In this document: positions 1 through 54,853 of the stretch, in pieces
Layout: every line of letters starts with the position of its first letter
Position numbering within the stretch: the first letter of the stretch is position 1
From: Candidatus Delongbacteria bacterium
Lineage (GTDB): Bacteria; JAGOEH01
DNA: 54,853 bases
Reading direction: 5' to 3'
Assembly: GCA_017997825.1 (NCBI GenBank)
Contig: JAGOEH010000002.1
Span: 1-54,853 of the forward strand
Translations under genes and position numbers: made by a program
The notes under the pieces: generated by a model
What the model saw: the letters and a program-made list of their open reading frames with translations, nothing else
Databases searched by the model: none
What the model was told of the DNA's origin: nothing

Positions 1-732
1 ACCCTGCGTCATTACGTAGGGTTCGGCGAATAGCTGGAAATATCCGATGATGGTCATAATGTCCACCAGCAGCGTAGTCGGTGCCAGCTGGGGAATGGTA
101 ATATAAATCTGCTGTTGCAGCCATCCTGCTCCGTCCAAACCGGCAGCTTCATACAACTGATCGGGAATGGACTGTAAGCCGGCCAGATAAATCATCATAT
201 AGAATCCGAAATTTTTCCAGACACTAAGAATAATCAGGGCCGGCATGGCCCAATGGGGATCACCCAGCCAGTCGACTGCATTAATCCCTAAAAATGACAG
301 CATGTAATTGATCACACCGAATCGGGGATGATAGAGGTAACGCCATACCACCGATACGGCGACCAAGGTGGTGACAACCGGCATAAAAAAAGCCAACCGG
401 AATCCGGCTTTACCCCACAGTATTCGGGAATTGACGGCCAGAGCGGCCGCCAAAGCGGCCAAAACGGTCAGTGGTCCGGCAATCAGTACAAAATAGCAGG
501 TGTTGCCCAGAGATTTCCAAAAGAGAGGATCGGACAGCAAGCGGGTGTAATTCCCCAATCCGACGAACCGGGCAAACCGCCAGTTCGCCAGAGAATAGAT
601 GTCGAAATCGGTAAAACTCATGATCCAGGCAGCCAGGACCGGCAAAAAGAAAAACACTCCCAGAGTGGCCAGGGCCGGGGCCAAAAAAAAATAAACGGGA
701 TGATGGGCTCGCCGAAAAGACTTGATCGGCAT
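1..732 (-). CDS. Sugar ABC transporter permease (MalF/UgpA-like); C-terminus cut by window edge
   Basis: My reverse-strand translation from the ATG at 730-732 gives MPIKSFRRAHHPVYFFLAPALATLGVFFFLPVLAAWIMSFTDF...LYEAAGLDGAGWLQQQIYITIPQL. It has an EAA-loop-style motif and several hydrophobic helices. The frame stays open to base 1. The gene lies 32 nt downstream of the binding-protein gene. It is missing from the ORF track only because it runs off the edge. Confidence 0.85.
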   Translation of the reverse strand, partial: MPIKSFRRAHHPVYFFLAPALATLGVFFFLPVLAAWIMSFTDFDIYSLANWRFARFVGLGNYTRLLSDPLFWKSLGNTCYFVLIAGPLTVLAALAAALAVNSRILWGKAGFRLAFFMPVVTTLVAVSVVWRYLYHPRFGVINYMLSFLGINAVDWLGDPHWAMPALIILSVWKNFGFYMMIYLAGLQSIPDQLYEAAGLDGAGWLQQQIYITIPQLAPTTLLVDIMTIIGYFQLFAEPYVMTQG

Positions 733-764
733 GATTCTCCTCTATGGTTGGACAGGGTTGATCA

Positions 765-2112
765 TTACTCGGCCGGAATCAGGCCGCGTTCCAGTAAGTA
801 GCGCCGCTTTTCCAGCAGATAATCGATATCCCGATTCAGTTCCGGGATCATATCCGGCAGGTCGATACGCTCAAAGATGACACGATCCAAATGCTCCTGC
901 ATCTTGATCGCCGTCATTTCCCATTCTGCAATTTTGGGGGATGGCGCTACCGATTCCAGCTGATGATAAAAAGGAAGCATAATCGAATCATGGGTAATGC
1001 CGGCTTTTTGCCAGGCTGATTTGACTGCCGGCAGATCCTGGGTCAACCGGTAAAATTCCGCCTGGGTTTCGGATCGGGTCAGGTATTCTATAAAACGCCA
1101 GGCCTCGGCCGGGTATCGGGTGGATTTAAACATCACCAGACTGGAACCACCTGCCGTCGAGAATCGCCGGGATTCTCCCGGTAACATGGCGGTTGACCAA
1201 CGTCCCTCCAGCTTGGGAATCCGGTTTCGAATTTCGCCGACATTCCACGGCCCCGTCACCATCCAGGCAAAATACCCCTCTTCAAATCCTTGATAAATAT
1301 TGGTAATGCGAGTCATGTCCCGAGGGGCCAGCCCCTGTTTGAAAAACTGAATATAAAGGGTAAGTGCCCTGATGGTAGCCGGATCATCGAAGGCCCCCCA
1401 TTGGTTTTGTTCCTTGAGCAGCGATCCTCCATAATGAAGAATCATCAGAGCCGGTATCTGCCAATCCCCGTGAACCAGCGAAAAGAAAGCACTGTAACGA
1501 TCAGGATAGCGATGCTTGATGGCTTGCGATACCTCCAGCCATCCCTGCCAGGTTTCCGGCGCTTGCAAGTACCCAACCTCCTTCAAAATATCGGTCCGGT
1601 AAAACACCAGCCGTGTATCCACATACCATGGAATTCCCCATACCTGTCCTCCCATTCGGTTGGTCTCCCAAATACCCTGAAAAAATTGATCCGGATCAAT
1701 GACGCCGGATTGTTGTATCATCGAATCCAGCGCATATAATGAACCAATGGCCTGGAACTCCGGGATCCAAGTGTTACCCAATTGACATATATCCGGAGTG
1801 GAATTGCCGGCAAAGGCCGTCAACAACTTCTCATGCGACGCCGACCACGGAATAGCCTGAACCTCGACCTCGATTCCCGGATTCATCCGCTGAAATCCGG
1901 GGATCATCTCCTCAACCTTTTCCCCTTCAAATCCCATGGCCCAGAATGTCAGCCGGATTTTTGACGAGGAATCAGACCATGAATCTAAATTATTTGTGCA
2001 GACGCCCCCGATCATTCCCACTACCATAACAAGATATATCAATCGTAATCGAACCGCCCCCTCTCCCCGTAATCTCCATCGTATGCGCCGTTTTTCCATG
2101 TCCATCCTCATC
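765..2112 (-). CDS. ABC transporter extracellular solute-binding protein (family 1, sugar type)
   Basis: The ORF resembles MalE/UgpB-like binding proteins (e.g. GIPWYVDTRLVFYRTDIL, tryptophan-rich mature part). It has a hydrophobic signal segment LIYLVMVVGMIGGVC and sits immediately upstream of a permease. The track start at 2153 is a TTG. In-frame ATGs at 2112, 2106 and 2100 precede the signal peptide, so the start is uncertain by ~50 nt. Confidence 0.8.
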
Positions 2113-2303
2113 TGATGCCAAGCCACCCAATCGACCTTTTCATGGTTTTCCAATCCGATTAGGTTATCCGGCTCTTTTATTAGATGTGTTCCGGTTTCAA
2201 CCGGTGTCTAAATAATTTGTTCCCCAGGATAATCCATCTCAACGAGGACTAATAAAACCATTTAGACAACACAGATCAAGGAAGATTTTACCGCGCAGAT
2301 TGT

Positions 2304-2331
2304 AATATATCTCATTTTTCGGGTTTGTCAA
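2304..2331 (-). promoter_or_regulatory. Candidate sigma-70-type promoter for the ABC transporter genes
   Basis: Read on the minus strand: TTGACA (2331-2326), 16 nt, TATATT (2309-2304). The same hexamers and spacing recur upstream of other minus-strand genes in this window. Confidence 0.4.
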
Positions 2332-2579
2332 CCCTATAATTCAAAACCGGCATCATTAAACCAAAAGAGCAAAGCGCTGAGGTGTGTTTTTTGGCCGATT
2401 CGGCCATGGGAGCGTGAGATCCGGTTTCAATCCGGATCTCACACGTACCGGTATCGGAATCCGTTGTTGAGCAGCGGATTAATATGGATCAACGACCACC
2501 AATCTCAAGCATGGGATGGTGGCAAAGGATATCCGCTTACCGAAGAGAATGTCTTGCGTCCGTCCGATCCGGTTCCGGT

Positions 2580-3776
2580 TTAACTGGTTTGCCGGAATTT
2601 AGCGCTGAGGGCCAGGATTCCGCCCAACAGAGAGACTCCGGCGGCCGCCAAAAAGGCGGTTTGATAAGTGAACATGGCTCCGATGCGAGGGCCGAATACC
2701 CCGGCCAGGCTGAAGGCGCTGAACAGGATGCCGTAATTGACGCTGATGTTTTTACTTCCGAAAGAATCGGCGCAATAGGAGGGAAATATACCCAGATAGC
2801 CGCCGAAACACAAACCGACCAGGATGAACGCCAGGGTCAGACTGATGATATGGCCTGCCACCCATGGCAGAGAGATCATGACGAGAGTTGTGATCAGGAA
2901 CATGGAGCCTAGGGCTTCGAGCCGTCCCAGTTTATCGGAAATGGCCCCCCACAGGACCCGTCCCAGGGCATTGGCCAACGCCAGGATTCCCACAATGGTG
3001 GCCGCCATGGCCGGAGCGGCCTGAGCCAGCTCCTGGGCAATCGGAGAAGCTTGGCTGATCAGCATTAATCCGGAAAAGGTTCCGAAGGCATACAGCAGAA
3101 ACATGAACCAGAATTTACTTTTTTTCAGCATTTCCCGCCAGGTGATATCCGCCGCCATGGGTCTTGCACCCGGCTTACTTCGGTTGAAACCGGCCGGAGA
3201 ATAATCCTTGGGAGGACTGGAAATAAAATAAGCCGCGGCCAGCATTACCACTAGAAAAGCCAGCCCCATGACCTTAAAGGTTCCCATCAATCCCAGACCG
3301 GGCGAATCCAGTAACGCTTGGGCCAACGGAGCCAGAACCAGAGGACCTCCGCCCAGAGCCCCCACCACCAAGCCGGAAGAGAGTCCGCGTTTATCCGGAA
3401 ACCATTTAACCACCGCCCCCACAATCGCGCCATAGGCTATCCCGCTGCCGATACCCATCATCAGACCATAGGTCAGATAGAGCGTGACCATATTCCAGCT
3501 GAAACCGGCCAAAAACACACCCAGGGCAAAAATAAGGCTGCCAACCATCACCACGGCCCGTGGGCCCTTCTGATCGGCAAATTTACCGCCCGTGATGGCT
3601 CCCAGCGGCAGGCAGGCGATGATCAATGAAAAAGCCAGCACCGACTGTTCACGGCTGCAACCGAAATGCGCCATGATAGGTTTGGCAAATACACTGGATG
3701 CATAAGCTGATCCCTGACACAAATTAGAAAACATACCGGCAATAATCACCAGCCAGCGGCGCTTGTCTGCGTCCAC
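2580..3776 (-). CDS. MFS transporter, oxalate/formate antiporter (OFA)-like
   Basis: 398 aa with about 12 hydrophobic helices and a GGKFADQKGPR loop motif typical of MFS/OFA members. The GTG start is preceded by AAAGGAGGA (3781-3789, minus strand) with a 4-nt gap. Confidence 0.8.
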   Translation of the reverse strand: MDADKRRWLVIIAGMFSNLCQGSAYASSVFAKPIMAHFGCSREQSVLAFSLIIACLPLGAITGGKFADQKGPRAVVMVGSLIFALGVFLAGFSWNMVTLYLTYGLMMGIGSGIAYGAIVGAVVKWFPDKRGLSSGLVVGALGGGPLVLAPLAQALLDSPGLGLMGTFKVMGLAFLVVMLAAAYFISSPPKDYSPAGFNRSKPGARPMAADITWREMLKKSKFWFMFLLYAFGTFSGLMLISQASPIAQELAQAAPAMAATIVGILALANALGRVLWGAISDKLGRLEALGSMFLITTLVMISLPWVAGHIISLTLAFILVGLCFGGYLGIFPSYCADSFGSKNISVNYGILFSAFSLAGVFGPRIGAMFTYQTAFLAAAGVSLLGGILALSAKFRQTS

Positions 3777-3916
3777 AGTATCCTCCTTTAGTTGGTGGGG
3801 GTTGGGGCTTGTATCAAGAGTCTATTAAACGATATGAATAGTTATACAATTTTTGGACTATTGTCAAGGCTAAAGATAAATTCGGTGAAAAAATTCCGGA
3901 TCAGCTCCAGTCACTT

Positions 3917-6106
3917 TTATTCCGGGATCGATGGGGCCGAAACAGGCAGAGTGAAATAGAAGGTCGATCCCTTTCCGATCTGGCTCTCACACCAGATACG
4001 GCCGCCATGGCGTTCCACCATATCCCGGCACAATACCAGACCCAGTCCGGTCCCCCGTTCATCCGCCGTGCCGATAGTGGAATAATTTCCGTCCACTTTG
4101 AATATTCTAAGCAACCCATCCTGAGAAATCCCAATTCCGCTGTCCCGGATGGAGATCAAACTATCATGATTTTGGGGCCTGCCGTTGATCCAGACCGATT
4201 GTTCAGGATAACTGAATTTGATGGCGTTGGAGATGAGATTCTGAAGAATCAGCTGGATCATGTTCTGATCCGTCCAAACCATCATTCCGATCGGAACCTG
4301 ATTCACCAAGGCAATATCTTTGGCGGCCGCCTGGGTTTTCAGATAAGTGAGGACTGTTTTTACCACTTGATAAAGATTGATCTCTCCCGGATTAAACTCA
4401 ATTTTCCCCATTTGCAGCCTGGACCAGGTCAGGATATCCTCCAATAATTCCAATTGGCTTTTAGCCGCTTGATTGATCTCCTGACTGTACAATCGGATCT
4501 TTTCACGGGGCAGGGTTTCCGATTCCCGGTATAGCATTTCGGTCAGTCCCAGAAATGCGGTAAAGGGACTGCGAAGATCGTGGGAAATGATGGAAAACAG
4601 TTTATCCTTATTGGACAGGGTCATTTTAAGCGCGTCCTGAGAACGTTCCAACTGCTCTTTTTGCTGATTGATCAAATCGTTTTTTTCACTTAACAGCCGA
4701 TGGGCTGTTTTTTTGGCTCGGTATCGGGTATAGACCCCTGCTACCAGTAGTAAAGACAATCCCAACAGGGTCAGGATAAACCACTGAAACCGCTTTTCAT
4801 AAGCCTTTTCGCGGGTCAGATGGGCAATCTCATTTTCCCGGTGCTCCGTCTCGTACTGAATGTTGAGGGCGGAAATAAGCCGGTTTTTTTCAAGATTAAG
4901 GATGGTATCCTGAATGGTCTGTACTTTTTTCCGGTATTCCAATGCTTCCCGATAGTGTCCCAGGGATTGATGGATTTCCGAAAGATACTGGTAACTATCC
5001 TTGATCCTGGGTTTGGCCTGGATCTCCTGAGCAATGGATAAGGCTTCTTCCAGTTCGGCGATCGCCAGCCAAAAGTTGCCAAGACGCCCATCCACGTATC
5101 CCATAGCATTCAAAGTCTCCGCATACCCGTTTTTCGTCCCCGGCAGATTCCGGTAAATTTCCCACGCCTTCTGATAAAATGTTCGAGCTTTGGCAAACTG
5201 AAGCTGGTCCCGATAAAGACTACCCAGATTGTAATAGGCAAAGGCAATACTGACGGGATTATTAACCTTCTCGCTGATTTGCAGACTTTCCGTAAGGTAC
5301 TGTTCCGATTTCTGGAATTCAGCTTTTTTGGCATAGATAGAACCCAGTTTCGAGGTAATGATGGATCGGAAATTAAAATCCTGTTCCGAATCAGCCACAT
5401 CCAGGGCCATTTCCAAATAAGACGCCGCCTGATCATAATCCTTCAGGTAGATAAAAACATCGGAAAGATTGGCCCGGGTTAGAGCCAGCGATCGTTTATT
5501 CCCTAAGGTCTCTTTCAGACGGAGGGATTCCAGATAGAATCGAATCGAGGTATCATAATTTCCAAGATAGTAATTAACGATCCCCAAATCATTCGCATTG
5601 ATAGCCAATCGTTCCTTATCACCAATCTCCATAAAAACGGTATGGGATTTTAAATAGAATTCGAAGGCCCGGGTCAGGTTATCTTCATTGAAATAGTTTT
5701 GCCCCAAATAATTATAAACAATGCCCTCGCCGGTTCTGTTACGAATGGATTGATAGATATCCAAGGCTCTGAAATAGCAGAAACGTGCCGAATCAGCCCG
5801 TTTCCACTGGGCATGGTATTTGCCCATTTCTTTCTGGAGATCCGCTTCACCCTGAGGATAGCTGAGCGCTTTGGCAAGATTGATCCCCGTCTCGCCATAA
5901 TGCCGGGCCAGACTTGAATCATCGCTCCGATAAGCATAAACCAATTGAATCAGGATATCGATCTTGTCTCGTCCCTGAACCTCATTCAGTCTTGATTCCA
6001 GGTTGCGAATCCGGGATTTGTCCAGCTTGACCTGAGTCATAGTCAGTAGGCTTTGCGCCGGCAACCACGACGAAAATATCAGATAAATCCATAGAAACTT
6101 TTTCAT
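3917..6106 (-). CDS. Sensor histidine kinase with periplasmic TPR array (SP-TPR-TM-coiled coil-HisKA-HATPase)
   Basis: Kinase motifs: H-box SHDLRSPF, N-box NLISNAIKFS, G1 DSGIGIS, G2 GTGLGLVLCRDMVERHGG. There is a signal peptide MKKFLWIYLIFSSWLPAQS, many TPR-like units and one TM helix (WFILTLLGLSLLLVAGVY). I chose the ATG at 6106 because it opens the signal peptide. An in-frame ATG at 6154 is an alternative. Confidence 0.85.
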   Translation of the reverse strand: MKKFLWIYLIFSSWLPAQSLLTMTQVKLDKSRIRNLESRLNEVQGRDKIDILIQLVYAYRSDDSSLARHYGETGINLAKALSYPQGEADLQKEMGKYHAQWKRADSARFCYFRALDIYQSIRNRTGEGIVYNYLGQNYFNEDNLTRAFEFYLKSHTVFMEIGDKERLAINANDLGIVNYYLGNYDTSIRFYLESLRLKETLGNKRSLALTRANLSDVFIYLKDYDQAASYLEMALDVADSEQDFNFRSIITSKLGSIYAKKAEFQKSEQYLTESLQISEKVNNPVSIAFAYYNLGSLYRDQLQFAKARTFYQKAWEIYRNLPGTKNGYAETLNAMGYVDGRLGNFWLAIAELEEALSIAQEIQAKPRIKDSYQYLSEIHQSLGHYREALEYRKKVQTIQDTILNLEKNRLISALNIQYETEHRENEIAHLTREKAYEKRFQWFILTLLGLSLLLVAGVYTRYRAKKTAHRLLSEKNDLINQQKEQLERSQDALKMTLSNKDKLFSIISHDLRSPFTAFLGLTEMLYRESETLPREKIRLYSQEINQAAKSQLELLEDILTWSRLQMGKIEFNPGEINLYQVVKTVLTYLKTQAAAKDIALVNQVPIGMMVWTDQNMIQLILQNLISNAIKFSYPEQSVWINGRPQNHDSLISIRDSGIGISQDGLLRIFKVDGNYSTIGTADERGTGLGLVLCRDMVERHGGRIWCESQIGKGSTFYFTLPVSAPSIPE

Positions 6107-6225
6107 GATAATCGAGACCCGATCAGGGTTAAGTTTAATGATCCGGCCAATCATCGAGGATTAATCGATCGGCGGCCGCATCATCCAAACGGATTGTTTT
6201 TACTATTAAACACGATCCTTGATTC

Positions 6226-6255
6226 TAAAATAAAATAAATCAGCAGGATTGTCAA
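6226..6255 (-). promoter_or_regulatory. Weak candidate promoter for the TPR histidine kinase
   Basis: Minus strand: TTGACA (6255-6250), 18 nt, TATTTT (6231-6226). The spacing is long and the -10 is poor. Confidence 0.25.
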
Positions 6256-6328
6256 CTATTAATCCGTTCATTCCGAAAACCGGTTCGGATCAATCTGCTA
6301 CACTCTTGAGCTGTTTGTAAAAACCATC

Positions 6329-6357
6329 TTGACAGCCGGGCAAAAAAATTGTATGGT
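6329..6357 (+). promoter_or_regulatory. Candidate sigma-70-type promoter for apbE (predicts a leaderless mRNA)
   Basis: TTGACA (6329-6334), 17 nt, TATGGT (6352-6357). The first ATG of the ORF (6364) lies 7 nt after the -10, and no Shine-Dalgarno motif lies in between. Confidence 0.45.
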
Positions 6358-6363
6358 CAAATC

Positions 6364-7395
6364 ATGAACCGTTCTATGTTTAAAACCGGCAAAGCCATCA
6401 TCCCCATCCTGTCGGTCTGTTTGCTGATTCTGATCGGGATCGTTCGGTTCCATCAATCGATGAAACCTCAATCCCATCGGTTGTACTGGGAAAAATATGA
6501 TACCCTGGTTGAAATTATTTTTTTCAGCCGGCGCCGAGACTCGGTCGATGAAACCATACTCCAGCACCATATTGAACAGCAGTTGGACGAATTGAACCTG
6601 GTTTTTTCGGTTTATGACACCCAAAGCGTAGTATCCACGCTTAACCGAACCCAGTCCGATCGGGCGGTTATTCCCCCCTGTCTGGCTAAGGTTATCCATC
6701 AGTCGCTGACTCTGAACCATCAAACCGGAGGGATGTTCGACATTACTGTCCGGCCGTTGGTTAAGCTATGGAACTTCAGGCAAGCCAAAATTCCCGATTC
6801 TCTGGATATCGTCCGTATTCTGGAAACTATTGGGAGCCGATATCTGGAAATCAAGAACGATACTCTGATTTACCGTCGATCGGGTATTCAGCTCGATCTG
6901 GGTGCGATTTCCAAAGGATTTATTATCGATTCAATTGCTCACTATCTGGCACATTATCCGGGAATTTCAGCCGGACTGGTCAATATCGGAGGAGATATTG
7001 CCACCTTCGGCTCCAAACCGGTCGATCAGGGATTATGGTCCGTCGGAATTCAAAATCCGCGGGCGACCGACCGGATCTGGAAAACTCTTTCCATTGAGTC
7101 GGGCCAGGCTGTCACCACCAGCGGCGACTATTTTCGCTTCTTTACCGGTCCGGATGGCCGTCGGTATTCCCATATCATCAATCCTCTGACTGGATATCCC
7201 ACCCTCCATCATCTGATCAGCGTCACCATCCTGGCCCCGAATGCTATGCTTGCCGATGGACTCTCCACCAGCGTCTTCGTGCTCGGACGGGATCCAGGGA
7301 TCCAATTCCTAAAAACCCACTACCCCCAGATCCGCTATCTCCTGATTACGGAGGAAAACGGACAATTGAAAGAATACTCCAATCTGAATCCATAA
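6364..7395 (+). CDS. apbE: FAD:protein FMN transferase (ApbE family)
   Basis: Family motifs DLGAISKGFIID, TSGDYFRFF and ADGLSTSVFVLG, plus an N-terminal signal/anchor MNRSMFKTGKAIIPILSVCLLILIG. The track start at 6349 is a TTG. I prefer the ATG at 6364. Confidence 0.85.
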   Translation: MNRSMFKTGKAIIPILSVCLLILIGIVRFHQSMKPQSHRLYWEKYDTLVEIIFFSRRRDSVDETILQHHIEQQLDELNLVFSVYDTQSVVSTLNRTQSDRAVIPPCLAKVIHQSLTLNHQTGGMFDITVRPLVKLWNFRQAKIPDSLDIVRILETIGSRYLEIKNDTLIYRRSGIQLDLGAISKGFIIDSIAHYLAHYPGISAGLVNIGGDIATFGSKPVDQGLWSVGIQNPRATDRIWKTLSIESGQAVTTSGDYFRFFTGPDGRRYSHIINPLTGYPTLHHLISVTILAPNAMLADGLSTSVFVLGRDPGIQFLKTHYPQIRYLLITEENGQLKEYSNLNP

Positions 7396-7603
7396 GGATC
7401 CTCTTTACCCCCCCATGCAACATCCCCATCACTTCATATCAATCTTAACCGCCAACTTACCGTAAATTGTACGGATAGGCAAAATGCTCCAAACAAAAAA
7501 CATGAGCCATCAGAATCAGCGATTCGCGTAATACCAAGGATGATCAAACGACAGATACGATAAGAGGATTAATGGAAATAGGGTCACAGGAGGGGATAAA
7601 CCA

Positions 7604-8029
7604 TTATTCGATCACTTCCAATCGAACTTTAGCGATTCCTTTAGAGAGCATATCCAATTGTTTGGCGGCCTGATAGGAAAGATCAACAATCCGGTTTTTG
7701 ACAAATGGACCGCGGTCATTGATACGGACTGTAACCTGGCGGTTATTCTCCAGATTGGTGATTTTCAGGCGGGTTTGGAAAGGAAGCGAGCGATGAGCGG
7801 CGGTATAGCTGTACATATCAAAAATTTCACCACTGGCGGTTCGTTTCTGGTGGTATTTTTGTCCATAAAAAGAGGCATAGCCTTCCTGAACAAATCCTTT
7901 GATCGAGGGAGGTGCCGTAATCTCTTTGATACCGGAATGGTATCGGGGAGCCTGAGTGCAAGCCAGGCAGATCATCCCCCACAGAGCGGCGCCTAGCCAA
8001 AATTTATTTGCCGGCCAGTATTTTTTCAT
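7604..8029 (-). CDS. rlpA: Septal ring lytic transglycosylase RlpA-family lipoprotein (DPBB domain)
   Basis: Lipobox MICLAC, then GYASFYGQKYHQKRTASGEIFDMYSYTAAHRSLPFQTRLKITNLENNRQVTVRINDRGPF, the typical RlpA double-psi beta-barrel. The start overlaps the upstream protease gene by 26 nt. Confidence 0.85.
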   Translation of the reverse strand: MKKYWPANKFWLGAALWGMICLACTQAPRYHSGIKEITAPPSIKGFVQEGYASFYGQKYHQKRTASGEIFDMYSYTAAHRSLPFQTRLKITNLENNRQVTVRINDRGPFVKNRIVDLSYQAAKQLDMLSKGIAKVRLEVIE

Positions 8030-9752
8030 AATCGTCCTGATTCTTTAGGACGGCAATTGCTTTGACAATCGCCGGATCTTTTCGAAATTGAAGCTGGTAA
8101 AGAAAACTATCCGCCTGATTCTGACTGATCCATTGTTGTTGCAACAGATCGATGATTTCCTGGGAATTTCGCTGGATCAACTCAGGACAATCATGCCGGA
8201 GTTTGAGCCGGATGTCCTCGATATCACGTCCCAATTCGGCCTGAAGTCCCTCTTTCTGAATGGCTACATCCAATTGCTGCAGTTCCTTTTCTGCCGGGGA
8301 TTGATAGCGAAGTTCCTGTTTGCGGCTGCACCATTCGGCAAACACATTGAGAGTTTCGGTACCGATCTGAGAGTAATCGCGGATTGAATGGTTTTTCCGG
8401 TAATGAATCATAAATTTGAAAAAGGCTTGATGACGGGTTAGAAAAACGGAGATGGGAGAAAGGGTGGAGTCGACCACCTCGATATCCGGTTCAATGCCGT
8501 CACCGGCCGTTACTTCCCGTCCGCTCGAGGTATAGAACGTCTGCTGTTTTATTTTTTCGGAGAATATAGAATCTTCATAATTCAGATAGGAGACCTGATC
8601 CTGACTCCGACTGATTCTTTCTGCTACGGAGTCCTGGCTAAGAGACGCAGATCGGGAGCTGCTTTTTGCCGGTGAAAACCGGTGAATGCAGCGGCCGCTG
8701 GGGATATAATAATGGGAGGTCGTTAATTTCAGCATCCGGCCCTGGTTATCGATCGGAATCAGATTCTGGACCGATCCCTTGCCGAAGGTTTTGGTTCCAA
8801 TGATTACGCAACGATCATAATCCTGGAGTGCTCCGGCCACAATTTCGGAAGCGCTGGCGCTCCCGCGGTTCACCAGCACGGCCAGTTTACCGGAGTACAC
8901 CATGGGATCTTCCGTTTTCCATTCATTGTACATATCCCGCGATCGGTTTTTAGTTGAAACAACCTTCTTATCGGGTCCCACAAAAAGGGATACCACATCC
9001 ACCGCCTGTTGGAGCAGCCCCCCCGGGTTGTTCCGCAGATCCAGAATCAGCCCATCCGGATGTTGTTGTTCAACCTGTCGGATAGCCTCAGCCAGATCAT
9101 GGCGGGTTTTCTTGGAAAACTCACTCATCTGAATATATCCGATTCCCTGGGTCACCCCGTAATAAGGCACACTGGGTACCATAATCCTCTCTCTAATCAG
9201 CCGGGTATCGAATACCTCATCATCACCACGCTGAATGGTCAACGTCACCTCGGAATTGATATCACCGCGCAATTCATCCACCAGAGAATCCTGATTTCGC
9301 CCTTCGGCGCTTTTTCCATCGATCCGGATGATCTGGTCTCCGGATAAAATTCCGGCCCGTGCCGCCGGGGTATTCACCATCGGCGATATCACGGTCAGTC
9401 GGCCATCCTGCATATTAACCCGAATTCCTAAGCCTCCATATTCGCCTTCGGTATGGATTTTTAGATTGGCAAAGGCTTTTTTATCTTTATAGTAATGGGT
9501 ATGGGGGTCCAATTCCCGATCAATGACGGCTTGAATCGCCGTATTGACGAATTCCTGAGGAGAGACATCCCGATAATAGCGGTATAGAATAGTCTGATAA
9601 ACATCCTTCATCAGATCGAAGGCTTCAGCCTGTTCCCGATACCGGGTTTCCTGGCTGTAGCTGTACACCAATCCCATTCCCAAAACAATCAAGGCGCCCA
9701 GGCTGAGGCGCCACCATAATTTTCGGCTCATGAACCAATCCTTTTGAATCAT
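8004..9752 (-). CDS. Carboxyl-terminal processing protease (peptidase S41, PDZ domain)
   Basis: PDZ-like GILSGDQIIRIDG, a catalytic-Ser region NRGSASASEIVAGAL, and GTKTFGKGSVQ. There is an N-terminal TM/signal segment. The ATG at 9750-9752 shares one base with the tmk stop (TGATG). The track start at 9755 is a TTG. Confidence 0.85.
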   Translation of the reverse strand: MIQKDWFMSRKLWWRLSLGALIVLGMGLVYSYSQETRYREQAEAFDLMKDVYQTILYRYYRDVSPQEFVNTAIQAVIDRELDPHTHYYKDKKAFANLKIHTEGEYGGLGIRVNMQDGRLTVISPMVNTPAARAGILSGDQIIRIDGKSAEGRNQDSLVDELRGDINSEVTLTIQRGDDEVFDTRLIRERIMVPSVPYYGVTQGIGYIQMSEFSKKTRHDLAEAIRQVEQQHPDGLILDLRNNPGGLLQQAVDVVSLFVGPDKKVVSTKNRSRDMYNEWKTEDPMVYSGKLAVLVNRGSASASEIVAGALQDYDRCVIIGTKTFGKGSVQNLIPIDNQGRMLKLTTSHYYIPSGRCIHRFSPAKSSSRSASLSQDSVAERISRSQDQVSYLNYEDSIFSEKIKQQTFYTSSGREVTAGDGIEPDIEVVDSTLSPISVFLTRHQAFFKFMIHYRKNHSIRDYSQIGTETLNVFAEWCSRKQELRYQSPAEKELQQLDVAIQKEGLQAELGRDIEDIRLKLRHDCPELIQRNSQEIIDLLQQQWISQNQADSFLYQLQFRKDPAIVKAIAVLKNQDDYEKILAGK

Positions 9753-10372
9753 CAAGGCTGTAAAGTGGAAAAATTGACAATAATCTGGTGGTGGATCTCC
9801 TGAATGCTCCGATTACCGTCCACCACGACATAACGTTCCGGATACGATACCGCCAGAGCCAGATACCCCTGACGCATCTGCTCCACCTGCCGTATAGAAA
9901 AATGCTCCATCCGATTACGATCGCCGGATGCCTGAATTCGGGCTTCACAGATCTCGATCGGCAGATCGATCAAAAAAGTGATGTCAGGCATAATATCGAT
10001 ACCGGCCAGACGATGAATATCCAGAATAGTTTGCCGGTCAATACCACGAACCACTCCCTGATAGACCAGTGAGGAATCCAGGTATCGGTCGCAGATGACA
10101 TGACGTCCATCCGTCAGGTTGGGACGGATACACTCTTCCAGATGCTGTTTCCGGCTGGCGGTATACAGTAGCAGCTCGGTCATCGGGACCATCGAATTGG
10201 CCTTGTCCAGCAGAATATGGCGGATCTTTTCCGAAACCGGGGCACCTCCCGGCTCCCGGGATACCACGGCCGGGATATCATGCAGCAGACAATACTCTCG
10301 CAACAGCTTGACTTGGCTGGTTTTCCCGCATCGGTCGATCCCCTCGAATGTAATAAATCGGGCTGGGTTCAT
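9752..10372 (-). CDS. tmk: Thymidylate kinase
   Basis: P-loop FITFEGIDRCGKTSQ, SREPGG, DRYLDSSLVYQG; 206 aa. Confidence 0.9.
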   Translation of the reverse strand: MNPARFITFEGIDRCGKTSQVKLLREYCLLHDIPAVVSREPGGAPVSEKIRHILLDKANSMVPMTELLLYTASRKQHLEECIRPNLTDGRHVICDRYLDSSLVYQGVVRGIDRQTILDIHRLAGIDIMPDITFLIDLPIEICEARIQASGDRNRMEHFSIRQVEQMRQGYLALAVSYPERYVVVDGNRSIQEIHHQIIVNFSTLQP

Positions 10373-10376
10373 ACAT

Positions 10377-10411
10377 AAAAAAAGGGGGCATAGCTTAAAA
10401 TCTATGCCCCC
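10377..10411 (-). terminator. Rho-independent terminator after the inositol-phosphate synthase gene
   Basis: Minus-strand RNA: GGGGGCAUA (10411-10403), a 10-nt loop, UAUGCCCCC (10392-10384), then UUUUUUU (10383-10377). The 9-bp stem is GC-rich and starts 10 nt after the stop at 10422. Confidence 0.7.
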
Positions 10412-10421
10412 GGGTTAGGAT

Positions 10422-11543
10422 TTATTTACCCTTTTTAGGGGCTTCTTTCTGATTGGTTGTAACCGTCTGAACGCAATCCTTGATATACTGTTCGACCTTA
10501 AGACGGCAGATATCATCCGGATACTGTTCCATCGGAGATTTCATGAAATAGGAGGAGGGAGACAGCATGGAACCGGAGAGTTTGGCATCCAGGGCCAGTT
10601 TACAGCAGCGGATGGCATCGATCACCACACCGGCCGAATTGGGGCTGTCCCAGACTTCCAGTTTTAGTTCCAGATTCAGAGGCACATTACCGAAGGTGCG
10701 GCCTTCCAGTCGGATATGGGCCCACTTACGATCATCCAGCCATTCGACATAGTCGCTGGGTCCGATATAGATGTTCTTCTTACCGATTTCGTAATCCAGC
10801 ATCGAGGTGACGGCGTTGGTCTTGCTGATTTTCTTGGACTGAAGGCGTTCCCGTTCCAGCATGTTCAGAAAATCGGTATTGCCGCCCACATTCAACTGCG
10901 AGGTTCGTTCCAGCCGAACGCCGCGTTCCCGGAACAAGCGGGCTAGAACACGGTGGACGATAGTAGCGCCGACCTGGGATTTGATATCGTCCCCGATCAC
11001 CGGCAGTCCTTTTTCTTTGAAGCGTTCGCTCCAGTAATGTTCGCGGCCGATAAACACCGGAATGCAATTGATGAAACCGCAGCCGGCTTCCAAAATCTGT
11101 TCCACATACCATTTGGTCGCCATTTCACTGCCGACCGGCAGATAATTGATGACCACATCCGTTCCGGTATCCTTCAAAAGCTTAACGATGTCTACCGTTT
11201 CACCGGGGGCTTTTTCGATGATCTGGGAAAGATACTTGCCCAGTCCATCATGGGTCATTCCGCGCTGAACAGTTATGCCGCTCTTGGGTACATCACAGAA
11301 TTTATAGGTATTGTTGGGATAGGTATAGATGGCTTCCGCCAGATCCTTACCAACCTTGTTTTTATCAATATCAATGGCAGCCGAAAACTCGATATCGCTG
11401 ATATGATATCCACCCAGATTAACATGCATAAGACCCGGTACAAACTCATCATCTTTGGCATTGCGATAAAAATGGACGCCCTGAATCAGGGATGATGCAC
11501 AGTTTCCAACTCCGATAATACCAACACGAATTTTACTGCTCAT
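10422..11543 (-). CDS. myo-Inositol-1-phosphate (inositol-3-phosphate) synthase, short bacterial/archaeal type
   Basis: 373 aa with an N-terminal NAD-binding motif [18 protein letters not shown], plus [12 protein letters not shown] and VWDSPNSAG, which are characteristic of this family. The ATG overlaps the pdxT stop (ATGA at 11540-11543). Confidence 0.8.
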
Positions 11544-12196
11544 GGATTGGATTCCTCCTTTTGGAATTTATGTTTTGGCATACATGGTATCATAGATTTA
11601 ATAATCCGGTAAATCAGTGAGTGTTTGGAGAGCTCGGGATGAAAGGTGGCAGCGAGGATATTCCCTTGCCGGATCAAAACCGGCTTGCCGCCTTCCGAGG
11701 CCAGGGTTTCAACCTGCGGTCCCAGCCGGATAAACTGGGGAGCCCGAATAAAAACGCCTTCCCGTTGTGAATCGGATTCCGGAATGATTCCGGATTGTGT
11801 GACCGCTGCCGAGAATTCCAGCGGCGCAATGAATGAATCGATCTGTCGTCCGTAAGCGTTCCGTTTAATAGTAACATCCAGCATGGGAATAGTCACGGCC
11901 CGTCCCGGATTCTGGATTTGGGAAGCGATCAGAATAGCCCCGGCACAAGTTGCCAGTGTAATGGTCTGCGGATCTTCCACAATTTTTCGGATCAGGGGTT
12001 GGAGGTGATGAAACGAAATTAATTTAGAAAATGCGGAAGATTCTCCCCCGGGAATAGCGAACAGATCCAGCGGCAGGGCATCGATGACATCGGAAGCCTG
12101 TTTGAAAAGAATGATCTCGGCATCGGGGAATTGGGCTTGTATCGCCATCCGATGAGCTTCAAAATCCCCTTGCAAGGCAAGGACAGCCGCCTTCAT
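11540..12196 (-). CDS. pdxT: Pyridoxal 5'-phosphate synthase glutaminase subunit
   Basis: [18 protein letters not shown], a catalytic Cys in TCAGAILIA, and FHPEL. It lies directly downstream of pdxS. Confidence 0.9.
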
Positions 12197-12210
12197 TCCG
12201 GATTATCCTG

Positions 12211-13086
12211 TTACCAGCCGCGGCTCTGCAGGCGTTCGCCATCGGGCACCTTAGAGGTGTCAATCCCGGGCATTCCATCACCCAGCTCTTGGGAGACCTC
12301 GGCCAGTACTTTGGGATCCGTATAATGAGTCGCCGCCATGACAATGGCTTTGGCCCGCTTTTCTGGATCGGAAGACTTGAAGATCCCGGATCCTACAAAT
12401 ACACTTTCAGCGCCCAACTGCATCATCAGCGAGGCATCGGCCGGGGTGGCAATCCCGCCGGCAGCAAAATTAGGAACCGGCAGCTTGCCATTCTGGGCCA
12501 CCCAGCGAACCAATTCATAAGGGGCTCCCAGATTCTTGGCTTCGGTCATCAGTTCCTCGTCCCGCAACAGGGTCAGTCGTTTAATCCCGGACTGAACTTC
12601 CCGCATATGACGGACCGCATGGATAATATCTCCCGTTCCGGCTTCACCCTTGGTGCGCATCATGGCGGCTCCTTCGCCGATTCGGCGCAAGGCTTCGCCC
12701 AGATTACGGCATCCGCAGACAAAGGGAACTTTAAACATGAACTTATCGACATGGAACTGATCGTCCGCCGGAGTCAATACCTCCGATTCATCTATATAAT
12801 CCACACCAAGATATTCCAAAATCTGGGCTTCCGCGAAATGCCCGATCCGACATTTGGCCATCACGGGAATATCAACGGCCGTCATGATCTCCTTGATTTT
12901 TTTCACTGCCGCCATCCGGGCGACTCCGCCTTCGGCCCGAATATCGGCCGGAACACGTTCTAAAGCCATCACAGCCACAGCTCCGGCCGATTCGGCTATC
13001 TCCGCCTGCCTGGCGTCCGTCACATCCATGATAACGCCGCCTTTGAGCATATCAGCCAGGCCGACTTTCAATCGCATTTCAATCAT
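12211..13086 (-). CDS. pdxS: Pyridoxal 5'-phosphate synthase lyase subunit
   Basis: [21 protein letters not shown] and [11 protein letters not shown]; 291 aa. AGGAGG lies 8 nt upstream of the ATG. Confidence 0.92.
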
Positions 13087-13127
13087 TGTAAATGCCTCCT
13101 GCGTTGTTTAATCGTTTGCAGAGGGTC

Positions 13128-13156
13128 AATTTAAAAAGTTTTTTCATTAAAGTCAA
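13128..13156 (-). promoter_or_regulatory. Candidate promoter for pdxS-pdxT-inositol-phosphate synthase
   Basis: Minus strand: TTGACT (13156-13151), 17 nt, TAAATT (13133-13128), about 40 nt upstream of the pdxS ATG. Confidence 0.35.
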
Positions 13157-13464
13157 TAGCTATTTTTAAAAAACCGGGATTCCATAACTCATCCCGGCTT
13201 ATCCGGTTTCGATAACCCAGAATGTGTTCTAATTCTGACTCCCGGGTCAATCGGCATTGATCCTCCCCCATCATCCATCCTCCGCTCTATAGCAATGTCA
13301 AGATTGAACACCCATTCAGCAAATGCACGTCAGGGTATAGGATTCAATCGGTCCAGGCGGAAACCGGTGACTCTCATCTTGATACAATCTATCAGATAAG
13401 ACCGGTTCTTCCGATAATAAGCAATCGCCTGAGCGGGAGAAATGAGTTGCCGACTAACAGCCGC

Positions 13465-16400
13465 TTATTTAAGCAGGGTAATTTTACAGGTCTGGGTCCA
13501 GGCACCGGCCTGAAGCCGGCATAGATATACACCCGCGGGATGATCATCCGCCTGCCACCGCACCGCATGGGTGCCGGCCGAAAGTTCACCGGAAACCAGG
13601 GTTGCCGCCTCGCGCCCCAGCATATCATAAATTTTCAGCGATACCGGTGAAGCGACCGGCAGATTAAAACTGATGACTGTCGTTGGATTGAAGGGATTGG
13701 GATAGGCCGGATCCAAAGAAAAAACCACGCCGGAAGGCAGGATCGATTCACCCACATCCGTCATGATCTGCCGGTATTTCTGCACGAACAGACATAACGG
13801 CAGGTCTTCATACGAAACCCAACCGGCACAATAGACATTATAGTCCTGGTCCACCACGATCGATCGGGCATACGCGTTATTATCTCCGCTGACGTCGGTG
13901 GTCTTGACCCATATCAATTCTCCGGCCGCAGAATACTTTACGGTAAGTAAATCACTTTCAAATGATAGATTGGGCCAATGCATCTTGCCGGACAGATAAA
14001 CATCTCCATGATTGTCCAACGTGACGGCATACAAAGTGACGAAAACGGCATTGCCTCGCCAGTCGGAAAAGCGCTGCCAAAGGATTTGGCCGTTCGAATC
14101 AAGCTTTACCACCGCATAATCGCCGTGATCCGAATTGATATAGGCGCTGCCGGTCAAATAGAGTTGGCCGGAAGGATCCAGCGTCATACCGCTGAGGATT
14201 CCTGAAAATTCGGGGACCACACTCCATACAATCTCCCCATCCGGATTAAGCTTTAATGCAAAATACCGATTATCCAGGGAGTATCCGGCCACATAGGGAT
14301 TTCCCTCCGAATCCAGTTTCAGATCGATCGGCTTTTCGGATGTGTTGGAAGCTATGCTATATCGCTTTTCCCAGGCCATCTCGCCTACCGGAGTGTACTT
14401 GACAACCGCCAGATCGGAATTACCGTCGCTTCCCCAGCTCTCTGCCGCCACATAAACGGCCCCGGACGGATCGACCGCGATTCCCCGTCCATAATCCGAA
14501 GAATCGCCGGCACCATTATAACCAGCGCTCCACAATTCCTGGCCCGACGAACTGTATTTAACAGTAAGCATATCATAATGGGAATCAGGGTGGTAACTAT
14601 AGCCGGCCACATAGAACTGACCGGCCGAATCCACTGTAATCGCAGACGCCTGGTCGCTCGAATCGGCCGGGCCATTATAGCGGGCCGCCCAAAGCTCCTC
14701 TCCCGACGGACTATACTTAATGGTGATACAATCATTGTTATTTGTTCCGTGGCTCATTCCGGTAATGCAGACATTACCGTCCCGATCGACCACCAGATCG
14801 GTGGGATGGTCATGGGAATGAGTCGGGCCGTCATACCAGGCCTGCCAGAGTTTCTTGCCCTTGGAATCATAGAGCTGAGTCATACAATTGGTGCCCCCGC
14901 CTTTGCCGTAAGAAGCCGCGGCAACAGCCACATGGCCCGCCGGAGTCAGCTGCATCGAACAGTAATAGGTCGATCGGTAACCGGCTCCGGTGACCTTGCT
15001 CTCCCATAGCTGATTGCCTACTTGATCATACTTGATGATTACACCTTGATTACGAGCATTATCACCCAGTCCAAATCCTGTAACCCAAACACCCTGATTT
15101 GCAATCGACTTGACCGCTACGGCCCGATAGTTTCCACCCGACGATCCATCATATCTGGATTCCCATAGTTGATTCCCATTGGTATCATACTTGATGGTAG
15201 CATAATCGTATTTATGATCATCCCCCTGGCTCCTCCCCGAGACAATGACATCACCGGCTGAATCAACCACCATCCCGCTAGGATAATTAGCTCCCCCTGC
15301 TGATCCGCTATAAATGGCATTCCAGAGTTGTTGACCGGCGGAATCGTACTTGATCGTGAGAAAATCAATTCCTGCAGCAAGATTATGAGAATACCCGGTG
15401 ACATACACATTTCCGGAATAGTCAACATCGATTGCCTCTGCCAGATCCTGCATCGATTGAACATCACCATAACGTGCAACCCAAACCTGGTTCCCGGATG
15501 AATCATACTTGATAGTGGCATAATCCATACCAGTCAAAAAACCTTCACTCCCTCCGGTAATATAAATAGATCCATCAGAGTCAATTTTGATTGCACTGGC
15601 CTGATCATTCGAATTTTTAGGCCCATCATAGGTAGCGATCCACAATTGTTCTCCGGCTGAAGAGTATTTAATGGTGGTATAATCCTCTCCGGTTCCTGTA
15701 TTGATAGCTCTTCCAGTAACATAGACATTCCCGTTCCGATCCAGCGCTATGGCAGAAGGGATATCATCTGAATTAGAAGACCCATTATAACGGCTTACCC
15801 ATACCTGATTTCCCGACATATCATACTTGAGGGTAACATAATCATAAGATGTACCTGAACCATAGCTGCATCCAGTAACATAAACATTGCCAGAGTCATC
15901 CACTACCAAGGCGCGGGGATCGTCATAATAATCCCCGGTACCATTATAAATGGCATTCCATAATTGATTACCCAAAGAATCATATTTTATGACGACATAG
16001 TCGGCTACTGAAGCCGAACTGCCGATATGACCGGATGCATAAACATTTCCATGGGAATCCGATGCGATACATTGAGCCACTTCCGATTCATGATCCGGAC
16101 CATCATACAAAGCGATCCATAATCGTTCACCATTGAGATTATACTTAATGATAACAATATCATCTTTATTCCCGGGATTAGCACAAGTGCCGACAATATA
16201 GACATTTCCGGCAGAATCGACCGTCATAGCGGCAGGAACCGTTCCGGATAAAAAAGGGATGGTCGTATCCTGCCGGATCCAGGAACGGATCACCGAATCG
16301 GAAACAACCCGCGACAGTCCTGAAAATTTCTCGGCTCCTATCGGATCGATCCCTATAGGATTGGAACCACCGGCCTTGATCCGGCAAGAGTTCCGGCCAT

Positions 16401-16569
16401 CCATCTCCTGATCGATCCACAATTGGTCGAGAGGAACGCCATGATATAATCCGTTATTCTTAATCGATCCCTCATCACCGTTTTCGGATATAGGTCCATC
16501 CGCCCGGACGGAGATTGTCATCAATCCGATCACCAACAATCCTACCATTGCCACCCACCGTTTCGTCAT
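13465..16569 (-). CDS. Secreted SBBP/beta-propeller-repeat protein with T9SS C-terminal sorting domain
   Basis: Signal peptide MTKRWVAMVGLLVIGLMTISVRADG. About 16 copies of a ~50-aa unit carry the core D-x-x-G-N-V-Y-V-T-G ... Y-x-T-I-K-Y-x-x-x-G-x-Q-L-W. The C-terminus is AYPNPFNPTTVISFNLP...GVYLCRLQAG...KITLLK (type-A T9SS CTD). GGAGGTG lies 5 nt upstream of the ATG. Confidence 0.8.
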   Translation of the reverse strand: MTKRWVAMVGLLVIGLMTISVRADGPISENGDEGSIKNNGLYHGVPLDQLWIDQEMDGRNSCRIKAGGSNPIGIDPIGAEKFSGLSRVVSDSVIRSWIRQDTTIPFLSGTVPAAMTVDSAGNVYIVGTCANPGNKDDIVIIKYNLNGERLWIALYDGPDHESEVAQCIASDSHGNVYASGHIGSSASVADYVVIKYDSLGNQLWNAIYNGTGDYYDDPRALVVDDSGNVYVTGCSYGSGTSYDYVTLKYDMSGNQVWVSRYNGSSNSDDIPSAIALDRNGNVYVTGRAINTGTGEDYTTIKYSSAGEQLWIATYDGPKNSNDQASAIKIDSDGSIYITGGSEGFLTGMDYATIKYDSSGNQVWVARYGDVQSMQDLAEAIDVDYSGNVYVTGYSHNLAAGIDFLTIKYDSAGQQLWNAIYSGSAGGANYPSGMVVDSAGDVIVSGRSQGDDHKYDYATIKYDTNGNQLWESRYDGSSGGNYRAVAVKSIANQGVWVTGFGLGDNARNQGVIIKYDQVGNQLWESKVTGAGYRSTYYCSMQLTPAGHVAVAAASYGKGGGTNCMTQLYDSKGKKLWQAWYDGPTHSHDHPTDLVVDRDGNVCITGMSHGTNNNDCITIKYSPSGEELWAARYNGPADSSDQASAITVDSAGQFYVAGYSYHPDSHYDMLTVKYSSSGQELWSAGYNGAGDSSDYGRGIAVDPSGAVYVAAESWGSDGNSDLAVVKYTPVGEMAWEKRYSIASNTSEKPIDLKLDSEGNPYVAGYSLDNRYFALKLNPDGEIVWSVVPEFSGILSGMTLDPSGQLYLTGSAYINSDHGDYAVVKLDSNGQILWQRFSDWRGNAVFVTLYAVTLDNHGDVYLSGKMHWPNLSFESDLLTVKYSAAGELIWVKTTDVSGDNNAYARSIVVDQDYNVYCAGWVSYEDLPLCLFVQKYRQIMTDVGESILPSGVVFSLDPAYPNPFNPTTVISFNLPVASPVSLKIYDMLGREAATLVSGELSAGTHAVRWQADDHPAGVYLCRLQAGAWTQTCKITLLK

Positions 16570-16750
16570 CGCACACCTCCAACCACATTGTTTTCAGCAA
16601 CTCATCGGTTTGACGGGAGCAGCTTCGCAATTGATTCTCTCCCGGCAGCCAACCGACTAAAATCAGATCCTGATTTGTTAAAATCGTTCATATAAACGGA
16701 TAATACGCTCAAAACCCATTAGCTGTAAATATCATTAGGTGAATGGTAAC

Positions 16751-16778
16751 AATATAGATAATAAAAACTAAATGTCAA
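16751..16778 (-). promoter_or_regulatory. Candidate sigma-70-type promoter for the SBBP cargo gene
   Basis: Minus strand: TTGACA (16778-16773), 16 nt, TATATT (16756-16751). The leader would be ~175 nt. Confidence 0.45.
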
Positions 16779-16839
16779 TACATAAATCGATAGAGAGATA
16801 GTGAATTGTGGATGCCTATTCATCATTTTAAGCAAAATG

Positions 16840-18669
16840 TCAATCGATGGGATCAATTTTATGGAAATATCCTCCGGCATCCGAGATGCAAACGCAATGC
16901 CTGCCGTTGGTTTTTCCGTAATACATAGCCTGATCGGCCCGGTTGACCAATTCCTCCATTTTCAGACCCGATATAGCTTCCGCCACCCCAAAGGTCATGG
17001 TAATCCGGAGCGGCAGATCCCGGTAAACGAATTCAGCCCTGCTGAGTTCCGACTGAATCCGCTGAGCCATCATAATGGCATGGTCCATCTCAGTTTCGGG
17101 AAGGAGAATCAGAAACTCTTCCCCTCCCCAACGGGCCAGACTGTCTTGTTTCCGAATCTGGTTCCGGATGGTGAGCGACGCCATCCGGAGGACATAATCA
17201 CCGCCATCATGACCATACCGGTCATTGAACTCCTTAAAGTGATCAATATCAGACAGAATCAGGCAGAATGGCTGCCCATATCGGTCATAGCGGTTCATTT
17301 CATCCGTCAGTTTTTCCAGAAAATCACGGCGGTTGGACAACCCGGTCAGGGGATCATGCCGGGAAAGCTCATCCAGTTTATTTTTAGCAGCTTCCAATTC
17401 CCGATTGGTTCTGACCTTCAGCCGATACCCTTTCCAGATCAGGAAAACGACGGCCAGAGAAAGAATCAGGCTGACCAGCAGAAAATTCCGCATCATTTGC
17501 TGTTTTCGATAGCGTAATTGCTGGATCGCCTCATTTTTCTTCAACAGCTCGATCTCGCGTTCCTTTTTTTCCGATTCATACCGGGCTTGCATCTGGGCAA
17601 TCTTTTCGGTTGAGGTTTCAGAAAAAACCTCCCGATAGGTTTGATAGGCCTCGTACAGAGCCAGATATGCCGAATCGTATTGCCCCGCTTGGAACCAAGA
17701 TTCGGCTTTAGTTTGCAAAACATCCTTCAGCTCAGTTTTCAATCCCAGATTCCGGCAGATGGTTTCCGCCTCGCGATAGTAACCCAGGCTCATGCTACGG
17801 TTTCCAAGATAATAATAAAGGCCGGCGATATTCATCAAACTGAGGGCATATTCGCGGGAGGGATTCTTGAGCAGACGGGAAGCGCGTTTATAATAGTTCA
17901 GGGCCTGGGTATAGTCTTCCATATTCTGATAGATAATTCCAAGGTCATTACTGCAATAGGCTTCCAATCCTTTATCCTTTAAACGGACAGCCGTTTTCAA
18001 AGCCTGTTTTTTATAATCCAGAGCTCCCGGATAATCATTTTCCAGTATCCTGAGGTTTCCCAGTTCATTCAGCGCATTCCCGACCGCGGATTGATTCTCG
18101 ATTTTATCCTGCAGATCAACAATCCTTTGATAAAAGGTCTCGGATTGTTTCAGATTCCCCCGTAACCGGCTGAGATATCCTTGGTGCTGGAGTGCAACCG
18201 ACATCTGATCATAGTGATTGCCGGCTTCCGACTCCTCCAGGGCTTTCAGACTAAAGTGAACGGCTTTTTCATGAGAGGAACTCAACAGATATTGATAGGC
18301 GGTCCGATTCATCAGATCGATCCGATCTGTTTCATCCCAGAGGATTCCTTCCAGGGCCAGGCATTCTTCCATAATCTGCGCCGCTTTTTCCGGCTGTTTG
18401 AGCCGGATGTACACCTCAGACAGATTCAGCAGGGCCTTTTTCTGCTCCGGAATCAAGGCCAATTTACGGGCCAGCTCCACAGCAGCCAAGGCATAGTCCA
18501 GGCTCTTCTCCGGAAGACTATCGCGCAGATTATCGACCTGTCGGTTCAGATCCGCCAATGTTGCAGTATCATCCGTCACAATCGAATCAAAGCCTGGATT
18601 CTGGGCTTCGATTCGATTAAAAACCATCACTCCAAGGACCATCGCTACAGCGAACAGCATCCACCGCAT
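16840..18669 (-). CDS. Diguanylate cyclase with periplasmic TPR array (SP-TPR-TM-GGDEF)
   Basis: Signal peptide, TPR units, TM helix NFLLVSLILSLAVVFLIW, and a GGDEF domain with active site RWGGEEFLILLP. An RKQD (RxxD I-site) lies five residues upstream of GGEEF. Confidence 0.88.
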   Translation of the reverse strand: MRWMLFAVAMVLGVMVFNRIEAQNPGFDSIVTDDTATLADLNRQVDNLRDSLPEKSLDYALAAVELARKLALIPEQKKALLNLSEVYIRLKQPEKAAQIMEECLALEGILWDETDRIDLMNRTAYQYLLSSSHEKAVHFSLKALEESEAGNHYDQMSVALQHQGYLSRLRGNLKQSETFYQRIVDLQDKIENQSAVGNALNELGNLRILENDYPGALDYKKQALKTAVRLKDKGLEAYCSNDLGIIYQNMEDYTQALNYYKRASRLLKNPSREYALSLMNIAGLYYYLGNRSMSLGYYREAETICRNLGLKTELKDVLQTKAESWFQAGQYDSAYLALYEAYQTYREVFSETSTEKIAQMQARYESEKKEREIELLKKNEAIQQLRYRKQQMMRNFLLVSLILSLAVVFLIWKGYRLKVRTNRELEAAKNKLDELSRHDPLTGLSNRRDFLEKLTDEMNRYDRYGQPFCLILSDIDHFKEFNDRYGHDGGDYVLRMASLTIRNQIRKQDSLARWGGEEFLILLPETEMDHAIMMAQRIQSELSRAEFVYRDLPLRITMTFGVAEAISGLKMEELVNRADQAMYYGKTNGRHCVCISDAGGYFHKIDPID

Positions 18670-18792
18670 GGGTTCCCCCTGGGATTAGGGATTGGTTTTT
18701 GCTTTTCCAGTAACCTGGAAGATAAAATCCATGGCATTCAATTGATACATCCCCCAATTGACTCTGAATTGCCGGATATAGAAAACTCTGAT

Positions 18793-21700
18793 TTATCTTA
18801 GCAGCAGCAAGCTCCTTTTCGTACAGAATTTGTTTGATTTTAGCTGGTAAAAGTATACCCCGCTCTTGACCGCTCTTCCCTGATCATTCATCCCGTTCCA
18901 GATCACCTGATAACGCCCGGAGGGTTGATTGGCTCTGACCAAACTGCGGACTCTCTGTCCCAGTAAATTAAAAATTTCCAATTCAACCGAATAAGATGGA
19001 TAGCGCTCATCGATCGGCAATTGATAGCGAATAACAGTCGACTGATTGAACGGATTCGGGTAATTCTGTTCCAGATCGAATTCCTTGATATCAGGCTGTG
19101 TCGGTTCATTAATAGCGGTTACCGCCGCGACTTCAACCCAACCCAGGCTATCCGCATTCTCGAATTCTCCCAATGACTCCAGCCAGTAGGTATAGGTACT
19201 ATCCGGATTGATCGGACCATCCTGATAGCTATAGCCATGGCCGGAACCCGAGTCGGCAGGGGGAACGATCAAGTCCGGATTGATCCTCTCATACCCGTTC
19301 TGGTGGGATTGTTTGCGATACAGATTGAATCCTTTCAGGAAGTTTTCATCCCGGGTCACCCATTGTAAACCAATCGAATCGTTTTCCCAACGGGCAGTGA
19401 ACGATTTCAATTCCGCCGCCGGCAGCCCGTCCCATGGATCATCCTTGGCATTAAGAGGATCTCGTCCCCGATCTACTTCATCCCCATCCGACAGCCCCCC
19501 TCCATCCGTATCGGGATTGAGGGGATCGGTGCCATAACGGTACTCATTCAGATTGCTCAATCGGTCCCGGTCCGGGTCTTCATCCGGCAGATCGAGTTCG
19601 TAGTATCGTTCCCAATCATCCGGCATCAAGTCATTATCGGTATCAATGGATGAAGTCGGATGCGGATCCACATCATCCCAGATCCGATCCCCGTCGGTAT
19701 CATGGTTCATCGGATTGGTTCCATGCTCCAATTCATAACCGTTGGTCAGTTCATCCTCATCCTCATCTCCCATAGAATCGTTGGTATAATCGATATCGCC
19801 GAAATAGCGGATCTCCTGGCTATCATTCATTCCATCCCCATCCCGGTCATCGGGAGGGAACAGATCAGCCGTTACCGTCTGGCTCGCGGAACTGTAATTA
19901 TAAACGCTGTCATAGGCCTGAAGACTAAAGCCATAGGTAGTGCCCGAAGTCAGACCGGTGATCGTCAACGAATCGGATTGACCGACATCGAACGAATTCT
20001 CTTGTTCGGATTCTGTGGGACGATAGGTGATGACATATCCGGCCGCATCGGAAGACCGGGTCCAGGAAATCACCACATAAGGCAGCGTCAGACTGCTGTC
20101 GGGATTATCGGCGACAGAGCATACCGCTTTCACGACCGGTTTGGATGGAATAGCAGGGGGTAGCGTATCCAATTCGATCGTATTGAAGGAAAAACTAAGT
20201 TCCGCTGAAAAGGGCGACCAATCCCCATTGATGTTTTCCGCTGCAATCACGGCATAATATACCGTACTATCGGTCTCCGGGAAAAAAGGATACTGATGGC
20301 CGGTAATACCGGTGATCGTATCGGTATAAATGCCGGACTGAGTTCCCCATCGGATCTGATATTGTTCCGAATAGGGATCCTCCTGCCAGCAGAAGATCAT
20401 TTCGGCGGTATCGCGAATCACTCTAAAATCCCGTGGAACCGCTGGAACATCATGGTGACCGATCACCACCGGTTGATCATAAAATGTTTTTACTAAAGGA
20501 TTAGCCGCATCGGAGATGATTCCGTATATCCGATAAGTCCCGTTTTTTACACCCCGCACATTCCACTGATACAATCCGGTCGTATCTCTTTCGATCAGTT
20601 CGGAGGGATTGATCAGCAATCCCTTAGTGCTGTCGTTTTCGGTATAATAAAATGTTATAGTAGCTTCATCATCGGCATCGTAGGCCTGATACCCGATCGT
20701 ATACAGCGTATCGGAATTCCGAACGGTAGATTGGATGGTCAGTTTGGGGGGAGTGTTCAATCCGGCGATGGTCAACAGGTAATCGCTGGAGGATTGGATA
20801 CTGTCCACTAAAATCTTCCATACTCCGGGTTCGGTCGGCACACCTACCACAAATCCGCTGTCAGTCACACTCCCGGGAGAATCTTCGATCATCTTATCAC
20901 TCCAGTATCCGTGTGTTTCGGACGGATTCAGAAATACCAAGGAAGGCCTTTTTTCCGAATAGTATTTGAGCGAGAAGAAGGTCATTTCGGATGAACTGGG
21001 GGGTACATAAATATGCAGGGTATCACCATTACCGTCACTGGCAAATTGACGGATATAGGAAGACATACTTTCCAGATTGCCGCGGCGGCGCAGATAAGTC
21101 CGTTTACTGAATTTAACCAGATCATAGAAATTAGTGCCTAGGCGAGGCTTGCCGCTCTGAATCGGAACAAAGGCCGTAGCCCAGATCTGTTTATGAACCC
21201 AACTACAATCCCAATCCCATTTCCAGGGTTTATACCAGGGGGTGCAACCGCACTCGCAGGTCGGATAGCTGAGAGTAAAAATACAAACTCCGGCCTGAAC
21301 ACCCTTCCCCATCGATTTACCGCCGCTCTTGAACTCACCGACTTCAATTTTGTATCCCTGAAGTACAATATCTCCGGGCGGCAGGTTCAATCCCATAATA
21401 GTCACGACTTTACCCGGAATCTGAAATAACGATGTTCCCGTAAAATACATGCGATCGACCAGATTGCTCCGGTTGGCCTGGCTGGTCGAAAGGATCTCGA
21501 TCTTGCCCTCGACATCGGCCTTGACCCATGGATAATAGGGAGGAGACTCAAAATACATCTTGCCGTAAAGTACGGTTTTGTTTTTCTGGGAAGCATCCAG
21601 CGAGAAGGCCACCTTAGACATAGTGATGAACCCGAAGAGCCGGAGTTCACCGGTCAGATCCAAGATCCCTTTGGTATTGATGTTGAATCCCGGCACACCC

Positions 21701-24700
21701 CGCACCAGGGGAGGAAATTGGCCGGTACCGACATCGAATGATAGGGTTCCTCCGCCCGATATTCCGGTCACTTTTTCATTCTTGGCCAACAGGGTCAGAT
21801 GTCCCCAAAATCCGGTAAAAAAGACAAACGGGGCAACCGGTACAGAAAAGCATCCCTCCATCCCTCCTGAAACATCATGCATATAGGGAGATTGAGAATA
21901 CAGCTCCAGGCTGGCTTTCAGAAAACAAGCCCCCAATCCTCCAGTCAATCCCCCGGTTACCAACTTCCGTAGTTGGAATGGAAAGATCAGCGTAGCCTTG
22001 CCGAACAGACACCATTTCTTGATATCAGTCTTATAACTGAATCCCACCTTGGGGCCTTCAAATTTCCAATCGGCCACTCGGATATCCGGAATGGCGGTTT
22101 TCAGGTCATCGCAATCGGGATCATCGCCGGTTTCCCTGCAAAAATCGATATCCTTCCGATCAGCCGTAATTCGCAGATAAAGGGATTTGGCTTTGAGAGC
22201 CGGGGCCGGCGCAAACTTGTCTCCGATCATAAAATGATCCACCTGACCAATCATAAAGGCTGAATTGATATTCCCCTTCAATTGTAGTTTATTGGTAAAA
22301 ATCTGGATTTCCGCGATATTCAGGATCAGCCAATCGGAAGTCCCTTCCTTGGTTTTGGCATAGAGCTTTCCCTCGATATGGCCGTCGGATTTGATGGCAA
22401 AATCTTTGACCGCCTTACACCGGATATCGGATCCGTCATCCTGTTTCAGTCCCTCCATACTCAGATCGATCAAACTATCGGTATAATTCAGGTAAACCAA
22501 GCTATTCTTGGTATCGATTCCTTTCACCACCAGCCGGGAATTGAACAGCGCGCCCAGATTATCAGACGATAATCGGATCTGGGATCCAGCTTGCATCAGA
22601 ATGGTTGAACTCGGCATCGTCAATTGACCGGAAAAGATATTTAATGTATCCCCATCGGTTCGGAATCGAACCAATCCTTCTCCGGACGTAATCGCGGTCC
22701 GCTCCTGATTGACTATTACATATCCATTCTGAATAATGGTCCGATCTCCGATTTTAACCATTCCCTGACTGCGATACCCGACGTCCTCAATCACCGACCA
22801 GCTTTCCGGACATATAGTTACCCCATTAACGGTAAAACAGCTATCGATGCAGGTAAACTGATAGGATCGCCCCGGAGGATCAGCCTGTCCCTGTGAATTC
22901 ACCGGCACAACATACCACCAATAGCGGCTGCCCGGACTTTTCAGATGATACTGAAAGCAAATAGTATCCCGGCTATACTCTAAAAAATTGAGAGTATCAG
23001 GAATCAGGGTGTCCAGTTCGATCCGTGTCATCAGACTATCCAGTCCGAGCACCAATCGATAATGATCGGCATAACAGGAGCGTTCCCAGATAAAGGATGC
23101 AGAGACATGGACATCGGGGGCTTCATGCTTGGGAGTATGACCACGGCACCATGAGGAGGGTTGACGCATCAGAGTCGTTACACTCCATGTATCAGACCAG
23201 TAAGAATCCCATGAATCGAGCCGACACTTGGCCTTCCAATAATAGGTGCGTCCACTCCGCAATAGATATACCGGAATCTGCGATATCCCATGGTCATAAT
23301 AGCGGACCGAATCCCGAAACAGACTATCGGTCGAGATTGCCAGCAAATAATTGTAATTGATGGTACGTCCCTTGACAACGAAATTGAATCCGCAGGAGGT
23401 TTCATTACTACCGTTGGTTGGAGCGGAAAGCTCCATTTTACGATATCGGATTTGAAATGAGCTATCGCTGATATCGGCGATCTGATTGCGCCGGCTATCC
23501 TCCAGCCGTAAGGAAAACCCACGTCCATGGACATGCGGGACTATCCATTCCGTATTCCCCTGGTACTCATTGGCTGCTGTATTCGGAATCGTATCGTACC
23601 ACGTAACGGTCTGATTGCTGTCGATCAGGGCCACCCTTAAGGCTTCGATATTGCCTTGGGAGCGCCAACGAAGGGTAAAGACGCTATCCAGCACCAAGCT
23701 GTCACCGCCGTTAGGTTGGATAATTGCAACGCCTCTAACCGGATAGACGGCAAAGGCCGGCGAAAGGTCCTGATAATCCCGATCCAGATTTAGAATCTGA
23801 AGCCTAATCTGTGCCTGATCAGTCAACGGAACTTCCATGGGAATGGTCCATGAATACTGACGCAGACTCAAATCGGTATTCTCGGCAATGGTCAATTGAT
23901 AGTCATGCCCCGGATCCTCATACTCAATCCGCACAGCCTCTCCGATTCCATTATAATCCCACCGGATCAGGCAGGGATCGCCTCGTTCCCATACCGTATC
24001 GGCGGTTGGAGCTGTTAATCGGATCCAATTGTAATACATTCTGAATCGGCTGTCGGACAGATCGTATTCTTCCGGATCATCACTATTGACAATCTTGATC
24101 AGACAATTGAAGGAATTGGTATCGGGAACGGTAAACTGGTAAGAATCCCGAGCTTGGGTCGGCTTGTTCCGAATCAGCTCGATATAACTCTGTCCGCTAT
24201 CCACCGAATAATACAGATCGACATGGTGAACATACTGGGGTGAAGTCCACCGAATCTCGCACTGGGTACCATTCTGAACCGATTCACCGCCGTTGGGGCT
24301 CAGGATGTTCAGGGGTGCTACTTCCATCAAATCGTTACGGACACTCAGAAACAGAGCGCCATCGCCCTTCCCCATCACGATATCCTGGTGGTTATAATTG
24401 TCAAAGGCATAGGTTTTAAAGGGATGATGTCCCTCAAACACAGCACTGGAGTAAGGAACAATCCCGTCATTGTTCAGCCCGAATTCATGATTCAACACAT
24501 AGGAACCGACATTATACATAGCCACACTATTGACGTAAGGAGGAGTGATCAGTTGTCCCGGAATTCGGCCGGCATAAACGATCAGACGGTCATCGATCGA
24601 AAAATCGGTGTTGAGAGTGTTCAGCCAAAGGTTGGATTCATTGGGGTAGCTCGTATAATCCAACAGAGCATCAAAATTATCCCAATGCATATCGTAACGG

Positions 24701-26886
24701 TTCGGATCCTGGTAATGGTTCTGACTGAAGAGGCCTAGTTCCAGCAGATTCATGGTCAGCGCCATTCCCTCACTGACATGGGCATTTCGGGCAGGACCAT
24801 TGGCGATCGGAGAACCGTGATGAGGCGTTCCCAAGGTGATAATCAGCTTGGTTCGCTTGAGATAACCATGCTCCTGAGCCGTTGACCGGGCGACTAAGCC
24901 CCCCATACTGTGGCAGAGAAAGACAAACTTCTTGCCGGTGAATCCATCACTATAACCTTCCCAATTCAACAACTCCTGGCTTAACCGGTCTCCTAGTTGG
25001 TCCACACTATACCAGTTGGAGTAATAATTTACGTAATAGGGCTTGTAACTAGCTTTCAGTTCTTCATCTTGGGCCAGATACGCCAGAAAATTATCCCAGT
25101 AGCCGGGACTGGGGACACCTGGAGACTCTGAGGGTCTCCAGCCATGCACCAGCAAAAGAGGCACCCGATCTTTCAAGGGACTGAAATCGGCCTCATAAAT
25201 CGTCAACGGCAAAGCGATAGCTGTGGTTACAAACCGACTGTAATCCGACCATTGACTGGTATCCGCACCGGTTATCCCCCTCACCCGCCAATAATACTGA
25301 GTATTGAGCTCAAGATTGTCAACCCGGACCGAACTGTCAGGGATATTCGATATCTCCCGAACCAAAGTCATAAACGATGATTGATGCGAAACCTGGACAT
25401 AGTAAACAGTATTGGTATCGGCACCATAATACAACCAGCGCAGACGGGGATTGGTCGAGACATCACCGGCACCATCCTGGGGCAGTACCGGGATCGGTTT
25501 AGAGCGTTCTCCCAGAAAATTGAATACACTATCGGTTTCGATCACCAGTGCTATCCGGGTAACCGGATCAAACTGGAAACCATATTTATACGGAGTCACA
25601 CTATAAGTCCCATATTGCAGCACATCAAAATGATAATCCCCGGAGACATCGGTGATTGCAGTATCCAAATCCGTACCGGTCAGAATGACCGTTACACCCG
25701 AAATAGGGGTATCGGCTGCTGCACCCAAACGGAGCCTCGGGTTTTCTTGATTGCTTCCCGATCCCATCATTAACGATAACGTTTTAAGGGTAATTTTACC
25801 ACTGATCCGGACATAGTTCTGGTAGGCCTCAAAATCCTGGGTTTGATTCTCTTCCGGGGCCATCAGCTCGATATAAGCCGGTAAAAAGGTATAATCCTCC
25901 TTGTATGCGGTCAGTATATAACTACCGGTCGCGTTAACCGTAAAGCTGTAATTCCCCGAAACATCGGTCAGGACGGTATCGTTGGTCGTTCCCACCAGCA
26001 TCATCCGAACATCCGCCAGGGGGGCGCCGCTGAACGTCACCTGTCCGCTGACGATAATCGCATCCAGACTGGCCGCAAAATTCTGGACCTGGTTGTTAAA
26101 GGGATTCAAAAACTCCTTCGTCAGCGGATCAAAGGTGTATCCCGCTTTGGCAGGAGTCACCAGATAATACCCACCGGCCCCCACCGAAAAGGAATACTGA
26201 CCGGTATGATCGGTTACCAGCGAATCATTGTTGCTGCCGGTCAAATGAACCGTTACCCCGGATAACCCATTTCCATCCAGGGTAATTACACCACTGACGG
26301 TTAATGTATTGATGGCAGCCGTAAAATTAAAAACCTGATCCCCGGTGATGGCGGGGAAGAGATTGGAAATTGGAGTAAAGGTATACCCGCTTTTTTGTGG
26401 GGTCACCGTATAGGTACCGCCATAGGAGACAGTAAATTCATAAGCCCCGGTCAAATCGCTGGTGACCGAATCGATCAGTGAACCGCTCAGATAAACAGTT
26501 GCACCCGGCAAAGGATTTCCATCGACAGTCAGTAGGCCGCTGATCTTCAGAGGAACCCGATCGGCGGTAAAATCCAGCGTATCCAGATCTTGAACAGCGG
26601 AAACAAATAGGTGATTGGTAGGATCAAAATTATAACCGGCCAGACTCGGCGTGATAGTTCCACTGGCCCCGGCTGATACCGTAAAACTATAATGCCCGTT
26701 TTCATCCGAAGTGGTCGAACTGGTGGAACCCGGAAAACCGACTACAACACAACTAAGCTGAACCCCGGCTAATCCGGTTCCATCATGAGTGATCGTTCCG
26801 CTATAGGTATAATTTAATTGAGCCTGTGTCGAATAAACCATACAGACCAATCCTACTAAAACCAACAACCATCGACAGAATCTCAC
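18793..26886 (-). CDS. Giant (2,697 aa) T9SS-secreted multidomain protein with embedded lipase-like alpha/beta-hydrolase
   Basis: GTG start with GGAAGG upstream, and signal peptide MRFCRWLLVLVGLVCMVYSTQA. Domains in order:
- five ~80-100-aa CarboxypepD_reg/Cna-B-like repeats (aa ~24-460)
- FN3-like modules
- a hydrolase with LLLVHGW / CHSMGG / NNDGIVP / NYNHQD
- Ig-like modules
- a ~650-aa unassigned core
- more FN3 modules
- acidic thrombospondin-type-3-like Ca-binding repeats (DTDGDRIWDDVDPHP, NPDTDGGGLSDGDEVD)
- a T9SS CTD (NYPNPFNQSTVIRYQLP...GVYFYQLK). Confidence 0.85.
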   Translation of the reverse strand: MRFCRWLLVLVGLVCMVYSTQAQLNYTYSGTITHDGTGLAGVQLSCVVVGFPGSTSSTTSDENGHYSFTVSAGASGTITPSLAGYNFDPTNHLFVSAVQDLDTLDFTADRVPLKISGLLTVDGNPLPGATVYLSGSLIDSVTSDLTGAYEFTVSYGGTYTVTPQKSGYTFTPISNLFPAITGDQVFNFTAAINTLTVSGVITLDGNGLSGVTVHLTGSNNDSLVTDHTGQYSFSVGAGGYYLVTPAKAGYTFDPLTKEFLNPFNNQVQNFAASLDAIIVSGQVTFSGAPLADVRMMLVGTTNDTVLTDVSGNYSFTVNATGSYILTAYKEDYTFLPAYIELMAPEENQTQDFEAYQNYVRISGKITLKTLSLMMGSGSNQENPRLRLGAAADTPISGVTVILTGTDLDTAITDVSGDYHFDVLQYGTYSVTPYKYGFQFDPVTRIALVIETDSVFNFLGERSKPIPVLPQDGAGDVSTNPRLRWLYYGADTNTVYYVQVSHQSSFMTLVREISNIPDSSVRVDNLELNTQYYWRVRGITGADTSQWSDYSRFVTTAIALPLTIYEADFSPLKDRVPLLLVHGWRPSESPGVPSPGYWDNFLAYLAQDEELKASYKPYYVNYYSNWYSVDQLGDRLSQELLNWEGYSDGFTGKKFVFLCHSMGGLVARSTAQEHGYLKRTKLIITLGTPHHGSPIANGPARNAHVSEGMALTMNLLELGLFSQNHYQDPNRYDMHWDNFDALLDYTSYPNESNLWLNTLNTDFSIDDRLIVYAGRIPGQLITPPYVNSVAMYNVGSYVLNHEFGLNNDGIVPYSSAVFEGHHPFKTYAFDNYNHQDIVMGKGDGALFLSVRNDLMEVAPLNILSPNGGESVQNGTQCEIRWTSPQYVHHVDLYYSVDSGQSYIELIRNKPTQARDSYQFTVPDTNSFNCLIKIVNSDDPEEYDLSDSRFRMYYNWIRLTAPTADTVWERGDPCLIRWDYNGIGEAVRIEYEDPGHDYQLTIAENTDLSLRQYSWTIPMEVPLTDQAQIRLQILNLDRDYQDLSPAFAVYPVRGVAIIQPNGGDSLVLDSVFTLRWRSQGNIEALRVALIDSNQTVTWYDTIPNTAANEYQGNTEWIVPHVHGRGFSLRLEDSRRNQIADISDSSFQIRYRKMELSAPTNGSNETSCGFNFVVKGRTINYNYLLAISTDSLFRDSVRYYDHGISQIPVYLLRSGRTYYWKAKCRLDSWDSYWSDTWSVTTLMRQPSSWCRGHTPKHEAPDVHVSASFIWERSCYADHYRLVLGLDSLMTRIELDTLIPDTLNFLEYSRDTICFQYHLKSPGSRYWWYVVPVNSQGQADPPGRSYQFTCIDSCFTVNGVTICPESWSVIEDVGYRSQGMVKIGDRTIIQNGYVIVNQERTAITSGEGLVRFRTDGDTLNIFSGQLTMPSSTILMQAGSQIRLSSDNLGALFNSRLVVKGIDTKNSLVYLNYTDSLIDLSMEGLKQDDGSDIRCKAVKDFAIKSDGHIEGKLYAKTKEGTSDWLILNIAEIQIFTNKLQLKGNINSAFMIGQVDHFMIGDKFAPAPALKAKSLYLRITADRKDIDFCRETGDDPDCDDLKTAIPDIRVADWKFEGPKVGFSYKTDIKKWCLFGKATLIFPFQLRKLVTGGLTGGLGACFLKASLELYSQSPYMHDVSGGMEGCFSVPVAPFVFFTGFWGHLTLLAKNEKVTGISGGGTLSFDVGTGQFPPLVRGVPGFNINTKGILDLTGELRLFGFITMSKVAFSLDASQKNKTVLYGKMYFESPPYYPWVKADVEGKIEILSTSQANRSNLVDRMYFTGTSLFQIPGKVVTIMGLNLPPGDIVLQGYKIEVGEFKSGGKSMGKGVQAGVCIFTLSYPTCECGCTPWYKPWKWDWDCSWVHKQIWATAFVPIQSGKPRLGTNFYDLVKFSKRTYLRRRGNLESMSSYIRQFASDGNGDTLHIYVPPSSSEMTFFSLKYYSEKRPSLVFLNPSETHGYWSDKMIEDSPGSVTDSGFVVGVPTEPGVWKILVDSIQSSSDYLLTIAGLNTPPKLTIQSTVRNSDTLYTIGYQAYDADDEATITFYYTENDSTKGLLINPSELIERDTTGLYQWNVRGVKNGTYRIYGIISDAANPLVKTFYDQPVVIGHHDVPAVPRDFRVIRDTAEMIFCWQEDPYSEQYQIRWGTQSGIYTDTITGITGHQYPFFPETDSTVYYAVIAAENINGDWSPFSAELSFSFNTIELDTLPPAIPSKPVVKAVCSVADNPDSSLTLPYVVISWTRSSDAAGYVITYRPTESEQENSFDVGQSDSLTITGLTSGTTYGFSLQAYDSVYNYSSASQTVTADLFPPDDRDGDGMNDSQEIRYFGDIDYTNDSMGDEDEDELTNGYELEHGTNPMNHDTDGDRIWDDVDPHPTSSIDTDNDLMPDDWERYYELDLPDEDPDRDRLSNLNEYRYGTDPLNPDTDGGGLSDGDEVDRGRDPLNAKDDPWDGLPAAELKSFTARWENDSIGLQWVTRDENFLKGFNLYRKQSHQNGYERINPDLIVPPADSGSGHGYSYQDGPINPDSTYTYWLESLGEFENADSLGWVEVAAVTAINEPTQPDIKEFDLEQNYPNPFNQSTVIRYQLPIDERYPSYSVELEIFNLLGQRVRSLVRANQPSGRYQVIWNGMNDQGRAVKSGVYFYQLKSNKFCTKRSLLLLR
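24337..25179 (-). other. Lipase/esterase-like alpha/beta-hydrolase domain inside the giant protein (aa ~570-850)
   Basis: An oxyanion-hole-type LLLVHGW, a nucleophile elbow CHSMGG (Ser660 codon 24907-24909, checked by reverse translation), then NNDGIVP (Asp) and NYNHQD (His). This order fits a Ser-Asp-His triad. HSMGG resembles the Bacillus LipA / PGAP1-like pentapeptide. Confidence 0.6.
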
Positions 26887-26933
26887 AAATGCCTTCCTTT
26901 CACTATTTCCGACCCATAGAGAATCAAATAAAA

Positions 26934-26949
26934 AGCAATTTTGAAACCA
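26934..26949 (-). promoter_or_regulatory. Candidate sigma-54 (-24/-12) promoter upstream of the giant cargo gene
   Basis: Minus strand: TGGTTTC-AAAA-TTGCT. It keeps the invariant GG and GC with the consensus spacing of TGGCACG-N4-TTGCW. It lies 48-63 nt upstream of the GTG start. Only 8 of 12 consensus positions match, and a chance match is possible. Confidence 0.3.
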
Positions 26950-27544
26950 CCGGCTGGTATTAAATTTCCAGGGTGACAGTCAATCGGTTTATCACTATTC
27001 CATATACCATCTATATAAATAAATCTGATATATCTAGAAACGACATATTTTGAAAGAACTCCTAACTTAAATCCTGAATCCTATTCATCACCTATTGTTT
27101 TATCACTAGTTCAAACAACCAATAGATATCAATCTTTCCAAACATCTACAATCAAGGTATATAGTAAATAAATATATCATCCGACATCCCTACCCAGATT
27201 ACATGCCATAAATTATTCTCTGACTCAATATTGCCAAAATAGTCAATAAATTTTCAAAAATCAATATTTTTTTTTTCGATAATATAAATATTCTAAGATT
27301 CATCAATCATTTGAATACCATTATGATAAAGTTATAGCCCGAATTTATTGATTGGAGATCATGCTCCCTCATTGGGATATACGATATCATATCGGAATAG
27401 ATGGGATTGATCCGATATCAAGGCTATTCCTGGTATCCGTTACTGATGAACAACCTTCGAGCAGTCCATGATCGGCAATAACCGTTTCATAGCACATTCC
27501 ACAGTAACATCTTGACCGGATTCCAGTTCACCGAAAAAAACGGG

Positions 27545-27573
27545 TTGACAACCTCATCAGATTTTTGTAAAAT
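27545..27573 (+). promoter_or_regulatory. Candidate sigma-70-type promoter for valS
   Basis: TTGACA (27545-27550), 17 nt, TAAAAT (27568-27573). The predicted leader is ~190 nt and ends in AAGGAG 7 nt before the ATG. Confidence 0.5.
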
Positions 27574-27766
27574 AGAAGCGGCCGCGGGATCATCCTATCT
27601 CTCAGGATTCGAATCTGATGAAGAAAAAGGTGAACAAACCATGGTCTTCGGCCGATGAGTCAGTCTTAAAACGCCCGTAACTCCTCCACGGCAAGCTGAA
27701 AAGCAGGATTGACGACACTAGGATAAATTAAAACACCCCTTCACCTAAGGATAAAGGAGCTTCACT

Positions 27767-30415
27767 ATGTTGAATTTGGCCGACCGATACGATCCCTCAT
27801 CAGTAGAAAATAAGTGGTACGATTATTGGCTGTCCCAAAAGATGTTTCATGCCGAACCGAGCCGTGATAAGCCGCCCTACACCATTGTGATTCCACCGCC
27901 CAACATTACCGGGGTCCTCCACATGGGGCATGTGCTCAACAATACGCTTCAAGATATTCTGATTCGCTGGAAAAAAATGCAGGGATTCAATACTGAATGG
28001 CTGCCGGGCACCGATCATGCTGCAATCGCTACCCAGAATGTACTGGAAAAGATGCTCAGAAAAGAGGGCAAGACCAAGGACGATATCGGCCGAGAGGCCT
28101 TTACCCAGCTTTTTTGGGACTGGCGGAATAAATCCGGGGGAACCATCATCAAGCAGCTCAAGCTGCTGGGGGCGTCCTGCGACTGGGAACGGGAAGCCTT
28201 TACTATGGATGCCAACCTGACCCGGGCCGTCCAGGAAGTTTTCATTCGCCTGTATAATAAAGGGCTGGTTTATCGGGGTAAATATATCATCAACTGGTGC
28301 CCTCGCTGCGGTACAGCCCTCAGCGACGACGAGACCGACTATGCCGAAAAACAGTCCCACCTGTGGCATATCCGTTACCATTTCAAGGATGAACCTGAAA
28401 AATATCTGGTGGTGGCTACCACCCGGCCGGAAACCATGCTGGGCGATACGGCGGTAGCGGTCAATCCCAAGGATGAGCGATTCACGGCCTTGATCGGAAG
28501 AAAGTTAATCCTGCCGATCGTCAACCGTGAAATCCCGATCATTGCCGATGATTTTGTCGATCCAAGCTTCGGTACCGGCTGCGTCAAAGTCACACCGGCC
28601 CACGATCCCAATGATTTTCAGATGGCGATGCGCCATCCCCTGGAAAAAATTGTGGTCATCGATTCTTCCGGCAAGATGAACGATCAGGCCGGTATATATC
28701 AAGGACTGGATCGTTTCGAATGCCGCACCCGATTGGTGGAGGATCTGAAATCCCAAAATTATCTGGAAAGCATCCAGGATTACACCCATAGCGTCGGCCA
28801 TTGCTACCGCTGCAATACCGTAATCGAACCCCATCTCTCCGATCAGTGGTTCGTTAAAATGGGCCCTCTGGCCCAGCCGGTGATCCAGGCTATCGAAAAT
28901 GATCAGATCAAATTCTACCCGGAACGCTGGAAAAAGAACGCCCTCAACTGGCTCTATAACATCCGGGATTGGTGCATCTCCCGCCAGATCTGGCTGGGGC
29001 ATAAAATTCCGATCTGGTACTGTCCCGACCATCATGTCACCGCCTCGATCCCCCGACCGGAGAAATGCCCGATCTGCGGATCAACCGATCTGGTTCAGGA
29101 TCCCGATGTGCTGGATACCTGGTTTTCCTCGTGGTTGTGGCCCTTCTCAACCTTCGGCTGGCCGGAAAAAAACAAGGATCTCGACTATTTCTATCCCACC
29201 AGCACCCTGGTCACTGATCCGGGCATCATCTTCTTCTGGGTGATCCGGATGATCATGGCCGGTTATGAATTCATGGGCAACAAACCCTTCAGCGAAGTCC
29301 ACCTGCATGGAGTGGTCTGCGACGAACAGGGCCGCAAAATGAGCAAGTCACTGGGGAACTCCCCCGACCCGATCGATATCATCCAGACCTATTCGGCCGA
29401 CGCCATGCGTTTCGCTATCATCTTCTCCACTCCTCCCGGCCAGAATACCCTCTATTCCGACAAACAAACCGAAATGGGACGTAACTTTACCAATAAAATC
29501 TGGAATGCCTTCCGACTGGTGATGATGAATATCGAAGATTTTAGTTTGTCCGAATTCCACTATGATCCATCACGACTCACCCTGCCCGACCAGTGGCTGC
29601 TCCACCGTCTCAACCACGCCATCGATCAGATCAATGCTGACCTAAAGGAATTCCGGTTCAACGAAGCCGAACATGCCATCTATGATTTCATCTGGAAGGA
29701 TTACTGCGACTGGTACCTGGAAATTAACAAGCTGCGATGGTATCAGCCGGTATCCGATCAGGACAAAGCCATGTCTCAATACCTGTGTATTCATATCATG
29801 CAGGCGTTTCTCAAACTGCTGCACCCCTTCATGCCCTTCCTGACCGAGGAGATCTGGCAGAGCTTCAAATCAGCCGGGTTGTTGACCCGCGATCAGGATA
29901 AGCTCTCCATTATGGCGGCTCAGTTTCCTCAAGTCGATCCGGCCTGCGATTTCCCGGAAGCTTTTAAGGAGATGGAATTTTTGATGGAACTGATCTCCCA
30001 GATCCGTAATATCCGGTCTGAAAAGAATATTAAACCCAAGGATAAGGTCAACCTGGTCCTTAAACGGGATCTGCCGGTTATCGCTCAGAACCAAGCGTTT
30101 GTCGGCAACCTGGCCAAGGTGGATCAGATCAGTATCAGTGATACCGCTCCAGCCGACTCGGCCGTCGGGGTGGTCGGCGACCTGGAATTCTATATTCCCC
30201 TGAGCGGACTGGTCGATCTGGGCAAGGAAAAGGAAAAGATCGAGAAGGAAATAAAACAATTAGCCGGATATTTACAGGGATTGAATCAAAAACTGCAGAA
30301 TGAGAAGTTTGTGAGCGGTGCCCCGGCCGAGGTAGTGGCCAAGGAAAAAGCCCGCCGCGACGAACTGCAGGCTAAATATGACACCCTACAGCAGGCCCTG
30401 GCCAAAATGAGCTGA
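27767..30415 (+). CDS. valS: Valine--tRNA ligase
   Basis: 882 aa with PPPNITGVLHMGH (HIGH region), KMSKSLGN, an editing-domain-sized insertion and a C-terminal coiled coil. Confidence 0.95.
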   Translation: MLNLADRYDPSSVENKWYDYWLSQKMFHAEPSRDKPPYTIVIPPPNITGVLHMGHVLNNTLQDILIRWKKMQGFNTEWLPGTDHAAIATQNVLEKMLRKEGKTKDDIGREAFTQLFWDWRNKSGGTIIKQLKLLGASCDWEREAFTMDANLTRAVQEVFIRLYNKGLVYRGKYIINWCPRCGTALSDDETDYAEKQSHLWHIRYHFKDEPEKYLVVATTRPETMLGDTAVAVNPKDERFTALIGRKLILPIVNREIPIIADDFVDPSFGTGCVKVTPAHDPNDFQMAMRHPLEKIVVIDSSGKMNDQAGIYQGLDRFECRTRLVEDLKSQNYLESIQDYTHSVGHCYRCNTVIEPHLSDQWFVKMGPLAQPVIQAIENDQIKFYPERWKKNALNWLYNIRDWCISRQIWLGHKIPIWYCPDHHVTASIPRPEKCPICGSTDLVQDPDVLDTWFSSWLWPFSTFGWPEKNKDLDYFYPTSTLVTDPGIIFFWVIRMIMAGYEFMGNKPFSEVHLHGVVCDEQGRKMSKSLGNSPDPIDIIQTYSADAMRFAIIFSTPPGQNTLYSDKQTEMGRNFTNKIWNAFRLVMMNIEDFSLSEFHYDPSRLTLPDQWLLHRLNHAIDQINADLKEFRFNEAEHAIYDFIWKDYCDWYLEINKLRWYQPVSDQDKAMSQYLCIHIMQAFLKLLHPFMPFLTEEIWQSFKSAGLLTRDQDKLSIMAAQFPQVDPACDFPEAFKEMEFLMELISQIRNIRSEKNIKPKDKVNLVLKRDLPVIAQNQAFVGNLAKVDQISISDTAPADSAVGVVGDLEFYIPLSGLVDLGKEKEKIEKEIKQLAGYLQGLNQKLQNEKFVSGAPAEVVAKEKARRDELQAKYDTLQQALAKMS

Positions 30416-30417
30416 TT

Positions 30418-30454
30418 AAAAAAGGCCTTCCGGAATCTCCGGAAGGCCTTTTTA
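30418..30454. terminator. Bidirectional rho-independent terminator between valS and the convergent small ORF
   Basis: AAGGCCTTCCGGA (30422-30434), a 3-nt loop, TCCGGAAGGCCTT (30438-30450). The 13-bp stem is perfect. It is flanked by an A-run (30418-30423) and a T-run (30449-30453), so it reads as hairpin plus U-tract on both strands. Confidence 0.85.
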
Positions 30455-30462
30455 TATAACGA

Positions 30463-30654
30463 TCACTTGATATTCAAATCATAAACGGAAATACTGGATG
30501 AACGCCGTGACAGTTCATCCAGATCCACTTTCCCCGGATGATTCGCCACATGGCAGAATAACTCCCGGGTTTGTGGATCGTAATGGATCAGATTATCATT
30601 CATCTTGAATGTATCCAGTACCCGACCGGTTTTCAGGGATACAAAATCCACCAA
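30463..30654 (-). CDS. Hypothetical small protein (63 codons from a TTG; 46 from the first ATG)
   Basis: ORF only, with no recognisable motif. It lies 5 nt downstream of the Rpn-like gene in a different frame. Its C-terminal SISVYDLNIK loosely resembles the C-termini of the two beta-propeller lipoproteins nearby (VVVRYKIK, IKLYRLN), so it may be a gene remnant. Confidence 0.25.
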   Translation of the reverse strand: MVDFVSLKTGRVLDTFKMNDNLIHYDPQTRELFCHVANHPGKVDLDELSRRSSSISVYDLNIK

Positions 30655-30659
30655 CCGGA

Positions 30660-31676
30660 CTAAATTTCTAACTGATCAATATCTTTAATTTTTAAAGCTT
30701 GGCGGATCAGTTCTTCCAGACGATCGATTTGCTTCAAATTCCGAATGGCTTTAAGTTTGACGGCAGGCACAGTATGAAAACGCGCTTTCAGGATAGTAAT
30801 CAGTGAATTAATGGAAGCCTCGAGTTTACCTTCGAGTTTACCCTCAAGCTTGCCTTCAAGCTTACCTTCAAGCTTACCTTCGAGTTTTCCTTCAAGCTTA
30901 CCCTCAAGCTTACCCTCGCTGTATTTCTCCTGCAAAATGATTTCATCAAAACTAGTTAAGTAGGTCATAGGTAAATCTCCTTCATCCCGCTTGATTTCAT
31001 CATAAATCAGCTTATTCTTCATCATGTCCGAAATATATAGTATTCCATCTATAAAACGAATTATGCTCCTGATTTGTTCCCGGGAAAATCCCTTATGAAT
31101 CGACTTCTTGATCAGTTCTTTCTTGAAGTAATAATACCGTTCCTCATCATTCCGGTAGCTGACGGCATAACGAGCCGCCTGAATCACCGGGCCAAACGGA
31201 TTAACCATCCTTTCCAGCGAATCTTCCGTATAATCAATCAGTTTAAGGGTATTATACCTAAATACCAGGCTGCAGCCATAAAACTCATACTCAAACCGGT
31301 CAGGCCGAAAACTTCGATTGATATCAGTGAATACAGCTGCACTGATGATCTTTTTCTGATACTTGTCATAAATCCGATAGAAATAGCGAAACATCCGCTC
31401 ACTGAAGCCGGATTGCCGATATCCCTGGATCTCAATGTGAATCAGTATCCACTGTTCAGTCTGGTCTTTCAGCTTTACCTGGATCAGCTTATCCAAAACC
31501 CTCTGTCTGTTACTTCCGGAATTCATCGAAATTTCGGACAATTCCTTATCCAGCGACAAACACGCCTCACTGAAATCAATATGAGGATACAAATCGGGCA
31601 CTATAAGTTCCAGAAACTGAGGCAGGTTTTGATCGATTACATGTTTCCACAAATCATCAAATGGAATCCTCATCAT
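30660..31676 (-). CDS. Rpn-family recombination-promoting nuclease / putative transposase (PD-(D/E)XK N-domain + DUF4351-like C-domain)
   Basis: DDLWKHVI...SLDKELSEI...VLDKLIQVKLKDQTEQWILIHIEIQGYRQSGFSERMFRYFYRIYDKYQKKIISAAVFTD...FEYEFYGCSLVFRYNTLKLIDY closely follows the D...(E/I)H(I/V)E(I/V)Q core of the cyanobacterial-type Rpn/DUF4351 family. The C-terminus ILKARFHTVPAVKLKAIRNLKQIDRLEELIRQAL is DUF4351-like. AAGGAA precedes the ATGATG start. Confidence 0.8.
   Translation of the reverse strand: MMRIPFDDLWKHVIDQNLPQFLELIVPDLYPHIDFSEACLSLDKELSEISMNSGSNRQRVLDKLIQVKLKDQTEQWILIHIEIQGYRQSGFSERMFRYFYRIYDKYQKKIISAAVFTDINRSFRPDRFEYEFYGCSLVFRYNTLKLIDYTEDSLERMVNPFGPVIQAARYAVSYRNDEERYYYFKKELIKKSIHKGFSREQIRSIIRFIDGILYISDMMKNKLIYDEIKRDEGDLPMTYLTSFDEIILQEKYSEGKLEGKLEGKLEGKLEGKLEGKLEGKLEGKLEASINSLITILKARFHTVPAVKLKAIRNLKQIDRLEELIRQALKIKDIDQLEI
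30819..30914 (-). repeat. Coding 12-nt tandem repeat x8 encoding (GKLE)8 in the Rpn-family linker
   Basis: Plus-strand units: ctcgagtttacc / ttcgagtttacc / ctcaagcttgcc / ttcaagcttacc / ttcaagcttacc / ttcgagttttcc / ttcaagcttacc / ctcaagcttacc. All differences fall at synonymous codon positions, so the peptide repeat is perfect. Confidence 0.95.
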
Positions 31677-31694
31677 CTGTTCCTTACTATTTTC

Positions 31695-31722
31695 AATATA
31701 CCTCAGAAAGGTTAAAAGTCAA
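31695..31722 (-). promoter_or_regulatory. Candidate promoter for the Rpn-family gene
   Basis: Minus strand: TTGACT (31722-31717), 16 nt, TATATT (31700-31695). The predicted TSS is ~12 nt upstream of the ATG, with AAGGAA in the short leader. Confidence 0.45.
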
Positions 31723-31918
31723 ACTTAAATTTATCGAACAGATTTCCGGATCGCATATTCTTCATTTTATTTAATCACCAGGTCTACAGTTATTGATTCC
31801 AAAATTCTTATCGCATGTAAACTACTAAAAGAGGGGGCCGAGTGAACTCAAAATGAATTCAATGCCCCAATTTTACAACCGTAATTTCTCGACAGCGAAT
31901 TACAACCTAAAAATTGTA

Positions 31919-33013
31919 TTATAAACCCTCCATTAAGCACGAGCTTTTAATCTTATATCGTACAACAACAGGATTCCTAATTTCAAATGACATATCGGAA
32001 TCGGACGGTAAAGCCATGGGAATACTCATATAAACCACCGAATCATCTGCAAACAAAAGATATTGCAATTTATTGTTTTTCAGCTTTTTCGTCCGGCATT
32101 TGTCATGGCTGATAAAAAAAAGTTCATACTGAGGAGTATTTTGAATCAGATAATTCGCTATAATGCAATCTTTTTTCAGAAATGCCATTTCCCTAAATGA
32201 ATCGAATACCGGACGAGGTAGTGATTTAAAGTTCGACGGATAATCCTTCTCCAATAACTGATAATCATTATATCCACTATGGATGATGGAAAATTCTCCA
32301 CTGGCATTATCAAACCTGAAAATTCTATTTTCTATAGAATTTGATATATAACAATTGTTTTCACTGTCAACAAGCATACAACCACCTAGACCAACGATGC
32401 TGATGGCATTCAATAACTGATCATTAAAATTAAGATTCCCTACTTTTTCTTTTTTGTTTTTAGTAATATCCAGTGAAAACAAAGAATATCCTGCCGAGGG
32501 ATTCCCATCAGAAAAGTAGATATGGTTATCACATCCTATTCCAATAGGATCAGTAAGAGCATATCCTTCAAAATGATGCCCCTGCATCAAGAGCTTCCCG
32601 TCATTGACTTTGAAGTTAATTGCATAATTAGGAGAATAGAAACACCAAACACTATTATCACTCCTGTCTTTTACAAGACAAAAACAATGAGTTTTCAGCC
32701 CGGGAAACACTTTTTCCGGATCAATGATTTCAAATTTCTTCCGAGAATAATCAATATAGATTAGTTTAAACTTCTCCAAATCCCGAATAAAGAAATGATT
32801 GTTATCAACAGCAACAAAATTCCAGATCGCTTTAATAAACAATGAATCAAAATCGAACGTTAATGTGTCGACAAAATCAAAACACGAATCAAAATCAGAT
32901 TCTTTCAATTCCACAGTTTCAATCTTATCTGATACAGCTTGCTTATGGCTGCAAAGCATAAACAGTATACAAAAGCATATAACAATCAGCCCCAACCTCC
33001 GAATAAATCTCAT
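31919..33013 (-). CDS. Secreted/lipoprotein 6-bladed beta-propeller family protein (BF3164/DUF5128-like), paralogue A
   Basis: N-terminal hydrophobic signal ending in Cys (ILFMLCSHK), a beta-rich sequence, and the C-terminal signature NPVVVRYKIK seen in the Bacteroidetes 6-bladed propeller lipoprotein family. There is a strong SD (AAGGAGGAG). The gene is AT-rich. The family call is from memory. Confidence 0.55.
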   Translation of the reverse strand: MRFIRRLGLIVICFCILFMLCSHKQAVSDKIETVELKESDFDSCFDFVDTLTFDFDSLFIKAIWNFVAVDNNHFFIRDLEKFKLIYIDYSRKKFEIIDPEKVFPGLKTHCFCLVKDRSDNSVWCFYSPNYAINFKVNDGKLLMQGHHFEGYALTDPIGIGCDNHIYFSDGNPSAGYSLFSLDITKNKKEKVGNLNFNDQLLNAISIVGLGGCMLVDSENNCYISNSIENRIFRFDNASGEFSIIHSGYNDYQLLEKDYPSNFKSLPRPVFDSFREMAFLKKDCIIANYLIQNTPQYELFFISHDKCRTKKLKNNKLQYLLFADDSVVYMSIPMALPSDSDMSFEIRNPVVVRYKIKSSCLMEGL

Positions 33014-33224
33014 TAGATCTCCTCCTTAATTATTAAAACCAATCAACAGACTGATCAATAGTGTCTGTCCATTCACTGATACCCGGTCCATGAGATTCCC
33101 CTTTCCATGAACACACCGATGAAGGATGATGAAAGAATTCCGGAAAGCTTCATAATGCCGGCATTACTCCTTCCGGCCTTCCATGCCGTTTATCCGATCA
33201 ACAATTGTTTTATCCTGTGGTTTT

Positions 33225-33253
33225 ATGATAAGGCTTTCGACATCATTTGTCAA
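33225..33253 (-). promoter_or_regulatory. Candidate promoter for propeller paralogue A
   Basis: Minus strand: TTGACA (33253-33248), 17 nt, TATCAT (33230-33225). The leader would be ~200 nt. Confidence 0.4.
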
Positions 33254-33322
33254 GCATCTTTTGGGAGAAGGATTTGAGTAGTAGCACCCCGACCATGTTA
33301 TAGTAATACCCTGATCGAATTG

Positions 33323-36300
33323 TTAATGATCCAAAATCTCCCGGATTTTGACAGACAGCTCCCGGATGGTGAAGGGTTTTTGGATGAAATGGACGCCTTC
33401 ATCTAAGACGCCGTGATGGGCGATAACATCGGCCGTATATCCCGACATGAAAAGGCGGCCGAGCTGAGGATAGATCGAGAGCATATTCTTTGCCAGTTCG
33501 CGGCCGTTCATTTCCGGCATGATCACATCGGTCATTAATAAATCGATCTCTCCGGAATGCTCACGAGCCATGGCAATAGCCTGTCCCGGAGTGGAAGCCG
33601 CCAGCACCTTATATCCCAACCCGGTCAGCATGATGGAGGTCATTTTCAGAATAGCCGGTTCATCCTCCACCAACAGGATAGTCCCTTGTCGGGCAGCAAG
33701 CGGTTCGAGTTTGGATTCTGGGCTCTGAGTCCCGCGTTTTTCTCGATGACGGGGAAGATAAATCTTGATACTGGTTCCCTGGCCCGGTTCGCTGTAGACT
33801 GTAATGAAACCGTCGTTCTGCCTGACGATACCATAAATCGTGGCCAGTCCCAGACCGGTTCCCCGCCCCAATTCCTTGGTCGTAAAAAAGGGCTCAAACA
33901 GGTGGCCCAAGGTCTCTTTATCCATCCCGGCGCCATTATCGCTCACAATCAGGCGTATGTAATCCCCGGCTTTGGCATCGGCGGCAATCCGGCAATAGTT
34001 TTCATCAACCGAGACATTTTCCGTTTCGATGGTGATTCGGCCATTGCCCTTGATGGCATCACGGGCGTTGACACAAAGATTGGCCAAAATCTGGTCAATC
34101 TGGCTGGGATCGATCATTACCGATCCGAGCTCACTGCCGGGAATCCACGATAATTTAATATTTTCCCCGATCAGCCGTTCCAGCATCCGGAGCATGCCTT
34201 CCACGGTGGCATTCAGATCGATCACAATCGGGGAAACGGTCTGTTTACGGGCAAAAGCCAGCAATTGCCGGGTCAGGTTGGCGGATCGTTCGGCGGCTTT
34301 GCGAATCTCTTTCAGATTGGCCGCTAAGGGATGATCCGGCTCTATTTCGGCCAATCCCAGATCAGTATATCCGAGAATCACGCCCAGCATATTGTTGAAA
34401 TCATGGGCCACCCCTCCAGCCAATCGTCCGACCGATTCCATTTTCTGGGCTTGCACTAACTGAGCCTGGAGTTTGTTATGCTCGGCTTCGGACCGTTTCC
34501 GTTCGGTAATATCCCGGTAGATAGACTGATAGCTCCCATCCGGCATCATCTTGGTCCTCATCTCAACATGGATTTCCTCCCCCTCAGGATTGATCATAAT
34601 CCGCTGAGCTTCAACGATCTGACCTTGCCGAAGCAAATCATACCGTAGCGGTGAAGCTTGAATACTCTCCGGTTTAAAGGGCAGATCCCGGATATCGATT
34701 CCGATGATAGCCTGGCTGGAAAATCCAATCATATCACAAAATGCCTGATTAGCCCCGATAATGATACCCTGGGGTGAACCCAGCAGAATTCCATCGACCG
34801 CCAATTCGATCAGTTCGCGAAATCGGTTTTCGCTCTCTCTCAATTCCTCCTCATGCTGCCTGCGGTCGGTAATTTCGGTCGTCATACCACATAGCCCGGT
34901 CACTTCTCCACTTGCGCTATGCAAGGGAAACTTGACCGAGATGAAATATCGATTACCATTCGGATAAGTCAATACCTCATCAAGTTCAAGGACCCGATCC
35001 GATTCCATTGCATTCAGATCATGGCTACGAAAGACCTGAGCATCGGCAGGGGGAAAGAGATCCTGGTCGGTTTTGCCAAGCACCTCTTGTCGCATCAATC
35101 CGGTTACTTCTTCCCACTTCCGGTTAACCAGTTGATACCCCCCCCGGCAGTTCTTGACATAGATCAATGCCCCGCTGTGTTCAATCAGATCGGCCATGAA
35201 CCGTTGATTTTCCCTCAACGCATCTTCCACCTGTTTTCGTTCCGTAATATCCTGACTGATCCCAAATACCCGGATCGGTTTTTTCTGATTATCCATCTCC
35301 ACTTCACCCATCGAAATCAGATATCGGAGTTCTCCTGTATCTTTTTTAAAAATCCTCATTTCCATCGAATAAGGATTACCGGTCGACAATGATTCTGCTA
35401 TGATAGAATTTGATCGATCCCGGTCTTGCGGGTGAATCCGTTCCGTTACCTCTCTGAAACTGGGATAACTATCCAAAGGAAATCCCATTATTTTCAGGCC
35501 CTCTTCAGACACAATGAAACGATCGGCTATGATATCCCAACTCCAGCTCCCAACATGGGCGATGGCCTGACTACGCTTCAGATTCTCCAACGATTCCTTT
35601 AGTACTTTCTCCGCTCTAAGACGATCAGAAACATCATAGATAAAAGAAAATAAAAGCTGTTTGCCTTTGATTTGAACTGGTCCCGAATAAACCTCAACAT
35701 CGCGGATTGAACCATCAGCTCGACGATGATGAAAATTAAAGCAGCTTTTCTTCATTGCAATAGCCGAATTCATTTCGGCGACAATTTCTTCCTGAGTTAA
35801 TATATTGATCTGGGCAATATTCATTGTCAAAAGTTCATTTCGGGTCCAACTATAATACTCCACCGCCGCCTGATTGACATCCAAAATCTTTCCGGTTTTC
35901 GGATCAAGCAGCAGCATAACCGAATGGTGGTTATCAAACAAGATCCGGTATTTTTCTTCATAATTCCTTAGTTTTTCCTCAATTATACGGTGCCGGGTAA
36001 TATCGATCCATATGCTCAAAACTCCGATGATCGCCCCATCACTCATCTTCCGCCGAGGAACAGCACTAATCTCGAACCATCGATAATCATTGGATTCCGG
36101 CACAGCCATTCCCATTATCACATTCCGCACCGCCTGTCCGGTACCAAGGGCGATCGTTCCGGGAAAATCCGAGGTATCGAAAGCCGAACCATCGTCACGA
36201 ACCGCTTTCCTCAATAAATCAGCCGGCAGCATCCCCATCATTTGATCCGGAGTGAGCATAAAAACCTCAGCGGCGGCCGAATTGGCATATAGTATCCGTC

Positions 36301-36388
36301 CATCCCGATCCTGATCAATAACGCCATGCGGCATCATTTCAAGCAAAAACTGATCCAATTCCAAAGGTGTTGATTGATTCGGCATCAT
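33323..36388 (-). CDS. Soluble multi-PAS hybrid sensor histidine kinase/response regulator
   Basis: 1,021 aa with no TM segment and about five PAS/PAC modules. Kinase motifs: H-box VAHDFNNMLGVILG, N-box NLCVNARDAI, G1 DNGAGMD, G2 GTGLGLATIYGIVRQNDG. The C-terminal REC domain has ILLVEDEP...LLMTDVIMPEMNG...FIQKPF. Confidence 0.9.
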   Translation of the reverse strand: MMPNQSTPLELDQFLLEMMPHGVIDQDRDGRILYANSAAAEVFMLTPDQMMGMLPADLLRKAVRDDGSAFDTSDFPGTIALGTGQAVRNVIMGMAVPESNDYRWFEISAVPRRKMSDGAIIGVLSIWIDITRHRIIEEKLRNYEEKYRILFDNHHSVMLLLDPKTGKILDVNQAAVEYYSWTRNELLTMNIAQINILTQEEIVAEMNSAIAMKKSCFNFHHRRADGSIRDVEVYSGPVQIKGKQLLFSFIYDVSDRLRAEKVLKESLENLKRSQAIAHVGSWSWDIIADRFIVSEEGLKIMGFPLDSYPSFREVTERIHPQDRDRSNSIIAESLSTGNPYSMEMRIFKKDTGELRYLISMGEVEMDNQKKPIRVFGISQDITERKQVEDALRENQRFMADLIEHSGALIYVKNCRGGYQLVNRKWEEVTGLMRQEVLGKTDQDLFPPADAQVFRSHDLNAMESDRVLELDEVLTYPNGNRYFISVKFPLHSASGEVTGLCGMTTEITDRRQHEEELRESENRFRELIELAVDGILLGSPQGIIIGANQAFCDMIGFSSQAIIGIDIRDLPFKPESIQASPLRYDLLRQGQIVEAQRIMINPEGEEIHVEMRTKMMPDGSYQSIYRDITERKRSEAEHNKLQAQLVQAQKMESVGRLAGGVAHDFNNMLGVILGYTDLGLAEIEPDHPLAANLKEIRKAAERSANLTRQLLAFARKQTVSPIVIDLNATVEGMLRMLERLIGENIKLSWIPGSELGSVMIDPSQIDQILANLCVNARDAIKGNGRITIETENVSVDENYCRIAADAKAGDYIRLIVSDNGAGMDKETLGHLFEPFFTTKELGRGTGLGLATIYGIVRQNDGFITVYSEPGQGTSIKIYLPRHREKRGTQSPESKLEPLAARQGTILLVEDEPAILKMTSIMLTGLGYKVLAASTPGQAIAMAREHSGEIDLLMTDVIMPEMNGRELAKNMLSIYPQLGRLFMSGYTADVIAHHGVLDEGVHFIQKPFTIRELSVKIREILDH

Positions 36389-36718
36389 CGTGCTCCAGGG
36401 GTAAATCGATTATTGATATCATGAAAGCGCCGGCGGATCGATTCCCGGGATAATCCCGGCCAAAATCCGGTATCACATGTCTCACCTTATCATAATAAAA
36501 TATATCGTCCAATGAATGTCAAGCGTTATAAAAATAAAGTCGATTTTGCCGCTACATCTAAAAAAATTTTACTATTCCCTAACGACTCCAGGTTACCCCA
36601 ATCTTTTATCCGATTCATGGTTTATCCCCGGTATAGTGGAGTAAAATATGAAATACCAAAGCGGATACATCATATCAAAGGATTTTCAGGACTCAATCAT
36701 GTCAATGATTCAGAATGA

Positions 36719-37861
36719 TTATAACAATTTATCGGTATTCAACCGGTAAAGTTTGATGCAGCGATGTGCCGGATTCATATCATTCATAGGCTCCGCTTCA
36801 TTGATGATGTCACGCTCAATAAACAAATTATTCCAGGTTCCTATGAAAAAGTGATTCGATTTTGGGATATGAGAATAAATCTTTTTTTGCTGGGTATCAA
36901 TCAGATCATAATATGTCATAATCATTCCATCGGATGCAGTACGGTTGATCGTGTCGGTCACCATATCTCCTTCTCTTTGCCAAAGATCGATCAGCAGATA
37001 ACGATCTTCAACAAAATAGAGTCTGAAAATGCAATTCATATTTAACCAGTTGCGTTTATATTTTTCTTCACATTCTTTTTCCGAGACGGAATCGATCTCT
37101 AAAAATTCATAGGGAAAATAAGGATTGGTATAATATCCTATACTCAAATCCCCCACCCAATGGCGGATTTTATATTCCTGAGTGGAACACAGAAAAGATT
37201 GACCATTGGAAAAAGCGTGTTGGATGGACATATGATGGGTTTTACAGCCCTTATACTTGTTGTTTTCCGATTCGGTATAGATGCTCCACAATGGAGTCAG
37301 GCTGTCGCTGGTTAGATCATAATGGGCAAACAACAACCCAGTGGGTTCAAAAATCATATTAATCAAGAATAGTTCAGGACCCATTTCATAAAAGCAATGA
37401 AAAATCCGGTCTGTTTTTTTCAGGGAAATCGATTTAATGAACTGATTGGTAAAGGAATAACAATTGATAGCTCCTTGGGGCCAGGTCAATACCAAGACCA
37501 TTGAATCATTGATTTGAGTCCAGTGATTGTTTTTAATCTGAGTCTTTCCAAATCCATTTTCACCAATTCGGTTAAGGTATTCACCTCGACGATTAAATAC
37601 CATAGGAAGAGGGTCCATCTCCCCCACCGCAACAATAAATGAATCATTCATCAGCACTCTGTCAAACTTAGATATCACAGATTCCGATGTACACTGCAAA
37701 ACAAAACTATCAACCACACAGAACAGATCACGACCATCTTTGATCTGTTCTGTATTACCTTGAACCAATGGAATCATGACATCCTTCCGCTGATCAGGCA
37801 CTCCTCTCCGAACACATCCAATCAATAAGTAGAACAATCCAAGAACCAGTAGCCGTTTCAT
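36719..37861 (-). CDS. 6-bladed beta-propeller family lipoprotein, paralogue B
   Basis: Canonical lipobox LLIGC, a beta-rich body, and a C-terminal NPAHRCIKLYRLN signature. SD GGGGAGGG. AT-rich. It has the same family look as 31919-33013 but is strongly diverged. Confidence 0.5.
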   Translation of the reverse strand: MKRLLVLGLFYLLIGCVRRGVPDQRKDVMIPLVQGNTEQIKDGRDLFCVVDSFVLQCTSESVISKFDRVLMNDSFIVAVGEMDPLPMVFNRRGEYLNRIGENGFGKTQIKNNHWTQINDSMVLVLTWPQGAINCYSFTNQFIKSISLKKTDRIFHCFYEMGPELFLINMIFEPTGLLFAHYDLTSDSLTPLWSIYTESENNKYKGCKTHHMSIQHAFSNGQSFLCSTQEYKIRHWVGDLSIGYYTNPYFPYEFLEIDSVSEKECEEKYKRNWLNMNCIFRLYFVEDRYLLIDLWQREGDMVTDTINRTASDGMIMTYYDLIDTQQKKIYSHIPKSNHFFIGTWNNLFIERDIINEAEPMNDMNPAHRCIKLYRLNTDKLL

Positions 37862-38208
37862 GCTTCCCTCCCCTTGTGAATGAATTACAGAATCACAGCC
37901 GGAAAAACTCCATATTATATTAATTGATAATTAAAACTCAATTAATCCGGATCCGTCAATAGATTATCATTCGACACCTATTTTCAACCCAGACTTGATG
38001 AAAAATTATGTTGCATAGTGTCAATCAATGAATCTAAAAATCTTCTCAACAACCAAAAGCGATAGCTTATAATCAGGAAAAAACAATCCGGAAAATGATT
38101 AAGTACCGAAAAAAATAGAAATCCGAATCCGGGAACAGATGATAAGTTCATTGTGACGAGATTACTCCAGTTAAATCTCCACTTTGGTATATATTATATC
38201 ATGGATTC

Positions 38209-38236
38209 AATATACTCGCTTTTTTCAGAATGTCAA
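38209..38236 (-). promoter_or_regulatory. Orphan sigma-70-type promoter candidate ~350 nt upstream of propeller paralogue B
   Basis: Minus strand: TTGACA (38236-38231), 16 nt, TATATT (38214-38209). It has the same architecture as the promoters at 2304, 16751, 31695 and 53142. Confidence 0.4.
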
Positions 38237-38335
38237 TGCCTTTTCAAAGAGCATTAACCTCCCCCCCCTAAAAACTTCAATCGAAGCTCACGGTTAATAT
38301 CATTGATAAGGAAGAGAGCTCGCTTTGAAACCGTC

Positions 38336-40114
38336 TCATTTTCTCAGCTCCGGATAGATTTTCCGGGCACAATCGGGACACAGACTATGGCTGAAGGAGG
38401 CTTCGGAATGAGCGCTGATATAAGTCTCAACCTCCTTCCAGTATCCTTCATCATCCCGGATTTTTTTGCAGTTGGAACAAATCGGCAGTAATCCATTGAG
38501 TGTTTTGATATTATTGAGAGCCGTTTCCAGTTCTCCGGTTTTCTGCTGTAGATCGTCCCGCTGGCGGGCAATCTCCTGGTTACCGGATTGTAATACAACA
38601 TTCATTTTTGTTTTTACCCGGTTAACATAGATCAGGATTCCTGAAAACCCTATTGTTAGCACCAGAACCAACCCTCCCAGGATAATAGTCCAATGCTGCC
38701 GTTCCAATTCGGCATCCTGGAGTTGTTGGGTTCCCATTAATCTTAGGTTTTCCTTTTCCTTCTGCTGGGTTTGATATTTAATCTGAAGATCCAGAATAAT
38801 CCGGTTATTGCTTTCATTGAACATACTGTCACGGATCGTATCATAGATCAAATACTGCTGATGAGCGATCTTCCACAATCCCATTTCCTGGTAGATCTCC
38901 GATAGTTTAAGGTAATTGTCCCGCATCAGGGCTCGCTGTCGGATAGCCCCCGCAATTTCGATGCTTTTCCTGAGATTCTCAATAGCCGAATCATACTGCC
39001 GCTTTTTCCAGTAACTGGTTCCGATGTTCTTCAGGGCGTTAGCTTCCCGCTCGCGATTATTTGATTTTCGGGCTTTAATTAAGGCCTGCCTGGCCAGTTC
39101 CAATGCCTGATCATAATCCGCTTTTAGATTATAAATATTGGCCAGTGCGTTCAGATCCAGAATTATTCCCCCATTATCAGGTACATCCCGTTCATAAACC
39201 TTCAATGACACATTATAATAATAAAGTGCGGAATCATAATTCTGGCTGATTTCCCAAGCATATCCCAAATTATGGTAGGTATATCCGGTAACCAGGATAT
39301 CATTTCGGATGGGTTTACCTTTCTCCAAGGCCTCAAGAAACGTACTCATTCCCGACTCAATTTTTCCCCATTCCAGATAAACACGTCCAATATTATTAAG
39401 CGTCAGGCATTCTCCCGAAATGTCCTTTAGTTGTTGTCGGATTTTCAGGGATTCCGAATAGTATTCCAGGGCTTTTTCATAATAAGCCCACTGCCAGTAG
39501 ATAACTCCGATACTGTTAAGAATGGACGCTCTCGGCTCAGGATCCTTCAGACTGGTTGAAACGGCTAGGGCGTGGTTGAGGCAGATCAGGGCACTGTCAT
39601 ACTCACTCTGGCGCCACAGGAAGAGACCTTTCTCGCGTAAGGTTTTAGCCAACCGGAGCGAATCACGGCATCTGGAATAATACTTAACCGATTGGGTAAA
39701 TGTCAGCCGAGCTTTTTGAGTCTGGTCAGTTTTATTGTACAGCCGGGCTAATTGATAGGTAATCTTTGCCATCATTTCCATATAGTTGGAATCCGTAGCC
39801 ATGATCATAGACTGGTGGTAAAGCTCTTCGGCCAAGGCAAATTCCCGGCGATAGTCATGAAAGATCCCCCGTTCGATCAAAGCAGCAGTCCGGCTGCGAT
39901 GGTCATTCAACCGATCCGCCGCTTCGGTTGCCAGATTGATATACGACAATACACTGTCTGACTTTCGATTATTGTATTCTTCCGCCAATTGCAGATAAAT
40001 CGACAACGATGCTTTGACATCGGATGTATCGATCAGGGTAATCAGACTATCACACCGATCCCGAGCTTCTATCATTACTGAAAATAGAATAATCCATAAA
40101 AATATTTTATTCAT
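38336..40114 (-). CDS. Periplasmic-TPR sensor with TM, coiled coil and C-terminal four-Cys (CxxC...CxxC) module
   Basis: Signal peptide MNKIFLWIILFSVMIEA, about 10 TPR-like units, TM helix WTIILGGLVLVLTIGFSGILIYV, a coiled coil, then LPICSNCKKIRDDEGYWKEVETYISAHSEASFSHSLCPDCARKIYPELRK. No catalytic output domain is present. Confidence 0.8.
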   Translation of the reverse strand: MNKIFLWIILFSVMIEARDRCDSLITLIDTSDVKASLSIYLQLAEEYNNRKSDSVLSYINLATEAADRLNDHRSRTAALIERGIFHDYRREFALAEELYHQSMIMATDSNYMEMMAKITYQLARLYNKTDQTQKARLTFTQSVKYYSRCRDSLRLAKTLREKGLFLWRQSEYDSALICLNHALAVSTSLKDPEPRASILNSIGVIYWQWAYYEKALEYYSESLKIRQQLKDISGECLTLNNIGRVYLEWGKIESGMSTFLEALEKGKPIRNDILVTGYTYHNLGYAWEISQNYDSALYYYNVSLKVYERDVPDNGGIILDLNALANIYNLKADYDQALELARQALIKARKSNNREREANALKNIGTSYWKKRQYDSAIENLRKSIEIAGAIRQRALMRDNYLKLSEIYQEMGLWKIAHQQYLIYDTIRDSMFNESNNRIILDLQIKYQTQQKEKENLRLMGTQQLQDAELERQHWTIILGGLVLVLTIGFSGILIYVNRVKTKMNVVLQSGNQEIARQRDDLQQKTGELETALNNIKTLNGLLPICSNCKKIRDDEGYWKEVETYISAHSEASFSHSLCPDCARKIYPELRK

Positions 40115-40351
40115 TAAAGCTCCCTAGTTTTAAATCATAGGCTATTGATTCCAGATCCACATGGGTGATCTTTGAAATCATTCATCAATCAATAACCTTA
40201 CAATATAATCGAAATGACCTAAAAAGCAACATCAAGCGGAGCTGATCGATTAGGCCTGACCATCAAAGCTTTTCATCAATTCCGACCAATCAGAATCATC
40301 ATCTTCTATAATAACGATCAACACTATGGTTTTATAATTTGGAATGTCATG

Positions 40352-40381
40352 ATAGAAAGAGCCTGAAACCACAAATCAGGC
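40352..40381 (-). terminator. Possible terminator after the DUF4416 gene
   Basis: Minus-strand RNA: GCCUGA, a 9-nt loop, UCAGGC, followed by UCUUUCUAUC. The stem is short and the U-tract is interrupted. Confidence 0.3.
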
Positions 40382-40397
40382 AGAATGATCAATCAGG

Positions 40398-40934
40398 TTA
40401 TTCCGGTGGATTTTGTTGCCGGTTTTGTTTATAAAGCTCTCGGATTCTCAACAGGCAGGGGTAGTAAATATCCGATTTGAAATCGGGAAAGGTCCAGGGG
40501 AAAACCGTAAAGCTTCCTTTTCGGTAATATAAGGTCAGATCGGCATATACCCCGGAATGGAGGTGAATCTTCTGCCCTCCGAACTTCATCGAAGCCAACA
40601 CGATCTTCTGGTAATCCAGGTAGCCCGGATCCAGATTGAACTGCCGATTTCCGTTTATCATCCCTTCCTCCTCGATCCGGTTGGTCACCCGTTTGATCGA
40701 AGCGATCGCTTCCGGGGGAATCAGGGCCTGAAACGAAATGAATCGCCGGTACAGCGGCTCTCCCATCTCCTTTTGATAATAATCAGTCAAGCCGAATTCA
40801 TAATCAGCACTCTGATAATCGATTTTACCCCAATGGAGGATCAGACGATCCATGATATGATTCCATTCGGTCCGGCCATTGGTAAGGATTGCCATGAACA
40901 GCTTGACCGGATCGACGCTAACGACCTGGGCCAT
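40398..40934 (-). CDS. DUF4416 family protein
   Basis: VDPVKLFMAIL...LTDYYQKEMGEPLYRRFISFQALIPPE...FNLDPGYLDYQKIVLASMKFGGQKIHLHSGVYADLTLYYRKGSFTVFPWTFPDF follows the DUF4416 pattern as I remember it. I prefer the start at ATG 40934 (MAQVV...). The longer track ORF would overlap the upstream gene by 140 nt, whereas this start overlaps by 17 nt. Confidence 0.7.
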   Translation of the reverse strand: MAQVVSVDPVKLFMAILTNGRTEWNHIMDRLILHWGKIDYQSADYEFGLTDYYQKEMGEPLYRRFISFQALIPPEAIASIKRVTNRIEEEGMINGNRQFNLDPGYLDYQKIVLASMKFGGQKIHLHSGVYADLTLYYRKGSFTVFPWTFPDFKSDIYYPCLLRIRELYKQNRQQNPPE

Positions 40935-41739
40935 CCAGAACGCTCCTGGCTTCTTCCCAGATTGCAGGTGGAATATTGAAAAACTGCTGAATGGCCTGAA
41001 CCGTGGGAAGATGGATTTTGGTGTTTCTTTGGCTGGAATAGTGCTTGACGAAATCATCCCGGATATAGATCCGTCCGGGCTGCTGCCGGTCGATCCGGGT
41101 CAGGCAGAGGTGTCTCATCGATTTTTGATAAAAGGAATCTTTCCAATATAAAAGAAAATCATTCACATCAAGTGGGTGTAAGATAAATGAATAGCGGAAT
41201 TTTTTTTGATCCCGGGAAACCGAATACAAACGGTATTGCTGATTGGAGCTGCAAAACTCCAATTCCAGCCGGGTATCTTCATCCTGGATCCGGATTACGG
41301 TTTCCGACCGGATCGGAAGCGGGGTCGAAATTAGATATCCCGGATCCACCAGATAATCCTCATCCGCCATCCGCAGAACCAATCCGCAATGGACGGCCTG
41401 TCCCCATGTCATATCCATCACAATCGGATCGGCTTGATACCCCAGACGATAGAGAATGCTCCACAAGAAGTAAGTCAGTGAATAACAGGTACCACCCAGA
41501 TGATTCTCTAGATAATCGACCCATACTTCCTCAGGCATCCGCAATCGATCCCATTCCCCCTTGATCTGGTTAAATTTGATGATTTTACTCAAATTCTCGT
41601 AGGGCAGATTGGAGAAGGCTTTGAGAACCCGTTGCAACATATTATTATCGGGAAGATGAACGGGGATTTGAAAATGACGCAGAAAGAGTTCGGCCGTGGA
41701 ATGATGCTGATCCAGACCGAATCGAGGATGAATGATCAT
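40918..41739 (-). CDS. Arylamine N-acetyltransferase (NAT)-fold protein
   Basis: LPYENLSKI, a catalytic-Cys context GGTCYSLTYFLWSILYRLGY, His in AVHCGLVL and Asp in YLVDPGY. This is the Cys-His-Asp order of the NAT family. The ATG overlaps the upstream stop (ATGA, 41736-41739). Confidence 0.7.
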   Translation of the reverse strand: MIIHPRFGLDQHHSTAELFLRHFQIPVHLPDNNMLQRVLKAFSNLPYENLSKIIKFNQIKGEWDRLRMPEEVWVDYLENHLGGTCYSLTYFLWSILYRLGYQADPIVMDMTWGQAVHCGLVLRMADEDYLVDPGYLISTPLPIRSETVIRIQDEDTRLELEFCSSNQQYRLYSVSRDQKKFRYSFILHPLDVNDFLLYWKDSFYQKSMRHLCLTRIDRQQPGRIYIRDDFVKHYSSQRNTKIHLPTVQAIQQFFNIPPAIWEEARSVLDGPGR

Positions 41740-42104
41740 CGTTTCTTTTCGATTTCGAAAATCTTGGGTTTCAGCCCCATTTTTGTCAGACGGACTTGCT
41801 CTTGCTCGGCCTCTTTTTTATCTTTGTAAACGGCCGTAAAGACATAATAAAACTTTTTATCGATCCCGTCATACTTTTTGGAATCAAAGACAAAACTTTC
41901 GATCTTATAGTTCTTCTTGAAAAAGGTGGTGGCCTTGATGCACTCCGACGCCTGCCGGTCCTTGTAAATGGCCACCAGGTAATCTTTGGTGATCGTAATA
42001 GTATCGGCAGAGGTCGAATTGATGTTGGGCATGTTCTGCTTGCATCCTGTAAGAATCGACATGCCCATCAGGATTACAACCATCAGTCTTTTAACATTTT
42101 TCAT
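41736..42104 (-). CDS. Small lipoprotein, possibly SPOR-like
   Basis: Lipobox ILTGC. The mature ~100 aa part shows a duplicated beta-alpha-beta-like pattern (YLVAIYKDRQASECIKA...; YYVFTAVYKDKKEAEQEQVRLTKMG) reminiscent of SPOR domains. The ATG overlaps the upstream stop (ATGA, 42101-42104). Confidence 0.45.
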   Translation of the reverse strand: MKNVKRLMVVILMGMSILTGCKQNMPNINSTSADTITITKDYLVAIYKDRQASECIKATTFFKKNYKIESFVFDSKKYDGIDKKFYYVFTAVYKDKKEAEQEQVRLTKMGLKPKIFEIEKKR

Positions 42105-43528
42105 ATATAATCTTCCCTCCTTAGTTCTTTGGCGATGTTGATTGAGTATTTATCCATTTTGCGCCGCAATGAATCCCGGGTAATTCCCAGATTCTTGCAG
42201 GCCTTGGCTTTATTGTAATCGGCATTTTTCAGAGCCTGGATGATCAGATTCCGTTCCGTCTGTTCCAGATTGATCGATTCGGCCGGCCGGGCAGCCGCAG
42301 ATTTATTACCTCTCATTAGGATCGGGAAATGGCGGGGCATCAGAAACTCCTCATCGCACAGAATCACGGCCTGCTCCACGATGTTCTTCAACTCGCGGAT
42401 ATTCCCCGGAAACGGATAAGCCATCAGTTCTTCAGCGGCATGCATACTCAGGCCGCGGATATTTTTCTTCAACTTTAGGTTAAACTCCCGTAAAAAAAAC
42501 TCCGCCAGGCGGGTGATATCATCTTTCCGTTCCCTCAACGGCGGCACCAAAATCCGAAATATATTCAGACGATAAAACAGATCCCGGCGAAATTCTCCCT
42601 GTTCCACGGCCTGTTCCAGATTTTTGTTGGTGGCCGCCACCACTCTGAAATCCAACTTAATGATCTTACTTCCTCCCACATAACGGATTTCACGGTTCTC
42701 CAGCACCCGAAGCAAATTCTTCTGGACCGATAAGGAGATATCTCCGATCTCGTCCAAAAAAATGGTTCCCCCATTGGCAATCTCGAACAAACCTTTACGA
42801 GTCACCTTAGCATCGGTAAAGGAACCCTTCTCATGTCCAAATAATTCACTCTCAATCAGGGTTTCAGGAATGGAGGAACTGTTAACAGGGATAAAGGGTT
42901 TATCGGCATTAGGACCTTCAAAATGAATGGCCCGGGCAATCAATTCCTTACCGGTTCCGCTTTCACCCTCGATCAGGACAGAGGTATCGGGGAATTCGAT
43001 GATCTTGGAGATCAGCTTTTTGATCTCCTGGATCGGCCGGCTGGCACCGATGATCTGTTCAATCCCTTTATTGGATTTGTCAACCCCTTCGATCAGGGTT
43101 GACAACTGCTCCTTCAGAATCTTCTTTTCCTGTTTGAGCTGGTGGTATACCCGGGTCTTTTCGATTGCCAGCAACAGATTATTCAAATTGACCGGTTTGA
43201 GGATAAAATCGGATACTCCCATTCGGATTGCCTGGATCGCAGCATCCAGATCGCCGTGTCCGGTAATGATGATGATCTCCATGTCGGTGCTGAGCTTTTT
43301 AATCTTGGAGATAAAGCTGAATCCATCCTCACCCGGCATCTTCAGATCGGTGATGATGATATCGATGGTCTGATGCTCGAAAATATCGATGGCGGCTTTG
43401 GCATCGCCGGCATAATGGACCAGATAACCATGTTCCCGAAGAAACGATCCCAACGTTCGATCGATGACCGGATAATCATCAACCAAAAGAATCGTTAATT
43501 GAGGTTCTACATTTTTATTTTTTGACAT
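42101..43528 (-). CDS. Sigma-54-dependent response regulator (NtrC family: REC-AAA+-Fis HTH)
   Basis: REC domain ILLVDDYP...IIITDLKMPGEDG, Walker A GESGTGKE, Walker B FLDEIGD, the sigma-54 contact loop ESELFGHEKGSFTDA, and a C-terminal HTH NKAKACKNLGITRDSLRRKM. The track start at 43543 is a TTG. I prefer the ATG at 43528 (MSKNKN...). Confidence 0.9.
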   Translation of the reverse strand: MSKNKNVEPQLTILLVDDYPVIDRTLGSFLREHGYLVHYAGDAKAAIDIFEHQTIDIIITDLKMPGEDGFSFISKIKKLSTDMEIIIITGHGDLDAAIQAIRMGVSDFILKPVNLNNLLLAIEKTRVYHQLKQEKKILKEQLSTLIEGVDKSNKGIEQIIGASRPIQEIKKLISKIIEFPDTSVLIEGESGTGKELIARAIHFEGPNADKPFIPVNSSSIPETLIESELFGHEKGSFTDAKVTRKGLFEIANGGTIFLDEIGDISLSVQKNLLRVLENREIRYVGGSKIIKLDFRVVAATNKNLEQAVEQGEFRRDLFYRLNIFRILVPPLRERKDDITRLAEFFLREFNLKLKKNIRGLSMHAAEELMAYPFPGNIRELKNIVEQAVILCDEEFLMPRHFPILMRGNKSAAARPAESINLEQTERNLIIQALKNADYNKAKACKNLGITRDSLRRKMDKYSINIAKELRREDYI

Positions 43529-43621
43529 AGGCGCAGCACTCAAACCATTCCTTTAGTCATCCCTTCCCATGGTGCGATCCGATCAATCGGCAGACCGGGA
43601 ATATGGAAACCTTGTTATTCA

Positions 43622-43684
43622 TAAAACAAAAAAACCGGAATGGACATTTCACAATCAGCTCCATCAGAAACGATTATGATCCGG
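43622..43684 (-). terminator. Possible terminator after the gamma-CA-like gene
   Basis: The minus-strand RNA ends a branched hairpin (CCGGA...AUGGA-loop-UCCAUUCCGG) with UUUUUUUGUUUU (43634-43622). The U-tract is strong but the stem is interrupted. Confidence 0.4.
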
Positions 43685-43741
43685 CATAAGTGGACAATCA
43701 GGATGCATCGGCATAGTGAAATGATGCCGGGCATCAGAACG

Positions 43742-44257
43742 TTAAACCGAATTTCTGGAAAATTGTTTCAGGTATTTTTGAGCCAGATGAATATACTCTT
43801 CGGCGTTTTGCCGATTGGCTTCCATCATTTCAGGGGTCAAAGTTTTTACGATCTTTGCCGGCAAACCCATCACCAGGCTGAAGTCGGGAATCCGGGACCG
43901 CGGCGGAATAAGGCTTCCGGCGCCGACAATACAATACTGACCGATCTCGGCATCATCGAGCACGGTAGCGTTCATGCCGATCAGGCTGTAATCTCCGACC
44001 TGGGCGGCGTGGACGACAGCGGCATGACCGATGGTAACATAGCTGCCGATCTCGACGGGGATATCCTGACTGACATGGATCACGGCATTATCCTGAACAT
44101 TGGAGCCTCGTCCGATCCGGATGGGAGCCAGATCAGCCCTCACAACAGCTCCATACCACACACTGACCTGATCCCCCAGTGACACCCGGCCAATCACCCG
44201 GGCCGTATCGGCCACAAAGACATCGGTTCCATAGTGAAGATCATCCGGTTCCATCAT
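43742..44257 (-). CDS. Gamma-carbonic-anhydrase-like left-handed beta-helix (hexapeptide repeat) protein
   Basis: RVIGRVSLGDQVSVWYGAVVRADLAPIRIGRGSNVQDNAVIHV...IGHAAVVHAAQVGDYSLIGMNATV is the YrdA/PaaY-type pattern. ATG 44257 gives a family-typical 171 aa. The track start is a TTG. Confidence 0.8.
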   Translation of the reverse strand: MMEPDDLHYGTDVFVADTARVIGRVSLGDQVSVWYGAVVRADLAPIRIGRGSNVQDNAVIHVSQDIPVEIGSYVTIGHAAVVHAAQVGDYSLIGMNATVLDDAEIGQYCIVGAGSLIPPRSRIPDFSLVMGLPAKIVKTLTPEMMEANRQNAEEYIHLAQKYLKQFSRNSV

Positions 44258-44276
44258 ACAATTCACTTTCTCTACT

Positions 44277-45773
44277 CTAAAAATCAAGCGTCAAAAAACC
44301 AAATCCGGCCAATTCATGCCGGAGAAGATCCAGCATAGGCGTCAATCCCCTGGCCTGATCGGATTCGGCATTGACGACCAGCAGAGGTTCATGCAGGGAT
44401 AAGCGCACCAGGATCCAGCTTCCGAAATCGCCGGAACGGAAACTGATCCGGACACCTTCGGTGGTATCCATTGTCAATCCCCGGTGAGAGGCATACCGGA
44501 CTAAATGCTCAATGCATTGGCGGCCGGCGGCCTGAAAATCATCAGAGTGAATGGGAATCCGCCAGTTTCGGCTTTCAGCGGGCTCCTGCAGCTCACTCAG
44601 AACGGATTCCAGAGTGTATCCCCGGGATTTGAGACGAGCCATATAGATCAAGATTCGGGCTACGGTGTAACATCCATCGTCGGCATAGCGGTTCTCACGA
44701 AACATGACATGGCCGGAGGTCTCTCCACCGGCCCAACATTCCAATCCGGACTGGTTTAGACGCTTCATTTCATTACGGACATTGGCATATCCGCGTTTGA
44801 AGCGTCGATGAACGCCTCCACGCGCCGTAATGAACCGGCTCAATCCGTCGGAGGTAACACTATCGGTGACCACATAAGAGCCGGGATGATCGGAAAGGGT
44901 CATAGCGGCTATCAGCGCCAGCAGACGGTTATGAGTCACCGGCCGGCCATCCGGTAAAACCACCGAACTCCGATCCCCATCGGTATCGAAAATAATACCC
45001 AGATCGGCCCGATGCTTGACGACGGCAGCCGAAAGGTCCCGAATCGCATCCGGATCTTCAGGGTTCGGCACATGGTGCGGAAAGCGTCCGTCCGGCTCCA
45101 GATATAAACTACCCTCAATATCAGCCCCCAATGGACTCAGTATATAGTCGGCAAAAAAACCTGATGCGCCGTTGCCGGCATCAGTCAAAATCCGTAAGCC
45201 ATTCAAAGGACGGCTATCAGACGAATCAACGCCGATCCCCCGGCGGATCAAATCCACAATTCCCCGGGCATATACCGACAAATAATCCTTTGCCTGCCGT
45301 TTCCCTGTAATTTCATCCGGCAAAACCACGGTATCATCACAGATGCTATCATTTAAGCACCCTTGCAGCAGATTCCGGATCTGATCTTTGCTGTAGGAAT
45401 CCTCAGGGCTGAAAAACTTCAATCCGTTCCAGGACTGAGGAAGATGGCTGGCTGTAATCATGATACCGGCCGCGGCGGAAAAATAACCGACTGCCTGAAA
45501 GATTTCCGGTGTGGTGGATACATGCTTCCATTGAGGCTCCGTCACCAGATGGATGGTACGTATACCGTGCCGGCTCAGGGCTCGGCCCAGGCATTCCTCA
45601 ATCCGGGGTCCCGATATCCGGCTGTCTTTGCCGATCACCACCAGAGGATCAGGTGTAATTTCCTTCAGTTGCCGGCTCCACACCGACATCAAACAATTTA
45701 TAAAACCATCATTCAGATCCGTTTCGGCTTGTCCCCGAATATCGGAACCGGATAAAAGAGTAAGGGGATTCAT
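44277..45773 (-). CDS. Phosphomannomutase/phosphoglucomutase family (alpha-D-phosphohexomutase)
   Basis: Active-site loop TASHLPQSWNGLKF, metal loop FDTDGDRS, sugar loop GGETSGH. The ATG overlaps the marR-like stop (ATGA, 45770-45773). Confidence 0.85.
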   Translation of the reverse strand: MNPLTLLSGSDIRGQAETDLNDGFINCLMSVWSRQLKEITPDPLVVIGKDSRISGPRIEECLGRALSRHGIRTIHLVTEPQWKHVSTTPEIFQAVGYFSAAAGIMITASHLPQSWNGLKFFSPEDSYSKDQIRNLLQGCLNDSICDDTVVLPDEITGKRQAKDYLSVYARGIVDLIRRGIGVDSSDSRPLNGLRILTDAGNGASGFFADYILSPLGADIEGSLYLEPDGRFPHHVPNPEDPDAIRDLSAAVVKHRADLGIIFDTDGDRSSVVLPDGRPVTHNRLLALIAAMTLSDHPGSYVVTDSVTSDGLSRFITARGGVHRRFKRGYANVRNEMKRLNQSGLECWAGGETSGHVMFRENRYADDGCYTVARILIYMARLKSRGYTLESVLSELQEPAESRNWRIPIHSDDFQAAGRQCIEHLVRYASHRGLTMDTTEGVRISFRSGDFGSWILVRLSLHEPLLVVNAESDQARGLTPMLDLLRHELAGFGFLTLDF

Positions 45774-46219
45774 GGATTAATTCCTTTGATTTGATCCATC
45801 ACCTGATCCAGGATCCTAAAATCGTTTATGATTGATCCTTTAACTTCATCCGGCAAGAGTTTCCAGATTTGACGCCACAACTGGTCGCAGGTTTCCAATA
45901 GTTCGCTGAAGACCGATCGTCCTTTCTCGGTCAGACCGATAAAGACCACCCGACGATCTTCGGCTGAGTTCTCACGGACGATATACTTTTTTTTAACCAG
46001 GCTGTCGATAATCCTGGTAATTCTGGACTCCGCCAATTCCATCCGATTGGATAGTTCGGTCATCTTGATTTTTTCATCCGGTGACCGGAACGATCGAATC
46101 GCCCGGGATTCCGACAGAGTCAGACGATAATGGGCGGCGATATCCATTTCGCGGGAGGTGCATTGATCGCTGACTCGTTTGATAAAATTACCCAATTCAT
46201 CCATTGTTTTGTACTCCAT
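45770..46219 (-). CDS. MarR-family transcriptional regulator
   Basis: Winged-helix segment MTELSNRMELAESRITRIIDSLVKKKYIVRENSAEDRRVVFIGLTEKG. The start is ATG 46219 (2 nt after the coaBC stop) or ATG 46204 (GGAG 10 nt upstream). The longer track ORF would overlap coaBC. Confidence 0.8.
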   Translation of the reverse strand: MEYKTMDELGNFIKRVSDQCTSREMDIAAHYRLTLSESRAIRSFRSPDEKIKMTELSNRMELAESRITRIIDSLVKKKYIVRENSAEDRRVVFIGLTEKGRSVFSELLETCDQLWRQIWKLLPDEVKGSIINDFRILDQVMDQIKGINP

Positions 46220-46221
46220 CC

Positions 46222-47421
46222 TTAGGTGATCATCGTGACGATAGCCTGCATAATAACGCGGCTGCACTCTTTTTTGGTCATGACTGGAAACTCCTGTGGC
46301 TGGGATCCAGGCCCGATCAGGGTTATCTGGTTGGTATCGCCTCCCATCTCACTGCCGACGCGGGTAGGATTGTTCAACACGATCATGTCCATCCTCTTTT
46401 CATTCTTTTTTCGGAGGGCATATTCCAGATCATGATCGGTTTCAAGAGCAAATCCTACCAGGATCTGGCGAGTTTTCTCACGGCCGGCCCGTGCCATGAT
46501 ATCCGGATTCTTGATCAACTTGAGCTGTAACTCATCGGATTTTTTCAACTTGACTGATGAAAACGATTGAGGCCGATAATCACATACCGCGGCGGCTCCA
46601 ATCGCAATATCCTGGGAAGAGAAACCGTCAAAAAATGCCGCTTCCATTTCACAGGCACTGGTAACCGGATACAGAGTGACCGGCAAACGGGCAAAATCGA
46701 CATCGCTCCTGCCGGAGATAACGGTTACCCTGGCCCCCATTTGAATAGCGGTTTCCGCCAGATAGTATCCCATTTTTCCGCTTGAAAAATTGGAAAGATA
46801 GCGAACCGGGTCGATGGCCTCAATCGTTCGGCCGGCCGTAATCAACACCTTCCGCCCTCCCAGGGAACGATCCGGATTGAGCAGCGCTTCAACCTCGGAC
46901 ACAATTGCCGGAATCTCCGGTAGTCTGCCCTTGCCCTCGGTCTTACACGCCAGTTCACCGGATTGAGGTTCCATGATATGAATCCCGTGCGATTGAAGCC
47001 GGCTCAGATTTTCCTGCACCACGGGATTGAGATACATAAAATGGTTCATGGCAGGAACGATCAGGATAGGTTTTTGGAGCATACCGGTCATGATCGTAGC
47101 CGAAAGCAAATCATCGGCAATTCCGGAGGCATACTTGCCGATCGAATTGGCGGTAGCCGGTGCAATCAGCACCAAATCAGCCCATTTCACCAGCGCAATA
47201 TGATCAATCTCAAACGGCCGGCCGGAACGGAACATCTCACTGTAAACCGGATTACCGCTCAACGTTTCAAGCACCGTAGACGTCACCAGATGCCGGCCCG
47301 AATCCGTCAGAATCACTTTAACCTGATACCCGGATTTGATCAGCCGGCGGATCAGTTCTGGAGCTTTATAAGCCGCAATCGACCCGGTAATGCCCAGTAG
47401 TATTTTATTTCGATCTGTCAT
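46222..47421 (-). CDS. coaBC: Bifunctional phosphopantothenoylcysteine decarboxylase / phosphopantothenate-cysteine ligase
   Basis: ILLGITGSIAAYKA (flavoprotein domain), PAMN, and NFSSGKMGYYLA (CoaB domain). The start at ATG 47421 (MTDRNK...) gives the canonical N-terminus. Confidence 0.9.
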   Translation of the reverse strand: MTDRNKILLGITGSIAAYKAPELIRRLIKSGYQVKVILTDSGRHLVTSTVLETLSGNPVYSEMFRSGRPFEIDHIALVKWADLVLIAPATANSIGKYASGIADDLLSATIMTGMLQKPILIVPAMNHFMYLNPVVQENLSRLQSHGIHIMEPQSGELACKTEGKGRLPEIPAIVSEVEALLNPDRSLGGRKVLITAGRTIEAIDPVRYLSNFSSGKMGYYLAETAIQMGARVTVISGRSDVDFARLPVTLYPVTSACEMEAAFFDGFSSQDIAIGAAAVCDYRPQSFSSVKLKKSDELQLKLIKNPDIMARAGREKTRQILVGFALETDHDLEYALRKKNEKRMDMIVLNNPTRVGSEMGGDTNQITLIGPGSQPQEFPVMTKKECSRVIMQAIVTMIT

Positions 47422-47432
47422 TACCAACTCGC

Positions 47433-49751
47433 TCAAAAATAGTGTGTATTCATGGCTTGATTGGGATACAATGGGAAATGGATACAGCACATCATCCTGC
47501 CATTTTCCTGCGGTTCGATTTTCAAATGACCATTGTGAATTCTAATAATCTCCCTGATCATAATCATCCCCTCCCAGGACAGATACTCCGTGCTATCGGG
47601 ATGCACCTGATTCATCAATTCAGGGTGAAAAGACAGCTCCAACTCCAACCAGTAGAGGCTTTTCTGCAATTGGATCAAAATAACGGAATTTTCGGCGCCA
47701 TGGTTGATAGCTGCGTATATCAATAATTCCAGCAAACGGTTCAGTAGCTCTTTATCTCCGGAAATAACCGGTAAAATCATATCCGCTTCCGGGTATTCTA
47801 TCCGGATATTCTTCCCTTCGGCTTCCTCCTTCACCACGCGCTCGACACTCTGCAGCAGATGATCAAACCGGATCTTATCCTTATAGGGTTTGAAAAACGT
47901 TTTCATCAGAAACAGACTGGAAATCTCACTATACACATACTGAATCTGGTTCAGGGATTTCTGGATCTGCTGATAAAGCGACGGCTGGGCGATTTCTTCC
48001 CGATCGAGGTGCAGGGTCTCAAAAAAACTCTGCAGCGCATTAAGTGGATTTTTGAACTGAGTCAAGGCCCGCTGAAACACTTTAATCTTAAGGGTCTCTT
48101 CATCTCGAAGGTAATAAAAATGAAGGATCCCCGGCAGCGTATTGGACACAAAATCATCCAGTAATTCCAGGATTTGCTTATCAATCGAGGGACTGCTCTG
48201 TTCTTCCGACCCGTGGATGGTGATTTCGGTGGCTTGACCATAGGGCGCGAACAGGGTTTTATGAAAAAGAATGGGATCGGTCGGCAGATGGGGTGTCATC
48301 TCGGTACTGGTGAGCGGGGTAATCGAACTGTTTTCCAATTTATAATCGGACTTGATGGTATCCAGGACAAATGATGAGTCAGGATGATAAGCAACAAAGA
48401 GATCCGGCCCAATCCTTATGCAAACCCTTGAGATATAAAGCAAGCGGGCAATCAAATCAACAAAGTTTTTCCAGAATTGATGCGGAGCCAGGGTTTGCTT
48501 CTTAATCAAGTGATTCAATGACGATCCGATGATCAGTTTGAAATTGCTGACATCCAGCATCTGATTCAGACGAGTCAGAATATAGTCCTGAGTGTACTCG
48601 GGCTGTAAGGCCTGACTTTGTTTGGCGATCTTTACCCCGAGAATTGAATTGATGATTTTATTCTGATTGAAAGGTTTGAGAATATACTTTTCAATACCGA
48701 GGGAACGGGCATAAAAAGCTTCCGATTTGGATATATTAATTCCACTGATGGCGATAATCGGAATAGTCCTCAGGTGGGGTTCACTTTTCAGAAAGCGGGC
48801 CACCTGAAATCCGTTCATGACCGGCATGGTAATATCCAGAATAATGACATCCGGCAATTCTTTAGCCAGAATTTGAAGGGCGGAAAAAAAATCCTGGGCG
48901 ATCTCCACCAGAAATCCCTGATTTTTCAAGGTAAACCGGATTCCCTGCAGAAGGGTGATCGAATCATCAATGACCAATACCCGGCGGGCATTGATCAACT
49001 GAATATGGTGAAGAATCTTATAGACATAGGCCTCCAGAAGCGGCAAATTATCACGATCATTCACAAAAAATTCATTGATTCCGTACTCGAATCCGATATT
49101 TTTCAGATCGCTCTCATCCTCTTCAATCAAAGCCAGAATCGGAAGCTTATTCAGGTTTTCATCATTTCGGAGCCGGTTGATAAAGCGGAGCTTGTTTTGA
49201 TAATCCTCGGTCAGATCGATCAGAATCAAATGAGGTTGGATGGCCTCGATAATACTCCCCAGACTCTCCTGAAACCATGACTCATAAAGCTGGTAATGCT
49301 GGTATTTTTTAAGCGCCGCCTGAATAATATGCTGACGGATCTGGGAGTTGTCAACAATCAAAATCTTCTTGGTTTCATCCTGGGCACGTGAATTCAGAAT
49401 ATTGGATATAATATTGATCCCATAGGGAGAAACCAGTTCATCCATCGACAGAGCCGTATCAGTATAAATCAGATTCTCGGAAATCTGTTCAATATCGATT
49501 TCCTTTTGATAAACCATTACAATCGGAAGGAACCATTTTCGCCGAATCGCAATAATCGTGTCTTTATGCTCTTTTTCCAGAAAAACGTCCATGATCAGGA
49601 CGGCATGATCATACTCTTTCTGCTGCAGGACCTCCATCAAAAGGTCCAGATCATAAAAAACCTCGCAGGGGAAATGCACCGTTCGGATGAAATTCTCAAG
49701 AGTTGTCACATAATCCGATATGTCGCGGATATAGAAAAAAACCTTCATCAT
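47433..49751 (-). CDS. Triple receiver-like domain protein with degenerate histidine-kinase-like C-terminus
   Basis: REC3 is canonical (VLVIDDS...VIILDITMPVMNG...AISG...YILKPF). REC2 keeps the acceptor Asp (LILIDL). REC1 is degenerate. The C-terminal DHp-like helix reads LTQFKNPLNAL in place of SHELRTPL. The ATPase-like region has no DxGxG or GxGLG boxes. The ATG at 49751 overlaps the upstream stop (ATGA), and AAGGAGG lies upstream. Confidence 0.75.
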   Translation of the reverse strand: MMKVFFYIRDISDYVTTLENFIRTVHFPCEVFYDLDLLMEVLQQKEYDHAVLIMDVFLEKEHKDTIIAIRRKWFLPIVMVYQKEIDIEQISENLIYTDTALSMDELVSPYGINIISNILNSRAQDETKKILIVDNSQIRQHIIQAALKKYQHYQLYESWFQESLGSIIEAIQPHLILIDLTEDYQNKLRFINRLRNDENLNKLPILALIEEDESDLKNIGFEYGINEFFVNDRDNLPLLEAYVYKILHHIQLINARRVLVIDDSITLLQGIRFTLKNQGFLVEIAQDFFSALQILAKELPDVIILDITMPVMNGFQVARFLKSEPHLRTIPIIAISGINISKSEAFYARSLGIEKYILKPFNQNKIINSILGVKIAKQSQALQPEYTQDYILTRLNQMLDVSNFKLIIGSSLNHLIKKQTLAPHQFWKNFVDLIARLLYISRVCIRIGPDLFVAYHPDSSFVLDTIKSDYKLENSSITPLTSTEMTPHLPTDPILFHKTLFAPYGQATEITIHGSEEQSSPSIDKQILELLDDFVSNTLPGILHFYYLRDEETLKIKVFQRALTQFKNPLNALQSFFETLHLDREEIAQPSLYQQIQKSLNQIQYVYSEISSLFLMKTFFKPYKDKIRFDHLLQSVERVVKEEAEGKNIRIEYPEADMILPVISGDKELLNRLLELLIYAAINHGAENSVILIQLQKSLYWLELELSFHPELMNQVHPDSTEYLSWEGMIMIREIIRIHNGHLKIEPQENGRMMCCIHFPLYPNQAMNTHYF

Positions 49752-51097
49752 AGTAATTGACACCTCCTTTGGACATCCTGCAATTGCTGACGAACCTGAC
49801 TGATGAGATGATCGTAGGAACAGGGCATCATGAGTTTGAAGTCGCGTTTACGGAACACTCCATCGATCAGCACCGATTCGACCTGCCGGGGATCAGCGCT
49901 ATAGACCAGATAAGACGCAATACGTTCTTCAGCAAATGGTTGCATTGAGAATCCGGCTTGAGGATTCAGAATAACAGCATCGGCTTTCAGTCCGACAGCG
50001 ATACGACCAATTTGGTGATCTCGGTGCAGGGATCTGGCCGGAATGGCCGTAACCATCCGCAGCAAATCATCAGCCCGGATAGCGTCAGGACCGAGTTTGA
50101 CCTTCTGGAGCAGGGCCGCGGATCGAATCTCGTTCCAGATACTCAATGTATTACTGCAGGCGGCTCCATCTGCTCCAAGGGTGACTGGAATTCCCATTTT
50201 CATCATCCGCACCACCTGAGCGATCCCCGATCCCAGCTTGAGGTTAGAGGAGGGACAATGCAGTACGGTGGTACCGCTCTGCCGGATAAGATCAAACTCT
50301 TTATCGTCCAGCCAGATACAATGAGCCAACAACAGGGATGAATTCAGTAATCCCAGATTGCCTAAATATTCGACATTCTCCATGCCGGTTTCCTGCCGGA
50401 TCAGTTCGATCTCCCCGGTGTTCTCAGAGGCATGGGTATGGATCATCAACTGATGATGATCAGCAAACTCCCCGATCGATTTGAGCATTGAACGGGAACA
50501 GGTTACGGCAAACCGCGGATTAAGAATATACTGAAGGCGACCGTTCTGATAATCATGCCATTGTTTCATCAATTCGAGGCTTTCATCCAAAGCGGTTTCG
50601 GTTTCGGAAACCAATCCCGCTGCTCTTGGATTACGGGCCATATCCATCATCATTTTCCCGGAATAGCCCCGGATTCCCATATCGGCCATAGCCTGAAATA
50701 CCGCATCGGTATGATGGTTAGTGGCCATGTCCACGATGGTGGTGGTTCCGGAATCAATGAGTTCGGCCAATCCCAAAATCGATGACCAGTAAAGAGATTG
50801 ATAGGAATGGCAGCTTTCCATCGGGAGAATGGTCTGGTTCAGCCACATCAGTAGAGGAACGTCATCGGCCAGGGATCGAAAAAGGGTCTGGCACAGATGG
50901 ACATGGGTCTGGATCAAGCCGGGTAATAGATAGCGATCCGATCCGTCCACCACATCGGCTTCAGGGGCAAGAATCCCCGGTTCGATCCGGCTGAATCGGT
51001 CTCCTTGGATCAGAATATCGGTCGGCTCCGACAACCGGATCGGATCCTCGTCCACCATCAGATACCGGATATTTCGAATCAGGATCGTTTGGTTCAT
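49748..51097 (-). CDS. ATZ/TRZ-family amidohydrolase (MtaD-like nucleoside/base deaminase candidate)
   Basis: Metal ligand motifs LPGLIQTHVHL, HTHASEN, LAHCIWL and TLGADGAACSN; 449 aa. The substrate cannot be assigned from sequence. The ATG overlaps the aminotransferase stop (ATGA, 51094-51097). Confidence 0.75.
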   Translation of the reverse strand: MNQTILIRNIRYLMVDEDPIRLSEPTDILIQGDRFSRIEPGILAPEADVVDGSDRYLLPGLIQTHVHLCQTLFRSLADDVPLLMWLNQTILPMESCHSYQSLYWSSILGLAELIDSGTTTIVDMATNHHTDAVFQAMADMGIRGYSGKMMMDMARNPRAAGLVSETETALDESLELMKQWHDYQNGRLQYILNPRFAVTCSRSMLKSIGEFADHHQLMIHTHASENTGEIELIRQETGMENVEYLGNLGLLNSSLLLAHCIWLDDKEFDLIRQSGTTVLHCPSSNLKLGSGIAQVVRMMKMGIPVTLGADGAACSNTLSIWNEIRSAALLQKVKLGPDAIRADDLLRMVTAIPARSLHRDHQIGRIAVGLKADAVILNPQAGFSMQPFAEERIASYLVYSADPRQVESVLIDGVFRKRDFKLMMPCSYDHLISQVRQQLQDVQRRCQLL

Positions 51098-52296
51098 GAT
51101 CCGCCTTCCCCGGATTGGGTGAGTTGAGCCCGGAGTGTGTGCCGGTTTTCATAAATCGCGTGCCAGAGACGGCAGACATTTTCTGCCAAACTGGTTTCCA
51201 TTTGATTATACAGCGGCAGCGCCAAACCGGTCTCAGCCGCTTCTTCACTAACCTCCAAATAGCTGTCGGCATAAGCCTGGAATGGTGGCATCCGGTGAAG
51301 TGCCGGGTAGAAGTAGCGCTTGGTCTGAATATTCTCCCTTCGGAACAGTTCCGCCACCTGATTCCGGCTCAATCCGAACCGGGACTCATCCACAAAAACC
51401 ACCATATAGTTATTCCCTGACTTCGAATTCGGGCTGATCTGCTGAAAACCCAGCCCGGGCACGTCTACCAGCCGGGATCGATAGTAATCAATCAGATCCT
51501 GACGATAATGGATATAAGACTGCAGCTTCCTGAAATTATACATACCGACAACAGCCTGGTATTCGGTCATCCGGGCGTTCAACCCGGTCAGCTCATAATC
51601 ATACTCACCCGTCTTGCCGATATTTCTCAAGGCTTCCAAACGACGGGCCAGTTCCGGATCGGACAGCGTTATGATACACCCCTCAACCGAGGTGGCCACT
51701 TTAGTGGGTGCCAGACTGAATACCTCCATGGTGCCGAAACGCCCGGCCGCTTCATCACGGTAACGGCTGCCCAATCCCTGGGCCGTATCGTAAATCACCG
51801 GCAGATGATAGCGCCGGCCGATCCGATCGAATTCCTCGATCATCGGAACATTGGAAAATATATAGACCGGCATGATCGCGACCGTATTCGAGGTAATCTT
51901 CTCCTCAACCTTCCAGGGATCAAGATTCTTGGTCGCCGGGTCAATATCGGCAAAAACCGGTGTCAATCCGTTCCAGATCACACTCAATCCGGTTGAGGCA
52001 AAGGTAAATGACGGCAGAATCACTTCACCCCGGGGGTGATCCGCCAACGCCCGTAAGGCCAGCATCAGTCCGATGGTGGCATTACTGACGGTCAGAGCAA
52101 ACGGGACCTGGAGCTCCTGTCGAATGATCTCCTCAAATTCACGATTGTAATGCCCATTAGTAATAAAGGTGGATTGATGAATCCGCTCCAACTGAGACTG
52201 AATCTCTTTAATGGGAGGCATCGAAGGACGGATTAGTTCCTGGAGGACGGGGTATTGAGGCTCACCGCCCAGCGCCGCTAATTTCTGATATGACAT
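51094..52296 (-). CDS. DegT/DnrJ/EryC1/StrS-family PLP-dependent aminotransferase
   Basis: N-terminal GGEPQYP..., NATIGLMLALRAL, and the PLP-lysine context FSLAPTKVATSVEG; 400 aa. Confidence 0.8.
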   Translation of the reverse strand: MSYQKLAALGGEPQYPVLQELIRPSMPPIKEIQSQLERIHQSTFITNGHYNREFEEIIRQELQVPFALTVSNATIGLMLALRALADHPRGEVILPSFTFASTGLSVIWNGLTPVFADIDPATKNLDPWKVEEKITSNTVAIMPVYIFSNVPMIEEFDRIGRRYHLPVIYDTAQGLGSRYRDEAAGRFGTMEVFSLAPTKVATSVEGCIITLSDPELARRLEALRNIGKTGEYDYELTGLNARMTEYQAVVGMYNFRKLQSYIHYRQDLIDYYRSRLVDVPGLGFQQISPNSKSGNNYMVVFVDESRFGLSRNQVAELFRRENIQTKRYFYPALHRMPPFQAYADSYLEVSEEAAETGLALPLYNQMETSLAENVCRLWHAIYENRHTLRAQLTQSGEGGS

Positions 52297-52312
52297 GAAT
52301 GGTTATCCGCAG

Positions 52313-53110
52313 TTAAGGTTGAAGTGCTGTTTTCTGCAAATCCAGATAAAATATCTGCCCGATGGTAAACGGTTCCTGCAGATGAGGCCAAAAATCCTCA
52401 CCCAGGTCCTGATAGACCTGCCATGTAATACGATTCAGTTCGGAATCGTGTTTCGGCTCATCAGGATAGATCAGGGCCGGCTGGATAACACGGCTCCCTA
52501 TATAGTAGTACCAGAATGAACCTTGATGTAAAATCGAATAGAATGGTTTTAAAAAGGGAATCAGATCAGACTCGTCAAAAAACTGATTATGCCACGGCAT
52601 GGGAATCGGCGGTAATCCGACTCGGTGCCGGATCCGGTTCAGCCGTTCCAGTCCCTGTTTCGATCCCTCCACCAAAACAAACCGGCCGGCAGGATTTAAA
52701 CGATGGGTTAATTGCCGGATGCACTCCTCCTGTTCCGATTTTTGGGGAAGATTGATCAGGCATCGCTCGGAGATGATCAAATCGAAACGGATGGAAGGTT
52801 TGAAGGGCAAATGGCGCACATCGGCCTGAACCAGACTGATGGAATCCTGGTCAGCCGTCTGCTGGCGGGCTTTTTGGAGCATGGTGAAGGAATAATCAAG
52901 GGCCACCAGATGGCGGCACCGGGAAGAGTATTCATGCGTCCCTTCCCCATCACCGCAACCGATTTCAAGGGCTCTCTCATACCGGGAATTCTCCGATGCG
53001 ATAAGACTCACAATCTTTTGGACTTCAATGCGTTTAAGATAGGTATCCTTCAGCGACAGTGTACTCTGGTTTTCCCAATACTGCTTGATCTGATCAAAAC
53101 CCGCTTCCAT
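52313..53110 (-). CDS. Class I SAM-dependent methyltransferase
   Basis: Motif I ALEIGCGDGEG, followed by acidic post-I VALDYS and motif II/III-like DLIISERCLINL. AAGGAG lies 8 nt upstream of the ATG. Confidence 0.75.
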   Translation of the reverse strand: MEAGFDQIKQYWENQSTLSLKDTYLKRIEVQKIVSLIASENSRYERALEIGCGDGEGTHEYSSRCRHLVALDYSFTMLQKARQQTADQDSISLVQADVRHLPFKPSIRFDLIISERCLINLPQKSEQEECIRQLTHRLNPAGRFVLVEGSKQGLERLNRIRHRVGLPPIPMPWHNQFFDESDLIPFLKPFYSILHQGSFWYYYIGSRVIQPALIYPDEPKHDSELNRITWQVYQDLGEDFWPHLQEPFTIGQIFYLDLQKTALQP

Positions 53111-53141
53111 GTCATCGGCTCCTTGTGAGTATTCCTTGGTG

Positions 53142-53170
53142 AATATAAGCAGTAAGCCTTAAAATGTCAA
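53142..53170 (-). promoter_or_regulatory. Candidate sigma-70-type promoter heading the methyltransferase-to-gamma-CA gene string
   Basis: Minus strand: TTGACA (53170-53165), 17 nt, TATATT (53147-53142), ~30 nt upstream of the ATG at 53110. Confidence 0.5.
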
Positions 53171-53178
53171 CACAGATT

Positions 53179-54489
53179 TCATGATCCAATTCGGCATTTT
53201 TCACAATGACCCTGGCGGCAAAACTGATGATAAATATAGATCAATCCTTGCTGTTGAATGGCATGCCGAATCCGGATACCGGGATGATGAAGCCGATTCC
53301 ACCGTTCCAGGACCAGGGATTGGGGGAAATTATCGCTCAGTAAGGGGTAATCCTCAATTTCTTTAACTACCTGATCACGATGCCGATTCATTCCTTCCTG
53401 GCTGAAAAATATCCACAACAACGGCATGATCACATTGAAAACCAGGATATCGATCCTGGGACGGCCGATCAATCCGTCAGGCAAACGATAATAACAGCCT
53501 GACAACATATGGCGCTGAGTGGGACTCAGCTCCGGCCTGAGAGCCCGGCACAATCGGGATCTCAATCCTCCCTCCGGTTGGTAAAATCGGGATAGAATAA
53601 ACTCAGTCAACCCTTCCGGCAATACCTGGGACAACCAGAAAGATATATAGACCATCCGGCTAACCGGATGAGAGAAAGGACGTGTTCGGGCCAGTTTCCA
53701 ATGCAAATCCAGGACCGGAAGCTGCATTTTCAATCCGGCCCTGGCCAGACTATCCCGCAAATAATTCATATACGCCGGAGCCTGCCGATTGATCTGATCC
53801 TCCCAGCCGGAAACCCGAAATAGAACCGCTTGTAAAACAAAAGGACGAATCTCGTGCGGCGCAGCCGTTATTACCCGGCAAATCAAATCCAGATTCAGAT
53901 AGGATGATAAACGCAAAAAAGCATCCTGATTCCGGGTATACCCCAGTCCCTCCATCATCCCCTGATAAATCAGTTCATCGAATACCTTATCGTTACCGTA
54001 TCGGATCCGGAAGCGGCTGAACTTGGCTTCCAGCCTTTTCCAGCCAAGACGGATCAGCGTTTCTTCCGGTGCATGATCGGACTGATTGAGTGGACAGATC
54101 ACTCCGGACAGGAAACCAGTCTCGGGTGGAATTGAATCAGGTTCAGGCCACCATAAAATCTCGATTGGTTCATTGCTTAATGAATGCTCCAGCCTGGCCG
54201 GCCCGACCGGCTGCTCCATCACCACCACCAGCCGGACATTCTGGTAGGCCGAATTCAGATGGTGGCGATGATGATACCAGTTCTCCGCCCGCAACTCAAT
54301 CTCAATATCGGTCACAATCAGATGGTGATTGATCCATAACCGGGCATAGCGGAAATCGGGCCCCTCTCCATGACTGTATGTACCCGGATAAATGATTTCC
54401 AGTGGAAACCCCGAGCAGGTCACCCATCCGTCCGAATGAAACGACGCCTGATCCCAAACCCGGTGGAACTCCAGTTCACTCATACTCAT
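53179..54489 (-). CDS. DUF2851 family protein
   Basis: The N-terminus FHRVWDQASFHSDGWVTCSGFPLEIIYPGTYSHGEGPDFRYARLWINHHLIVTDIEIELRAENWYHHRHHLNSAYQNVRLVVV parallels the DUF2851 N-terminal signature as I recall it (YIWQ...GPDF...G.VEIH...W..H.H..D..Y.NVILHVV). I prefer the start at ATG 54489 or 54483 (MSMSELEF). Confidence 0.7.
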   Translation of the reverse strand: MSMSELEFHRVWDQASFHSDGWVTCSGFPLEIIYPGTYSHGEGPDFRYARLWINHHLIVTDIEIELRAENWYHHRHHLNSAYQNVRLVVVMEQPVGPARLEHSLSNEPIEILWWPEPDSIPPETGFLSGVICPLNQSDHAPEETLIRLGWKRLEAKFSRFRIRYGNDKVFDELIYQGMMEGLGYTRNQDAFLRLSSYLNLDLICRVITAAPHEIRPFVLQAVLFRVSGWEDQINRQAPAYMNYLRDSLARAGLKMQLPVLDLHWKLARTRPFSHPVSRMVYISFWLSQVLPEGLTEFILSRFYQPEGGLRSRLCRALRPELSPTQRHMLSGCYYRLPDGLIGRPRIDILVFNVIMPLLWIFFSQEGMNRHRDQVVKEIEDYPLLSDNFPQSLVLERWNRLHHPGIRIRHAIQQQGLIYIYHQFCRQGHCEKCRIGS

Positions 54490-54495
54490 GTTTAT

Positions 54496-54524
54496 AGTAT
54501 AGATAGTATTTAAAAAAAAATCAA
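54496..54524 (-). promoter_or_regulatory. Candidate promoter for the DUF2851 gene (predicts a leaderless mRNA)
   Basis: Minus strand: TTGATT (54524-54519), 17 nt, TATACT (54501-54496). The ATG at 54489 begins 7 nt after the -10. Confidence 0.35.
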
Positions 54525-54853
54525 CTTTAGTGATCTTTTTTAATTTTTGTCTGTAAACCACTGCTATTATATTACCAAACCTAATTTTTCCATGAAATCC
54601 TAATGGTTAAAACCGCTTATCTTATGATCTATTTATCAGATTGGTATTCTATCAGTCAGCTTTCAGTCATGCAAGTTATTAAAATTCATTTGCCTGAAGT
54701 GCTGTTTTATTTTGTCATAGTTGACACAATGCTGTCCAAAATAGTTTTTAGTCGAGAAAGAGCATGTTGAATTTCCAAGGGTTACGTGGTTAAAAATTGA
54801 AAAACGGAAACCAGGTTGGCAATTATGCTGTCCAAGAAAAATCACAACAGAGA

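Follow-up and report, generated by a model that had tools for sequence, protein, structure and literature searches.

Can a nuclease gene also encode, in its own reading frame, the small protein that restrains the nuclease? The question is raised by a gene on the reverse strand of the window (the whole stretch of DNA analysed, 54,853 nucleotides). The initial annotation had described it as an Rpn-type nuclease gene with an internal Shine-Dalgarno (SD) sequence and ATG, from which a C-terminal antitoxin could be made. A precedent exists, as rpn genes use an internal start to make a short protein, RpnS, that binds the toxic nuclease RpnL and inhibits it (Zhong et al. 2023, PMC10400941). The gene and its start regions comprise the following features.

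30660–31676, − strand: rpnL, a 338-aa open reading frame (ORF) for an Rpn-family PD-(D/E)XK nuclease, assigned on the basis of 535 homologues
30981–31676, − strand: N-terminal nuclease domain, residues 1–232, confidently modelled by AF2 (pLDDT mostly >90)
30976–30983, − strand: internal SD GAAGGAGA, codons E232-G233-D234; AGGAGG or AGGAG lies about 8 nt before the start in 62/72 homologous loci
30966–30968, − strand: predicted internal initiation codon, ATG (Met237); Met in 105/121 homologues, ATG in 72/80 loci and GTG or TTG in three further loci
30660–30968, − strand: rpnS, a product of 102 aa predicted in the same frame, presumably the intragenic antitoxin (DUF4351, E 0.012; AF2)
30939–30965, − strand: TYLTSFDEI, a conserved motif right after the internal Met (family consensus x-Y-V-T-S-x-E-R-I), which aligns to RpnA M244-TIAERL
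31681–31685, − strand: weak SD (AAGGA) of the full-length start
31695–31722, − strand: candidate sigma-70-like promoter of the full-length mRNA, TTGACT-16-TATATT (10/12 matches, a consensus match only)

The codons and the in-frame ATG cited in the initial annotation are exact, the − strand reading GAT GAA GGA GAT TTA CCT ATG around Met237. Its 8-nt spacing is counted from the AGGAG core; from GAAGGAGA to the ATG the spacer is TTTACCT, or 7 nt. Translation likewise agrees with the 102-aa product described there, which consists of MTYLTSFDEIILQEKYSE, followed by (GKLE)8 and a DUF4351-like tail of 52 aa, and the two segments on which the Rpn nuclease core had been recognized, LDKLIQVKL (D62) and WILIHIEIQ (E82, Q84), are present in the 338-aa ORF. 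At the other end of the gene, homologues start with MRIPFDELWK, and the true start of rpnL may thus be the second ATG, at 31673. For the reported RpnL/RpnS system, an internal promoter gives rise to a short, more abundant transcript (PMC10400941). A scan of the − strand inside the gene found no internal sigma-70-like promoter, the sigma-70 consensus used possibly not being that of the host. Three read-sized contigs on the rpn gene, representing fragments in two wastewater metatranscriptomes, are uninformative on the transcript ends.

The identity of the encoded nuclease was examined at the level of families, residues and folds. A database search retrieved 535 homologues, the best 59% identical and most 30–45% identical to the query (E 1e-37 to 1e-128), and the database names of many of them refer to the Rpn family, RpnC/YadD, YdaD or DUF4351. 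The query itself scores 18.7 bits against PF04754 (cut-off 21, E 1.4e-3) and 17.7 bits against TIGR01784 (cut-off 52.1, E 2.5e-3), and its tail 16 bits against DUF4351 (PF14261; cut-off 25, E 0.012). Since all three values lie below the curated cut-offs, membership rests on transitive homology: of the 36 aligned homologues, 29 match TIGR01784 (best 2.3e-15) and eight match PF04754. Matches to FliH in NCBIfam were rejected as artefacts of charged repeats. Profile comparison with hhalign aligns the family colinearly with E. coli RpnA (YhgA) over 261 columns (E 8.9e-5, probability 60%, ~19% identity). On the other hand, searching PDB sequences with a profile of the family gave no match, and a Foldseek comparison of the full-length model with the PDB gave nothing significant (best E 0.14), the weak matches leaning to the PD-(D/E)XK enzymes Cap4, NucS, TnsA, MspJI and Kpn2I.

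The likeness to RpnA is located in the PD-(D/E)XK core, with five key residues at near-equal numbering.

31425–31493, − strand: catalytic core with D62 (31491–31493), E82 (31431–31433) and Q84 (31425–31427), aligned to D63, E82 and Q84 of RpnA

Residues D7, D62, E82, Q84 and R94 of the window protein correspond to D11, D63, E82, Q84 and R94 of RpnA, which are essential or important by mutation, activity being abolished when D63, E82 or Q84 is changed (PMC5350276). All five are present in the window protein, and in the family alignment each is invariant or conserved in 90% or more of the sequences; the active site is intact. Judged by this homology, the locus is a member of the known Rpn family (YhgA-like, COG5464/TIGR01784; PF04754). 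Taken alone, it adds an ordinary if very clear example, found in an uncultured bacterium from wastewater, to the Rpn genes already known.

The genomic surroundings of the gene bear on its mobility and on a possible role in defence. Two features border it downstream.

30463–30654, − strand: ORF of 63 aa separating rpn from the terminator, with no family match; its place in the module is doubtful
30419–30453, both strands: bidirectional intrinsic terminator, common to the convergent valS (16-bp perfect stem, dG -30 kcal/mol, z -8)

The low-GC island noted in the initial annotation extends over about 30250–33250, with 34–44% GC against ~50% in the flanks, and the bidirectional terminator is present as well, although the 63-aa ORF lies between it and the rpn gene. 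The neighbours are valS, genes for a PAS histidine kinase, a TPR protein, a sigma-54 activator and GGDEF proteins, and two orphan ORFs. Relatives of the 63-aa and 364-aa neighbours were not found beside other rpn loci, and neither is counted in the module. The best ValS relatives in GTDB representatives are only 45–55% identical. A link to phage defence had also been put forward; the neighbourhood gives no pointer to it, as PADLOC returned no match for the gene and its neighbours, which comprise housekeeping and signalling genes and orphans and include no defence genes. The association of Rpn proteins with defence islands and phage protection is, however, a tendency rather than a strict criterion (PMC10400941).

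Between 30200 and 33400, neither terminal inverted repeats nor flanking direct repeats of the kind that bound an insertion sequence were found, only short chance repeats. The neighbours of the closest homologue differ from those in the window, and together these two observations fit mobility as a single gene. The gene could instead be read as the transposase of an insertion sequence, with the low-GC island as the mobile element. Its position inside the island and its names in databases, which include 'putative transposase' and 'transposase YdaD', point that way, as does a match to PHROG 3300 'transposase' (E 2.4e-4). We regard that match as old naming; PHROGs otherwise gave nothing useful on the gene and its neighbours. 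Such an assignment is extremely improbable given the lack of terminal inverted or flanking direct repeats and the single copy in the window. To our knowledge, moreover, the PD-(D/E)XK fold does not occur in autonomous transposases. Zhong et al. also found no evidence of transposition (PMC10400941).

We then asked how much weight the internal SD and ATG can carry. An SD of at least 5 nt lies 3–11 nt ahead of 7 of the 360 in-frame ATGs (1.9%) located inside the window's 30 long ORFs. The initial annotation had argued that the motif is meaningful because several genes in the window use strong SD motifs. Their use by other genes holds, several gene starts being preceded by AGGAGG or GGAGG, but the motif by itself does not exceed chance, being equalled at those seven internal ATGs. 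As the motif is no better than chance within the window, a comparative test was needed, and what makes the motif significant is its retention in homologues.

When the best 120 of the 535 homologues were aligned, Met occurred in the M237 column of 105 of 121 sequences. The database search gathers candidates by shared words and so favours GKLE-containing proteins; because of this bias, a second, independent sample was drawn. It consists of 80 genome loci picked solely by two N-terminal nuclease motifs, with a 9-sequence alignment as query, and covers Planctomycetota, Desulfobacterota, Cyanobacteria, Firmicutes, Chloroflexota, Poribacteria, Calditrichia, Bacteroidota and others. With the single window protein as query, the search for related genome loci yielded no close relative, and an exact-protein look-up of the window protein returned no record.

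A start codon occupies the M237 column in 75 of the 78 intact genes of this sample (72 ATG, 2 GTG and 1 TTG); the remaining loci are two truncated genes and three genes with another codon in that column. AAGGAGG lies upstream of the GTG or TTG in all three loci with a non-ATG start, indicating that the property kept is the ability to start translation and not the methionine residue. A 5–6-mer SD precedes 62 of the 72 ATGs, most commonly AGGAGG exactly 8 nt upstream, derived from the Glu-Glu codons GAG GAG G; of the 381 remaining in-frame ATGs inside these genes, only 2 have one. When synonymous codons were resampled in 1000 trials, the mean number of loci with an SD was 17.7 and the maximum 29, against 62 observed. 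Consistently, the ratio of the Glu codons GAG and GAA is 103:42 in the seven codons upstream of the start and 909:1553 gene-wide. A comparably strong SD was found at 12 of 69 full-length starts, which were crudely chosen.

The initial annotation had held that lack of conservation of the internal SD and ATG among close homologues would refute its reading. Both closest homologues keep them, the first (L162, 59% identity) as AAGGAGAAGAACCC-ATG and the second (L163) as GAGGAGGTGAAAAAA-ATG, in line with the start retained in 75/78 intact loci and the SD in 62/72. This conservation, well above the synonymous-codon nulls, indicates that the internal start and its SD are under selection at the nucleotide level across phyla.

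Six loci were scored as SD-less by the pattern used. Two of these, the Firmicutes-type L026 and L076, have SD-like variants that the pattern does not count. The other four are Bacteroidota-type loci (L041, L057, L064 and L069, from Ignavibacteria, Dyadobacter, Saprospiraceae and Cytophagia) that keep the ATG behind A-rich leaders. Bacteroidota are a phylum known not to rely on SD sequences. The loss of the SD in the four loci where it is unused, together with the switching of the start to GTG or TTG, provides a built-in control.

The E. coli rpnA gene contains an in-frame AAGGAG SD and an ATG at the equivalent position (M244 vs M237), in both proteins directly before a T-x-x-E-R motif. In the alignment, M244, the proven start of RpnAS, lies 3 residues from Met237 of the window protein, and the DNA of the two start regions is alike (AAGGAGAGTTTAATG in E. 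coli rpnA, GAAGGAGATTTACCTATG in the window gene).

These data also speak to the notion that only the full-length protein is made, the SD-like sequence and the Met being either a relic of a fusion between a nuclease gene and a DUF4351 gene or a pause site at the domain boundary. Stand-alone DUF4351 genes do exist, from which such a fusion could have arisen, and about 2% of internal ATGs in the window have such motifs by chance. A relic, however, would decay, while the SD is kept across phyla far more often than synonymous codon choice predicts. Moreover, changes of the start codon lead to GTG or TTG and not to arbitrary codons, and in the four Bacteroidota-type loci it is the unused SD that is lost and the ATG that is kept. 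Internal initiation has furthermore been proven in E. coli and, by expression, for one C. difficile gene (PMC10400941). We therefore consider a relic or a pause site very unlikely. What the locus offers is confirmation: a gene-within-gene design demonstrated by experiment only in E. coli, besides the expression of one C. difficile gene, now has support from strong conservation of the nucleotide sequence in many phyla. Genome annotation should include the nested rpnS product and no longer label rpn genes as transposases.

Downstream of the internal start, the predicted short product consists of a repeat array and a tail.

30819–30914, − strand: eight tandem 12-nt units encoding (GKLE)8; units 4 and 5 (30855–30878) are identical
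30663–30818, − strand: DUF4351-like C-terminal tail, residues 287–338, sub-threshold for PF14261

The GKLE tetrads begin 18 aa after Met237. Across 73 genes (the query and 72 loci), tetrads start 14 aa (median; range 6–25) after the internal Met and number 1–14 copies. In the Rpn proteins described previously, tetrads consist of one hydrophobic and three charged or Gly residues, start 8–20 aa after the RpnS Met and lie in helix 1; their number differs between strains and sets the specificity between L and S (PMC10400941). Tandem tetrads in helix 1 of RpnS, such as KGIE, are found in E. coli RpnC (YadD) and the C. difficile Rpn protein, comparable to the eightfold GKLE of the window protein, which, unlike these, originates from an uncultured FCB/PVC-like wastewater bacterium.

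Repeat number also varies among natural relatives of the window sequence. A contig from another sludge metagenome (X4), covering 30650–30956, carries a 7-repeat allele that differs by one clean 12-nt deletion and is otherwise identical, and the 8-repeat form occurs in five further runs (X1, X2, X3, X5 and X7). The evidence for this polymorphism consists of one variant, observed only in assembled contigs. Because the 7-repeat junction requires new 31-mers, collapse during assembly appears unlikely, and the identity of units 4 and 5 makes slippage the obvious explanation. Eight versus seven repeats between sludge samples would represent a specificity-determining array evolving in natural populations. 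Paralogues inside one metagenome-assembled genome mostly differ in repeat number.

The C-terminal tail sets the window protein apart from RpnA. DUF4351 (PF14261) is matched by 11 of 36 homologues (best E 2e-24). RpnA of E. coli K-12 has no repeat expansion, and its RpnS comprises 49 aa with an HTH-like tail (..FTGLSEEEL..), as opposed to the 102 aa, eight tetrads and DUF4351-like tail predicted here. In the full-length AF2 model, residues 1–232 and 280–338 are confident and the repeat helix is poor, with a pLDDT of 85–95 in the tail. The RpnS monomer (pLDDT 69) is predicted to form a long helix (6–64) followed by two short ones (69–76 and 81–93), an arrangement that would resemble the short product of RpnA, in which short helices follow a long first one. 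RpnS has been reported as a three-helix unit in which the long first helix dimerises (PMC10400941). Nevertheless, Foldseek with the RpnS model returned generic long-helix matches and did not retrieve the RpnAS structure (7TH0), and hhalign detected no similarity between the DUF4351-type tail profile and RpnAS (7TH0; probability 0.2%). The proposal of the initial annotation that the locus belongs to a different branch of the family is fair in view of a tail that is DUF4351-like instead of short and HTH-like, and by the lack of sequence or Foldseek likeness to 7TH0.

The same type of C-terminal module is found in stand-alone genes: the separate RpnS genes, termed RpnSs (e.g., ypaA), are annotated as DUF4351 (PMC10400941). 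In the window, on the other hand, the module is nested in frame within the nuclease gene, and the downstream 63-aa ORF is unrelated to it.

In its predicted layout, the locus matches the RpnL/RpnS system of Zhong et al. (2023), a known kind whose design has already been described. A single-gene module of a toxic nuclease and its intragenic antitoxin, as the initial annotation had put forward, is the probable reading; it is favoured by the conserved internal start, the intact active-site residues, the tetrads starting at 18 aa and the variation between eight and seven repeats, while toxicity and neutralization are presumed by analogy. According to this model, RpnL (338 aa) would act as a PD-(D/E)XK DNA endonuclease, and ribosomes would also initiate at the internal SD and Met237, producing an RpnS of 102 aa with the same sequence as the RpnL C-terminus. 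This short protein would start with the conserved N-terminal motif, continue with a long helix in which GKLE is repeated eight times, and end in a small helical tail of DUF4351-like type. Its repeat helix would pair with the same segment in RpnL and keep the nuclease inactive, by analogy with E. coli RpnA, RpnB, RpnC and RpnP2. Equal repeat numbers would confer cognate specificity, and slippage in the 12-nt array would alter it. If RpnL were set free, as might happen on phage infection, it would cut DNA. Production of RpnS, toxicity of RpnL, its neutralization and any role in defence are thus proposed for the window locus by homology with the characterized systems, in which toxicity was tested for E. 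coli proteins only and defence for one system only (PMC10400941).

The conserved internal start argues for the importance of the short product and not for a particular role. Instead of inhibiting the nuclease, the short isoform could be made as part of the active enzyme, as a subunit that is required or that sets specificity. Cas10d/Cas11d and other genes-within-genes use an internal in-frame start to produce a small protein from the C-terminal part, which joins the long one in a complex, Cas11d being a positive subunit whose fold and function are unrelated to Rpn, and in EcoR124I the TAEL repeats of HsdS act as a spacer ruler; Cas10d/Cas11d and EcoR124I are cited as parallels by Zhong et al. 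(PMC10400941). Moreover, inhibition has been demonstrated for E. coli proteins whose tail is HTH-like, unlike the DUF4351-type tail. We nonetheless judge a subunit role unlikely, as every Rpn pair tested (RpnA, RpnB, RpnC and RpnP2) is inhibitory (PMC10400941) and the internal SD is far stronger than that of the full-length start (62/72 vs 12/69), which fits an excess of inhibitor.

For the DUF4351-tailed branch in particular, the tail has no detectable likeness to the solved HTH-like RpnAS, and this branch may employ its short isoform in another way than the E. coli paradigm. A subunit of an L2S2 nuclease that senses a trigger or sets a length (a 'ruler'), in place of a plain inhibitor, is a rather unlikely but conceivable form of such use, and with similar reserve AGGAGG-N8-start could also serve as a genome-wide rule for finding gene-within-gene regulators. 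The branch forms the majority of our sample: 44 of 73 loci have a DUF4351-like tail (..RFGxxP..), as compared with seven that have the short HTH-like tail of RpnA.

Three Rpn homologues in the 80-locus sample (L004, L020 and L063) carry GTG or TTG in place of ATG at the iTIS column, the alignment column of the internal start Met237, and in each of them AAGGAGG is found 5-8 nt upstream of the substituted codon. At these loci the residue is altered, but a predicted capacity to start translation is preserved. Homologues from Bacteroidota and Ignavibacteria (L041, L057, L064 and L069) retain the internal ATG behind A-rich leaders that have no SD motif, consistent with SD-independent initiation in that phylum. 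Finally, three intact homologues (L033, L049 from a Sericytochromatia MAG, and L045) have CTA, CTG or TTA at the iTIS column, without an SD motif, and may have lost the internal start.

The background rate of internal SD-ATG pairs is illustrated by two other genes of the window, a PdxS-like gene (12211-13086, minus strand) and a sigma-54 activator gene (42101-43543, minus strand). They contain in-frame internal ATGs (Met142/143 and Met402, respectively) preceded by a well-spaced AGGAG, and these occurrences are probably due to chance.

Rpn paralogues encoded by the same MAG mostly differ in the number of tetrad repeats, the tandem four-residue units of the predicted C-terminal product RpnS (L016/L029/L051, L002/L005, L034/L068 and L038/L047). 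Examples of such contrasts within a single MAG are GRQE repeated 14 versus 7 times, GKRE 4 versus 6 times, and GxQQ 4 versus 10 times. Such differences are to be expected if paralogues are kept insulated from each other by their repeat number.

Two ORFs in the low-GC island lie beside rpn:

30463-30654, minus strand, 63-aa ORF that starts at a TTG codon 6 nt past the rpn stop codon
31919-33013, minus strand, orphan ORF of 364 aa, located where the GC content of the island is lowest (~34%)

The 63-aa ORF occupies the gap between the rpn stop codon and the terminator, and would therefore share the rpn transcript. Pfam, NCBIfam, PHROGs and PADLOC yielded no match for it, and no relatives were found near other rpn loci. 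The 364-aa ORF is preceded by a perfect AGGAGG SD motif and its predicted N-terminus, hydrophobic and Cys-containing, looks like that of a lipoprotein; none of the searches returned a family match, nor was an association with rpn homologues elsewhere found. Beyond the island, the window has two more low-GC stretches (26750-27500 and 36500-38000; 31-39%), one directly upstream of valS and the other spanning an orphan 380-aa ORF (36719-37861) without a Pfam or PADLOC match.

An rpn homologue is located within a shikimate-pathway operon, flanked by a DHQS C-terminal gene and a type II dehydroquinase gene, on three metagenome contigs that are independent of one another (L163-L165; P0002). This is an example of the insertion of one gene into a housekeeping operon.

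The window also encodes two large proteins:

13465-16569, minus strand, 1034-aa beta-propeller protein with a T9SS Por_Secre_tail
18793-26886, minus strand, 2697-aa surface protein with CarboxypepD_reg, SdrD_B, fn3 and FlgD_ig domains

Together with the divergence of ValS, which has at most 55% identity to any GTDB representative, the T9SS-tail protein and the 2697-aa surface protein suggest an uncultured FCB/PVC-like lineage.

Follow-up and report, generated by a model that had tools for sequence, protein, structure and literature searches.

A conserved four-cysteine module in the C-terminal output position of a TPR sensor from a Candidatus Delongbacteria bacterium

Described systems nearest to the C4 module

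HalOD2, a domain of halobacterial response regulators, has two CXXC motifs 20-25 residues apart and is a predicted zinc finger that remains uncharacterised; it is predicted to bind DNA or RNA, and has been reported in few halobacteria only, together with a HalX-like helical part (Galperin et al. 2018, PMC5847659). The four-cysteine (C4) module described here resembles HalOD2 in that a REC-linked, C-terminal helical segment is followed by two highly conserved CXXC motifs, but the C4 module has a spacing fixed at 29 residues, is bacterial, and is spread over more than ten phyla behind input domains of many types. Membership of the C4 module in HalOD2 was rejected on the two counts of spacing (29 residues) and bacterial distribution, without a comparison of sequences. 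A literature search found no paper on the C4 module itself, and the archaeal HalOD2 was the only analogous domain to surface.

The remainder of the protein has described relatives. Sensors that place a TPR array ahead of a transmembrane (TM) helix (histidine kinases such as the FimS type, NF053520, and sensors ending in GGDEF, SpoIIE or cyclase) share with it a homologous TPR array, a pre-TM motif, the TM helix and a helical linker. In these sensors the linker leads into HisKA-HATPase, GGDEF, SpoIIE or cyclase, whereas in the protein studied here the linker leads into a 50-aa C4 module and there is no catalytic domain. The signalling tip of methyl-accepting chemotaxis proteins (MCPs), likewise a module of very high conservation that terminates a dimeric coiled coil and serves many unrelated sensors, offers a functional analogy only: the tip consists of helical hairpins without metal, has no sequence or fold relation to the C4 module, and owes its conservation to docking to the shared CheA/CheW hub, whereas the C4 module has no known hub. 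The DksA/TraR proteins, which act via protein-protein contact with RNA polymerase, likewise join a coiled coil to a compact Cys4 domain with a pair of CxxC knuckles, but the spacing of their zinc finger is CxxC-x17-CxxC, and the coiled coil of DksA is an intramolecular hairpin, not a dimeric signalling helix. The zinc-binding anti-sigma factors of the ZAS type (HxxxCxxC) have a His shortly ahead of the second CxxC, as the C4 module does, and rubredoxin (CxxCG...CPxCG) resembles the C4 module in its 29-residue spacing and in its second knuckle, CPxC. The predicted fold of the C4 module, beta-alpha-alpha-beta-alpha, which has no structural neighbour in the PDB, sets it apart from both.

The gene, its product and the paralogous sensors of the window

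The window, which is the whole 54.8-kb stretch of DNA that was analysed, contains the following features of the C4 protein and two comparators.

38336..40114, (-): whole gene of the TPR-TM-coiled-coil-C4 sensor; 592 codons plus stop (ORF list and translation)
40061..40114, (-): N-terminal hydrophobic leader, residues 1-18, MNKIFLWIILFSVMIEAR (read from sequence)
38855..40024, (-): TPR array, approximately residues 31-420 (Pfam TPR_12 2.8e-31, TPR_1 7.8e-18 and other TPR families)
38624..38692, (-): single TM helix, residues 475-497, WTIILGGLVLVLTIGFSGILIYV (Kyte-Doolittle, 19-residue window, peak 2.6)
38489..38623, (-): cytoplasmic coiled-coil or signalling-helix-like linker, residues 498-542 (family-wide heptad pattern; AlphaFold helix)
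38339..38488, (-): C4 module, residues 543-592 (24,448 representative homologues; core identity; AlphaFold)
38468..38479, (-): first CxxC, Cys546 and Cys549 (100% kept in 260 modules)
38438..38440, (-): invariant Trp559 at the start of the central helix (invariant among the homologues compared)
38387..38389, (-): invariant His576 (FSH), three residues before Cys579 (invariant among the homologues compared)
38369..38380, (-): second CxxC, Cys579 and Cys582, CPDC (invariant among the homologues compared)
3917..6154, (-): paralogous TPR-TM sensor ending in HisKA and HATPase_c, a comparator (Pfam)
16840..18669, (-): paralogous TPR-TM sensor ending in GGDEF, a comparator (Pfam GGDEF 3.4e-44 plus TPR)

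The architecture set out in the original prediction, a 592-aa protein with a TPR array, one TM helix, a coiled coil of about 45 aa and a CxxC-29-CxxC tail, was confirmed exactly by the ORF, Pfam matches, hydropathy and heptads. The product of the ORF at 38336..40114 (-) ends in LPICSNCKKIRDDEGYWKEVETYISAHSEASFSHSLCPDCARKIYPELRK; the tail begins with LPICSNCKK, closes with CPDC, and holds Cys546, Cys549, Cys579 and Cys582 as two CxxC motifs separated by 29 residues. The N-terminus is a short hydrophobic stretch, MNKIFLWIILFSVMIEA, which, judged from the sequence alone, is probably a signal peptide or a signal anchor that puts the TPR array outside the cytoplasm. Residues 475-497 are the sole strong hydrophobic segment by the Kyte-Doolittle scale, and the extracytoplasmic topology of the TPR array rests by inference on the basic residues that follow this segment, the second hydrophobic one of the protein, and on the homology with TPR-TM-kinase sensors. 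On the whole protein, Pfam recognizes only TPR families, from approximately residue 16 to residue 390, and the array is presumed to be the sensor part. No kinase, cyclase, phosphodiesterase or DNA-binding family was found in the protein by Pfam and NCBIfam scans, in agreement with what had been read from the translation alone, and Rfam and tRNA scans of the window gave no matches, nor did a megablast of the ValRS gene against plasmids.

The TPR part of the C4 protein is 23-31% identical to the corresponding part of sensors whose C-terminal domain is a histidine kinase, SpoIIE, adenylate cyclase or LuxR. Within the window, both paralogues align with the C4 protein over the TPR array and the TM helix, the HisKA paralogue also over the linker and the GGDEF paralogue over its first part. 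Cys546 is located 49 residues past the TM helix of the C4 protein, and the H-box His525 of the HisKA paralogue approximately 48 residues past its own; in the alignment His525 falls opposite Ile545/Cys546. The window is a natural control set, in which one TPR-TM scaffold is provided with a kinase end, a GGDEF end and a C4 end.

Conservation, fold and distribution of the C4 module

The C4 tail is a genuine domain, conserved to a very high degree and spread very widely among bacteria. A 57-column profile matched 24,448 representative proteins (clusters at 50% identity) at E≤1e-3 and 20,049 at E≤1e-10. Ten residues (P, I, C, C, K, R, W, H, C and C) do not vary among the first 38 homologues, and the 39-aa core has a mean identity of 72% and a minimum of 54% among 80 proteins from more than ten phyla with unrelated N-terminal parts; the core is also shared by paralogues that cannot be aligned elsewhere. 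Conservation extends to residues that are not potential ligands (K, R, D, D, G, Y, W, E and Y are nearly invariant), and in several copies of the module in tandem two-copy proteins the position of His576 is replaced with retention of the Cys pairs. The net charge of the module averages -1.5 and is above zero in only 21 of 240 cases. The censuses that follow were made with the best-scoring 150 of the 24,448 representatives and with the 80 best genome loci, and are not a random sample.

The AlphaFold model of the module has a pLDDT of 90.4 and the order beta-alpha-alpha-beta-alpha, with the two strands adjacent and each CxxC at a strand-to-helix turn: the first lies where strand 1 ends and helix 1 makes its first turn, and the second follows strand 2 and opens helix 3. 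The geometry of the Cys4 site was deduced from this secondary-structure layout only, because the coordinates of the model were not inspected. The spacing had been likened to that of a zinc ribbon or treble clef, and the likeness holds for the two CxxC knuckles that would provide four ligands but not for the fold, since a helix at each CxxC and two short strands make neither fold recognizable. Searches of Pfam and NCBIfam with the whole protein and with the tail at E≤10 returned no family for the tail, only insignificant matches to CxxC knuckles (zf-C4pol 0.014, DUF3039 0.026, Zn_ribbon_HMPTM 0.041); sequence and profile searches of the PDB with the tail reached E=0.04-0.1 at best, with irrelevant proteins; and Foldseek, which has low sensitivity for a 51-aa domain, found nothing at E≤0.001 with 70-aa and 51-aa models against the PDB or with the 51-aa model against BFVD. 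Pfam PF28559 is listed for the window protein, but cannot model the C4 tail, because it is also listed for TPR homologues without the tail, and none of the 38 tail-only C4 proteins carries any precomputed Pfam domain. Individual candidates were rejected on more specific grounds as well. Rubredoxin (PF00301) has no Pfam match at E≤10, and the C4 model is helical between the knuckles, so that spacing and CPxC are merely reminiscent; DksA/TraR (PF01258) has no Pfam match at E≤10 and a spacing of 17 instead of 29; and the zf-HC2 domain of ZAS (PF13490) has no Pfam match, the C-terminal motif of the C4 module being H-x2-C-x2-C and not H-x3-C-x2-C. The C4 module is without an annotated relative, and the expectation that no function had been assigned to the tail was borne out in Pfam, NCBIfam, PDB sequences, Foldseek and the literature.

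The module is placed at or near the C-terminus, followed by a median of 16 residues family-wide and by 7-31 residues in 78 of 81 genome-encoded proteins. It is not obligatorily terminal, because one protein (L038) has a hemerythrin domain after it and another (L007) a 72-aa extension. Among the 150 best representatives and 81 genome-encoded proteins it is preceded by PAS, MASE6, REC, HAMP, GAF, PocR, Cache, Reg_prop, Tll0287, VUPS or TPR inputs, which bears out the statement in the original prediction that similar tails close PAS, GAF and REC proteins, and REC-C4 is the architecture of 12 of the 150 representatives and 18 of the 81. None of 230 C4 members has a kinase, GGDEF or sigma-54 activator/HTH region, and many have five to seven TM helices joined to the module by only a short linker. 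In the linker, hydrophobic residues recur family-wide at positions -15, -12, -8, -5 and -1 relative to the invariant Pro, a/d heptads that continue into LLPIC; the stretch from TM helix to LPIC in the window protein fits this pattern, a DITERK motif precedes the heptads in PAS-bearing members, and the AlphaFold model of a 70-aa construct has a helix at residues 2-17, in the linker that precedes the core. The C4 module sits where kinase and cyclase outputs normally sit, and meets the expectations, as far as sequence can show, of a helix-coupled C-terminal output domain (a functional class, not a homology family): a heptad helix before it, the position of a kinase or cyclase, linkage to receivers, and exclusion of other outputs.

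The genomic neighbours embed the C4 module in two-component circuits. Histidine kinases are the only recurrent neighbours by neighbour clustering (17 of 80 loci, often directly upstream); these kinases adjoin REC-C4 genes and are explained as phosphodonors, and a Pfam census of 55 operonic neighbours found that only two-component proteins recur. The surroundings of three stand-alone coiled-coil-C4 genes have no neighbour in common, and neither there nor in the 80 loci was a local partner gene for the module found, although failure to find a conserved neighbour is no more than negative evidence.

The view that the tail is an uncharacterised signal-output module, proposed before any database was searched, is supported by these data, and none of the three observations named in advance as able to refute it was made. 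No match to a characterised domain came from profile, structure or literature searches. The four Cys are kept in full-length TPR-TM-coiled-coil-C4 homologues from genomes of Calditrichales and Gemmatimonadaceae (L026 and L008; 30% identity end to end), which were recovered via genome loci, a word-indexed full-length search having returned TPR relatives only. The 474-bp spacer downstream of the gene (37862-38335) contains neither an ORF of more than 55 aa nor the remnant of a kinase, as a frameshift-truncated kinase might have left. Two further parts of the original prediction did not stand: the context of the module is not its most minimal, since smaller proteins exist (REC-C4 of approximately 200 aa, GAF-C4 of 162 aa and coiled-coil-C4 of approximately 90 aa), and the 592-aa protein is not the cleanest test case, because its host is an uncultured organism; candidate cultured carriers are Geothrix paludis SG195, Desulforhopalus sp. 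IMCC35007 and Desulfuromonas sp. DDH964.

Explanations for the function of the C4 module

The best explanation, to which about an even chance is given, is that the C4 tail is an autonomously folding C-terminal output module of approximately 45-50 residues that binds metal, is dimeric, is coupled to its sensor by a helix, and docks to one shared target. Metal binding, dimerisation and docking to a shared target are inferred without experiment or structure; in the absence of metal data, the most likely occupant of the two CxxC knuckles is a single metal ion, probably zinc. By this mechanism, the extracytoplasmic TPR array of the window protein would detect a ligand or partner, and the signal would pass through the single TM helix of each subunit of a homodimer and run along a parallel coiled coil of approximately 45 residues, unbroken into LLPIC, at the end of which two C4 modules may shift their relative position or exposure. 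Slightly acidic and without a catalytic domain, the modules would then most likely bind or release one conserved cytoplasmic target common to all family members, on which they may converge much as diverse chemoreceptors meet CheA/CheW via a near-identical tip. A shared target is favoured over private ones by the 72% identity of the core across phyla and paralogues and by the absence of a local partner gene; conservation this high would be just as compatible with a ligand, be it a small molecule or a metal cluster, or with the strict demands that folding puts on so small a domain.

The proposal that the tail is an artefact, either a chance Cys pattern or what is left of a frameshifted histidine kinase gene, is scarcely credible: nothing was found in its favour, though the TPR part does resemble those of TPR histidine kinases. 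A chance motif is ruled out by the 24,448 homologous representatives and by the occurrence of CxxC-x20-40-CxxC only once, in the C4 tail, in the six frames of the window; a truncated kinase is ruled out by the empty downstream spacer, by the full-length homologues with the same architecture in two other phyla, and by the absence of a kinase domain from all 230 members, and the module is C-terminal family-wide. A redox or metal sensor (a thiol or zinc switch of the RsrA or Hsp33 kind, or an Fe(Cys)4 site resembling that of rubredoxin) that serves as an extra input or redox gate, not as an output, would suit the four invariant Cys and the invariant His three residues ahead of the second pair, as well as the spacing and CPxC that recall rubredoxin, the fusion of one member to hemerythrin, and the origin of most of the 80 best loci in anaerobic lineages (Desulfobacterota, Nitrospirota, Anaerolineae and others). 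It is nonetheless considered unlikely, given that no rubredoxin, zf-HC2 or other redox domain is matched even at E≤10, that the model, in contrast to rubredoxin, places helix between the knuckles, and that a pure metal site does not require so many near-invariant non-ligand surface residues; the module is also present in MAGs of Gemmatimonadaceae, Chthoniobacteraceae and Bryobacteraceae, which are presumed to be aerobic lineages, and REC-C4 and PAS-C4 proteins would be left with inputs and no output. Receptors for a nucleotide second messenger or another small ligand, bound at the interface of two modules, would share this last difficulty, since a sensor fused to a ligand receptor alone still has no output. 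The nearly invariant stretch R-D-D-x-G-Y-W, with the His and Tyr, contains the Arg, Asp and aromatic residues typical of cyclic-dinucleotide sites, and extreme conservation suits an invariant ligand, but there is no match to a known binding motif or family for c-di-GMP or cAMP and no direct evidence, so that this explanation is given very little weight.

A small zinc finger that binds nucleic acid would make C4 proteins transcription factors (of the one-component or response-regulator type) or RNA regulators, and the window protein a membrane-tethered one like ToxR or CadC. A small metal domain placed after a dimeric coiled coil, as proposed here, is reminiscent of Gal4-type regulators, KKIR is conserved on the first helix, and no enzymatic domain is present; the acidity of the module is the reason why DNA binding was dropped as first choice. 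The analogous HalOD2 is predicted to bind DNA or RNA (PMC5847659), but the C4 module has no likeness to any DNA-binding family or structure, many members have five to seven TM helices and a short linker only, and dozens of unrelated sensors with almost the same module would have to recognise one site, unlike paralogous transcription factors; nucleic-acid binding is judged improbable. The same low standing is accorded to a purely structural role, in which the C4 module caps or clamps the dimer and the proteins act through their coiled coils or sensors, for example as mixed oligomers that modulate histidine kinases. The first CxxC is in the same register as the kinase H-box of the window paralogue, histidine kinases are the only recurrent neighbours, and JGI annotations label some short members as COG4191-type histidine kinases, a label that is due to the helix ahead of the module. 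However, HisKA is undetected in the tail region at E≤10, the kinases next to REC-C4 genes have their explanation as phosphodonors, and caps rarely hold 72% identity and near-invariant exposed charged and aromatic residues across phyla.

If the preferred explanation of a docking output module is extended to the whole family, the C4 module may be an unrecognised major output channel through which thousands of unrelated sensors (PAS, GAF, Cache, MASE, TPR and the receiver domains of two-component systems) would converge, by way of one near-identical dimeric metal module, on a single conserved hub of the cell. Such a channel would be neither enzymatic nor DNA-binding, with a logic like that of chemoreceptors and CheA/CheW; this extension is tentative and is held with clearly less than even confidence. 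What a bacterial signalling protein does is usually deduced from its output domain (a kinase, cyclase or phosphodiesterase, or one that binds DNA), and a family with over 20,000 representative clusters spread over more than ten phyla, for which no Pfam or NCBIfam model, solved or similar structure or paper was found, leaves the regulatory output of its sensors and response regulators invisible to annotation. The function of the C4 module is directly testable because the module is tiny, extremely conserved and often paired with an adjacent histidine kinase, and a partner or ligand identified in one cultured host could give the function of the whole family.

The C4 sensor and its window paralogues

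The C4 protein, a TPR sensor ending in a four-cysteine tail (the C4 module), and two further TPR-TM sensors are encoded as follows:

38336..40114 (-), C4 gene, ORF of 592 aa with the C-terminus ...LNGLLPICSNCKKIRDDEGYWKEVETYISAHSEASFSHSLCPDCARKIYPELRK
38339-38488 (-), C4 module, exactly residues 543-592
3917-6154 (-), 745-aa TPR-TM sensor ending in HisKA plus HATPase_c
16840-18669 (-), 609-aa TPR-TM sensor ending in GGDEF

Translation of the ORF bears out the 592-aa length and the CxxC-29 residues-CxxC tail of the original prediction (cysteines 546, 549, 579 and 582), and six-frame translation of the 54.8-kb window yields CxxC-x20-40-CxxC only once, in this protein. TPR families alone are recognized by Pfam and NCBIfam (residues ~16 to 390), and the predicted lack of a kinase, cyclase, phosphodiesterase or DNA-binding domain is upheld by the same searches. 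A single strong hydrophobic segment (residues 475-497) is followed directly by the basic stretch NRVKTK, and the N-terminus is short and hydrophobic. From the TPR span and these hydrophobic segments, the order of the protein is read as leader, TPR array, TM helix, ~45 helical residues and tail, in agreement with the layout first proposed.

The two paralogues are the window's own control for the C4 protein. Both align with it from the TPR array across a conserved pre-TM motif and the TM helix into the cytoplasmic helix, and the distance from the TM helix is ~48 residues to the phospho-acceptor H-box His525 of the kinase paralogue versus 49 to Cys546 of the C4 protein. TPR homologues at a greater distance terminate in an HK, SpoIIE, adenylate cyclase or LuxR domain. 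Because of these alignments, spacings and alternative outputs, the C4 module is judged from sequence to stand where a classical output domain would, at the same helical register, so that one sensor scaffold carries three different C-terminal modules within one genome segment.

A large family without described relatives

A query with the last 70 residues retrieved 38 short proteins with 56-75% identity across the tail, in all of which P, I, C, C, K, R, W, H, C and C are invariant. A 57-column tail profile, searched against 1.84 billion representative proteins, matched 24,448 at E<=1e-3 and 20,049 at E<=1e-10. With one genome taken per species, a pattern scan gave at least 600 stretches; of the 600 listed, tblastn confirmed 597. 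The best 80 loci come mainly from Desulfobacterota, with others from Acidobacteriota, Anaerolineae/Chloroflexota, Bacteroidota, Gemmatimonadota, Nitrospirota, Verrucomicrobiota, Spirochaetota, Calditrichota, Hydrogenedentes, Lentisphaerae, Sumerlaeota and more. In 80 proteins from the best loci, the 39-residue core (P-I-C ... C-x-x-C) has a mean identity of 72% (minimum 54%), and nothing outside it can be aligned. This conservation is extreme across phyla and paralogues, and takes in the exposed residues K, R, D, D, G, Y, W, E and Y; the module is slightly acidic (mean charge -1.5). By these sequence comparisons, the tail is a real domain of a very large family.

Searches of the tail against Pfam and NCBIfam at E<=10 gave insignificant knuckle matches and nothing else, none of the 38 tail-only proteins has a precomputed Pfam domain, sequence and profile searches of PDB were empty, and Foldseek of the C4 models against PDB and BFVD gave no match at E<=0.001. 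PF28559.1 is in the precomputed domain list of the window protein and on numerous TPR homologues without the tail; since these carry it and no tail-only protein does, PF28559 was ruled out as a model of the tail and is presumably a TPR-region family. A zinc ribbon or treble-clef fold, rubredoxin, DksA/TraR, ZAS and histidine kinase identity each failed the membership test. No description of the module was found in full-text literature searches. Closest among described domains is HalOD2 (PMC5847659), which is REC-linked and halobacterial, has two CXXC motifs at a spacing of 20-25 residues and is predicted to be a Zn finger; the likeness is one of description, and homology has not been shown.

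In the 150 best of the 24,448 representatives the last Cys lies a median of 16 residues from the C-terminus, and in 78 of 81 genome-encoded proteins from the best loci it is followed by 7-31 residues. Tandem fusions that join two membrane sensor-C4 units depart from this, as do the proteins of two loci:

1122-2351 (+), locus L038, membrane protein with C4 then a hemerythrin HHE domain (Pfam 5.4e-24)
5551-6357 (+), locus L007, REC-C4 (a REC domain, then the module) then a 72-aa extension

The latter extension matched no Pfam family and looks by eye like a winged helix-turn-helix. Domains upstream of the module include PAS (38), MASE6 (17), REC (12), HAMP, GAF, PocR, dCache and Reg_prop/Y_Y_Y in the 150 best representatives, and PAS (23), REC (18), TPR (3), Reg_prop, Tll0287-like, dCache, GAF, VUPS, MASE3 and HisKA_7TM in the 81 genome-encoded proteins; polytopic membrane proteins are common. 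With the window's own regions as queries, no kinase, GGDEF or sigma-54 activator/HTH was detected in 230 family members: C4 and classical outputs are mutually exclusive in the sample. In the residues ahead of the module, hydrophobic positions -15, -12, -8, -5 and -1 form an a/d heptad unbroken into LLPIC, preceded in PAS members by DITERK, a motif usually placed ahead of kinase DHp helices. The module is coupled to this heptad helix and holds the output position in sensors as well as in response regulators.

Integrity and context of C4 genes

That the C4 gene is broken is ruled out by its downstream spacer and by full-length homologues. The 474 bp downstream (37862-38335) contain no ORF >55 aa, and leader-TPR-TM-coiled-coil-C4 proteins with 30% identity occur in Calditrichales (624 aa, E 1e-71) and Gemmatimonadaceae (626 aa, E 2e-84), at loci L026 and L008 respectively; in both, the four Cys are conserved along with the His and the Trp. 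No terminator-like site was detected immediately past the C4 stop codon; the spacer contains a good sigma-70-like site (11/12 match, TTGACA-16-TATATT, 38236..38209, minus strand) facing the next gene, that of the 380-aa protein at 36719-37861. Spacers of 283 bp and 474 bp separate the C4 gene from a DUF4416 gene on one side and the gene of a 380-aa protein on the other. This and other window genes are:

36719-37861, 380-aa protein, weak six-bladed beta-propeller match, hydrophobic N-terminus with Cys
40398-41057 (-), DUF4416 ORF, Pfam match beginning at residue 50
40918-41739 (-), N-acetyltransferase-like ORF upstream of the DUF4416 ORF, 140-bp overlap
13465-16569 (-), 1,034-aa SBBP/NHL beta-propeller protein, type IX secretion (T9SS) sorting domain
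18793-26886 (-), 2,697-aa protein, CarboxypepD_reg, SdrD_B, fn3 and C-terminal FlgD_ig-like domain
47433-49763 (-), 776-aa response regulator, receiver domain mid-protein (residues 262-374)

The 380-aa protein looks lipoprotein-like by its N-terminus. Because of the overlap and a Pfam match from residue 50 only, the DUF4416 ORF probably starts further downstream than listed. In the 776-aa protein, no Pfam match covers ~260 residues before or ~400 after the receiver, so this response regulator, too, has flanks without annotation. The T9SS sorting domain of the 1,034-aa protein suggests, given where such secretion systems occur, that the window derives from an FCB-group bacterium.

Neither the DUF4416 gene nor the 380-aa gene is linked to C4 family members elsewhere. 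Clustering of 693 ORFs around the best 80 loci gave histidine kinases as the sole recurrent non-C4 neighbor (17 of 80 loci), frequently immediately ahead of a REC-C4 gene. Among the 55 neighbors on the same strand within 200 bp, a Pfam census found REC (11), HATPase_c (10), PAS and HisKA and no other recurrent domain, and three stand-alone coiled-coil-C4 genes have no common context. No partner is encoded locally in the loci examined.

Predicted structure and possible function

AlphaFold2 with the family alignment scored the 51-aa module alone at pLDDT 90.4 and helix plus module at 83.6. The elements of the module are, in order, a strand at LPIC, a helix starting at the first CxxC, a second helix (WKEVETYISAHS), a strand at FSHS and a last helix starting at the second CxxC. 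From this order and the invariance of the Cys residues, without coordinate geometry, all four are inferred to converge on one metal site; that this site binds metal (probably Zn) within the reducing cytoplasm is likewise inferred, with no metal data. Some representative proteins (P0042, P0043, P0045, P0057, P0064) join two sensor-C4 units in tandem, and several of them have one copy without the otherwise invariant His and with most or all Cys pairs kept (FSECLCPEC, LSSGLCPEC, FLESLCPDC, FEQEECPDC); the second pair is altered in a P0057 copy (LSNTKCNNCC). Loss of His with retention of Cys pairs suggests that His is functional rather than a metal ligand.

C4 sensors are inferred to be parallel dimers with two modules side by side, whose paired geometry would be altered by input so that they bind or release one shared, conserved target. 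Such a target is favored because paralogous modules with private partners diversify and C4 modules do not; the most likely form, by analogy to the tips of chemoreceptors, is a protein hub, and we put this at roughly even chances. The strongest rival, itself unlikely, is that the four Cys serve as a redox switch, a metal switch or a rubredoxin-like center. Slightly less likely again is nucleic-acid binding, against which stand the modules' acidity and their uniformity, and the same weight is given to a mere structural cap acting through mixed oligomers with kinases. A receptor for a nucleotide or ligand is more improbable than any of these, and that the tail is an artefact is scarcely credible.

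The window gene, originally proposed as a clean test case, is a good illustration and not the best subject, because its host is uncultured and other genomes encode smaller REC-C4 proteins next to a kinase; among the best genome loci, carriers in culture include Geothrix paludis and Desulforhopalus sp. The scaffold is that of an ordinary modular bacterial sensor, and what is new is an undescribed output domain on a helix-coupled sensor, absent from the libraries and literature searched. Tentatively, and short of the even chances given to the shared target, the family may represent a whole unrecognized output channel converging on an unidentified hub, which is not excluded.
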